Below, piece by piece: positions 1 to 64,000 of a stretch of DNA of 64,000 nucleotides. Under the pieces are notes generated by a model. That model did not search any database and was not told the DNA's origin. It saw only the letters and a list, made by a program, of their open reading frames with translations. Position 1 is the stretch's first letter, and each line of letters begins with the position of its first letter. Origin of the DNA: Azolla caroliniana. Lineage: Eukaryota; Plantae; Polypodiophyta. The stretch spans positions 8,494,001 through 8,558,000 of the forward strand of contig JBHGNT010000007.1 of NCBI GenBank assembly GCA_043228905.1, in the 5' to 3' direction. Made by a program: the position numbers and the translations under genes.

Positions 1-451
1 ATTGTCATTGGTAATATTTCTTGTTGTGAAAAGAATATCGGAGTAGTATTATTTAATTTCCCTTAATTTCATAACTAGTAATTAAGTTTATCAAGTCACT
101 TTGGCTGAGTGGTTAAGGTGTGTGCCTGCTAAGTACATGGGGTCTCCCTGCGAGAGTTTGAATCTCTCAGGTGACGACTTCTTGCAATATTGTGTTTACA
201 TACATCCAAAGAGTTGAAGGGTTACATGTGATTGCTTCGAAAGATTCTTTGTCACTATTGTCATTGGTTGTATTTGTTGGTGTGAAAACAATATCGTGGT
301 GGTACTATTTAATTTCCCTAAACATTTAAACTTTCGATTTAATTTGTATAACTAGTTTTAAATTTAATTTTTGTTAAGTCACTTTCGCCGAGTGGTTAAG
401 GTGTGTGCTTGCTAAGTACATGGGGTCTCCCCGTGATAGTTAGAATCTCTC
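1..451 (+). repeat. tRNA-Ser-containing AT-rich satellite, left block (continues off window)
   Basis: Same motifs as the larger blocks (catccaaaga, gtcactattgtcattgg, gtgtgaaaacaatatc). tRNA-like copies at 95-176 and 378-451, the second cut by an LTR. Confidence 0.93.
95..176 (+). pseudogene. Degenerate tRNA-Ser(GCT) copy
   Basis: 82 nt GTCACTT...AGGTGACG, anticodon GCT, long variable arm. B box mutated (GTTTGAAT). Confidence 0.8.
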
Positions 452-908
452 TATTACCGATTAGGAACATGGTCTACGGTTAGTCCTTGGACCTAGACCT
501 CAAAGTGACTGTGTTGCAACGAATGGTATCGTCGTAGTGGGATACCTCCCGTATCCTAGTAGTGTATACTAGAGACGGTTACAACCGAACTCCTTAGATA
601 GTGGACTAGCAACCACACTGTTACTCACGCCTACACTCTTATGACTGTGCTACGCCATCGAAGGATCACAGACACACAGTAGATTAACCATAGGTACGGA
701 CAGAATCAGAGAAGATAGAACTCTATTAAAATACGCCTTTTACATACAAAATTACATGCTCCCTCTATCAGAGGTTTCCTGCCCTTTATATACCCAGGGT
801 CTTTTAGCCATTCACGCTTCCCGCGTGAACCGTTTACATGCGTTACAATATTACTCTATTCTATAGTACTGCGCTCTTGTCCGCCGGTTACTATTCCGGC
901 AGACAACA
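452..908 (-). repeat. 3' LTR of Gypsy copy A (457 bp)
   Basis: tattaccga...gacaaca, homologous to 51701-51903 plus 57367-57626 (about 22 differences in the first ~200 bp). Minus-strand TATATAAA near 785-792. Preceded by ctctc (447-451). Confidence 0.9.
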
Positions 909-910
909 CC

Positions 911-927
911 TGGCACGCCTGTGGGAC
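911..927 (+). other. tRNA-Arg(TCT)-type primer-binding-like site, antisense to the element, at the expected PPT position
   Basis: TGGCACGCCTGTGGGAC, 2 nt from the LTR end. Resembles the complement of the plant tRNA-Arg(TCT) 3' end (TGGCACGCCCAGTGGGAC type, from memory). Confidence 0.7.
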
Positions 928-1117
928 AGTGCCATGGCACCTTGGACCCACCCCTTTAATCTTCCTCCAAAATGGCCCTGATGTTTGGTTCTGCTACGGT
1001 GTCCGTGTCCGAGAATGGCGTAGCGCCCGTGAGACGTGTCGTTGTGTGGTTTCCCTGCTTGGTCGGGAGGGCTTCCCATGGTGTCATTGACTTCATGTAT
1101 GGGCGTTCCGGGTTCTG

Positions 1118-3118
1118 CTAGCTCTTGTTGGGTTGTTGGGGTTGGTTTAACCGTCCGCGGGCTTGCGGTAGGTCGCGGCTCTGTTTCGTTACGTCCTTCG
1201 TGATGTCGGTCGTAGTCGTACGCTTTGGAGAGTGGGGTTGGGGTTCCTCTTGGTCCAGAACGTCCTCCGTGATGTCGGCCGTAAGCGTATGCTCCGGTGG
1301 TTGGGGTTCCTCTTGGTCAACAGTTTCGTTGTCTGGTATTGCAGGGGGCTCCGCTCGCCGTTCCGTGCTGTTCACCGTAGTGGTAATTTCCAATGACATG
1401 GGCTTAGGTTCCTCTTGTTCGGCAGTATCCGGAATTGGTATCACGATGGATTCCACGTTTATTCGTGTGCTACCAGCTTGCGTGATCTGGTGAAATAGGT
1501 CCTCCTGACTTTCACCAAAATCATCCAGTAGCTGCGCGAGTTCCTCAGAATGTTGGTCCGCTAGCGTGTGATAGTCCTGCGCTAGGACCTCATGTACTGC
1601 TGCAATGCTTTCCTTATTGAGTTTGTAGAACTCTTGGCCATCTTTCCTTCGGTTCTCCCAGTCCACTTGGTACGTATGCAATTCCTCCGCTTATGTAGCC
1701 CACGCCATCCATCCTTTGTCTAGCGCCAATTTTAATTGCGTCATAAACCTCTCTCGATTCATTTGCAGAGGGATGCACACGTTGTCTGTTATGGCTTGGC
1801 AATGGTTGCGTGCTTCTTCTACGAATTTCTTGTTTACTAACCGCCGCCGCTTCATCATAAGTGCTCCTCATTCCTGCCCAGAGCTGAGATTCCTTCGAAT
1901 GTAGTTCTTCCAGTTTTCCCATTTCATTGTTTAGGCGGATTTCTAGCTAATGCCTCCTCTCCTGTTTTCCAACCAGTTGCTCGTCGAACCATGCTTTCTT
2001 CTTCTCCAATAAGGCACGGAGTCCCGGGATTGCCGCTTCCGATTTTTTCGCTTCCTCCCGTAATTTGGCATTTTCTTCTTTTGTTTGGGTGTGCTGTGCT
2101 GTCTCCGTTGCGAGTTTCTCTTCAAGGGTATTCACTGTCTTTCGGCCGTTGGCCCGGACGTCCTTTTCACTGTCCAAGGACTGGCGAAGTTCGGCGCGGA
2201 GAAGGTCAATCTCTAATTCCGCCAGTTGCACGACCCGTTTCGCTTTCGAGGCAATGGCAGTCTGAGCTTCAATTCCTTGCCTCAGGGCTTCGACGACGTT
2301 GGTTGTTGGTGGAGTTGCCTGTTGCGCCGTAGTTGCGTTATTTTCCAACTCCGTGATGCGTTCATTGGCCTTTTGTAGCTCGGCTTGGGTCAGTTTAACC
2401 TTTTTCCAGACATTTTTATTTTTAATCGCCATATCCTTGGCGCCCATACTGACCTTTGCCAGTTCCCTATGAATTTCGACAGGGGCCGCATTTAATGGGG
2501 GTAGTTCCATCCCCATTCCACGTATATCGGCGTTCCTTTGCCTGCCTACTCTGGCTAACTGATCCTCATCGTCGCTTTCCACCGTTTGTGTTAACACGCA
2601 CTCGATCATTTGGTGCTCCGCGTGCTCCTCGGCCATTCGTTGTGAGACTTTTATCTATTGCGTTTGCAAGAATTCCATGAGTTCAAAAGTGGTTCCGAAT
2701 TGTAATAGTGCACCGAACTCATGGGCCGTGTCCGGAATTTCCGGACACGCCAGGACCTCGCTTTCCGTTGTCAATACAGCTTTCCCCCACTGTGACTTGG
2801 CCATAATGATCGGCCGTGGTTCCCGGATTACTTCGAAGGTGGTGTTGCGCTCCGTAGCTACGGAGCTGTCGCCCACGGTCGTCGTCTCCGTGGCCGTGAG
2901 TGTGTCTTTAACTAACCCGCGCCTATCTTTCCTGTCTAGTCTCCGTCGTTTTGGCCTCGGGCTTTCGTGCTGTGGTTCGGCTTCCGGCTCTGGTGCCGCT
3001 TCCTTGGTGCGCTCAGCCTGCTCTACCTGTGTTGTTCGCGTGTTCGGCTGGGCGGGTTGGGGTTCATCCTCCCACTCTGTGGTGGCTAACTCCGCTAACA
3101 TTCGCTTCGTGGATCGAG
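1118..3118 (-). pseudogene. 3' part of extra ORF2 of Gypsy copy A (charged, coiled-coil-like, disrupted)
   Basis: Consecutive ORF pieces 2655-3101, 1947-2636, 1614-1922, 1118-1681; homologous to 44071-45567. Confidence 0.75.
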
Positions 3119-3926
3119 GGGCCTCTGACCGGAAGATATCAAATTCGTATGCTTATATTAAACAATTAATGGAAAATGAGAAAAGAAAAATTACAATCAA
3201 TCCCAAGATTGGGATTACAAAAGTTTTAGCTTATGGAGATTACTAGAATAATAGATTATAGAATAATAGATTAGAAGAAACTAAGATACGGATTCGATAG
3301 GAAAATTATATGGCTTATGTAGGGAAAATTAGAGTTTATGCCTTCCGAAAGGAAATTTAGGGTTCTTGGTTTCAATAAGATAAGGGAGCTTAGAAGGAAA
3401 AGAAAAATAATTAAGATAATACGGAGAGAGCCTAAGTGTAGGAAAAGAAAAATGGAATTTTATATGGAGTTCTCCCTTGATAATCTGCATGTCTAGTTTT
3501 TGTTGCATGGCTTCTACTTTTAGTTGCTTAGATTTTTCTTTTAGTTGCATCTATTTTTAGTTGCATGCCTTTTTCTTTTAGTTGCATGCGACCGTCCACA
3601 TGACCTTTACTTTAGTTTTCTTCACTTCACTTTAATTAACCACATGATCCTTTTATCTGTTTGGTTTGCGTCCAGCCTTGTCCGGTCGCCGGTTCCGTTC
3701 AGTCGCCGATTGCCGCCACCTCGCCGGCTCCGCCACCGGTTCCGGTTTGCTTATCGGCCGGTTTTTGGTTTTGCTTACCGGCCCAGTTCCGGTTTTGCTT
3801 ATCGGCCCGGTTCCGAATTGCTTACTGGCCTGGGTCCGAATTGCTTCCTGGCCGGTTCTGGTTTGCTTCCCGGCCGGTTTTCGGTTTTGCTTATCGGCCC
3901 GGTTCCGGTTTGCTTCCCGCCTGGTT
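3119..3926 (-). repeat. Truncated LTR fragment of the Trp-primed element
   Basis: Very similar to 18268-~19060 (ggcctctgaccggaagat...). First ~48 bp and the TSD are lost together with ~600 bp of host ORF2. Confidence 0.82.
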
Positions 3927-4629
3927 GATACGTGAATGTTGAGAAAGAATTAACCGAAATGAGAAAGATGTCGTGAAAATACGACGAGGATACGTGAACG
4001 TTGAGGCAAGACCCCGTGGTCTTTGACTAGAGGATATCAAATTTGTGTATTTATGTACTAAGAATTAACCGAAATGAGAAAGATTAACAAATTTCATTAA
4101 CAAGTAAAAAGAAAGATTACAATTAATCCCATGATTGGGATTACAAAAAGTTTGCTAATGGAGATGGCTAGAGTAATAGATTAGAAGAAATGAGATATGG
4201 ATTTAATTAGAATATTAGGGGTTTTAGCTTCAATTCGAAAATTAGGGTTTTTGAGTTGTATGGCTTTGATTAGGAAATTAGGGTTTTTGAGTTCTATGGC
4301 TTTTATTAGGAAATTAGGGTTTACTTGAGAGATAGCTTCCTTCCCCTCTCAAAGAGAATTATGAGTTTATGAGTGATTAGCCCTTAATTCACGGATTCTT
4401 CCTTTTTTTTTCTCTCCTTCCCTTGCATGCGTCCACATGGCGTTTGCTTTGGTTTTCTTCACTTTACTTTAGTTTGTTGCATGATCTCCATCTTTTTGTT
4501 GCACACCTTCCACATCACCTTTACTTTTTGCATGCACTCCAACTTTAGTTTGTTGCATGATCCAATCTTCTGTCCGTTCGCGTCCAACCTCATCCGGTAG
4601 CCGGTTCCGCCCGATCGCCGAATCCCTCG

Positions 4630-4970
4630 CCGGCCGGTTCCATTTTGCTTGCTGGCCGGTTCCGATTTTGCTTGCCGGCCGGTTCCGGTTTGCTTGCCAG
4701 TTCCGGTTCCGGTTTTGCTTACCAGCTAGTTTCCGGTTTCTAGTTTTGCTTACCAGCCAGTTTCCGGTTTCCGGTTTCCGATTTTGCATAGTGGCCACTT
4801 TCTGGATTTGCATACCGACCAGTTTCCAGATTCCGGTTTTGCTTACCGACCGGTTTCTGGTTTGCATACCTGCATACCAGCCAGTTTTTGGTTTTGCATA
4901 CCGGCCGGTTTCTGGATTTGCTTACCAGCCGGTTTCCGGATTTGCTTACCAGTCGATTTCCGGTTTTTGG
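4630..4970. repeat. Degenerate ~21-22-bp CCGG-rich tandem repeat inside the LTR (also ~3735-3925 and ~18895-19075)
   Basis: Repeated ccggtt(t/c)ccggttttgcttaccgg units. Confidence 0.85.
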
Positions 4971-5216
4971 GAACTTGGCCACCATCATCCATCAAGACAA
5001 AGTGGCCAAAGTGCTCTTAGCACAAATGAAAAATGAGAGAGCTCAAGGTGCTTATATAGTTAGGGTCTTAAGTTTCCTATCTATGTGGGATAGTTCTAAT
5101 TTCCCTATCTTCTCAAACTTCATTTTCACATAACTTGATATGTATTTCTCCATTTTGTATATAGTAAAATATGTTTTGAAGCTCTTGAGTACATCCATAT
5201 TTCTATAACAAGCTAC

Positions 5217-5663
5217 TGTCATGATATGGCAAGACTCGAACCCATGACCTTATGGTATATGGGTCGAGCTCGTAACCATCACACCATCTATTGTAATGCA
5301 TAGGATATTATTTGCATTTATGTTTTATTATAAGAAAGTAATGTATATTCCAGATTTCTCTGGAACATTCTAGAAGTTTCAGGATTACTCCTGACAACAC
5401 TATAAAAGAAGGCACTAGACATTATGTTGAACCAAATTGGTTCAACGCAAGTGTTAAGCCTCTTAGCTGCTTTGTACTTATCTTTTCACATAATATATTA
5501 GCTTCTGTCATCATCTTTCTCTCTCTCTCTCATCCTCGCTATCTCTCTCTCTCCTCTTCTCACTTCCTCTCTCGGGAATCTCACGCAATCCCGTCTTCTT
5601 AGTACTAATAGTACTTCCCTTCTTAGTACTAATTCCATCTCTACTTTAGTACTATTCCTGACA
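5217..5663 (+). repeat. 5' LTR of chromovirus 1
   Basis: tgtcatga...cctgaca; TATAAAA at 5401. Confidence 0.95.
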
Positions 5664-5739
5664 GTTTGAACCAATTTTTCTTCCTTTCCTCCTGCCTACT
5701 TGTCGTTCTCCCTCATCCTCCTACCCTTTTCCCTATACT

Positions 5740-6898
5740 ATGGCTACTGTTAGTGCCCAAGAATATCAATCCGTTTTCTCCGAGTTACAGTGCCTAAAAG
5801 AAAAGTTTGTTGCCCGGGAACAAGAAAACCAACGGTTGATAGGGTATCTGCAACAAATCGCTCTCGAAAAACAACAAACGCAACAACAACATGGGAAGTT
5901 AGCGTTACGGGTACAACAACTCGAAGCAGCGTTGCCACAACAAGGATCAAGTCCCCAAGGATTTCATAAAGAGCCCAAGATTGGACTTCCTGTGAAATTT
6001 GATGGAACACGATCGCAATTCCGGGGATTCCTTAATCAGGTACACTTAGTCATCCAGATGCATCCTTCCCGATATCCCACTGATGCATCTCGAGTCGGGC
6101 TAATAGGCACGTTACTTAGCGGCTCAGCCTTGGCATGGTTCGCTCCACTTCTAGAAAAACAATCACCCTTGCTTAATACCTTTGAAGATTTTATTGGTGA
6201 GTTTAAAGCCTACTTTGGAGATACCGACAACATGAGGACGACGATCAACAAGATCCGAAGATTGCGTCAAGGCGATCATCCAGCCTCGGCCTACGCGGCA
6301 GATTTCCGTCTACTCGCCTCAGATATCCCCTGGGATGATTAGGCCCTCATGGAGCAGTTTCGCTACGGCTTGCGCAACGATGTCAAAGACTTGCTTTTAA
6401 CCTTCCCCGAGGAACCAAAGTCTCTTATGGAGGCAATAAGTCGAGCGGTCCGATGCGACAGCCGCCTTTTCGAACGACGTTCGAAATGTTAGTTACAAAT
6501 ACCATGCTCTCGGCCGGAACCCACATACGCCTCAGTCACGGCTTAAACCGTTTGCATGCGATGTACCTAAAGCCAATATTCCGACACCGATGGAGATCGA
6601 CACCATGCGTCGACGCGGCCCGTTATCGGAAGAACAAAAGCAACGACGACGTGCCAATCGATTATGTCTTTATTGCGGTGGACCAGGGCATATCGCCATC
6701 AATTGTCCCCATAGGCCAAGAAGACAGGTAAATCAAATTGTCGCCTGTACTAAACCCGAGTCAATTATTCCCTTCGAAGTGTTTGATAGTATTAATAGTA
6801 CTAATAGAGTGTCAGATAGTATTCATAGTACTAATAGCCCAAGTATCTCAAATAAATTTGAAATCCTTAGTCAATTAGATGAAGAGTTAAACGATTGA
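5740..6898 (+). pseudogene. gag: Gag of chromovirus 1 (premature stop at 6340-6342 and a frameshift)
   Basis: KEPKIGLPVKFDG, LRQG, CCHC knuckle CLYCGGPGHIAINC. Confidence 0.9.
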
Positions 6899-9800
6899 GT
6901 CCAGCCAAAATAGGAGCCGTTTGGTTGGACAGCAGCCCTAGATCTGTACAGCCCATTAGTGGTTCCATTCTTTCTAAGCAAGTTAGCAATGTGTTCCTAG
7001 CCCAAGTCATTGTTAGTACTAAAAGTACTCCTCCAGTACCCGTCCTAGCAATTTTAGATTCCGGAGCTAATTCCTGTTTCATGGATCGAAATTTTGCCCA
7101 AGCTTCTCAGATATCCTTAAGAAAACTTCCTTGTCCCGCATCTGTAGTAGTCATTGATGGTCGTCCCATTGCTTCCGGGAATATTGTAGAAGAATCAGAA
7201 CCCATTAAAGTTGTCCTAGGTAGTTTTGTGTGTGTAATATCATTTAATATAATTAGTAGTCCAGAGCATCCCATTGTCCTAGGATTAGCTTGGTTTGAAT
7301 TACATAATCCAGCCATAGATTGGAGAACAAGAGAAGTCCGATACCGACCACCCCAAGAATCTACTCACCGAGTTTCGACCATTTCACTCCATCAATTACG
7401 CGAAGAAGGACACAAGGAGGCAATGTTCCTATTTGCAATATCAGTACATCCTTCCAACACTATTAAGAAGGACTCCTCAGTACAACTTCCGGCAAAATAT
7501 CATCCTTATGCCGATGTATTTGACAAGGTAAAAGCCGGTACCCTTCCTCATCACCGTCCCTATGACTGTCCCATCGATTTACAACCAGGAACCGAGCCAC
7601 CATGGGGACCAATTTACAACTTTTCACCCACCGAGTTAGAAGTCCTTCCAGCCTACATAGAGGAGAACTTGGCAAGCGGGTTCATCCGTCATTCGAAATC
7701 TCCGGCCGGTGCACCCATCTTCTTTGTCAAGAAGAAAGATGGCTCACTTCGTCTCGTCGTTGATTACCGCGGATTGAATAAGGTCACCATCCAGAATAGG
7801 TATGCACTTCCTCTTATATCAAGTCTTTTGGAGCGAGTTAATGGTGCCAAGTTTTTTACCAAAATCGATCTACGAGGAGCGTATAACCTGGTGCGGATCC
7901 CACCGGGAGATGAATGGAAGACCGCCTTTCGCACGCGATATGGCCATTTCAAGTATACTGTTATGCTGTTCGGCTTAACCAATGCACCCGCAGTCTTCCA
8001 ACACATGGCAAATGATATATTCAGAGACCTCTTGGATATCTGTTTGATCATCTATCTGGATGATCTATTGATTTATTTGAAGACCCAGCAAGAGCACGAT
8101 TCTCATGTACTATTAGTACTAAAACGACTCTGCGAGAATGGTCTTTATGCCAAGCTAGAAAAATGTAGCTTTGACTGCAAGCAAGTGGAATTTCTAGGCT
8201 ACGTCATCTCCTCAAAGGGCATCGCCATGGATTCAGCTAAAGTCCAAACTGTACTAGAGTGGCAAATTCCACGGTCAGTACGAGATGTACAATGTTTTCT
8301 AGGTTTTGCTAACTTCTACCGTAAGTTTATACAGGATTACTCGAAGATTATTTTACCCCTCACACAACTTACGAAGAAGGGCCAAGAATTTCTTTGGTCC
8401 ATTGAAGCAGATATGGCTTTTCGACATCTTAAGAAAGCCTTTACATCAGCACCGATTCCAGCTCATGTGGATACCAGCAAACCATTCATCATGGAGGCCG
8501 ACGCTTCAGATTTCGCTCTCGGTAGCATCCTTTCTCAACAAGGAGATAAAGAAGAGTTGCATCAGGCGGCTCTCCATTCGTGCAAATTCGATGTCGCGGA
8601 AATCAACTACGAAATACATGACAAGGAGTTATTAGCCATCGTGGATTCATTTGTGCAATGGCGGCATTTCTTAGAGGGCTCTCCACATCAGGTCATTGTC
8701 TTTAGTGATCATAAAAATCTTGCTTATTTCCAGAACGCTCGTGTATTAAATCGACGGCAAGCTCGGTGGGCACAATTCCTCACGCATTTCGACTTCAAAA
8801 TCACATATCGACCGGGGAAGCAGCAAGGAAAAGCAGATGCACTATCACAACGTTCGTATCTTACACCTCGTCCTGGTGATCCAACATTTGATAATCAAAA
8901 GCAAGTAATCTTGGGACCAACACGATTGCACACGACACAGATTTTTCACATCCCGATGGATTCACGGATTACCGATGACATACATGCAAACTTGAAGACA
9001 GATAGCTTTGCTCAAGACATCTTGGCGCACATTGATACTTCTCGGGCATCCTGTTCTCAGTCTCAACAACCAGGTATTGACTACCGACAATTCGAATATC
9101 ATGATGGATTGTTATTCTGTAAAAAGCGCGTATATGTCCCCGATTGCTCCTGTCGCCTTCAAATCGTTCAGCATTGGCACGACACCCATACAGCGGGACA
9201 TTTCGGTAAAACTAAGACGTTGGAGCTAGTGCAGTGATCTTTTTGGTGGCCCCACATGCGCCGTTTTGTTGACGACTACGTTCGGACCTGTGATGCTTGT
9301 TGCCGAGCAAAGATGCCACGACACCATCCATATGGCTTGTTGGAACCCTTACCGATTCCAAGTAAGCCGTGGCAGTCTATTTGTCTTGATTTTATCACAG
9401 ATCTGCCGGTCTCGTAGGGGTTCGATGCTATCTTAACCGTCGTCGATCGATATACGAAGATGGCACATTTCGTTCCGTGTACTAAGGCCATCACTAGCGA
9501 GGAAACTGCCGCCCTAGTCATGCGTGAGGTATTTCGGCATCATGGCCTCCCAGACAGTATCATCAGTGACCGAGGACCGCAATTTGTCTCCAAATTTTGG
9601 CAGCATCTCTTCAAGATGCTCAAGGTCTCTTGCAACCGCTCCTCCGGCTACCATCCTCAGACCGATGGGCAGGCGGAACGAACAAACCAAACGTTGGAGC
9701 AATATATCCGGTGTTTCCTAAGTTATCAGCAGAACGATTGGGCCGAGATTCTCCACTATGCGGAGTTTGCGTATAATAATGTTGTTCACTCCTCGATTCG

Positions 9801-10650
9801 AGTCTCCGCATTCTACGCTTATACCAGTTCTCATCCTCGTTGGTCGGTGATCGACACCCCGGAACTACATTCCAATCCTCGTGCCGGGAATCATTTGGAG
9901 AGACTATGCAAGTTCCAGACAGATCTCTCGACTCATCTTTGTCATGTTCAACAGACACAGAAGACTTACGCGGATCGTCATCGGCTTCCCTCCTGTTTTG
10001 CCATCGGAGATCGAGTATGGCTCTTACGTCGTCACATCAAGACTACTCGACCGTGCGACAAGTTGGATTATCGACGACTCGGTCCTTTCCGTATTATGGG
10101 TAAGGTTAATGATGTCACATTCCGCCTTGATCTCCCTCCACAGCTTCAGATACATCTAGTTTTCTATTGTTCTCTTCTTGAACCTTATAAAGCAAACACC
10201 ATTCCCGATCGTGTTACACCACCGCCACCCCCGCTCGAGTTGGACGCCGGCCCGGAGTATGAATTTGCTGCCATCCTCGATTCCAAACTTATTCGCAACA
10301 AACTTTATTATTTGGTCGATTGGCTTGGTTATAGTCCGAGCTTCTTGAACCTTATAAAGCAAACACCATTCCCGATCGTGTTACACCACCGCCGCCCCCG
10401 CTCGAGTTGGACGCCGACCCGGAGTATGAAGTTGCTACCATCCTCGATTCCAAACTTATTCGCAACAAACTTTATTATTTGGTCGATTGGCTTGGTTATA
10501 GTTCGAGCGAACGCACTTGGGAACCCGTCGAGCATGTTGTCAATGCTCAGGATCTGCTTGCTGATTTCCATCGAAAGTATCCGGACAAACCCGGTCCGCA
10601 ATCAACACCGACTCATTCCACTCGTCTTTAAGGGGGAGATAGTGTCATGA
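6895..10650 (+). pseudogene. pol: Pol of chromovirus 1 (protease, RT, RNase H, integrase, chromodomain) with stops and an internal duplication
   Basis: LDSGA; YLDD; EADASD; SDRGPQF; GPF; chromodomain EYEVATILDS...YLVDWLGY...TWEP. Confidence 0.93.
10174..10507 (+). repeat. 167-bp tandem duplication across the integrase-chromodomain junction
   Basis: 10174-10340 repeated at 10341-10507 (cttcttgaaccttataaagc...ggttatagt(c/t)cgag). Confidence 0.9.
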
Positions 10651-11087
10651 TATGGCCAAACTCGAACCCATGACCTTATGGTATATGGGTCGAGCTCTTA
10701 ACCATCACACCATCTATTGTAATTCATAGGATATTATTTTCATTTATGTTTTATTATAAGAAAGTAATGTATATTCCAGATTTCTCTAGAACATTCTAGA
10801 AGTTTCAGGATTACTCCTGACAACACTATAAAAGAAGGCACTAGACATTATGTTGAACCAAATTGGTTCAACGCCAGTCTTAAGCCTCTTAGCCGCTTTG
10901 TACTTATCTTTTCACATAATATATTAGCTGTTGTCATCATCTTTCTCTCTCTCTCATCGTCGCTATCTCTCTCTCTCCTCTTCTCACTTCCTCTCTCGGG
11001 AATCTCACGCAGTCCCGTCTTCTTAGTACTAATAGTACTTCTCTTCTTAGTACTAATTCCATATCTGCTTTAGTACTATTCCTGACA
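10643..11087 (+). repeat. 3' LTR of chromovirus 1
   Basis: Direct repeat of 5217-5663. Confidence 0.95.
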
Positions 11088-11644
11088 GCTACTAATCTAA
11101 TCAAAATAATTGTTTCATTATTTATATTTATTTTTTTACATAATTTTTATATCGTGTGTGAAAAACCACACGACATTCACCCCCACCAAACCTGCACATC
11201 CACCGGTATGTGCCAATTTTGGTGACTCTCCACTTTTGATTACTTTACTTTTTTATTGATGTACTCGAATCGCCATTGTCATCTGATCCACCATATTCTT
11301 CGTTCAGTCTTTGCATTTCCATGACCGATTGTCATTGCTCTCTTTGCTCCTCTAGAGCATAATGCTTCACTCTTTATGCATGTGCCACCTTCATCTCGGC
11401 CATCTCCTTGGTCATCTAATTTTCTCTTATCATTCTTTCTTGTTCCATGCATGTCTTTCAAAAGCCTTATCGAAATACTATGGTTGTGTCATGAACACAT
11501 GACCATTATGGCGTCACCCGGACTTGAACCTCGAACCTTGCAATTCATACTTGAAAACCTCAACCATTAAGATAGCTTACTGTTATATAAAACAATAAAA
11601 GCTACTTCTTATATTACATTGATTATTGTAAAAACTCTAGATTA

Positions 11645-11708
11645 TTCTAGAATGTTCTAGAATGTCCTAGAGCATTCTAGGTCTAGAACATTCTAGAACA
11701 TTCTAGAA
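11645..11708. promoter_or_regulatory. Heat-shock-element-like nTTCnnGAAn array upstream of the LTR TATA box
   Basis: ttctagaatgttctagaa...ctagaacattctagaacattctagaa; TATAAATA at ~11734. Confidence 0.6.
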
Positions 11709-11959
11709 ATCTCTAAGCTATTCTATAGGAACCTATAAATAAGCGCATACATGTATTCTCAAATCAATTCGAATCAACACCAGTCTTTAGCTCTCATTAC
11801 ATATCTTGTATCCATTCTCTTTCTTTCTCTATCTTATACATCCATTCTTCTCTATCCTTCTTCCATCACTCTATCTTTTATCCTTGGTTCTGACAGTTTG
11901 ATTCAAATTCTTTCTCTCTCTCTCTCTCTCTTATCCTCCTTTGTAACCATCCTGAAACC

Positions 11960-13123
11960 ATGGTTTCCATTAACTCAGAAGAATATCTCACCCTTGTTGC
12001 AGAAATGGAGAACCTTATATCCAAGTTCGCATCTCTTGAAGTAGAGAATCAACGTCTACTTGGGGATCTACAAAAGGTTACTATAGAGAAGCAACAACAA
12101 GAAGAGGAGTTCACGCGACGAGTGCAACAGTTAGAGTTGACAATTGTTGTGTTACAACAACAAAGGGTTGAAGGTCAGGGACTTATCAAGGAGCCCAAAA
12201 TTAGCCTCCCAGCTAAATTTGATGGGTCGAGGGCGCATTTCCGAGGTTTTTTGAATCAAGTACGGTTGGTGATTCAAATGCATCCCGCACATTATCCAAC
12301 AGATGCATCACGAGTCGGGCTAGTGGGCACTTTATTGACTGGCATAGCGTTGTCGTGGTTTGCTCCATTGCTAGAGACCAATTCTCCTCTACTGAATAAT
12401 TTCAAGGAATTTATCAAGGAATTTAAGTCTTGTTTCGGAGATACTGATGGGGCGAGAACAACTATCAACAAGATTCGTACACTTCGTCAAGGCGATAAAC
12501 CAGCTTCAACATATGCTGCCAATTTCCGTCTCATCGCAAGCGATATTCCTTGGGATGAACAAGCCCTAATGGAGCAATTCCGTTCAGGCCTTCGTAGTGA
12601 TGTCAAAGACTTACTTCTTACCTTCCCCGAGGATCCAAGGTCACTTACAGAAGCTATTAGTCAAGCAATACGGTGTGATAATCGCCTTTTTGAGCGTCGA
12701 TGTGAGCGACAACAACAAATAACAAGATCTAGATTCACACCAACTTATGCATCAGTAACGACGCAATCATCCCCAAGGCAAATGTATAGCCCTGCTCCAA
12801 CTCCAAGGCAAACACGTAGTCCAGTCCCAATGGATAGTCCTACACCCATGGAGATCGATATGACTCAACGACGAGGGCCGTTGTCAGACGAAGAGAAGCA
12901 ACGTCGTCGAGCAAACCATCTGTGCTTATATTGTGGAGGTCCAGGACATATAGCCATTCATTGCTCCCGTAGGCCGAGACGTCAGGTAAATCAAATTCAC
13001 TATGACAATAAAAATGAGTCCAACATTTTAGAAGTAGTTAGTGAATCTAATATTATGAATAATCCACCCTTGTCCAATAAATTTGAAGTCCTAAGCCAAT
13101 TAGAAGAGGAGTCAAACGAATAA
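11960..13123 (+). CDS. gag: Gag of chromovirus 2 (open, 387 aa)
   Basis: KEPKISLPAKFDG, LRQG, CLYCGGPGHIAIHC. Confidence 0.9.
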   Translation: MVSINSEEYLTLVAEMENLISKFASLEVENQRLLGDLQKVTIEKQQQEEEFTRRVQQLELTIVVLQQQRVEGQGLIKEPKISLPAKFDGSRAHFRGFLNQVRLVIQMHPAHYPTDASRVGLVGTLLTGIALSWFAPLLETNSPLLNNFKEFIKEFKSCFGDTDGARTTINKIRTLRQGDKPASTYAANFRLIASDIPWDEQALMEQFRSGLRSDVKDLLLTFPEDPRSLTEAISQAIRCDNRLFERRCERQQQITRSRFTPTYASVTTQSSPRQMYSPAPTPRQTRSPVPMDSPTPMEIDMTQRRGPLSDEEKQRRRANHLCLYCGGPGHIAIHCSRRPRRQVNQIHYDNKNESNILEVVSESNIMNNPPLSNKFEVLSQLEEESNE

Positions 13124-16100
13124 GTCCGGCCAAAATAGGAGCCATTTGGTTGGACAACCCTAGATATGTACAACCTAGTGTGGGTTCCATTTCTTCCAAG
13201 CATGTTAGTAGAGTCTTCTCAGCCCTAGTACAAGTTAGGACACCCAGTTGTCAAATTCAAGTCCAAGCCCTCTTAGATACTGGAGCCAATTCTTGTTTCA
13301 TGGATAGAGATTTTGCCCAAAAACACCAAATATCCTTGCATACACTTCCTTGTCCAGTTTCCGTAGTAGTGATTGATGGACGCCCCATAGCTTCCGGGAA
13401 GATATTTGAAGAGTCTGAGCCAATACACATACTCTTGGGTGATTTAGGATGTGTAGTTTCCTTTAACATAATCCGTAGTCCTGAGCATCCAATTGTCCTC
13501 GGTTTGCCATGGTTCGAGCTACATAACCCTAGAATCGATTGGAGGAAGCGAGAAATTAGGTGCCCTTTAGCAGAAAATATCATTGCCAAGGATCGAACTC
13601 GGGATTATCCTCCCAAAGTATATAGTTCTACCGATACACCATATCCTTCTCATCAAATTTCAGCCATCACATTGCAACAATTGCACCAAGTGGGAGGCAA
13701 GGAGGACCTTTTCTTATTTGCAGTATCAGTGACACCTTCTAGTGTCACTCAAGGGAATTCAGACATCCAAATTCCCAAAAAATATCAAGACTATGCTGAT
13801 GTTTTCGACAAAGTCAAAGCTAGTGTTCTTCCAAAGCATCGGCCGTACGACTGTCCTATTGATCTCCAACCAGGAAAAGAGCCTCCGTGGGGTCCGATTT
13901 ACAATTTATCACCCACTGAGCTTGAGGTTCTTCGAGAATACATCGAGGAAAATCTTGCACATGGGTTTATTCGACATTCAAAGTCTCCAGCTGGTGCTCC
14001 TATCTTTTTTGTGAAGAAAAAGGACGGCTCCCTTCGTTTGGTCGTGGACTATCAAGGCTTAAATAAAGTCACCATAAGGAATAGGTATGCTTTACCTTTA
14101 ATCTCCAATCTCTTAGAACGCATTGGTGGGGCAAAGCATTTTACCAAAATTGATCTAAGGGGTGCATATAATCTTGTTCGAATTCGGCCAGGAGATGAGT
14201 GGAAAACAACATTTCGTACTCGGTTTGGTCATTTCGAGTATACAGTCATGCCTTTCGGGCTCACAAATGCACCTGCCGTATTCCAACATATGGCAAATGA
14301 CATCTTCCGGGATTTCTTGGATATTTTTCTTATCATCTACCTAGATGATCTATTGATTTACTCTAAAACACAGGGGGAGCATGATATACATGTGCGGCAA
14401 GTACTTGAACGCCTAAGGAAGTATGGTCTTTACGCCAAACTTGAGAAATGCAGTTTTGATTGCAAACAAGTCGAATTTTTGGGATACACTATTTCATCCC
14501 AGGGTGTTTTCATGGACCCGGCAAAAGTCCAAACAATATTGGAATGGAAACCCCCATGCTCAGTTCGGGATGTCCAGTGTTTCCTCGGATTTGCGAACTT
14601 CTATCGCAAATTCATACATAATTATTCAAGCATTGTGTTGCCCCTTACTCAACTCACCAAGAAAAATCAAGCATTTTTTTGGAGTATCGAAGCGGACAAG
14701 GCTTTTACGCAGCTAAAAGAGGCATTCACATCAGCACCCATCCTAGCACATATTGATCCTGCACATATTGAGGCGGATGCATCAGACTTTGCATTGGGAA
14801 GTATCCTATCGCAACCAGGCGAGGACGGGCAGATACATCCAGTCGCGTTTCACTCGAGAAAGTTTACTGTTTCGGAGATAAACTATGAGGTGCATGACAA
14901 GGAGTTACTAGCTGTGGTCGACTCATTCGAGCAATGACGTCATTTTCTAGAAGGATCACCTCATCAGATTATCATTTATAGTGATCACAAAAATCTCACA
15001 TATTTTCAAACAGCTCGAGTATTAAATAGACGACAAGCTTGGTGGGCCCAATTTCTAATGCGTTTCGATTTCAAGATCATTTTTTGCCCCGGAAAACAAC
15101 AACGGAAAGCAGATGCTTTGTCTCGGCGTTCGTATCTAGCACTTCGACCTGGAGATCCGGCCTTTGACAATCAAAAGCAAACTCTCCTCGGGCCATCAAA
15201 GCTACAGGTAACAACAATTTATGCCACACCACTTGATTCTACCCTTCTTGACACTATTCGGCAACAACTTCATTCGGATGATTTTGCTAAGGATGTCTTA
15301 GCCCACTGTGGTTCAAGTCGTCCATCTTGCTCCACATTGCCAGGGTCATCTCAACATTATAAGGACTTCAAGTGGCAAGATGGTTTACTCTTCTACAAGA
15401 ATCTCCTTTACGTCCCCGACGGATCACCCCGACTTCAAGTGTTGGAACATTGTCATGATGCCCCCATGGCTGGACATTTTGGTATTTCCAAGACCATTGA
15501 GCTGGTGAAACGTTCGTTTTGGTGGCCTCACTTGCAAAAATTTGTCGAAGATTATGTTCGCACTTGTGACACCTGCTGTCGCGCCAAAATACCCCGGCAT
15601 CACCCTTATGGCTTACTACAACCATTACCCCCTCCCAACAAGCCATGGCAGTCTATTTCTATGGATTTCATTACGGATCTGCCACCTTCCAAAGGCTTTG
15701 ATACTATTTTAACAATAGTGGATCGGTTCACCAAGATGGCACATTTTGTACCATGTGTAAAGACCATCAATAGTGAAGAAACTGTAGATCTCATTATGCG
15801 TGAAGTGTTTCGCCATCATGGTCTCCCGAATGATATTATTAGCGATCGAGGTCCTCAATTTATCTCACACTTTTGGAAGCACCTATGGGCAGGCCTCAAA
15901 ATATCTTGCAAACTCTCTTCGGCTTATCATCCACAAACTGACAGACAAACAGAGCGCACAAATCAAACGCTCGAGCAATATCTTCGATGTTTCATTAGTT
16001 ATCAACAAGATGATTGGAGTAAAATTTTACATCTTGCTGAGTTTGCATACAACAACACAGTCCACTCTTCTTCCAAAGTTACACCTTTCTTTGCCTACAC

Positions 16101-16545
16101 CGGCAACCACCCTCGATGGTGTATACTGGATCTTCCGGAGGTGTCACGAAACCCTAGTGCGGCGCATCACCTCCACCGACTACAACAAATCCAGTTCGAG
16201 TTATCGTCACATCTTCAGAAAGCGCAAGCACACCATAAGACCAATGCCGATCGACATCGTCTTAAGTCTCCGTTTAAGGTTGGTGACCTTGTATGGTTGC
16301 TTCGTCGTCACATCAAGACTACCCGACCATGTGCTAAGCTTGACTATCAACGCTTAGGTCCTTTTGTCATCACGGCGCAGATTAATGATCCAACATTTCG
16401 TCTTAACCTTCCTGCACATATGCGGCTTCACCCTGTCTTTCATAGCTCTCTTTTGGAACCTTGCCACACCTCTTTAATTCCTGATCGTGTCGTGCCACCA
16501 CCGCCTTCTGTACAACTTGTGGACGGCCCCGAATACGAGGTAGCT
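13111..16545 (+). pseudogene. pol: Pol of chromovirus 2 (stop at 14935-14937, truncated)
   Basis: LDTGA, YLDD, EADASD, integrase zinc-finger and core, GPF. Confidence 0.92.
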
Positions 16546-18174
16546 TTCTTGGTATACTCTTGTGTTGGAATTGACCATGACTTCTACGCTAGTATTATCC
16601 TTGTTAAATTTTGTGATCACATCTTTCATATCCGCTTGGCCCACTTGGCCCATATCTTTGCTTTTTGAGGTTTGCTTGGTCTCTTTGTCGCACACATTAG
16701 CTTTTGTCTTTGTGCTTTGCTCGACCTCTTTGTCGCACGCATGGACTTTCATCATGTTTCTTTGCTTTACTTCCTTGTTGCACACATTGGCTTTCACCCT
16801 TGCTTCCTCGCCGCCATCGTCCTTCTCTTGGATCTTACATCGGTTAATGCCCAAGTCTCTCAAACGAGTGTGGAGGAATTTTGTAGTTTGGCATTGCCTT
16901 TGTCGTGCTACCCTTAGCCACTTCCACCTTATGGTTGTTCGCATTGGCTTTGACCTTTGTTTCTTTGCCGCCACCTTCTGTCTCTTGGGTCTTACATCAG
17001 TTAATGCCCAAGTCTCAAGAACTTTTGTGGGGAAAGTCTCTTCATGATGGTTGTCTACCGTCTTCGGCTTGATGTCATTCTTCATGGCTATCTCTTTAGA
17101 CTCATGGGCCTCGTACCCATTAATCCTCTTGTTCGAGCAAGCCTCGATTATTCTCCTCTCTTCTTTGCATGTGTTAATTTTGGCCTTCACTTCCTCGCTG
17201 CCACCTTCCATCTCTTGGGTCTCATGTTTGCTTTCCGACGCATCTGCCCAAGTCTCTAGAACAAGTGTGGAGAAAGTCTCGACACGGCCATCCGCCATTG
17301 ACTTGTCCATACCCACCTCTGACTCGATGTCGTTTTTCGTGGCTATCTCCTTAATCATGTTGACTTCACACTTTTTATCTCCCTTGATCATGCAAGCTTT
17401 GCTCATGCTTGCACCTTCATCACTTGATGTTTCAGACACGATACATGTTTCGAAACATTTGTCTTCACTTGAAGTTACATTCGCCACCCTCAATTCATTG
17501 GTTTCTTTCTTCATCATTCTTTCTTTGCAAGATGAGAAAGTATCTTGTTCCACACCTTCTTCCGTGGTTACATCGTGGTACCGAACCTGGGCCTTTGTAT
17601 CAACCGTAACATTAATCCGCATTTGTTGGGGGGCCTCTTCTTCTTCGCTCATCATTTGCTTCAGTTTTTGCTCCTTTTGAAGCTTCTCTTCAACCTCAAC
17701 TTGCGCCTTTAAGTTCTCGAATGCCTCTTCCATCAAGACTTCTATGTCGAGTATTGTTGAACCTTCCCTCTTCGAGTTTTCTTCTTTAGGTGGAAATTTG
17801 TAGTTGCATTCCGTCCTCCTTTCACCATCCGTCGTGGGTTGTTTTGTTGTCGATGAGAATCTTGTCTTCCTCTTATCATGTAGTTGACATACTCTTTCCA
17901 CTTTCATCCAATCCTCGGTGAGGCCATTTTCACCATCATCATCCTCAAGTCGGATTCCAATGGCCTTCCTTTCCTTCCGATCGATTGACTTCACAAACAT
18001 TAGGACTTTTTCCACCCCCACCAAACTTTGATCCCGCTCCGAGAGTTGTGCAAAGCAACACTCGAACTCAACAAAAGCATGCATGGCACTTTGGTGGGTC
18101 TCTAATGATGATACCCATTGGTCAAACTCGTATAGTTTGCATCTCTTCGGCTCTTTGTATCTATATGCCTCCAT
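16546..18174 (-). CDS. Gag-like ORF of the Trp-primed element with a long repetitive charged tail
   Basis: Part of ORF 16474-18174; starts ~25 nt after the PBS; N-terminus KVLMFVKSIDRKER...GLTEDW looks like a bryophyte Gypsy capsid; last ~24 codons read into chromovirus 2. Confidence 0.6.
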
Positions 18175-18198
18175 GAGATATCCTCCTACTGCCTCGTT

Positions 18199-18215
18199 TC
18201 ACGTCGGGTTCACCA
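18199..18215 (-). other. PBS complementary to tRNA-Trp
   Basis: TGGTGAACCCGACGTGA on the minus strand, 4 nt from the LTR; plant tRNA-Trp ends ...TCACGTCGGGTTCA-CCA. Confidence 0.88.
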
Positions 18216-18219
18216 AAGA

Positions 18220-19413
18220 TGTCACGAAAATACGACGAGGATACGTGAACTTTGAGGCAAGACCCCGGGGCCTCCGACCGGAAGATGTCAAATTCGTATG
18301 CTTATATTAAACCATTGATGGAAAATGAGAAAGATTGAAAAATTTCATTACCAAATAGAAAAGAAAAATTACAATCAATCCCAAGATTGGGATTACAAAA
18401 GTTTTAGCTTATGGAGATTGCTAGAATAATAGATTAGAAGAAACTAAGATACGGATTCGATAGGAAAATTATATGGCTTCCGTAGGGAAAATTAGGGTTT
18501 ATGACTTCCGTAAGGAAATTTAGGGTTCTTGGCTTCGATAAGATAAGGGAGCTCAGAAGGAAAAGAAAAAAAATTAAGATAATACGGAGAGAGCCTGAGT
18601 GTAGGAAAAAAAATGGAATTTTATATGGATTTCTCCCTTGATCATCTGCATGTCTAGTTTTTGTTGCATGGCCTCTACTTTTAGTTGCTTAGCTTTTTCT
18701 TTTAGTTGCATGCCTTTTTCTTTTAGTTGCATGCGACCGTCCACATGACCTTTACTTTAGTTTTCTCCACTTCACTTTAATTAGCCACATGATCCTTTTA
18801 TCCATTTGGTTTGCGTCCAGCCTCGTCCGGTCGCTGGTTCCGTTTAGTCGCCGATTGCCGCCGCCTCGCCGATTGCTGCCGCCTCGTCGGCTCCGCCGCC
18901 GGTTCCGGTTTACTTACTGGCCAGTTTTCGGTTTTGCGTACCGGCCCGGTTCCGAATTGCTTCATGGCTGGTTCCGGTTTGCTTCCCGGCCGATTTCCGG
19001 TTTTGCTTACCGGTCGGTTTCGGTTTTGCTTACCACCCGGGTTCCGGTTTGCTTACCGGCCGGTTTCCGGTTTTTGGGAACTTAGCCACCATCATCCATC
19101 AAGACAAAGCGGCCAAAGTTCTCTTAGCACAAATAAAAAATGAGGGATCTCAATGTGCTTATATAGCCAGGGCCTTAAGTTTCCTATCTATGTGGAATAC
19201 TTCAAAATTCTATTTTCCCTATCTTCTCAAGCTTAATCTCCACCTAACTTGATATGTAGTTGTCTATTTTGTATTTAGTAAAATTCGTTTTGAAGCTCTT
19301 GAGTACATCCATATTTCTATGACAAGCTACTAATCTAATCTAAAATAATTGTTTCATTATTTATATTTATTTTTTACATAGTTTTCATATCGTGTGTGAA
19401 AAACCACACAACA
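18220..19413 (-). repeat. 5' LTR of the Trp-primed element (1194 bp)
   Basis: tgtcacga...cacacaaca; host Gypsy sequence resumes at 19414. Confidence 0.88.
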
Positions 19414-19707
19414 GGGCAAGTGTGAGCTCTGTGATAGGATGGAGAAGAGGGTGAGACAGGGAAGCGATGAGAGTGATGAGAGTTAGAAGGTTGATTTTTA
19501 TGTTGTGTAGAAAACTTTCTATTTCCTTCTTTCTGTGGCCTAGGGTTCGTTGGTCGGTGAGCCATCGTGGTGCCTCGTGTTCTTGGCCTAGAAGTTTGTG
19601 CATGCCTTAAGTCCTTTTAATATCGTCGTTATCTTCTCTTTCTTTCTTTTTCGTAACGGTTACATACAATACTATTTTTACACTATAATACAAGTGGGGC
19701 CATCTAC

Positions 19708-21648
19708 TTACTCCGCGGATTCTCCGGCTTTGTTTGATCCGGTAGGGAACAAGTTAGGTGGCGTAGGTCCCAGATAAGGTTTAAGGCGAAATCCATTCAC
19801 TATTTGTCGTAACACTTCCCCGGCCAACATGCACAGTTGAAACGTGCCCTGTTCTGCTCCTACTATCCAGTACGGGCCTGTCCAGCGGAATCTTAATTTT
19901 CCTGGCATATGCCCCATGCGTGTTTGGAAAACTAATACCGCTTTTCCAACCGTTAAATCTTTTTCACGTGCATGCCGGTGTTAGTCCATGAATGCTTTGC
20001 GCCGCCGTTGTTCCTGCTCTAATATGGCCATACTACGTAACCTTGTTTCTCCTAGCTATAGTAGTTGTTCTAGCCGTACTTGTTCGGATTTGCCCTCTGG
20101 TAGCCGGGCTCGTACTTGAATCCGCAGACTGGGTACTTGGAATTCGACTGGCATCACGACCTCTAGACCAAATGCTAGCCTGAACGATGTTGATTGTATG
20201 CTGATCTTATAGGTGGTACGGTATTCCCATAACGCGCTATGCAACTTGGTGTCCCAATCTGTCCTGTTCTCATTGACTATCTTTTTGAGGATAGTTTGGA
20301 GGGTTTTGTTCGTGGATTCCGCCAAGCCATTTGCCTGCAGGTAATACAACGTACTATTTTTGTGCACCATAGTGTAATGTTGGGTCAGTTCGCTGATGAC
20401 CGTATTCAGAGAGTGACTCCCTTGGTCACTAATGAGCTCGATAGGGCAGCTAAAACGACACCAAATCTGTTCGTAAAGGAATTTCGCCGTGACTTCCGCG
20501 GTATTCTCACACAATGGTTTCGCTTCTACCCACTTGGTACAGTAATCTGTGGTCACCAGGATATACTTATTACCTGTTCGAGCAGCCGCGGCCCCCACTT
20601 TTGGAAAGGATCCAATGGTAACACTGGTTGGTGTGGCATTCTCACGACTTCCGTGGGCTGGCCCAGTCGTTGACATGAATCACACTGTTTGCAATATTCA
20701 TACGCGTCCTTTTGTGTCGTTGGCCACCAAAGTCCTGCTAGCCAAATTTGCCGGGCCATAACATCGCCCGCGTAATGTCCTCCTGCTGTACCAAAATGGG
20801 CTTCGCGTAGAACCGCGGCCTTCTCATCCTGCCGTATTCCGCGCCTCAAGATGTTGTCACTGCCCTTGTGGTATAGTATGTCTGCCACTAAACAGAAGTT
20901 TCGACTTCGTACGGCCAACCGTTTTTTCTCGTCCGTCCATAATTGAGGTGGCGGTAACCCTATGGTCAGGAAGTAGGTCATTTCCATGAGACACCGATCC
21001 GGGACAGTCTTTTCCGTTCGTTCTGCTAGCGTTGCTACCCGCAGAATGTCCGCATCTGGAAAGTCATCGTCATCCTTCTGCGACGTTTCTCCATTATCGA
21101 GTCTGCTCAAAAAATCTGCCACTACGTGTTGTGTACCTGGGCGGTCCTGAATTCCAAAGTCGAATTCTTGAAGCAACAACATCCATCTCGCCATTTTCCC
21201 CGTCAGCGCTTGTTTCCCTACCAAATATAGCAGTGCCGAATGATCCACGTGAAACGTGAATTTTCGCCCTAGCAGATAATGTCGGAACTTATTGATGCTA
21301 TAGATCATACCCAATGTGTCACGCTCCGTTGTGGGATAGTTACGATCAGCCGTTGGTAATTTCCGACTAGCGTAGTACACCGGCCGGTACCAATTCGGCT
21401 CCGTGAGCTGCATTAGCGCACTACCTATTTCTATGTCTGAGGCATCTACGAACACGTGGAATGGCTTCGCCCAAACTAGTGCTTGTATGACGGTTGCCTA
21501 CGTTAGCATTACCTTTAGCGCATCATATGCCTTCTCTTCCGTAGATGTCCATTGGAAGGGAGTTTGATGAACGGTGGCATGTAACGGCGTGGCGAAGTCC
21601 GCCAAATAGCGTATCATTTGATTATACCATCATATTTGCCCTAAAAAC
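19708..21648 (-). pseudogene. pol: RNase H and integrase of Gypsy copy A
   Basis: FVDASD, DYCTKWVEA, SDQGSH, QANGLAE, RWTGPY; frameshifted. Confidence 0.9.
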
Positions 21649-22119
21649 TGTCAAGACTGAGAGAAAGAAAGAGAGAGAAAAAGAGATAGAGAGATAATTG
21701 AAAGAGAATTATTATATTGAAGTGTAAAATGAATTACAAAGAGTAGGCTACAAAATGGCGTTGAACCAATTTAGGTTTGGGATGGGTGGTAGATCCCTAT
21801 TTATAAGTAATAGAGAACACTCTAGAATATTCTAGGTTATCCTAGAATGTAGAGTAATCTAGAAGATCTCTAGAGTATTCTAGAAGGTTCTAGTGGTATA
21901 GAACACTCTAGAATATTCTAGGTCATTCTAGAATGTAGAGTAATATAGAATATTCCTATGATATTAGATTTCATATTCTAGAGACTATACATATAAGAAT
22001 ATTAATACAATGGTTAAAGATTTGACATGTGTACAACAAGGTCGTGGGTTCAAATCCTTTCGAGTCATAATGTGAGTGTCATGATCCTTTCGATGCATGA
22101 TGTGAGTGTTATCATGACA
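21649..22119 (-). repeat. 3' LTR of chromovirus 3
   Basis: tgtcaagac...tcatgaca; direct repeat of 27660-28130. Confidence 0.95.
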
Positions 22120-22715
22120 CTATCCCCCTTCTTTGACGACACGTCTCACGGGTCGTAGGGTTTGTATTAGGACTTGGTTTACAAGGATATTGGCGATTAA
22201 ATGCATTGGAAAGATTTGCGGCAGGTTCCCAAGTTCGATCATTGGGGGTATAGCGTAGCCAATTGACTAAGTAATACAGCTTGTTGCGCACAATTTTAGA
22301 ATCAAGAGCGGCAGCAATTTCAAATTCAGGTCCGTCCAAGAACTTGACAGATGGTGGGGGTGTCGTAAGATGGCCCGGAATTGAACTTGTAGTATAAGGT
22401 TCCAAAAGGGATACATGAAACACCGGATGAAGATGCATGGGCGGAGGGAGGTCAAGACGAAATGCAACCTCACTTATCTTACCAGTGATCATGTAAGGGC
22501 CAAAACGTTGGTAATCCAATTTACTACAAGGTCGAGTGGTCTTGATGTTGTGTTGGAGAAGCCATACATGATCCCCAATGCGGAACTTTTTTGAGGAGTC
22601 TAGACGATGATGATCGGCAAGCCTCTTGTGTGTAAATTGAGCATCATGCAAATTGTGGAGAATGTTAGCTTGAATTTCTTGGAGGTGACTAAGACGATCC
22701 TCGGCAACAGGGTTG

Positions 22716-23425
22716 TGACAGGAACTTGTCGTTCCTTATGCGCAAGACTCGGCCACAACCGAGATTCTTTTCATACACAGAAAAACAGGTAATGAAACGC
22801 GACACAAAGAAGAGAAATGGTACACAGGAGGTTTACGTGGAAAACCCCAAACTAGGGGAAAAACAACGGCAGCCCACAGGCTGCAAACTGTCACTATGTA
22901 TGAATGTACAAAACAGTGAGTTCACGGAGGCAACGACCTCGAACTCACGCTCTTCGCCACAGGCGGCGGTTACAACAGAGGCAACGACCTCTTTCTCTCT
23001 CTCTCTCTCTGTACAACGTTACGCACACTAATCTCGTGTAATACAGAAAATTGACAACAACCTAATATTAGTTTGCCCTAAGTCATATTTATACTAATAT
23101 GACTTTTCGGCTATTTACAAATATAGCCACAATGGGCTCTCAGAAACATATTTACGAACATGTCTCTTCCTCCGGTTCATACCGGGTCTGCACCATCCGG
23201 CTCTCTGTAGCCGGGTACTCCTCATCCGGTTCATACCGGGCCTGCACCATCCGGTTCTCCGTAGCCGGGTACTCCTCATCCGGTTCATACCGGGCCTGCA
23301 CCATCCGGCTCTCCGTAGCCGGGTACTCCTCATACGGTTTCGGCCTCGGCCTATCGGCCTTGGCCGAGTTTGTTCATCGTCACTGATCTTCCCCCTTCCC
23401 ATCCGGAGGGACCTGTCTCCCAACA
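22716..23425. mobile_element. Solo LTR (710 bp), family unassigned
   Basis: TG..CA ends, TSD GGTTG (22711-22715/23426-23430); removing it restores the integrase reading HPEVPTNPVAEDR. Confidence 0.88.
23171..23332. repeat. 3 x 54-bp tandem repeat in the solo LTR
   Basis: tccggttcataccggg... at 23171, 23225, 23279. Confidence 0.9.
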
Positions 23426-26400
23426 GGTTGGTAGGAACTTCTGGATGCGCATTCATCGTCCACCGAGGATGGCAACCCGTATTTGCAAAAAATGGGGAAT
23501 ATCATGTAGAAGAATGGGCTGAGTTGTTGTAAGCGAATTCCGCCAAGTGCAAAAAATCAACCCAATCATCTTTTTGATAGTTGATGAAACAACGAAGATA
23601 TTGTTCCAATGTCTGGTTGGTACGCTCTGTTTGGCCATTTGTTTCAGGATGATAGCCCGAAGAAAGCTTAACTGAAATGTGGAGAAGTTTGAACAGGTGC
23701 TTCCAAATTTTTGAGATGAATTGTGGACCACGATCACTAATAATGTCATCAGGCCGACCATGATGCTTAAATACATCCCGCATAACGAGATCAACTGCCT
23801 CTTGACTAGTAATCGACTTTGTACATGGCAACAAATGTGCCATTTTGGTAAATCGATCAACCACTGTGAGAATTGCATCAAAACCTTTTGAAACTGGGAG
23901 ATCAGTAATGAAGTCCAAGGATATAGACTTCCAAGTAGTTTCCGGAATGGGAAGTGGTTGTAGTAAGCCATAATGTCGGTGATGAGGATTCTTTGATCGA
24001 CAACATATATCACAACTTCGAACATACTCCTCAACAAAATGACGAAGGCGAGGCCACCAATAGTGTCAAGAAATTAATTCTAGAGTCTTGTGAACTCCAA
24101 AATGACTAGCCATTGGTGAGTCATGGCAATGTTGCAAAACTTGTTGCCGTGGGGGACCATCAGGAACATACAATAAATTTTGTCGAAACAGAAAACCACC
24201 ATGCCAATTGAATTGACAATAGTCATTACGAGGATTTTTCGACCGTGAGCAAGAAGCACGATCCAGGACGATATGATCCAAAACATCCTTGGCGAAATCA
24301 TCCGTGGCCATATGATCTCGAATGGAATCAAGAAGAGTGGAATTTTCAAGAGTTGTTATGGCGTTAACTACCATTAACCATAATCGATTAGGACCCAAAA
24401 GGATTTGTTTTTGATGCTCAAATGCAGGTTCCCCTGGACGAAGTTCCATATAAGAGCGCCGAGAAAGAGCATCTGCTTTGCCTTGTTGCATCCCAAGGCG
24501 ATATATGATGATAAAGTCGAAGTGAGTCAAAAATTGCGCCCACCGGGCTTGTCGTCGACTCAAGACTCGAGCATTTTGGAAATAAGTCAGGTTCTTATGA
24601 TCATTGTAGACAATGATCTGCTGAGAAGAACCTTCTAGGAAATGTCGCCATTGTTGAAACGAATCCACGATTGCAAGAAACTCTTTGTCATGGATCTCAT
24701 AGTTGATCTCTACAGCTTCAAACTTTTGTGAATGAAAGGCGACAGGGTGTAATTCTCCATCATCTCTAGTCTGCGAGAGGACACTCCCTAGTGCAAAATC
24801 GGATGCATTGGCTTCGAGGATGAAGCATTTTGTTGGGTCGACATGTGCTAAGATAGGTTCTGTTGTAAATGCTCGTTTTAAGGTTTCAAATGCCTCGGCT
24901 GCATCTGAATTCCATATAAATGGTTGATCTTTATGTGTGAGTTGAGTAAGCGGAAGCACAACCTTGGAATAATCTTTAATAAATTTTGGATAAAAATTTG
25001 CAAACCCGAGAAAACATTGCACATCACGCACTGAAAGGGGCGTTTGCCACTCTAAAATTGCTTGTACCTTCATGGGGTCCATAGCAATACCATTTGACGA
25101 TACAACATACCCCAAAAATTCCACTTGATTCTGGCCGAAACTACACTTTTCTAATTTTGCGTAGAGACCATATTCTCGAAGTCGACGCAGTACTTGACAA
25201 ACATGTTCGTCATGCTCCTCTTGGGTCTTTGAGTAGATTAAAATATCATATAGGTAAACTATAGTGAAGATATCAAGAAAATCTCGAAAAATATCGTTCG
25301 CCATATGTTGGAAAACAGCAGGTGCATTCGTGAGACCGAATGGCATCACTGTATACTCAAAATGTCCATAGCGAGTGAGGAAAGTTGTCTTCCATTCATC
25401 CCCTGGGCGAATCCGAACTAGACTATATGCTCCACGAAGGTCCAACTTCGTGAAATGTTTTGCACCATTGAGACGCTCCAAAAGATTCAGGATTAATGGT
25501 AGAGCATATCTATTTCGTATATAGTCACTTTGTTTAGCCCTCGATAATCCAGGACCACTGAAGAGTCCCATTCTTCTTCTTAACGAAGAAGATAGGTGCA
25601 CCAACAGGGGATCTAGAATGCCGAATGAATCCGTTTGCCAGATTCTCATCAATATATTCCCGCAAAGTCTCTAGCTCTACAGGGAAGAGATTATAAATTG
25701 GGCCCCATGGAGGTTCTTTCCCTGGTTGTAAGTCAATAGGGCAGTTGTATGGCCGATGCTCCAACAATGTATTGGCCTTCACCTTATCAAAGACATTTGA
25801 AAACTCCTTGTATTTCTCTGGTAGTTTAATGTCTGCTTCACGTGAAGTGGATGATGGAGTTGCTATTATTGCAAAGACGAACATGGCCTCGTTCCCCCCT
25901 TCCTTCCGCAATTGTCGTAAAGAGATGGGCGATAACTCTGGGGATCTATTATCACATGTAAGAGAGAGGGATGCGGGGTTTGTGCTTTTTTCCCGGGTCT
26001 CCTAAATTGTTATTTTCATCCAATCAATCTTCGGGTTATGGAGTTCAAACCAGGGGAGACCTAGAACTATTGGGTGTTCCAGACTACGAATAATGTTGAA
26101 AGAGATTATGCTTGCCAAATTGCCAAGAACTATCCTAATTGGCTCGGACTCCTCGACTATATCTCGTGATGCTATGGGACGTCCATCAATGACCCCTACG
26201 ACGACTGGGCTGGGAAGCTTATTCAAGAGGATGTTTTGTGACAAGGCAAATTCACGATCCATGAAACAAGAGTTGGCTCCAGAATCTAGAAGGGTAGAGG
26301 CTAGGACTCGATGACATGTAGATGTGGTAAGCTCGACTTGTGCTGAAAAAACTCGACTCACTTGATTTGATGAAATGGAACCACGACTAGGAACTAACTC

Positions 26401-26447
26401 TACATAGCTAGGATGGTCCAACCAAATGGCTCCTATTTTGGCCGGAC

Positions 26448-27571
26448 TTACTCGTTTAACACATCCTCTAATTGACTCAAGACATCGAATCTATTCTCAT
26501 GGCATGGACTATGAGGCTTATTTATGTTATTAGAAGTAACAATAGAACTCGATGTAGGGTGTTCATGGGCACTTACTTGGTATACTTGATGCCTAGGTTT
26601 ATGTGGACAATTTACAGCTATATGTCCTGGACCGCCACAATACAGGCAAAGGCGATGTGCTCAACGTCGTTGCTTCTCAGCATCTGATAACGGCCCACGA
26701 CGTTGTGTTGACTCTATTTCCATCGCAGTTGGGTCATCCCCTGTAATGGGTCTAGAAACTTGTGGAGGCGTTGTGACTATGGAAGCGTAAGTCTACTCAG
26801 GTTGGCGGTGTAACATTTGTTGGCGCTCAGAACGTTGCTCAAATAGGCAATTATCAATCGCATGGCTCGACTAATGGCTTCTGTAAGTGACTTCGGATCT
26901 TCAGGGAAAGTAAGAAGAAGATCTTTGACATCATTTCTCAAACCTTGATGGAATTGATCCATTAAGGCTGCCTCATCCCAAGGGATATCGCATGCCAAGA
27001 GACAGAAATCGGCTGCATAAGCCGACGTGGGACGATCTCCTTGTCGAAGCCTTCGAATCTTGTTTATCGCGGTCCTAGTGTTGTCGGTGTCTTCGAAACT
27101 AGCTTGAAACTCTTTAACAAATGCCTAAAAATCCTCCAGCAATGGTGATTTCTTCTCGAGAAGTGGTGTGAACCATGCTAACGCCGTACCACATAGTAAA
27201 GTTCCCACTAATCCCACACGAGCAACATCAGTTGGATACCGATTGGGGTGTAGCTGAATAACTAGACGAACTTGATTACAAAAGCCTCGAAATAAAGATC
27301 TCGTACCATCAAAGTTGGCAGGGAGGCTGATCTTTGGCTCTCTAGGGGAGTTCTGAGCCCCTGACGCTTGCTCTCGTAATGACAATATAGTCACCTCGAG
27401 TTGATGAACCCGCTGTGATAACTGTTCATATTGTTGAGCTTTTTCGGCACTCACGTGTTGTAGATCTCCAAGTAGCCTTTGATTCTCATGCTCTAATGCC
27501 AAAAATTTATTTGTGAGCATGTCGAGCTCAGAAAGAACACGCATGTATTCTTGTTTGCTCACGGACTCCAT
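26448..27571 (-). pseudogene. gag: Gag of chromovirus 3 (stops/frameshift)
   Basis: REPKISLPANFDG; homologous to gag of chromoviruses 1 and 2. Confidence 0.9.
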
Positions 27572-27659
27572 AGCTTACGAGGGGAGAGGAGAAGGAAGAA
27601 GAAAACTTGTTAGGGTTTGTGGAAGACGAAGACATAAAAAGAAAAAAATTGGTTCAAAC

Positions 27660-28130
27660 TGTCAAGACTGAGAGAGAGAAAGAGAGAGAAAAAGAGGTAG
27701 AGAGATAATTGAAAGAGAATTATTATATTGAAGCGTAAAATGAATTACAAAGAGTAGGCTACAAAATGGCGTTGAACCAATTTAGGTTTGGGATGGGTGG
27801 TAGATCCCTATTTATAAGTAATAGAGAACATTCTAGAATATTCTAGGTTATCCTAGAATGTAGAGTAATCTAGAAGATCTCTAGAGTATTCTAGAAGGTT
27901 CTAGTGGTATAGAACACTCTAGAATATTCTAGGTCATTCTAGAATGTAGAGTAATATAGAATATTCCTATGATATTAGATTTCATATTCTAAAGACTATA
28001 CATATAAGAATATTAATATAATGGTTAAGGATATGACATGTGTACAACAAGGTCGTGGGTTCAAATCCTTTCGAGTCATAATGTGAGTGTCATGATCCTT
28101 CCGATGCATGATGTGAGTGTTATCATGACA
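27660..28130 (-). repeat. 5' LTR of chromovirus 3
   Basis: Direct repeat of 21649-22119. Confidence 0.95.
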
Positions 28131-28135
28131 AAAAC

Positions 28136-29218
28136 CGGCTGAGTGATTTCGCGTTTGTCGATGTTTTAGCGTGAGTAATCACGGAGATTTTATTCGGATC
28201 GACCGCTATCCCTTGCTGACTATATGGCCGAGGAGAGCCTCGCTGGTAACGCCGAAGCCGCATTTGGTGGGATTCTGGCTTAGGCGTGCGGTTTGGCAAT
28301 GCTCAGGCAAAGCTGCAGATGCGTAAAATGGTCGGTTGTTGTGCCATATAGCCCAAAATCGTCTAAAAGAACTTGCATGAAGGCCGGAATATATTCTCCA
28401 AAAATCTTCGTGATTGTCTGTTGAAATGTCGTCGGCGCCGTCTTTAGCCCGAACATCATGACGACTATGACATAGACTCCCCAGTCCGTGGCAAATGCCG
28501 TCTTCTCTTGGTGGTCGGGGTGCATGCGTACTTGGTTGTACCCACTGAAGCTATCTAAACAGTTGTACATGTCATGCCACGTGACAATGTCCAGTACGCT
28601 ATCGGTGAATGGTAAAGGGAATGCGTTCGTAATGTTTACAACGTTCAATTTCCGGTAGTCCATGCATACATATATTTTTCTATTTTTCTTTGGTACAACT
28701 ACTCTCGGGCTTAACCATGTAGCTTGTTTAACTAGTCGTATGAATCCGGCCTTGAGGAGTTTGTCGATTTCTTCTTTTACGCGGGCCGCGTAGTTTGGGT
28801 TCATACGGTATCGACGCTGCTAGACCGATTTCGCGTCGGTTGCTAAATTGATCTTATGTTGATAGAACTTTGAATCTAACCCCTTCATGTCCTCGTGGGT
28901 CCAGGCAAACACATCTTTATACTTCCTGAGTAGTGCTATCATCGCAGCTCTCTGATTCGGCAACAATTCTTTTGCGATGGAAGGGGAATCGGGGTTCTCA
29001 CGCCGTACCCACATTTACTTCTTCCACGGCTGAAGCGGTGACTTGCAGTGAAATTTCCATTTCCCTCTCGAACGCTGCCCGTGCTCTGCTTAGTTCTAAC
29101 ATTGACTCCGGGTTGGGTTCGTAAGCCTCGTCGTGGAGTGTAGCGGGCGTGGCATATTCCGACGCGGTTTCGATGACGTCGATTTCGAACAACAGAATAA
29201 TCCGAGGGTACTCGTCCA
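28136..29218 (-). pseudogene. pol: Reverse transcriptase of Gypsy copy A (5'-truncated)
   Basis: MNPNYAARVKEEIDKLLKAGFI, FPLPFTD, GYNQV, LDDF. Confidence 0.9.
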
Positions 29219-30681
29219 AAGAATGTGTTTCAACACATCCAAAGAATGGAAGGGTTACATGTGATTGTTTCGAAAAATTGGTGTCACTATTTAATTTTTG
29301 TCAAGTCACTTTGGCCGCGTGGTTAAGGCGTGTGCTTGCTAAGTACATGGGGTCTCTCCGCGAAAGTTCGAATGTCTTAGGTGACGACTTCATGGTAGAC
29401 AAAGTTTCCATACATGAAAAAAATTGAAACGATACACATGATCGCTTAGAATGATTTGTATCAATATTGTCATTGGTTGTATTTCTTGGTGTGAAAATAG
29501 TATCAGATTACTATAATTTAATTTTCCTATATATGTAAACTTCCTCGCGAGTAGACATTCAAAGAAATGAAGGAATACATGTAATTGCTTTGGAAGATTT
29601 TTTGTCACTATTATTCTTGGCTAGATTTCTTGGTGTGAAAACAATATCGGAGACGTACTATTTAATTTCCCTGAACATTTAAAGTTTATATTTTCTTTTT
29701 ATAAGTACTTCCAATTTATGTTTAATAAGTCACATTGGCCGAGTGGTTAAGGCTTGTGCCTGCTAAGTACATAGCGTCTCCTCCTGAGAGTTCGAATCTC
29801 GTAGCTGAGAAATTATTGCAAGATTGTGTATTCATACATCCAAAGAATTGCAGGGTTACATGTGATTGCTTTGATAGGTTTTGTGTCACTATTATCATTG
29901 GTTATATTTGTTGGTGTGAAAACAATATCGGAGTAGTACTATTATCATTGGTTATATTTAATTTTTGTCAAGTCAATTTGGCTGAGTGGTTAAGGCGTCT
30001 GCCTGCTAAGTACATGGGGTGTCACTGCGAGAGTTCGAAACTCTCAGGTGACGACTTCATGGGAGACAAAGTTTCCATACATGCAAAAAGTTGAACCGAT
30101 ACACGTGATCAGTTAGAATGATTTGTATCAATATTGTCATTGGTCGTATTTCTTGGTGTGAAAATAGTATCAATATTGTAATTGGTTGTATATTTTCGTG
30201 CGAAAAAAGTATTCGAGTAGTACTATTTAATTTCCCTAAACATATAAACTTTCTCGCGAGTAGACTGTGTTTCCCTACATCCAAAGAACGGAAAGGATGC
30301 ATGTGATTGCTTTGAAAGATTTGTGTCACTATTGTCATTGTTTATATTTCTTGGTGTGAAAATAATATCAGACTAGTACTATTTCATTACATTTAGACTT
30401 TTTAATGAGTAGACTTTGTTCCATACATCCAAAGAATTGATAGCATACATGTGAATCCTTAGAAAGATTTTTGTCAATATTGTCATTGGTTGTATATTTT
30501 CGTGCGAAAACAGTATTTGAGTAGTACTATTTAATTTCCCTAAAGATATAAACTTTCTCTCGAGTAGACTGTGTTTCCATACATCCAAACAATTGAAGGA
30601 ATGCATGTCAATTGTTCAAAGATTTTTCTTTACTATTGTCATTGGTTATATTTCTTGGTGTGAAATCAATATTGATGTAGT

Positions 30682-31131
30682 CGGGCATGACCATTTAATA
30701 TCCTGTGGTGAGAATTTACCGTGGTATTCTATACACGTGGATAAGTGTCAGGGTTAAACGAGAGTGTAAAGAAGGGGAGGATTACTTTAAATCCTCGGGA
30801 TTGAGACAACCCATTAGGTCAAGTGTGAACTTGCCTGGGGGCCTTGGGTATTGCTATAAATAAGAGGCTTAGCTACCCTCATTTGATCATCTTTTGACAA
30901 CATCGAGACTCTGCTCTTGTGGTGGGTCAACTCTTGTAGCGAGCGCGCCAACACCAGGTACGACTCGACGCCACGGCGGTGGTATGGGACGCCGATCGAC
31001 GCTCGAGTCCGTCTCGATCCCTTCGCTCGGGGGTGGTCGGGTGGATCGGCACCCTTCTTTCTCTTTCTCCTTTCTATCTATCATTTGTTTATCCTTATCT
31101 TAAGCTTACTTTAGTACCTAGATCTCTAATA
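30682..31131 (+). mobile_element. Solo-LTR-like insertion (~450 bp), termini uncertain
   Basis: Non-satellite sequence with CTATAAATA (~30855) and a pyrimidine-rich 3' part; apparent 4-bp duplication TAGT (30678-30681/31132-31135); ends not canonical TG..CA. Confidence 0.55.
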
Positions 31132-32502
31132 TAGTAGTATTTAATTTCCCTAAACATTTAAACTTATACATCCAAAGAATGTGTTTCTATACATCCAAAG
31201 AACGGAAAGGATGCATGTGATTGCTTGGAAAGATTTGTGTCACTATTGTCATTGCTTATATTTCTTGGTGTGAAATCAATATCAAAGTAGTAGTATTGAA
31301 TTTCCCTAAACATTTAAACTTTCTCGTGACTAGACTGTGTTTCCCAACTTTAAAAGAACGGAGTGGATGCATGTGATTGCTTCGAAAGGTTTGTGTCACT
31401 ATTGTCATTGTTATATTTCTTGGTGTGAAAACAATACACTATTTAATTTTCCTAAACATTTAAACGTTCTCGCGAGTAGACTATGTTTCATACATCCAAA
31501 GAACGGAAAGAATGCATGTGATTTCTTCGAAAGATTCATAACATTCTTGGAATTTGTTATATTTCTTGGTGTGAAAACAATATCGAAGTAGGTCTATTTA
31601 TTTCCCTACACATTTAAAATAACTAGCTTTAATTAATTTTATCATGTAATTTCGCCGCGTGGTTAAGGCGTGTGTCTGTTAAGTACATGGTGTGTGCCCT
31701 CAAGAGTTTGAATTTCTAAGGTGATGATTTTTTGCTAGAATGGAAAGGATGCATGGGATTGCTTCGAAAGATTTGTATCACTATTGTCATTGCTTATATT
31801 TCGTGATGTGAAATCAAAATCGAAGTAGTAAAATTTAATTTCCCTAAACAATTAAACTTTCTCGCATGTAGACTGTGTTTCCCTACATCCAAAGAACGGA
31901 AAGCATACATGTATTTGCTTCGAAAGATTTGTGTCACTATTGTCATTGTTTATATTTCTTGGTGTGAAAACAATATTAGAGTATTACTATTTAATTACAT
32001 TTAGAATTTGTAAGGAGTAGACTTTGTTTCCATACATCCAAAGAATTGAAAGCATACATGTGAATCCTTAGAAAGATTTGTGTCACTATTGTCATTGGTT
32101 GTATATTTTCGTGCTAAAACAATATCGGAGTACACTATTTAATGCCCCTAAATTTCACCACTAGTAATTAAGTTTATCAAGTCACGTTGGCCAGGTGGTT
32201 AAGGCGTGTGCCTGCTACGTACATGGGGTCTCCCCGCGAGAGTTCAAATCTCTTAGGTGATGACTTCTTGCAATATTGTGTTTCTATATATCAAAAGACT
32301 TGAAGGGTTACATGTGATTCCTTGGAAAGCTTTCTTTCACTATTGTCATCGCTTATATTTCTTGCTGTGAAATCAATATTGAAGTACTAGTATTTAATTT
32401 CCCTAAACATTTAAACTTTCTCGCGAGTAGATTGTGTTTCTATACATCCAAAGAACGGAAAGGATGCATGTGATTGCTTGCAAAGATTTGTATCACTATT
32501 AT

Positions 32503-33550
32503 TGTGAAATGCTCAAGATGTGAAATGCTCTCAAGAATAGCCTCCTTTTCATTATGTCTCAAGTTACATTTTATAGACTCTCTCTTAGCGTGGAGGGTGT
32601 TCTCCCGCTCCAATTAGCTCTACTAATTATGGGGCTTGGTGGGGGCCTAGTTTGGGTGTGGTGCATGAGGCTTGGTAGGGGCCTAATTTGGGTGTGGTCT
32701 ATGTGTGGTGCATGGGGCTTGGTAGGGGCCTAATCTAGGTGTGGTCCATGTGACCACCACAATTCCCCCTTGTAAAAAAAAAAGTTATTGTGCAGTCGAA
32801 GCGCGACGAGGCGTGGACGACGGTTCCAGACGAGGGGATGACACGGGCGTGGTCGTAGGCATGAGTGTGGGCGGGGGCAGTGGTAGTTGATGGAAGGGCT
32901 TCATGCGAGACTGGTGAGCAAAGGTAGAGCGGTTGTTGGAGGCGCGGCGGAGGAGGTATGTAGTGTCGCGTATCTGCTTTTGAACTTCGAAGGGACCGAT
33001 CCATCGGTGCATGAGCGATTCGCTGAGACCGCGACGACGGATGGGGAAGTAGACGAGGACTTTGTCACCGACGTGGTATTGATGGTCGACACGGCCTATA
33101 TCGTGTTGTCGTTTTTGGCGTAGTTGTGCCTGGTGCAGGTTGCTCGTGATGGCTTTGCGGAGGAGGGGCTGAAGTTGTTGTAGGTGGGACCACCAAGACA
33201 CTGTGTCAGCGTGGAGTCGTGTGGTTGGTTGCGGGACTGCCACTTCTGGGGGTCGTGTGCTGGGGTGGCTTGCCCGTCATCTCCACCAAGATGTGAAATG
33301 CTCAAGATGTGAAATGCTCTCAAGAATAGCCTCCTTTTCATTATGTCTCAAGTTACATTTTATAGACTCTCTCTTAGCGTGGAGGGTGTTCTCCCACTCC
33401 AATTAGCTCTACTAATTATGGGGCTTGGTGGGGGCCTAGTTTGGGTGTGGTGCATGAGGCTTGGTAGGGGCCTAATTTGGGTGTGGTCTATGTGTGGTGC
33501 ATGGGGCTTGGTAGGGGCCTAATCTAGGTGTGGTCCATGTGACCACCACA
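32503..33550 (-). mobile_element. TRIM-like non-autonomous Gypsy derivative (1048 bp)
   Basis: 259-bp LTRs 32503-32761 and 33292-33550 (one difference seen), 4-bp TSD TTAT, PBS TGGTGGAGATG (tRNA-Ala, 33278-33288), PPT complement ttccccctt at ~32763. Confidence 0.92.
32785..33243 (-). pseudogene. Gypsy integrase C-terminal (GPY/F) remnant
   Basis: QAQLRQKRQHD...YHVGDKVLVYFPIRRRGLSESLMHRWIGPFEV. Confidence 0.78.
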
Positions 33551-36070
33551 TTATCATTGCTTATATTTCTTGTTCTTAAAACAATATGGGAGTAGTACAA
33601 TTTAACTTTCATAAACACTTAAAGTTTCAATTTAAATTTTTTAACTAGTTTCAAATTTTATTTTTGTCAAGTCACTTTGGCCGAGTGGTTAAGGCGTGTG
33701 CCTGCTAAGTACATGCGGTCTCCCTGCGAGAGTTCGAATCTCTGAAGTGACGACTTCAATCTAGAAAATATTTCCATTCAAGCAAAAATCAGAAACGAAC
33801 CAGGTGATTGCGTAAAATGATTTGTATAAACATTGTCATTGGTTGTATTTCGTGGTGTTAAAACAGTATCATAGTAGTACTATTTAATTGCCCTACACAT
33901 TTAACATAACAAGTTTTAATTAATTTTATCATGTCCCTTTCGCCGAGTGGTTGAGGCGTGTGCTTGCTAAGTACATGGGGTCTCCCCGCGAGAGTTTGAA
34001 TCTCTCAGGTGACGACTTCTTGCCATATTGTGTTTCCATATATCCAAAGACCGGAAGGGTTACATGTGATTTCTTGGAAAGCTTTCTGTCACTATTGGCA
34101 TCGCTTATATTTCTTGCTTTGAAATCAATATTGAAGGAGTAGTATTTAATTTCCCTAAAGATTTAAACTTTCTCGCGGGTAGACTGTGTTTCTATACATC
34201 CAAAGAACAGAAAGGATGCATGTGATTGCTTGCAAACATTTGTATCACGATTATCATTCCTTATATTTCTTGTTCTGAAAACAATATGGGAGTAGCACTA
34301 TTTAATTTTCCTAAACATTTAAACTTTCAATTTAAATTTTATAACTAGTTTCAAATTTAATTTTTGTCAAGTCACTTTGGCGGAGTGGTTAAGCCGTGTG
34401 CCTGTTAAGTAGATGGGGTCTCCCTGCAAGAGTTCGAATCTCTCAGGTGACGACTTCATTGTAGAAAATATTTCCATTCAAGCAGAAAATAGAAACGATA
34501 CAGGTGATTGCATAAAATTATTTGTATAAACATTGTCATTGGTTGTAGTTCGTGGTGTTAAAACAATATCACAGTAGTAATATTTAATTTCCCTACACAT
34601 ATAACATAACTAGTTTTAATTAATTTTATCATGTCCCTTTGGCCGAGTGGTTAAGGCGTTTTGTCAAGTCACTTTGGCTGAGTGGTTAAGGCGTGTGCCT
34701 GCTAAGTACATGCGGTCTCCCCACGAGAGTTCGAATCTCTCAAGTGACGACTTCATTGTAGAAAATATTTCCATTCAAGCAGAAAACAGAAACGATACAA
34801 GTGATTGCGTAAAATTATTTGTATACACATTGTCATTGGTTGTAGTTTGTGGTGTTAAAACAGTATCACAGTAGTACTATTTAATTTCCCTACACATGTA
34901 ACATAACTAGTTTTAATTAATTTTATCAAGTCACTTTGGCCGAGTGGTTAAAGCGTGTGCCTGCTAAGTACATGGGGTTTCCCCGCGAGAGTTCGAATCT
35001 CTCAGGTGACGACTTCCTGAAATATTGTGTTTCAATATATCCGAAGACTTGAAGGTTACATGTGATTCCTTGGAAAGCTTTCTTTCACTATTGTCATCGC
35101 TTATATTTCTTGCTTTGAAATCAATATTGAAGGAGTAGTATTTAATTTCCCTAAAGATTTAAACTTTCTCGCGAGTAGATTGTGTTTCTATATATCCAAA
35201 GAACGGAAAGGATGCATGTGATTGCTTGGAAAGATTTGTATCGCTATTATCATTGCTTATATTTCTTGTTCTTAAAACAATATGGGAGTAGTACTATTTA
35301 ATTTTCCTAAACATTTAAACTTTCAATTTAAATTTTATAACTAGTTTCAAATTTAACTTTTGTCAAGTCACTTTGGCGAAGTGGTTAAGGCGTGTGCCTG
35401 TTAAGTAGATGGGGTCTCCCCGCAAGAGTTCGAATCTCTCAGGTTACGACTTCATTGTAGAAAATATTTCCATTCAAGCAGAAAACAGAAACGATACAGG
35501 TGATTACGTAAAATTATTTGTATAAACATTGTCATTGGTTGTAGTTCGTGGTGTTAAAACAATATCACAGGAGTAATATTTAATTTCCCTACACATATAA
35601 CATAACTAGTTTTAATTAATTTTATCATGTCCCTTTGGCCGAGTGGTTAAGGCGTGTGCCTGCTAAGTACAGGGGGTTTCCCCGCGTGAGTTCGAATCTC
35701 TCAAGTGACGATTTCCTGAAATATTGTGTTTCCATATATCCAAAGACTTGAAGGTTACATGTGATTCCTTGGAAAGCTTTCTGTCACTATTGTCATCGCT
35801 TATATTTCTTGCTTTGAAATCAATATTGAAGTAGTAATATTTAGTTTCCCTAAAGATTTAAACTTTCTCGCGAGTAGATTGTGTTTCTATACATCCAAAG
35901 AACGGAAAGGATGCATGTGATTGCTTGGAAAGATTTGTATCACTATTATCATTGCTTATATTTCTTGTTCTTAAAACAATATGAGAGTAGTATTATTTAA
36001 TTTTCCTAAACGTTTAAACGTTCAATTTAAATTTTATAACTAGTTTTAATTCAAATTTTATTTTTGTCAA

Positions 36071-36152
36071 GTCACTTTGGCCGAGTGGTTAAGGCGTGTG
36101 CCTGCTAAGTACATGGGGTCTCCCCACGAGAGTTCGAATCTCTCAGGTGACG
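36071..36152 (+). tRNA. tRNA-Ser(GCT), structurally intact
   Basis: Acceptor GTCACTT/AGGTGAC, A box TGGCCGAGTGG, anticodon arm TGTGC-CTGCTAA-GTACA, variable arm GGGG-TCT-CCCC, T arm GAGAG-TTCGAAT-CTCTC, discriminator G. Confidence 0.8.
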
Positions 36153-36332
36153 ACTTCATTGGAGAAAATATTTCCATTCATGCAAAAAACAGAAACGATA
36201 TAGGTGATTGCGTAAAATTATTTGTATACACATTGTCATTGGTTGTAGTTCGTGGTGTTAAAACAGTATCACAGTAGTACTATTTAATTTCCCTACACAT
36301 GTAACATAACTAGTTTTAATCAATTTTATCAA

Positions 36333-36414
36333 GTCACTTTGGCCGAGTGGTTAAGGCGTGTGCCTGCTAAGTACATGGGGTTTCCCCGCGAGAGTTCGAA
36401 TCTCTCAGGTGACG
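36333..36414 (+). tRNA. tRNA-Ser(GCT), structurally intact
   Basis: Complete cloverleaf, intact A and B boxes, CAA just upstream. Confidence 0.82.
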
Positions 36415-37473
36415 ACTTCCTGAAATATTGTGTTTCAATATATCCGAAGACTTGAAGGTTACATGTGATTCCTTGGAAAGCTTTCTTTCACTATTGTCAT
36501 CGCTTATATTTCTTGCTTTGAAATCAATATTGAAGGAGTAGTATTTAATTTCCCTAAAGATTTAAACTTTCTCGCGAGTAGATTGTGTTTCTATATATCC
36601 AAAGAACGGAAAGGATGCATGTGATTGCTTGGAAAGATTTGTATCGCTATTATCATTGCTTATATTTCTTGTTCTTAAAACAATATGGGAGTAGTACTAT
36701 TTAATTTTCGTAAACATTTAAACTTTCAATTTAAATTTTATAACTAGTTTCAAATTTAACTTTTGTCAAGTCACTTTGGCGAAGTGGTTAAGGCGTGTGC
36801 ATGTTAAGTAGATGGGGTCTCCCCGCAAGAGTTCGAATCTCTCAGGTTACGACTTCATTGTAGAAAATATTTCCATTCAAGCAGAAAACAGAAACGATAC
36901 AGGTGATTGCGTAAAATTATTTGTATAAACATTGTCATTGGTTGTAGTTCGTGGTGTTAAAACAATATCACAGTAGTAATATTTAATTTCCCTACACATA
37001 TAACATAACTAGTTTTAATTAATTTTATCATGTCCCTTTGGCCGAGTGGTTAAGGCGTGTGCCTGCTAAGTACAGGGGGTTTCCCCGCGTGAGTTCGAAT
37101 CTCTCAAGTGACGATTTCCTGAAATATTGTGTTTCCATATATCCAAAGACTTGAAGGTTACATGTGATTCCTTGGAAAGCTTTCTGTCACTATTGTCATG
37201 GCTTATATTTCTCGCTTTGAAATCAATATTGAAGTAGTAATATTTAGTTTCCCTAAAGATTTAAACTTTCTCGCGAGTAGATTGTGTTTCTATACATCCA
37301 AAGAACGGAAAGGATGCATGTGATTGCTTGGAAAGATTTGTATCACTATTATCATTGCTTATATTTCTTGTTCTTAAAACAATATGAGAGTAGTATTATT
37401 TAATTTTCCTAAACGTTTAAACGTTCAATTTAAATTTTATAACTAGTTTTAATTCAAATTTTATTTTTGTCAA

Positions 37474-37555
37474 GTCACTTTGGCCGAGTGGTTAAGGCGT
37501 GTGCCTGCTAAGTACATGGGGTCTCCCCACGAGAGTTCGAATCTCTCAGGTGACG
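37474..37555 (+). tRNA. tRNA-Ser(GCT), structurally intact
   Basis: Same sequence as 36071-36152. Confidence 0.8.
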
Positions 37556-37735
37556 ACTTCATTGGAGAAAATATTTCCATTCATGCAAAAAACAGAAACG
37601 ATATAGGTGATTGCGTAAAATTATTTGTATACACATTGTCATTGGTTGTAGTTCGTGGTGTTAAAACAGTATCACAGTAGTACTATTTAATTTCCCTACA
37701 CATGTAACATAACTAGTTTTAATCAATTTTATCAA

Positions 37736-37817
37736 GTCACTTTGGCCGAGTGGTTAAGGCGTGTGCCTGCTAAGTACATGGGGTTTCCCCGCGAGAGTTC
37801 GAATCTCTCAGGTGACG
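37736..37817 (+). tRNA. tRNA-Ser(GCT), structurally intact
   Basis: Same sequence as 36333-36414. Confidence 0.82.
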
Positions 37818-39575
37818 ACTTCCTGAAATATTGTGTTTCAATATATCCGAAGACTTGAAGGTTACATGTGATTCCTTGGAAAGCTTTCTTTCACTATTGT
37901 CATCGCTTATATTTCTTGCTTTGAAATCAATATTGAAGGAGTAGTATTTAATTTCCCTAAAGATTTAAACTTTCTCGCGAGTAGATTGTGTTTCTATATA
38001 TCCAAAGAACGGAAAGGATGCATGTGATTGCTTGGAAAGATTTGTATCGCTATTATCATTGCTTATATTTCTTGTTCTTAAAACAATATGGGAGTAGTAC
38101 TATTTAATTTTCCTAAACATTTAAACTTTCAATTTAAATTTTATAACTAGTTTCAAATTTAACTTTTGTCAAGTCACTTTGGCGAAGTGGTTAAGGCGTG
38201 TGCCTGTTAAGTAGATGGGGTCTCCCCGCAAGAGTTCGAATCTCTCAGGTTACGACTTCATTGTAGAAAATATTTCCATTCAAGCAGAAAACAGAAACGA
38301 TACAGGTGATTGCGTAAAATTATTTGTATAAACATTGTCATTGGTTGTAGTTCGTGGTGTTAAAACAATATCACAGGAGTAATATTTAATTTCCCTACAC
38401 ATATAACATAACTAGTTTTAATTAATTTTATCATGTCCCTTTGGCCGAGTGGTTAAGGCGTGTGCCTGCTAAGTACATGGGGTTTCCCCGCGAGAGTTCG
38501 AATCTCTCAGGTGACGACTTCCTGAAATATTGTGTTTCAATATATCCGAAGACTTGAAGGTTACATGTGATTCCTTGGAAAGCTTTCTTTCACTATTGTC
38601 ATCGCTTATATTTCTTGCTTTGAAATCAATATTGAAGGAGTAGTATTTAATTTCCCTAAAGATTTAAACTTTCTCGCGAGTAGATTGTGTTTCTATACAT
38701 CCAAAGAACGGAAAGGATGCATGTGATTGCTTGGAAAGATTTGTATCGCTATTATCATTGCTTATATTTCTTGTTCTTAAAACAATATGGGAGTAGTACT
38801 ATTTAATTTTCCTAAACATTTAAACTTTCAATTTAAATTTTATAACTAGTTTCAAATTTAACTTTTGTCAAGTCACTCTGGCGGAGTGGTTAAGGCGTGT
38901 GCCTATTAAGTAGATGGGGTCTCCCCGCATGAGTTCGAATCTCTCAGGTTACGACTTCATTGTAGAAAATATTTCCATTCAAGCAGAAAACAGAAACGAT
39001 ACAGGTGATTGCGTAAAATTATTTGTATAAACATTGTCATTGGTTGTAGTTCGTGGTGTTAAAACAATATCACAGGAGTAATATTTAATTTCCCTACACA
39101 TATAACATAACTAGTTTTAATTAATTTTATCATGTCCCTTTGGCCGAGTGGTTAAGGCGTGTGCCTGCTAAGTACATGGGGTTTCCCCGCGTGAGTTCGA
39201 ATCTCTCAAGTGACGATTTCCTGAAATATTGTGTTTCCATATATCCAAAGACTTGAAGGTTACATGTGATTCCTTGGAAAGCTTTCTGTCACTATTGTCA
39301 TCGCTTATATTTCTTGCTTTGAAATCAATATTGAAGTAGTAATATTTAATTTCCCTAAAGATTTAAACTTTCTCGCGAGTAGATTGTGTTTCTATACATC
39401 CAAAGAACGGAAAGGATGCATGTGATTGCTTGGAAAGATTTGTATCACTATTATCATTGCTTATATTTCTTGTTCTTAAAACAATATGAGAGTAGTATTA
39501 TTTAATTTTCCTAAACGTTTAAACGTTCAATTTAAATTTTATAACTAGTTTTAATTCAAATTTTATTTTTGTCAA

Positions 39576-39657
39576 GTCACTTTGGCCGAGTGGTTAAGGC
39601 GTGTGCCTGCTAAGTACATGGGGTCTCCCCACGAGAGTTCGAATCTCTCAGGTGACG
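39576..39657 (+). tRNA. tRNA-Ser(GCT), structurally intact
   Basis: Same sequence as 36071-36152. Confidence 0.8.
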
Positions 39658-40294
39658 ACTTCATTGGAGAAAATATTTCCATTCATGCAAAAAACAGAAA
39701 CGATATAGGTGATTGCGTAAAATGATTTGTATAAACATTGTCATTGGTTGTATTTCGTGGTGTTAAAACAGTATTAACATAACTAGTATTTCCCTACACA
39801 TTTAACATAACTAGTATTAAATAATATTTTCACGTTACTTTGGCCGAATAGTTAAGGCGTGTGCCTGTTAAGTACTTGGGGTCTCCTCGCGAGAGTTCGA
39901 TTCTCTTAGGTGACGACTTCTTTCAAAACTGTGTTTCCATACATCCAAACCACGGAAAGGATGGATGGGAATCCTTTGAAAGATTTGTGTCACTATTGTG
40001 ATATGTTATATTTCTTGGTTTAAAATCAATATTGATGTAATAGCATTTATATTCCCGAAAAATTTAAACTTCTCGTGAGTAGACTGTGTTTCCATACATC
40101 CAAGGAACGGAAAGGATGCATGTGATTTCATCAAAAGATTCGTAGCAACATTGGAATTTGTTATATTTCTTGGTCTGAAAACAATATCGAAGTAAGACTC
40201 TTTAATTTCCTTCCACATTTAACATAACTAGTTTTAATTAATTTTATTATGTCCCTTTGGCCGAGTGGTTAAGGCGTGTGTCTGCTAAGTACAT

Positions 40295-40705
40295 GGGGAG
40301 AACTAATCGGTTATTTCACACTCAAGAATATATCACATGCTAATGAATATATGACGTCTGCATACATATCCTCTATGCAATCAAGAATATTCCTACATGG
40401 TTACATAGTTGTGCACACATAAAATTGAATTAAGTTATGAGAGGAAGAGAATGGATTGTGTAAACACAATAAACTACACTATTTCCTCATGGTGTAATGA
40501 TTAGATTCCTTGCCATACACTTAGGGGTCCATAACAATAAGATGACATGATGATGCACAATTAATTAAGAAGATAACGAAAGACCCATCTTCAATGAATG
40601 TGAAGCCTTGAGTAATGTACCAAAGCATACATTTTAGCCAACAAGTATTAGTAGATTAAGGTATGTTACAATGAATAAGGATTTATCCAATACACGATTA
40701 TCCCC
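40295..40705. other. ~410-bp non-satellite insert replacing the 3' half of a tRNA copy; possibly MITE-like
   Basis: Unique AT-rich sequence with imperfect inverted ends (ggggagaactaatcg / cgattatcccc); no TSD seen. Confidence 0.45.
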
Positions 40706-41169
40706 AAGAACGGAAAGGATGCATGGGATTGCTTTGAAAGATTTGTGTCACTATTGTCATTGCTTATATTTCTTGGTGTGAAATCAATATCAAAGTAGTA
40801 GTATTTAATTTCCCTAAACATTTAAACTTTCTCGCGAGTAGACCTTGTTTCACAACTTCAAAAGAACGGAGAGGATGCATGTGATTGCTTGGAAAGATTT
40901 GTGTCACTATTGTCATTATTATATTTCTTGCTGTGAAAACAATATCAGAGTACACTATTTAATTTTCCTAAACATTTAAACTTTCTCGCGGGTAGACTGT
41001 GTTTCAATACATCCAAAGGACGGAAAGGATGCATGTGATTGCTTGCAAAGATTTGTATCACTATTATCATTGCTTATATTTCTTGTTGTGAAAACAATAT
41101 GGGAGTAGTACTATTTAATTTTCCTAAACATGTAAACTTTCAATTTAAATTTTATTTAATTTTTGTCAA

Positions 41170-41251
41170 GTCACTTTGGCCGAGTGGTTAAGGCGTGTGC
41201 CTGCTAAGTACATGGGGTCTCCCCGCGAGAGTTCGAATCTCTTAGGTGACG
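41170..41251 (+). tRNA. tRNA-Ser(GCT), essentially intact (one G-U in the T stem)
   Basis: Complete cloverleaf, A and B boxes intact. Confidence 0.75.
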
Positions 41252-44070
41252 AGCTCTTGCAATATTTTGTTTCTATATATCCAAAGACTTGAAGGGTCAC
41301 ATGTGATTCCTAGGAAAGCTTTCTGTCACTATTGTCATCGCTTATATTTCTTGCTGTGAAATTAATATTGAAGGAGTAGTATTTAATTTCCCTAAACATT
41401 TAAACTTTCTCGCGGGTAGACTGTGTTTCTATATATCCAAAGAATTGAAAGGATGTATGTGATTGCTTGGAAAGATTTTTATCACTATTATCATTGCTTA
41501 TATCAATATGCGAGTAGTACTATTTAATTTTCGTAAACATTTAAACTTTCAATTTAAATTTTATAACTAGTTTCAAATTTAATTTTTGTCAAGTCACTTT
41601 GACCGAGTGGTTAAGTTGTGTGCCTGCTAAGTACATGGGGTCTCCCCGCGAGGGTTCGAATCTCTCAGGTGACGACTTCATTGGAGAAAATATTTGCATT
41701 CATGCAGAAAACAGAAACGATATAGGTGATTGCGTAAAATGATTTGTATAAACATTGTCATTGGTTGTATTTCGTGGTGTTAAAACAGTATCACAGTACT
41801 ATTATTTAATATCCCTACACATTTAATATAACTAGTATTAATTAAGTTTATCACGTTACTTTGGCCGAGTGGTTAAGGCGTGTGCCTGCTAAGTACCTGG
41901 GGTCACCTCGCGAGAGTTCGATTCTCTTAGGTGACGACCTCTTGCAAGACTGTGTTTCCTTACATCCAAACCACGGAAAGGATGTATGGTAATCCTTTGA
42001 AAGATTTGTGTCACTATTGTGATTGGTTATATTTCTTGGTTTGAAATCAATATCGAAGTAGTAGTATTTAATTTCCCTAAACACTTAAACTTTCTCACGG
42101 GTAGACTGTGTTTCAGAATTTCATAAAACTGAGAGGATGCATGTGATTGCTTCGAAAGATTAGTGTCACTATTGTCATTGTTATATTTCTTGGTGTGTAA
42201 ACAATATCAGAGTACACTATTTAATTACATTTCGACTTTCTAACGAGTAGACTTTGTTTCCATACATCCAAAGAATTGAAAGCATACATGTGAATCCTTA
42301 GAAAGATTCGTGTCACTATAGTCATTGGTTGTATTTTTTCGTGCGAAAACAGTATTGGAGTAGTACAATTTAATTTACCTAAACTATTGTCATCACTTAT
42401 ATTTCTTGCTGTGAAATCAATATTGAAGTAGTAGTACCTTTTTCCCCTAAACATTTAAACTTTCTCGCGAGTAGAGTGTGTTTCCATACATCGAAAGAAT
42501 ATAAGGGTTACATGTGATTGCTTCGAAAGATTTGTGGCACTATTGTTATTGCCTATATTTCTTGGTGTGAAATTACTATTTATTTTCCCTAAACATTTAA
42601 CCTTTCTCGCGAGTAGACTATGTTTCCATACATCTAAAGAACGGAAAGCATGGATGGGATTGCTTCGAAAGATTTTTGTCACTAATGTTATTGCTTATAT
42701 TTCTTGGTGTCAAATCAATATTGAAATAGTACTATTTATTTTCCCTAAACATTTAAACTTTCGTGCGAGTAGACTATGTTTCCATACATCCAGAGAACTA
42801 AAAGGATGCATGTGTTTGCTTCAAAGAATTTGTGTCACTAATTTCATTGGTTTTATTTCTTGTTGTGAAAACAATATCTGAATAGGACTATTTAATTTCG
42901 CTTAATTTCATAACTAGTAATTAAGTTTATCAAGTCACTTTGGTCGAGTGGTTAAGGCGTGTGCTTGCTAACTTCATGGGGTCTCCCAGGGAGAGTTCTA
43001 ATCTCTGAGGTGATGAATTCTTGGAGTACTGTGTTTCCATACATCCAAAGAGTTGAAGGGTTACATGTGATTGCTTCAAAAGATTTGCGTCACAATTTTG
43101 ATTGTTTATATTTCTTGGTGTGAAACCAATATTTAAGTAGTACTATTTATTTTCCCTAAACATTTAAACTATGAATTCTTCTAAAGGATGAATGTGAATT
43201 CTTCTAAATATTTGTGTCACTATTGTCATTTGTTATATTTCTTGTTGTGAAAACAATATTGGAGTAGTACAATTTAATTTCCCTTAATTTTATAAGTAGT
43301 TTCAATTTACGTTTTATCAAGTCACGTTGGCCGAGTGGTTAATGGTTGTGCCTACTAAGTACATAACGTCTCCTCCTGAGAGTTCGAATCTCATAGCTGA
43401 GAACTTATTGCAAGATGGTGTATTCATACATCCAAAGAATTGAAGGGTTACATATGATTTCATAGATTTTGTGTCACTATTATCATTGGTTATATTTGTT
43501 GGTGTGAAAAACTATCGTCGTAGTACTATTTAATTTAGCTAAACATTTATATTTGTTGGTGTGAAAACAATATCATAATAGTATTAAAAATTTAATTTGT
43601 GGTTATGGCGTGTGCCTGCTAAGTACCTGGTTTGTCACTGCGAGAGTTCGAATCTCTAAGGTGACGACTGCATGGGAGATAAAGTTTCCATACATGCAAA
43701 AAATTGAAATGACACACGTAATCGCTGAGAATGATTTGTATCAATATTGTCAATGGTTGTATTTCTTGGTGTGAATATTTTCCTAAACAGTTAAACTTTG
43801 TTGCGAGTACACTGTGTTTCCATTCATCCAAAGAAATAAAGGAATACATGTAATTGTTTCGGAAGCTTTTTTGTCACTATTGTTATTGGTTTGATTTCTT
43901 GGTGTGAAAACAATATCAACGTCGTATTATTTAATTTCCTTGAACATTTAAAGTTTCTATTTTCTTTTTATAAGTATTACCATTGGTTATATTTCTTGAA
44001 CATTTAAAGATTTTGTGTCACTATTATCATTGGTTATATTTCTTGGTCTAAAAACAGTATCGGAGTGCTA

Positions 44071-46172
44071 GGTCCGCTAGCGTGCAATAGTCCTCGCATA
44101 CTGCCGCAATGCTTTCCTCATTGAGTTTGTAGAACCCTCGGCCATCTTTCCTTCGGTTCTCCCAGTCCGCCTGGTACGTATGCAATTCCGTCGCTTCTGT
44201 AGCCCACGCCATCCATCCTTTGTCTAGCGCCAATTTTAATTGCGTCGTAAACCTCTCCCGATTCGTTTGCAGAAGGATGCGCACGTTGTTTGTTATGGCT
44301 TGGCAACGGTTGTGTGCTTCTTCTACAAATTTCTTGACGTTTGCAATTTCTTGTTTACTAACCACCGCCGCTTCCTCATAAGTGCTCCTCATTCCTGCCT
44401 AGAGCTGAGATTCCTTCGAATGTAGTTCTTCTAGTTTTCCCATTTCATTGTTTAGGCAGATTTCTAGTTGATGTCTCCTCTCCTATTCTCCAACAAGCTG
44501 CTTTCTTCTTCTCCAATAAGGCCCGGAGTCCCGCGATTGCCGCTTCCGATTTTTTCTCTTCCTCTCGTAATTGGGCATTTTCTTTTTTCGTCTGGGCGTG
44601 TTGTCCTGTCTCCGCTGCGAGTTTCTCTTCGAGGGTTTTCACTGCCTTTCGGCCGTTGGCCCGGATGTCCTTTTCTCTGTCCGAGGGCTGGCGAAGTTCG
44701 GCACAGAGACGGTCAATCTCTAATTCCGCTAGTTGCACGACCCGTTTCGCTTTTGAGGCAATGGCGGTCTGAGCTTCAATTTCTTCCCTCAGGGCTTCGT
44801 CGTCGTTGGTTGTTGGTGGAGCTACCTATTGCACCATAGTCGCGTTATTTTCCAACTCTGTGATGCGTTCATTGGCCTTTTGTAGCTCGACTTGGGTTAG
44901 TTAAATCTTTTTCTAGACATTTTGATTTTTAATCGCCATATTCTTGGCGCCCATACTGACCTTTGCCAGTTCCCTATGAACTTTGACAAGGACCGTGTTT
45001 AATGGGGGTAGTTCCATCCCCATTCAGGGTATACCAGCGTTCCTTTGCCTGCCGACTCTAGCTAACTGATCCTCATTGTCGCTTTCTGCCATTTGTGTTA
45101 ACGTGCGCTCGATCATTTGGCACTCCGCATGCTCCTCGACCATTCGTTGTGAGACTTTTATCTGTTGCATTTGCAAGAATTCCATGAGTTCAAAAGTGGT
45201 TCCAAATTGTAATAGTGCGCCGAACTCATGAGCCGTCTCCGGAATGTCCGGACATGCCAGGACCTCACTTTCCGCCGTCAATACGGTTTTCCCCCGCTGT
45301 GACTGGGCCGTAATGATCGCCCACGGTCGTCGTCTCTGTGGCCGCGAGTGTGTCTTTAACTAACTTGTGCCTACCTTTCCTTTCCAGTCTCCGCCGTTTC
45401 GGCCTTGGGCTTTCCTGTCGTGGTTCGGCTTCCGGCTCTGGTGCTGCTTCCTCGGTTCGCTTAGTCTACTCTTCCTGTGTGGTTCGTGTGTTCGGCTGGG
45501 CGGGTTGGGGTTCATCCTCCCACTCTGTGGTGGCTAACTCCGCTAACCTTTGCTTTGCGAATCGAGGCGACAATGTGGGTTTGTTGGGTTGCAGTGCCTG
45601 TAGACCTCGAGGTGGGAATAGTATCGTCAGATACTGTTGTATGATAGGCCTGAGCTGTTTGCCTCCTTGATACGTGTGCAGGCCTTCCCATAACGTTGGC
45701 CCCGCAATGACCCCCCAATCGACCATACGCCCTTCAAAGGTATCAATGATGATACCTGCGTTCTGCTTGGGCATCCCATATGTGTTTACATGTACGCATC
45801 CGACCTCCAACAGGAACATGGTGATTTCGCGGAAAAAGGGATCGGGGATCTCCTTCGTTCTATATGCCTTGGCAGATGACGAATATGGACCGAAATATCT
45901 CTACAGGGATTCCATAGGAGGGATTTCGAAATGCCTTTCACCCAGTGATGACAGGTCTAGCTTTTGTGGATGGATGATTTGGTGACCGTGTCGATGTTGA
46001 ACTTCCTAACGATGTCCAGTGCGTCTCGGTGTGGAGGTGCCTCAGCGACTCTGATGTACCCATCCAAGCGTTTCTCCACGAGCCATCGACGCAAGGCGGT
46101 AGAGATGGGTATCGGCATAGTCGGAATAAGCTTGTGGCTAATGGGGTGAAGACTGGTGGTTGTGGCAAGCAT
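44071..46172 (-). pseudogene. Extra ORF2 of Gypsy copy B (same sense as pol, disrupted)
   Basis: Pieces 45957-46172, 45466-45819, 45024-45281, 44445-44738, 44071-44392; begins ~285 nt after the pol stop. Confidence 0.72.
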
Positions 46173-46456
46173 GAGCTCTGTGATAGGATGGAGAAGAGGG
46201 TGAGGAAGAGGAACGATGAGAGTGATGACAGTTAGACGGTTGATTTCTGTATTGTGTAGAAAACCTTCTATTTCCTTCTTCTTGTGGCCTAAGGTTCATT
46301 GGTCAGTGAGCCATCGTGGTGCCGCGTGTTCTTGGCCTAGAAGTCTGTGCATGCCTTAAGTCCTCTTAATATCGTCGTTATCTTCTCTCTCTTTTTTTTT
46401 CGTAACGGTTACATACACTACTATTTTTACACTACAATACAAGCGGGGCAGTCTAC

Positions 46457-49400
46457 TTACTCCACGGATTCTCCGGCTTTGTCTTGTCCGGCAGGGAACA
46501 AGTTAGGTGGCGTAGGTCCCAGATAAGGTTTAAACCGAAACCCATTCACTTTTTGTCGTAACACTTCCCCGGCCAACGTGCCCTGTTCTGCTCCTACTAT
46601 CCAGTACGGGCCTGTCCAGTGGAATCTTAATTTTCCTGCCATATGCCCCATGCGTGTTTGGAAAACTAATACCACTTTTCCAACCGTTAAATCTTTTTCA
46701 CGCGCATGCCGGTGTCAGTCCACGAATGCTTTGTGCCGCCGATGTTCTTGCTCTAATATGGCCATATTGCGTAACCTTGTTTCTCCTAGCTCTAGTAGTT
46801 GTTGTAGATGTAGTTGTTCGGATTTTCCCTCTGGTAGCCGGGCTCATACCTGGAATTCGACTGGCATCACGGCGTCCAGACAAAATGCTAGCCTGAACGG
46901 TGTTGATTGTATGCTGGTCTTATAGCTGGTACGGTATGCCCATAACGCGCTATGCAACTTGGTGTCCCAATCCGTCCTGTTCTCATTGACTATCTTTTTG
47001 AGGATAGTTTGGAGGGTTTTGTTCGTGGATTCCGCCAAGCCATTCGCCTGCAGGTAATACGACGCACTTTTTTTTGAGCACCACAGCATAATGTTGGGTC
47101 AGTTCGCTGATGACTGTATTCAGAAAGTGACTCCCTTGGTCACTAATGAGCTCGATAGGGTAGTCGAAACGACACCAAATGTGTTAGTAAAAGAATTTCG
47201 CGGTGACTGCCGCGGTATTCTCGCGCACTGGGTTCGCTTCTACCCACTTGGTATAGTCATCCGTGGCCACCAGGATATACTTATTGCCTGTTCGAGCGAC
47301 CGCTAGGGTAAAGGGTCCCACAAAATCTAGCCCCCACTTTTCGAAAGGATCCAATGGTAACATTGGTTGGTGTGGCATTCTCGCGACTTCCGTGGGATGG
47401 CCCAGTCGTTGACATAAATCGCACTGTTTGCAATATTCATACGCGTCCTTTTGCGTCGTCGGCCACCAAAGTCCTGCTTGCCAAATTTTCTAGGCCGTAA
47501 CATCACCCGCATCATGTCCTCCCGCCGTACCACAATGGGCTTCACGTAGAACCTCGGCCTTCTCGTCCTGCCGTATTCTGCGCTTCCAGATGTCGTCACT
47601 GCCCTTGTGGTATAGTATGTCTGCAACTAAACAGAAATTTCGACTTCGTACGACCAACCGTTTTTTCTTGTCCATCCGTAATTGAGGTGGCGGTAACCGC
47701 ATGGTCAGGAAGTAGTTCATTTCCATGAGACACCGAACTGGGAAAGTCTTTTCCGTTCGTTCTGCAAGCGTTGCTACCCGCAGAATGTCCGCATCCGGAA
47801 AGTCGTCGTCATCGTTCTGTGCCGTCTGCTCAAAAAATATGCCATTACGTGTTCTGTACCTGGGCGGTGCTGAATTACAAAGTCAAATTCTTGAAGCAAC
47901 AACATCCATCTCGCTAATTTCCCCGTCAGCGCTTGTTTCCCTACCAAATATAGTAGTGCTAAATGATCCATGTGAAACGTGAATTTCCGCCCTAGCAGAT
48001 AATGCAGGAACTTATTGATGTTGTAGATCATACCCAATGCCGCACGTTCCGTTGTGGAATAGTTACGCTCAGCCGTTGATAATTTCCGACTAGCGTAGTA
48101 CACTGGCCGGTACCAATTCGGCTTCGTGAGCTACATGAGCGCACTACCTATTGCTATGTCCGAGGCATCTACGAACACGTGCAATGGCTTCGCCCAAACT
48201 GGTGGCTGTACAACAGGTGCCTGCGTTAGCATTACCTATAGCGCATCATATGCCTTCTCTTCCGTAGTTGTCCATTGGAAGGGAGTTCGATGAACGACGA
48301 CATGTAACGGAATGGCGAAGTCCGCCAAATAGCGTATCATCCGGTTGTGCCATCGTATTTGCCCTAAAAACCGGATGAGTGATTTCGTATTTGTCGGCGT
48401 TTTCGCGTGAGTAATCGCGGAGATTTTATTCGGATCGACCGCTATCCCTTCCTTGCTAACTATATGGCTGAGGAGATCTCGCTGGTAACGCCTAAGGCAC
48501 ATTTGGTGGGATTCAGGCTTAGACATGCGGTTTGGCAACGCTCCAGGCAAAGCTGCAAATGCGTAAAATGGTCGGTTGTTGTTCCATATACCGCAAAATC
48601 ATCTAAAAAAACTTGCATGAAGGTCGGAATGTATTCTCCAAAAATCTTCGTGATTGTCCATTGAAATGTCGCCGGCGCCGTCTTTAGCCCGAACATCATG
48701 ATGATTGCGACATAGACTCCCCAGTCCGTGACAAACGCCATCTTCTCTTGGTCGTCGGGGTGCATGCGTACTTGGTTGTACCCACTGAAGCCATCTAAAA
48801 AGTTGTACATGTCATGCCCCGTGACGGTGTCCAGTACGCTATCGGTGAACGGTAAAGGGAGTGTGTATGTAATGGTTACGACGTTCAATTTCTGGTAGTC
48901 CACGCATACAGATATTTTGCCATTTTTCTTTGGTACGACTACTATCGGGCTCAACCATGTAGCTTGTTTAACTGATCGTATGAATTTGGCCTTGAGGAGT
49001 TTGTCAATTTCTTCTTTTACGCGAACCGTGTAGTTTGGGTTCATACGGCATCGACGCTGATGGACCGGTTTCGCGTCGGTTGCTAAATTGATCTTATGTT
49101 GATAGAACTTTGGATCTAACCCCTTCATGTCCTCGTGGGCCCACGCGAACACATCTTTATACTTCTTGAGTAGTGCTATCATCGCGTCTCTCTGATCCGG
49201 CAGTAATTCTTTTGCGATGGAGAGGAATCGGGGTTCTGACGCCATACCCACGTTTACTTCTTCTAGGGCTGAGGCGGCGACTCGTCGTGAAATTTCCATT
49301 TCCCTCTCGAACGCTGCCCGTGCTCGGCTTACTTCTAATATTGGCTTCGAGTTTGGTTCGTAAACCTCGTCGTGCAGTGTAGCGGGCGTGGCATATTCCG

Positions 49401-51678
49401 TCGCGGTTTCGATGACGTCGATTTCGAACAGTGGAATAATCCGAGGGTGCTTGTCTAGGTATACCTCTAATTCTGTATCATCCACCCCAACCAACATATT
49501 TATATCCTCCATGTACAATGGTCTCATGCCCTTGGGTTGTGCTGCCATTTACTCTGTTGGTACGCGGACCTTGGGCGTCCACGTCGAAAGTTGATACACT
49601 TGTGTTGCGAGCTCTGCTTGATATTCGCTGAACGAAGCCACGGTCTGCCCATCAGCATAGGATACGCTCCTGGGGCGTGAAGGGCGAGGACTACCGCCGA
49701 GATGTCGAAGCGATGTCCCCCCACGATAATGCCTACCTTGTGTATCAAGCCCAATGGTCGTACTTAGCGGGTATCCGCCATGCGAAGCCAAAACGGGCAA
49801 GCTTCCCATTCTGAAATTCCCAATTGTTCGCATGTCTTTGCGCTAATTACATTAACGCCCGAGCCGCCATCGATTACACATCCTAGGATTTCCTGACCGT
49901 GTAGTATCAACTTAATAGCCGGATCGTGGTCATCGACCACTGATGGTCCGACGCTAATGTAAATTTGCGGCGACGCTTCCCCAGGTCTGCCCGTCATCCG
50001 CTCTTCCACGGCCTGGTGGAATCGTGGGACTAGTTGCAGTAGCTTCTCCATGGTTAACGTTATCTCGCATCTTGTCAGTGCTTGCCATATGGGATCCGGA
50101 GATGGTCCTTGTTCCTCCAATAGTTCCACCATGTTTGCGGACTCCTTCCGCATGCGTTCCGTATTTGCCGAGTTTGCTAAACCCTAAACCCTTGCCCTTG
50201 CGTACTGGGCATTGTGTAACATAATGTTCGGGTTGTTGACAAACAAAACAATGGATGCTAGACTCACCCTTCTCGGCCCCTGGTGGTATGTGCCGATCCC
50301 CAGGTGTGACTTGCTCCTCCCGGTACTGATTCGTTCGTCAGAGCGTACGCGGTGGTTGTTGTTGGTCCCGACGCGGTTCCTAGTGCAGGTCATCGTCCGA
50401 ACTTTCGTCGTACCGCCGTTGGTCCTGATATTGGCGATGCTTTCCGCGAGGCCCATGGAAGCTACCACGTTTGTTCGTCGGACGGTAATTCTCATAGCGT
50501 CGACCCCCTTTAGTATTTCAGTAGTTGCCACGGTAGTCTTCATCCTCCGGTTAGTCTTCCTCGAAATCGTTGTGATTCTGGCGATTCCGGTAGTGCCGGT
50601 CATCGCGTGGGTTCCGATCCATATACCGTGGTCGTTCTTCTTGCCGCCTTTGTTCATTAGGGCGTGGGGGACGCTGTGTTTCAACGCTGCATATTGTGGG
50701 CGTGTGATCTGTTCAACATATTGTACTCGCACTGCTCAACTATGTGAGCGTTCAAGTGACAGATTGGACAGTGGATTCGCATGTTGCATTCAACTGCGGA
50801 ATACCCCGAATTCAAGCAAATCGTGCACTGGATCGCTTGGTGAAAATGTCCTTCCTCGTCCTCAAGTAACGCTTGTCGTAATGAGGACATGGAAAACCTT
50901 TCCTCTTCTTCGTCTAGCTCGAGTTGTAGCGCTCTTTCTATGACCATATCGGTTGTTTCCCCTTTGACGCTATTTTTGTTGAGCGTTGTCCATATGGGTC
51001 GTCGTAATGCTGCCAGAAATGTCTCCCTATCCTCGTCCTCCGTTGGGCCCCGTTCTAATTTCCGCCGTAGATTTTGGAAGCGTAAACTAAAATCCACTAC
51101 TATCTCGGTCGGCAACTGTTTAATTCTGTAAAACTGCCTGAGGATTTTGCGTTGCAACACCCTCCGATGAAAAAACAACAGAAAGGCTGACTGCAACTAG
51201 TCGAAGGTCGTGATTGATGGCAGATCCATCTGCGAATGCCAAAACGCCGCTCGGCCATCCAAGGTTAATCTGAACTCCGTCATTTTGGACTGGTGCACTA
51301 CTGCTTCGGAAAGGGTCTGCGCCATGTGGTTTGCATTCTAGACATTAAGGAACAATCGGATGTGGGTTACGGCATCGGTTTCGCCGTTGAAACGGGGATA
51401 AGCAAAGGCCATGCTGGATGCTACGGCGGGCAGGTAAGGACCATAGTACTTTTGTAGTGAGCGGGCTTCCTGCGTATCGCCGAGGTATTTAGGGAGCGAG
51501 AAATCGTCTTTGTGGTTCCAAGAGGTATCACTGAGATCACTGAGGCGCGGCTTTTGCCATGCGCGTTGCTCTGCCTAGCGTGTCATGGACCTTGTGATTG
51601 GTCGGTCTTGTCGTGTTAGTTCTGTAAGGCGTTTGCGGCTAAACATCCATTTGTCGATGCTCGTCTGTGAGAAGACAT
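46457..51678 (-). pseudogene. pol: gag-pol of Gypsy copy B (many stops and frameshifts; start position uncertain)
   Basis: Gag with Cys/His knuckles, protease IDGGSGVN, RT FLDDF, RNase H, integrase WGLDFVGP, WTGPY; no chromodomain and no second RNase H seen. Confidence 0.9.
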
Positions 51679-51682
51679 AGAT

Positions 51683-51696
51683 CACTAGGCATGCCA
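51683..51696 (-). other. PBS, tRNA-Arg(TCT)-like
   Basis: TGGCATGCCTAGTG, 4 nt inside the 5' LTR end. Confidence 0.75.
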
Positions 51697-51903
51697 AAAG
51701 TGTTACTGATTAGGAACACGGTCCACGGTCAGTCCTTCAACCTAGACCTCAAACTGACTGTGTTGCAATGAATGGTATCGTCGTAGTGGGATACCTCCCG
51801 TATCCTAGTAGCGTATAAGGGAGACAGCTACAACCAAACTCCTTAGACAGTGGACTAGCAACCACACTGTTCCTCACGCCTACAGTCTTACGACTGCACT
51901 ACG

Positions 51904-54900
51904 TGTTAGATATAATCAATGATCAGCCCCAAGTTGTATATCTATCCCCATATGTGCTCTTAGAGTGCACATTTTGTGATAGCGCCCCAAATGAGGAGCG
52001 GCTAGTGTGCAACTCGACCATATGGGTCGATAAGGTGTTAATCTAGGAAACCGTAGATGCGTAGGACACAATATATTTAGGAAAGAGAGAAATAGATAAA
52101 AGGATTGGCTAATGAAGTCAGCTAGAATATTTAGTGGGCAAGTTACGATGTACTTAGTCTTGAAGTATGCGTCATTGACTTCAAGATAAGTATTATCTAG
52201 CACTAGCCTGTACCTAGGGAGTTGGGTCATATTAAATGACAAGTCAGTTGACAGAAAAGGAATATCTCCACTACTGTCAACTGACTTGCACATTTATACT
52301 AAGACCAAACATAGATTATAAGTCACTTTTCTCACACAGTGGTGAGATTGATCATTAGTCTCCACTAATTTTGTAGTGAGCCGGTCCATATCCTATCTAA
52401 GCTCTAAGGTGTGAGCGCATGGGAAAACTACCATTTTGAACTACTCTCATATGTAATAGAAATTCTGTTTTCATATATCCATCTCTGCAGTTGTAACTCT
52501 ATATACCTATCTACTCGATTCTCAATATTTCTAATATGGTATCAGAGCGAAGAGGTTGATCTAGATTAGGTATATACGGGTAGTTGCTGTCTAGCAACAG
52601 AGAGAAATAGAGAGAGAGAGAGAGAGAGACAGAGTATCAATGGCCTTGTCCACGAATGTTGCAGCTGCTCCATTGCGCATTCGCCCACCTCCATTGTCTG
52701 ATGGAAAGCTAGATGGAACCAACTACACTCTATGGAAGTTCAAAATGTCTGCCATTTTGGATTCCTACGAGTTGTTGGAAACAATCATGGGACCCACAGG
52801 GGGAGACCCTGAGCCCATGGCAACCTTTGACCCTACACACCCTACCACATCAATTCCTCCAAATGCTGATCTACTTCGAGCCTGGAAGAGAAGGAATGCT
52901 GATGCGCTATGTACCATAGTCACTGGTGTATGTGACTCCGTACTAACACTAGTGCAACATACAACTAGGGCACATGAAGCTTGGAGCATATTGGCCAGCC
53001 AGTATGAGACCAGAAACTATACAAGGATACAAAACCTCGAAAATCAGCTTGCTGCAGAGAAGCTCGCTGATGGAGAGAAAGTAGAATCCTTTGTAAAAAG
53101 GATTAAGGATCTTCAAGATCAGCTGGCGGCTGTTGGAGTAGTCGTCTCTCAAGAGGATATGGCTCGTCGGTGCATTCGAGTACTTCCTTTCAAGTATGAT
53201 GGCATTGTGACAGCATTGAACACTCAGGTTCGACCCACTCCTTTAAAATTTGATGAACTAAGTGCAATGCTGCTTGAAGAGGAGCTTCGGCTGAAGACAA
53301 GAGAAGAAAGGGAAGATTTAGCATTTGTCTCTAGGACTAACGGTGAAGGGGCATCCAATTCAAACAATGCGAATAGGATACCGAAGAAGAAGAAGTTCAA
53401 TGGATCGTGTTTCTACTGTGACAAGAAGGGTCACACAATCAAGGATTGTCGAAAGAAGATGGCGGATGAGAAGAATGGTTCTAATAAGACTTCTTGGAGA
53501 GAGCCCGAGTCCGCTAACAATGTCGTAGATGAACTAGAGTTATGGGTCGCAACTAAAGAAGTGTGTTCTTCAGTTGATACTCAAGTTGTTGATGAGTCTT
53601 GGATTCTCGATAGTGGAGCATCCCGACATATGACCAGTAATCGTGACTGGTACAGTTCTTGGACACCTCTACAAGAGCCCATCAATGTTGTGGTCGGGAA
53701 CAATGCTCGATGTCCGGCCAAAGGAACCGGAACCGTCTCCCTCAAAGCAACGACCGGTGGGACAAAGCATCTCTCTCAAGTGTTGTACGTGCCAGATCTG
53801 AAGAAGAATCTACTGTCCATTTCTGCACTGACTGACAAGGGTCTTGATGTTCGATTCAAGAAGTCGGGTGCAGAAATAACAGATTCTGCTGGCAAGGTTG
53901 TAGGAATAGGGGTGAGGCGCAACAATCTCTATGAGCTGCGCGCGTTTACCATTTCTACTGACCACAGCACAAGTACCAACACAAAGCAATGGCATGAGAG
54001 ATTTGGGCATCTCAACGTTGCTGTGTTGAAGGAGATGAAGAAGTCGAATATGGTAGTTGGGTTGCCAACCCTATCTGACTTAAGTCATGTTTGTGATGCT
54101 TGTATGATGGGCAAGCATCAAAGATCAGCCATTCCAAAAGAGAGTCAAAATCGGGCAAAGACTCCTCTACAGCTAATACACATTGACCTCTCTGGAAAAA
54201 TGGTGACTCCTGCAATGGGTGGATCTCTCTACTAAATGCTAATAGTCGACGACTTCAGCAGAAAGATGTGGGTTTACTTCCTTCGGGAGAAGGCTGAAGC
54301 TTTTAAAATCTTCAAAAGATGGCATAAGTTTGTCGAGCGAGAGTTTGGAAAGTTAGTGAAGGAGCTACGCTCTGATCGAGGTGGAGAATTCTTATCAATA
54401 GAATTCTGTGAGTATTGCAAAGAGCATGGAATTAAGCGCCAACTTACAACTGCCTACACCCCACAACAAAATGGCGTTGTCGAACGTCGAAATCGAACAG
54501 TTGTCGAGATGGCTAGGTGTATGTTGAAGGCACAAGCGCTGCCCGACCCATTCTGGGCTGAAGCAGTGAACACAGCAGTTTACATCCTCAATCAGAGCTA
54601 CACGAAGGCACTTCAAGGGAAAACACCCCAAGAAGCTTATTTAGGCAAGAAACCTTCAGTGCTGCACTTCAGAACCTTTGGGTGTATGTGCTACGCACAT
54701 ATTCCAGATGTGAGCAGAAAGAAGTTGGATGCTAAAAGCAAAAAGTGTATCTTTCTCGGATATAGTGAAGAGTCAAAGGCCTATCGACTCTACGATCCAG
54801 AGGCAAGAAAGATATTGACAAGCCGCGATGTGGTGTTCGATGAGGAACAACCACAGCTAGCTAAGAACAACGATTCTCAAGTTATCTCATCAACTGAAGA

Positions 54901-57361
54901 AGTATTTTACCCAATCCTGACCCATTATCCAAAAAAGGAAGCTGAACCATCTGATGGTAACGGTTCACTAGTTCAGCCTATGCCAGTCCCACATGTAAAG
55001 AAAATACCTAAGTGGGCTCAACAACTCTTCAATGATCATACTCCTAAAGTTGAGTTTCCTGAAACTTCAACTGATGGATTACGAAGATCAAGAAGAATAC
55101 AGGAGCAAGGAAGAACCTCTGACCACATTGTCAACATGGCTCTGATGGTGGACATCATAGGCTCAGTGAGTGGGCCGACCTCGGTGGAGGAAGCTATGGC
55201 CGACCCGAAGTGGAAAGAGGCGATGATATCAGAATATGATAGCATCATGAAAAATGACACATGGGAGTTGATAGAGAGGCCAACAAAGAAGAAGGTGATA
55301 GGCACGAAGTGGGTATGGAAAGTAAAGTATAAAGCTGATGGCTCTTTGGAGAAATTCAAGGCCAGGCTAGTAGCGCAAGGATACTCCCAAATTGAAGGGT
55401 TCGATGTACAAGAAACATTTGCCCCGACAGCTCGCATGACAACAATTCGAATGGTCATAGCGTTGGCTGCTTCAAGAGGATGGCCGATTTATCAAATGGA
55501 TGTCAAATCAGCATTTCTGAATGGGCATCTCAAGGAGGAGGTATATGTGACACAACCATCGGGGTTTGAGATACCGAATTCAGAAAACAAAGTTTGCAAG
55601 CTGAAGAAGGCACTATATGGTCTAAAGCAAGCACCAAGAGCTTGGAACAAGAGGATAGACAGCTTCTTACGATCAATCAACTTTAAGCAATGTGCTTCGG
55701 ATGCAAGTATGTATGTCAAAATGAAGGACGGGAAACAAGTCATCATTATCATTTACGTGGATGATCTAGTACTTACTGGTGACCATGAAGAGTGCATTGG
55801 CCAAACACAAGAGTGTTTGAAAACTGAGTTTGAAATGACAGACTTGGGGATTCTACACTACTTCCTTGGAATTGAGGTTTGGCAAACCTCGGTCGGCATC
55901 TTCATGTCACAAAGAAAGTATGCAACAGAGATCTTGAAGACCTTCGGGATGATGGACAGCAAGTCGAAGTCAACTCCAATGGAGTCAAACTGCAAGCTAT
56001 CCCAAGAAGACTCATCACCAATGGTTGACATAAGGAAGTATAGACAACTAGTAGGAAGTCTAATTTTCCTATGCAACACTAGGCCGGATATTTGTTTTGC
56101 AGTCAATGTGGTGAGTCGATTCAGCAACAAGCCGAAGGAGACTCATTGGAAAGCTGCTCTACGTGTATTAAAGTACATTGTGGGTACTTTAAATTATGGA
56201 ATCTTCTACAAGCCAACAATTGACCAACTTAGTGGATATTGCGACTCCGATTGGGCTGGAGATAGTGATTCCAGAAAATCAGTTTCTGGATATTGTTTTT
56301 CAATAGGATCTGGAGCTGTTTCATGGAGTAGTAAAAAACAACCAACAGTGGCACTATCTTCAACGGAGGCAGAATACAAAGCAGCATGCATAGCGGCATG
56401 CGAGGTAGTTTGGCTAAGAAGAATCCTTATGGATGTGGCAGTCCCAATAAGGACGGCAACGGTATTGAGGTGTGACAATCAGAGTTGCATGGCCATTGCC
56501 AAGAACCCCGTATTTCATGCACATACTAAACACATAGAGATTCAGTATCACTATGTGCGGGAGCTAATAAATGATGAGATTGTGGAGCTTGAGTACTGTC
56601 CAACATCAGAAAATGCTGCAGATATCTTCACAAAGGCGCTTGGAGCAGAACAGTTGCAACAACACCTTCGACGACTAGGTGTTGGCCCAATTCCAAGTGA
56701 ACTCAATGGGTTGATCATTGAGGGGGCGTGTTAGATATAATCAATGATCAGCCCCAAGTTGTAAATCTATCCCCATATGTGCTCTTAGAGTGCACATTTT
56801 GTGATAGCGCCCCAAATGAGGAGCGGCTAGTGTGCAACTCGACCATATGGGTCGATAAGGTGTTAATCTAGGAAACCGTAGATGCGTAGGACACAATATA
56901 TTTAGGAAAGAGAGAAATAGATAAAAGGATTGGCTAATGAAGTCAGCTAGAATATTTAGTGGGCAAGTTACGATGTACTTAGTCTTGAAGTATGCGTCAT
57001 TGACTTCAAGATAAGTATTATCTAGCACTAGCCTGTACCTAGGGAGTTGGGTCATATTAAATGACAAGTCAGTTGACAGAAAAGGAATATCTCCACTACT
57101 GTCAACTGACTTGCACATTTATACTAAGACCAAACATAGATTATAAGTCACTTTTCTCACACAGTGGTGAGATTGATCATTAGTCCCCACTAATTTTGTA
57201 GTGAGCCGGTCCATATCCTATCTAAGCTCTAAGGTGTGAGCGCATGGGAAAACTACCATTTTGAACTACTCTCATATGTAATAGAAATTCTGTTTTCATA
57301 TATCCATCTCTGCAGTTGTAACTCTATATACCTATCTACTCGATTCTCAATATTTCTAATA
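51904..57361 (+). mobile_element. Young full-length Ty1/Copia LTR retrotransposon
   Basis: 633-bp LTRs 51904-52536 and 56729-57361 (2 differences), TSD CTACG (51899-51903/57362-57366), PBS TGGTATCAGAGC (tRNA-iMet, 52537-52548), PPT gagggggcg. Confidence 0.97.
52640..56734 (+). pseudogene. pol: Copia gag-pol polyprotein with a single in-frame TAA (54233-54235)
   Basis: [64 protein letters not shown]; ORFs 52640-54235 and 54236-56734 are in frame. Confidence 0.95.
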
Positions 57362-57626
57362 CTACGCCACCCAAGAATCACAGACACATAGTTGATTAAC
57401 CACAAATACCGATAGGAATCAAAGAAGATAGAACTCTATTAAAATACGCCTTCTACATTGAAAATTACACGCTCCCTCTATCAGAGGTTTTCTGCCCTTT
57501 ATATACGCAGGGCAGGGTCTTTTAGCCGTTCACGCTTCCCGCGTGAACCGTTTACATGCGTTACAATATTACTCTATTCTTTATTACTGTGCTTTTGTCC
57601 GTCACTTACTATTCTGGCGGACAACA

Positions 57627-60600
57627 CTCTTAGGTGATGACTTTATGGGAGAAAATATTTCCATTCATGCAAAAAACTGAAACAATACATATGATCGCGT
57701 AAAATGATTTGTATCAATATTGTCATTGGTTGTATTTCTTGGTGTGAAAACAATATCGAAGTAGTACTATTTAATTTCCTTAAACATTTAAACTTTCTCG
57801 CAAGTAGGCTATGTTTCCATAAATCCAAAGAATTGAAGGAATACATCTAATTCCTTCGAAAGATTTTTTGTCACTGTTGTCATTAGTTATATTTTTTGGT
57901 GTGAAAACAATATCGGAGTCCTACTATTTAATTTCCCTGAACATAGTCTCTATTTTCTTTTTATAAGTAATTTCAATTTACGTTTTATCAAGTCATGTTG
58001 GCCGAGTGGTTAACGCTTGTGCCTTCTATGTACATTGCATCTCCTCCTGAGAGGATTGGTGTGAAAACAGTATCAGAGTAGTACTATTGAATATCCCTAA
58101 ACATTTAGACTTTGTCGTGAGTAGACTGTGTTTCCATACATCCAAAGAACTGAAAGGATACATGTAATTGCTTCGAAAGATTTGTGTCACTATTGTCATT
58201 GGTTGTATTTCTTGTTGCGAAAACAATATTGGAGTAGTACTATTTCATTTCCCTAAACATATATACTTTCTCGCGAGTAGATTGTGTTTCCATACATCCA
58301 AAGAATAGAAAGGATGCATGTGATTGCTTCGAAAGATTTGTGTCACCATTGTCATTGGTTATATTTCTTGGTCTGAAAACAATATCGGAGTAGTACTATT
58401 TAATTTCACTAAACATTTAAACTTTCTCACGAATAGGCTATGTTTCCATACATCCAAAGAATTGAAGGAATACAAGTAATTTCTTCGAAAGATTTTTTTG
58501 TCATTGTTGTTATTGGTTAGATTGCTTGGTGTCAAAACAATATTGAAGCTGTACTATTTAATTTCCCTGAACATTTAAAGTTTTTATTTTTCTTTTATAA
58601 GTAGTTTCAATTTCCATTTTATCAAGTCACGTTGGTGGCGTGGTTAAGGCTTGTACATGCTATGTACATGGCGTCTCCTCGTGAGAGTTTGAATCTCGTA
58701 GCTGACGAGTTATGGCAAGATTGTGTTCCCATACATCTAAAGAATTGAAGGTATACATGTGGTGGTTGCAAAAGATTTTGTGTCACTATTGACATTGGTT
58801 ATATTTCTTGGTGTGAAAACAATATTAGAGTAGTACTATTTAATCACATTTAGACTTTCTAGTGAATAGACTCTGTTTCCATACATCCAAAGAATTGAAA
58901 GGATGCATGGGATTGCTTTGAAAGATTTGTGTCACTATTGTCATTGCTTATATTTCTTGGTGTGAAATCAATATTGAAGTAGTATTATTTAATTTCCCTA
59001 AACATTTAAACTTTCTCGCGAGTAGAGTGTGTTTCCATACATCCACAGAACCGGAAGGATGATTGTGATTGCTTCGAAAGATTTGTGTCACTATTATCAT
59101 TTGTTATATTTCTTGGTGTAAAAACAATATCGGAGTAGTACTATTTAATTTCCCTACACATTTTATTTCCATACACATTTTATTTCCCTTAATTTTATAA
59201 CTAGTTTAAATTAAGTTTCTCACGTCACTTGATCGAGTGGTTAAGGCGTGTGCTTGCAAAGTACATGAGGTCTCCCCGCGAGTCTTCAAATTTCTTAGGT
59301 GACGACTTCTTGCAAGATTGGGTTTTCATACATCCAAAGAATTGAAGGGTTACATGTGATTGCTTCGATAGATTTTTTGTCACTATTATCATTGGTTATA
59401 TTTGTTGGTGTGAAAACAATATGGGCGTAGTACTATTTAATTCCGCTAAACATTTATAGTTGCTGGTGTGAAAACAATATCGTACTAATACTATTTATTT
59501 TTTGTCAAGACACTTTAGCCGAGTGGTTAAGGCGTCTGCCTGCTATGTACATGGGGTCTCCCCGCGAGAGTTTTAATCTCTCAGCTGACGACTTCAGGCG
59601 AGACAAAGTTTCCATACATGCCAAAAATTCAAACAATACACGTGATCGGTTAGAATGATTTGTATCAATATTCTCATTGGTCATATTTTTGGTGTGAAAA
59701 TAGTATCAGAGTAGTACAATTTAATTTTCCTAAACATTTAAACTTTCTCGTGATTAGACTGTGTTTCCATATATCCAAAGAAATGAAGAGGTACATGTAA
59801 TTGCTTTGGAAGCTTATTGTGAAAACAATTTCCGAGTTGTATTATTTAATTTCCCTACACATTTAAAGTTTCTATTTTCTTTTTACAAGTACTTTCAATT
59901 TACTTTTTATCAAGTCACATTGGCCGAGTTGTTAAGGTTTGATGCCTTCTAAATTCATGGCGTCTCCTCCGGAGAGTTCGAATCTCGTAGCTGAGAACTT
60001 ATTGCAAGATTGTGTTTCCATACATCTAAAGAATTGAAGTGATACATGTGATTGCTGCAAAAGATTTTGTATCACTATTGTCATTGCTTATATTTCTTAC
60101 TGTGAAAAGAATATCGGAGTATTGCTATATAATTACATTTAGACTTTCTAACGAGTAGACTGTGTTTCCATACTTCCAAAGAATTGAAAGCATACATATG
60201 TTTCCATACTATTAAATTTCCCTTAATTTTATAACTAGTAATTAAGTTTATCAAGTCAGTTTGGCCGAGTGGTTAAGGCGTGTGCCTGCTAAGTACATGG
60301 GGTCTCCCTATGAGAGTTCCAATCTCTCAGGTGACGACTTCTTGCAATACTGTGTTTCCATACTTCTTGCAATACTGTGTTTCCATACATTCAAAGAGTT
60401 GAAAGGTTATATGTGATTGCTTCAAAAGAACGAAAAGGATGCATGGGACTGTTTCGAAAGATTTGTGCTTATATTTCTTCGTGTGAAATCAATATTGAAG
60501 GAGTAGTACTATTTAGTTTTCCTAAACATTTAAACTTTCAATTTAAATTTTATAACTAGTTTCAAATTTAATTTTTGTCGCGAATAGACTTTGTTGCCAT

Positions 60601-63072
60601 ACATCCAAGGAACGGAAAAGATGCATGCGATTGCTTCGAAAGATTTGTGTCACTATTATCATTGGTTATATGTCTTGGTGTGAAAACAATATTTGAATAT
60701 TACTATTTAATGTCCCTAAATTTCATAACTAGTAATTAAGTTTATCAAGTCCCTTTGGCCGAGTGGTTAAGGCGTGTGCCTGCTAAGTACATGGGGTCTC
60801 CCTGCGAGAGTTCGAATCTCTCAGGTGACGACTTAGAACTTTCTCGCGAGTAAACTGTGTTTCTATACATCCAAAGAACGGAAAGGATGCATGTGATTGC
60901 TTGGAAAGATTTGTATCACTATTATCATTGCTTATATTTCTTGTTGTGAAAACAATATGGGAGTAGTACTATTTAATTTTCCTAAACATTTAATCTTTGA
61001 ATTTAAATTTTATATATAAATATAGTTTCAAATTTAATTTTTGTCAAGTCACTTTCGCCGAGTGGTTAAGGCGTGTGCTTGCTAAGTACATCGGGTCTCC
61101 CCACGAGAGTTCGAATCTCTCAAGTGCCGACTTCATTGTAAAAAATATTTCCATTCATGCAAAAAACAGAAACAATACAGGTAATTGCGTAAAATGATTT
61201 GTATAAATATTGTCATTGGTTATATTCTGTGGTGTTAAAACAGTATCACAGTAGTACTATTTAATTTCCCTACAAATTTAACATAACTAGTATTAATTAA
61301 GTTTATCACGTTACTTTGGCCGAGTGGTTAAGGCGTGTGCCTGCTAAGTACTTGGGGTCTCCCTACGAGAGTTAGAATCTCTTAGGTGATGATTTCTTGC
61401 TAGACTGTGTTTCCATACACCCCAAGAATGGAAAGGATGCATGGGATTGCTTCGAAAGATTTGTGTCACTATTGTCATTGCTTATATTACTTGGTATGAA
61501 ATCAATATCGAAGTAGTAGTATTTAATTTCCCTAAACATTTAAAATTTCTCGCGAGTAGACTGTGTTTCCCAACTTCAAAAGAACGTAGAGGATGCATGT
61601 GATTGCTTCGAAAGATTTGTGTCACTATTGTGATTGTTATATTTCTTGGTGTGAAAACAATATCAGAGTACACTATTTAATTACATTTCGACTTTCTAAC
61701 GAGTAGACTTTGTTTCCATACATCCAAAGAATTGAAAGCATACATGTGAGTCCTTATAAAGATTCGTGTCGCTATTGTCATTGGTTGTATTTTTTCGTGC
61801 GAAAACAGTATCGGAGTAGTACAATTTAATTTCCTTAAACATATAAACTTTCTCGCGAGTAGACTATGTTTACATGCATCCAAACAAATCAAGGAATACA
61901 TGTCATTAGTTCGAAAGATTTTTCTTTACTATTGTCATTGCTTATATTTCTTGGTGTGAAATCAATATTGAAGTAGTAGTATTTAATTTCCCTAAACAAT
62001 TAAATTTTCTCGCGAGTAGACTGTGTTTCCCAACTTCCAAGGAATGGAGACTGTGCTTCGAAAGATTTGTGTCACTATTGTCATTGCTTATATTTCTTGG
62101 TGTGAAATCAATATTGAAGTAGTACTATTTATTTTCCCTAAACATTTACACTTCCTCGCGAGTACACTGTGTTTACATACATCTAAAGAAAGGAAAGGAT
62201 GCATGTGATTGCTTCAAAAGAGTTGTGTCACTATTGTCATTGGTTATATATCTTGGTCTGAAATGAATATCGAAATAGTAGTATTTAATTTACCTAAACA
62301 TTTAAACTTTCTCGTGAGTAGACTGTGTTTCCAAACATCCAAAAAACGGAAAGGATGCATGTGATTGCTTCGAAAGATTTGTGTCACTATTGTGATTGGT
62401 TATATTTCTTGTTGTGAGAACAATATCTAAGTAGTACTATTTAATGTCCCTGAATTTCATAACTAGTAATTAAGTTTATCAAATCAATTTTGCCGAGTGG
62501 TTAATGTGTGTGCTTGCTAAGTACATGGGGTCTCCCCATGAGAGTTCGAGTCTCTTATTTGACAACTTCTTGCAATATTGTGTTTCTATATATCCAAAGA
62601 GTTGAAGGGTAACATGTGATTGGTTGAAAGCATTTATGTCACTATTGTCATTGCTTATATTTCTTGTTGTGAAATCAATATTGAAGTAGTACTATTTATT
62701 TTCCCTAAACATTTCAAGTTTTCCGCAAGTAGACTGTGTTTCTATACATCCAAAGAACGGAAGGGTTACATGTGATTGCTTCGAAAGATTTGTGGCACTA
62801 TTGTTATTGCGTATATTTCTTGGTTTGAAATTAATATTGAAGTATTACTATTTATTTTCCCTAAACATTTAACCTTTCTCGCGAGTAGACTGTGTTTCCA
62901 TACATCCAAATTACGGAAAGGATGCATGAGATTGCATCGAAAGATTTATGTCACTATTGTCATTGGTTTTATTTCCTAGTGTGAAATCAATATCGAAGTA
63001 GTAGTATTCAATTTCCCTAAACATTTAAACTCTCTTGCGAGTAGACTGTGTTTCCATACATCCAAAACAATA
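57627..63072 (+). repeat. tRNA-Ser-containing satellite, right block (more diverged)
   Basis: Monomer period 156 bp (gtaga at 58121 and 58277); tRNA-like copies near 58626, 59224, 59509, 59915, 60255, 60749, 61048, 61310, 62484. Confidence 0.94.
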
Positions 63073-64000
63073 TGTACATAGTAGGCACAAGCCTTAACCA
63101 CTCGGCCAACGTGACTTGATAAAACGTAAATTGAAACTACTTATAAAATTAAGGGAAATTAAATTGTACTACTCCGATATTGTTTTCACAGCAAGAAATA
63201 TAACAAATGACAATAGTAACACAAATCTTTAGAAGAATTCACATTCATCCTTTAGAAGAATTCATAGGTTAAATGTTTAGGGAAAATAAATAGTACTACT
63301 TAAATATTGATTTCACACCAAGAAATATAAGCAATGAAAATTGTGACGCAAATCTTTTCAAGCAATCACATGTAACCCTTCAACTCTTTGGATGTATGGA
63401 AACATAGTATTCCAAGAAGTCATCACCTCAAAGATTAGAACTCTCCCTAGGAGACCCCATGTAGTTAGCAGGCACACGCCTTACCCACTCGGCCAAAGTG
63501 ACTTGATAAGCTTAACTACTAGTTATTAAATTAAGGGAAATTAAATAGTAATACTATGATATTGTTTTCACAACAAGAAATATAACCAATGACAATAGTG
63601 ACACAAATCTTTCGAAGCAATCAAATGCATCCTTTCCATTTTTTGGATGTATGGAAACACAGTCTACTCGCAAGAAAGTTTAAATGTTTAGGGAAATTGA
63701 ATACTACTACTTCGATATTGATTTCACACTAAGAAATAAAACCAATGACAATAGTGACATAAATCTTTCGAAGCAATCTCATGCATCCTTTCCGTAATTT
63801 GGATGTATGGAAACACAGTCTACTCGCGAGAAAGGTTAAATGTTTAGGGAAAATAAATAGTAATACTTCAATATTAATTTCAAACCAAGAAATATACGCA
63901 ATAACAATAGTGCCACAAATCTTTCGAAGCAATCACATGTAACCCTTCCGTTCTTTGGATGTATAGAAACACAGTCTACTTGCGGAAAACTTGAAATGTT
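63073..64000 (-). repeat. Same satellite in inverted orientation
   Basis: Reverse tRNA-like copies at 63073-63115 and 63421-63502; 63641-64000 is the reverse complement of 62708-63067. Confidence 0.93.

Follow-up and report, generated by a model that had tools for sequence, protein, structure and literature searches.

In the Ty3/Gypsy family described here, the polypurine tract (PPT) is missing from the 3′ junction, and its place beside the 3′ LTR is taken by an inverted, two-part complement of the 3′ arm of a tRNA. This inverted site is the family's normal 3′ junction, conserved and a property of the lineage. Plus-strand priming from a PPT is treated as general for LTR retroelements in the portions of the literature available to us (PMC5371799, PMC3185662, PMC10886601). 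From the sequence comparisons, we put at about even the chance that a second host tRNA binds the minus-strand cDNA at this site and starts the plus strand there.

The window (the whole 64-kb stretch of DNA that was analysed) contains a nest of LTR retrotransposons set within an array of degenerate tRNA-Ser(GCT) units, in which ARAGORN made 31 tRNA-Ser calls. The array, possibly a tRNA-derived satellite, occupies 1-451, 29216-44070 and 57627-64000 in repeats of ~150, 300 and 700 bp and is inverted near 63000. Self-blast and translation identified in the nest two partial, minus-strand copies of one Ty3/Gypsy family. Copy 1 extends from an LTR at 452-908 through the 3′ part of ORF2 (956-3119, with stops and frameshifts) to a pol part at 19415-29216, which is split by a Tcn1-like element (21646-28130) and has lost its 5′ end at the tRNA-Ser array. 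Copy 2 starts at 44071, where the array truncates ORF2 (44071-46118), and continues through a gag-PR-RT-RH-IN region (46457-51586), broken here and intact in relatives, to an LTR at 51701-57626; its 3′ end is missing. From the two parts we infer a full element of ~8.5-9 kb. The Pfam domains RT, RNase H and integrase follow one another as in Gypsy elements, and the four acidic motifs of the RNase H appear intact when read from the translations. An archaeal RNase H (aRH, PF13456) gave no Pfam match in the window ORFs or in the relatives P0003 and P0005, and no chromodomain was matched after the integrase in the window copy or in the intact relatives. ORF2 is a sense ORF of 800-870 aa, present also in the relatives P0115-P0125. 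It begins with a conserved domain of ~170 aa, its middle part is probably a coiled coil, and its C-terminal end is acidic. It matched no Pfam family above the cut-off, in the window or in relatives, and weak atlas matches (<=0.85) to DUF1985 and to the plant mobile domain serve only as leads.

At the outer flanks of the two copies, 447-451 and 57627-57631 form a 5-bp duplication with 1 mismatch, in the same register of the tRNA-Ser unit: the left flank stops at unit position 74 and the right flank begins at position 70. This is a probable target-site duplication (TSD), and the two halves may descend from one insertion that was later duplicated along with the array. The internal duplicates of copies 1 and 2 are 87.5-89.8% identical, a divergence like that of the LTRs, with which two separate insertions at a preferred site, through tRNA-Ser targeting, would also be compatible. 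The nest has other residents. An element on the minus strand at 3120-11175 and 16474-19414, element X, has long LTRs, a 574-aa ORF without a Pfam match and a G-rich tract at its 3′ LTR, and serves as an internal control; its PBS at 18198-18215 is of what we take to be the Trp type, and the element is a candidate Phygy. Besides the Tcn1-like chromovirus that splits copy 1, two more are nested at 5211-11088 and about 11490-16700; two of the three could be placed in the RT-RH tree, where they lie beside chromovirus-like rows. The presence of Tcn1-like elements would point to a seed-free plant as host (PMC6317226).

The LTR at 452-908 is the 3′ LTR and the minus strand is the sense strand, since this is the orientation shown by a TATA-like box in U3 (785-792, minus strand), by the ORFs and by a PBS lying 4 nt inward of the right-hand LTR. 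An earlier note on this DNA had likewise read the TATA box, gag-pol and ORF2 on the minus strand, and sequence and Pfam bear it out. The plus strand as the genomic strand was ruled out by the TATA-like box, by every ORF and by the gap-type 5′ PBS; the opposite end of the element has no PPT on the plus strand either. U3 starts at 908, the LTR has TA..CA ends with the first TG decayed, and loose ends of public contigs fall at 454, near the LTR edge. The partner LTR on copy 2 (51701-51901 and 57362-57626, minus strand), which blastn pairs with it at 414 identical of 462 aligned positions, is interrupted by a young Copia element (51902-57361; LTRs 99.7% identical, 5-bp TSD). The 5′ PBS does lie where the earlier note had put it, at 51683-51696 on the minus strand: it is canonical, 14 nt long and 4 nt from the LTR, and the window holds a decayed copy, the family majority in public contigs differing from it at three positions, 51686, 51688 and 51691. 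Locus L066, a relative from a metagenome, has the same type of 5′ PBS junction. Position 51688 is dimorphic in the family, one base reaching ~82% in run X1, and the window has the minor base, which is the one that matches the 3′ motif; the dimorphism may reflect two tRNA isodecoders. The tRNA label for the 5′ PBS, as for the 3′ motif, is presumably Arg(UCU).

At the 3′ LTR there is indeed no PPT, as the earlier note had claimed: the longest purine run in the 15 nt abutting the LTR is 3. All four other LTR elements scored in the window have purine runs of 5-12 within the last 20 nt preceding their 3′ LTR. The opposite-strand motif that had been reported 2 nt from the LTR, at 911-927, is also present as described, but it is the first half of a longer arrangement that extends to 951. 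After the 2-nt gap (909-910; likewise 2 nt in L003, a relative described below), the inverted PBS at 911-927 on the plus strand is complementary to the CCA end, the acceptor strand and the 3′ T-stem strand of a tRNA, about nt 59-76 and one base short, and so lies on the strand equal to minus-strand cDNA. A 14-nt spacer with a 4-bp hairpin follows (928-941), and then a second block on the plus strand (942-951), complementary to the T-loop and the 5′ T-stem strand, about nt 49-58; the tRNA numbering of both blocks is our own. With up to 3 mismatches allowed, the 17-mer at 911-927 has 1 match in the window, where 0.03 would be expected by chance. A generic scan for tRNA complements that requires a self-complementary T-stem recovers the 911 site with its 14-nt spacer, and the loose form of the scan gave 8 further matches that we take to be chance. 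A role as a Pol III B box was rejected, the B-box-like word being split by the 13-14 nt spacer.

The motif fills the space between ORF2 and the LTR. Alignment with P0116 fixes the ORF2 C-terminus at 959, with the stop at 956-958, so that the interval from stop to LTR is 47 nt in the window, 43 of which are motif and gap; in L003 it is 42 nt. Two features near the site need to be described differently from before. The palindrome of the earlier note is found at 929-940, within the spacer, but the conserved feature is the 4-bp hairpin. The purine-rich tract is correctly located at 947-968 (minus strand), but apart from its overlap with the T-stem block it is mostly ORF2, 956-968 being the final acidic codons and the stop. 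In the predicted fold of the minus-strand DNA the first 12 nt of the motif are open in both the window and the L003 copies, and the motif folds are no more stable than those of shuffled sequences (z -0.64 to 0.16).

The junction is deeply covered by contigs of runs X1 and X2 (organism A) and X4 (organism B), which come from three studies and one of which may be the window's own source. The family comparison inside both LTRs that had been suggested in the earlier note finds the motif, and not a PPT, at the majority 3′ junction in the contigs of all three runs. Among the best-supported 40 of 361 difference rows, none falls in 902-940; with the majority bases at 941 and 943, the spacer edge and the T-loop word are intact again. 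Coverage immediately inside the LTR was divided by coverage beyond the internal motif, which gave ratios of 3.9, 4.4 and 3.4 (X1, X2 and X4) for the 3′ junction; for the 5′ PBS the values were 3.7, 3.2 and 2.5. These ratios come from summed contig depth and are not a copy number. The motif is found next to LTR ends at about the same frequency as the normal PBS. A further run, X12 (organism C), carries only about 898-936, and because its flanks are different and its loose end runs into the T-loop block, the motif is common to another family. The second block deviates at the family level at position 943-944 in organisms A and B and in the loose end of organism C; both deviations are wobble-compatible in pairing on the DNA side, and on the RNA side they spoil the mimicry of a T-loop or a T-stem. 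In 2 contigs a loose end gives an 18-nt form of the 5′ PBS, whose distal part matches the 3′ motif, and the match of the 3′ site to the tRNA also includes positions that the 5′ PBS of the family does not cover.

Relatives were collected by a protein search and a partial metagenome scan, from which 80 loci were kept of 531 confirmed. In a FastTree phylogeny of 122 rows covering at least 80% of RT-RH, shorter matches having been dropped, the window copy falls in a clade of 32 rows with support 100; the non-chromovirus base of this tree, which includes no labelled Athila or Phygy reference, is not settled. L003, a single contig at ~5.5x, belongs to the same RT clade and is a collapsed element with both junctions around one LTR. 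In order, it has the T block at 415-425, a spacer of 13 nt, the acceptor block at 439-455, a 2-nt gap, the LTR at 458-917, 7 nt and the PBS. Upstream of the T block lies the presumed end of its ORF2, with the same C-terminal motif, where tblastn gave no match. The LTR interiors of L003 and the window share nothing alignable, but the two 43-mers align with a score of 20, where the best of 20,000 random 43-mers reaches 7. The acceptor block is identical at 15 of 17 positions, the spacer keeps the same 4-bp stem with one compensatory G-C to A-T pair, and the 15 nt abutting the LTR again have a longest purine run of 3. The L003 LTR carries a TATA-like box in the same sense as the window's. The 5′ PBS of L003 belongs to a different type, which L002 also has. 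Scans that demanded an exact start of the motif passed over L003 because its CCA-pairing base has changed. The concern of the earlier note that the two tRNA sites came from two different copies is therefore largely removed, the junctions being family-wide in contigs, both present on the one L003 contig, and the window flanks in register.

In a fuzzy search of the 80 loci, the 3′ junction motif was found only in L003 and a match to the 5′ PBS in L066; one of the 80 reached the 3′ junction of this clade, most clade loci ending before the LTR, and it is chiefly this that restricts how widely the result applies within the clade. Outside the clade, seven of the eight readable 3′ junctions have purine runs of 5-11 (L023, L028, L056, L063, L069, L070 and L073, of which L070 and L073 are near-identical). 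The exception is L057, where an LTR copy at 14440-14530 has no preceding purine run; the two LTRs of this locus are 14.5 kb apart and may not be the ends of one element. Motif and protein scans of a viral contig collection gave no match, and a scan of a genome contig collection gave 2 bacterial matches, with ~1 expected by chance. As for the tRNA itself, Rfam reported no tRNA in 860-1020, only a chance miRNA match, ARAGORN called 0 tRNAs in 39 of the 80 metagenome loci, no host tRNA matching the motif was present in the viral contig collection, and a literature search for one returned a single unrelated match. The reference used for counting pairs was accordingly a putative one, built from the general geometry of tRNA and the loose end in 2 contigs.

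These observations suggest how the element could be replicated. A tRNA at the 5′ PBS would prime the minus strand as usual, and after the first jump RT would copy U3 and then the motif, which RNase H would free as single-stranded DNA. In the predicted fold of the motif DNA the first 12 nt stay unpaired, and this toehold could be bound by the CCA end and acceptor strand of a second tRNA, whose T arm would open and pair with 921-927 and then, across the looped-out hairpin, with 942-951, for a total of ~27 pairs with one tRNA base bulged. The 3′-OH of the tRNA would be extended by RT through the 2-nt gap into U3; RNase H would later remove the tRNA, and integrase would trim the 2-nt extension (909-910) from the cDNA. 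We lean slightly toward the view that a Gypsy clade of seed-free plants abandoned the PPT and came to have both cDNA strands primed by host tRNAs, of which the second may differ from the first. As part of that joint reading, it is likewise a little better than an even prospect that the second tRNA lands on a dedicated, structured pad of minus-strand DNA, so that the replication signals would be symmetric.

Several points favor priming by a second tRNA. The plus strand needs a 3′-OH at U3, and the sole conserved non-coding sequence there resembles a tRNA 3′ arm in the polarity of a primer, with just the 2-nt spacing such a 3′-OH requires, which argues that either a tRNA or an RNA copy of one primes. 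The motif is kept in L003 beside another type of PBS, and the 3′ junctions of other elements do carry purine runs. There is also precedent for the geometry: in the available parts of PMC3185662 and PMC5371799, respectively, methylated A58 bounds PBS copying in retroviruses, and the bipartite PBS of Ty1 contains a small internal loop, while in Ty3 the T arm is bound. By our tRNA numbering, the motif is split at A58. Against this reading counts the apparently intact RNase H, since a tRNA:DNA hybrid is an RNase H substrate, and so does the finding that the folds are not more stable than shuffles. L003 also has two changes that misfit the DNA-side pairing: one is beside the bulge, and the other, which may be decay in this single ~5.5x contig, affects the CCA-pairing triplet.

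The primer could instead be supplied in cis, with the element's own tRNA-like RNA surviving RNase H, or being cut after the CCA, and then extended as a PPT would be. This is the strongest of the competing readings, although a doubtful one. The site is exactly at the place of a PPT, neither a second molecule nor a fresh annealing step would be needed, the sense RNA can form a T-stem in both families, which L003 lengthens to 6-7 bp, and the L003 changes that misfit DNA-side pairing would be harmless. However, any RNA structure is gone after RT has copied it, the folding of the RNA is no better than that of shuffles, and the changes in the second block, of the T-loop word in the majority and of the T-stem in organism C, weaken an RNA mimic. 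These same two changes, being wobbles on the DNA side and defects on the RNA side, favor a real tRNA. So do the split at the end of an 18-nt PBS span, as in a bipartite site, and the tight similarity reaching the T-loop, since a cis primer gives no reason for the T-loop word and the acceptor strand to remain tRNA-like at a distance of 25-40 nt from the cut. In an unlikely variant, the second tRNA would anneal to an antisense RNA from the 3′ LTR, and the short DNA so made would jump to the minus-strand cDNA and prime the plus strand. It makes the same demands on the sequence as annealing to cDNA and removes the RNase H problem, RNA:RNA duplexes being uncut by this enzyme, and RNA:RNA initiation complexes show extended T-arm pairing in the available portion of PMC5371799. 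Yet it needs an antisense promoter and co-packaging, neither of which was seen, and the TATA-like box reads best in the sense direction.

Two further explanations do without a second primer tRNA. That a distal PPT, the purine stretch 40-50 nt upstream, acts with a long U3 extension while the motif serves end processing or transfer seems improbable. A purine-rich sequence is there (947-968, and a stretch just upstream of the L003 motif), and the U5 side already tolerates gaps of 4-7 nt, but both stretches are codons of the acidic ORF2 C-terminus and do not align with each other, and the loose end in organism C has just a short G run. We know of no integrase reaction that trims ~40 bp. We consider it most improbable that the motif pairs with the element's own PBS, circularising the RNA or self-priming the minus-strand 3′ end, as the earlier note had proposed, or that a copying accident left it behind as a fixed relic. 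The two sites do complement each other to a large extent in the window family (10 of 14 positions identical, duplex -22 kcal/mol). In L003 only 6 of 14 positions agree, and 72% of 1000 shuffles do as well as its duplex (-8.0; mean of the shuffles, -9.5), which largely refutes own-PBS pairing; the second block, moreover, has no counterpart at the 5′ end. Because L003 keeps the motif despite a different type of PBS, the motif is not kept for pairing with the element's own PBS. Dimerisation through the palindrome finds no support in the same relative, which lacks the 12-nt palindrome and keeps only the 4-bp stem, and was rejected. The persistence of the motif together with a compensatory hairpin change, where the LTR interior is no longer alignable, excludes a one-off accident: a relic would not last longer than the LTR interior, would not acquire such a change and would leave the element without a plus-strand primer.

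If priming by a second tRNA is correct, a rule common to retroviruses and LTR retrotransposons would be broken by a successful, high-copy lineage without a PPT, whose RT would begin synthesis from a tRNA:DNA hybrid, or from a tRNA mimic, in spite of carrying an RNase H of its own. This would bear on how RT discriminates among primers and substrates and on the evolution of two priming modes, and control by tRNA fragments would gain a second target. The 43-nt element is directly testable in vitro. Our results also suggest that families of this kind are overlooked or given the wrong orientation by annotation tools that demand a PPT.

No description of an inverted PBS in place of a PPT was found in the literature searched, which under-represents subscription journals, so that a known kind of element apparently carries an undescribed plus-strand signal. 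The RT lies far from the window's Tcn1-like elements in the tree, which does not place the family among the chromoviruses. For the groups that remain, traits are taken as tabulated in the available part of PMC6317226, whose per-element list may include elements of this kind. Athila, of the non-chromovirus OTA group, shares with the window element the absence of an aRH and of a chromodomain, an extra 3′ ORF and, probably, a 5-bp TSD (PMC6317226), and the AT-rich gap of 3-6 nt between 5′ LTR and PBS reported for Brassicaceae in the accessible text of 10.64898/2026.03.20.713144 compares with 4-7 nt here. However, Athila as described in these sources mostly has a tRNA-Asp/Asn PBS and a conserved PPT junction, neither of which was seen in the window clade. 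An Asp/Asn-type PBS start was seen in L028, L023 and L037, not in the window clade, and in the FastTree phylogeny, which has no labelled Athila reference, this clade sits on its own branch apart from the angiosperm rows that lack an aRH. Phygy of Physcomitrella is also a non-chromovirus without an aRH, of similar length (7.7-10 kb) and from a seed-free plant, as the window's host probably is, but is tabulated with a tRNA-Trp PBS (81%), a 4-bp NCGN TSD and no extra ORF (PMC6317226). The window element, compared with Phygy by description since the tree holds no Phygy sequence, has a different PBS, an ORF2 and one probable 5-bp duplication. A tRNA-Arg PBS is common in Tat, Ogre, Retand and TatIII, where extra 3′ ORFs occur, but these groups are defined in the same table by the aRH that is absent here (PMC6317226), and the aRH rows form a separate clade.

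Helenus TRIMs likewise combine an LTR element with tRNA-derived sequence beyond the PBS. As far as the available portion of PMC10886601 describes them, they are non-autonomous and keep their PPT, and their tRNA-like part is a Pol III promoter within the LTR, whereas here the B-box-like word is split by the 14-nt spacer and lies outside the LTR. Bipartite T-arm binding of a tRNA is known from Ty1 and Ty3, in the excerpted account of PMC5371799, for the minus-strand primer. With canonical Ty3/Gypsy elements and retroviruses, as the accessible parts of PMC5371799 and PMC3185662 present them, the family has LTRs, a 5′ tRNA PBS and PR-RT-RH-IN in common; in those systems plus-strand synthesis begins at a PPT that resists RNase H, and the two halves of the PBS are on the genomic RNA, whereas here there is no PPT and the polarity of the 3′ site is opposite. 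With LTRs flanking gag-PR-RT-RH-IN and a tRNA PBS inside the 5′ LTR, the element is Ty3/Gypsy-like in every tested respect except its plus-strand signal.
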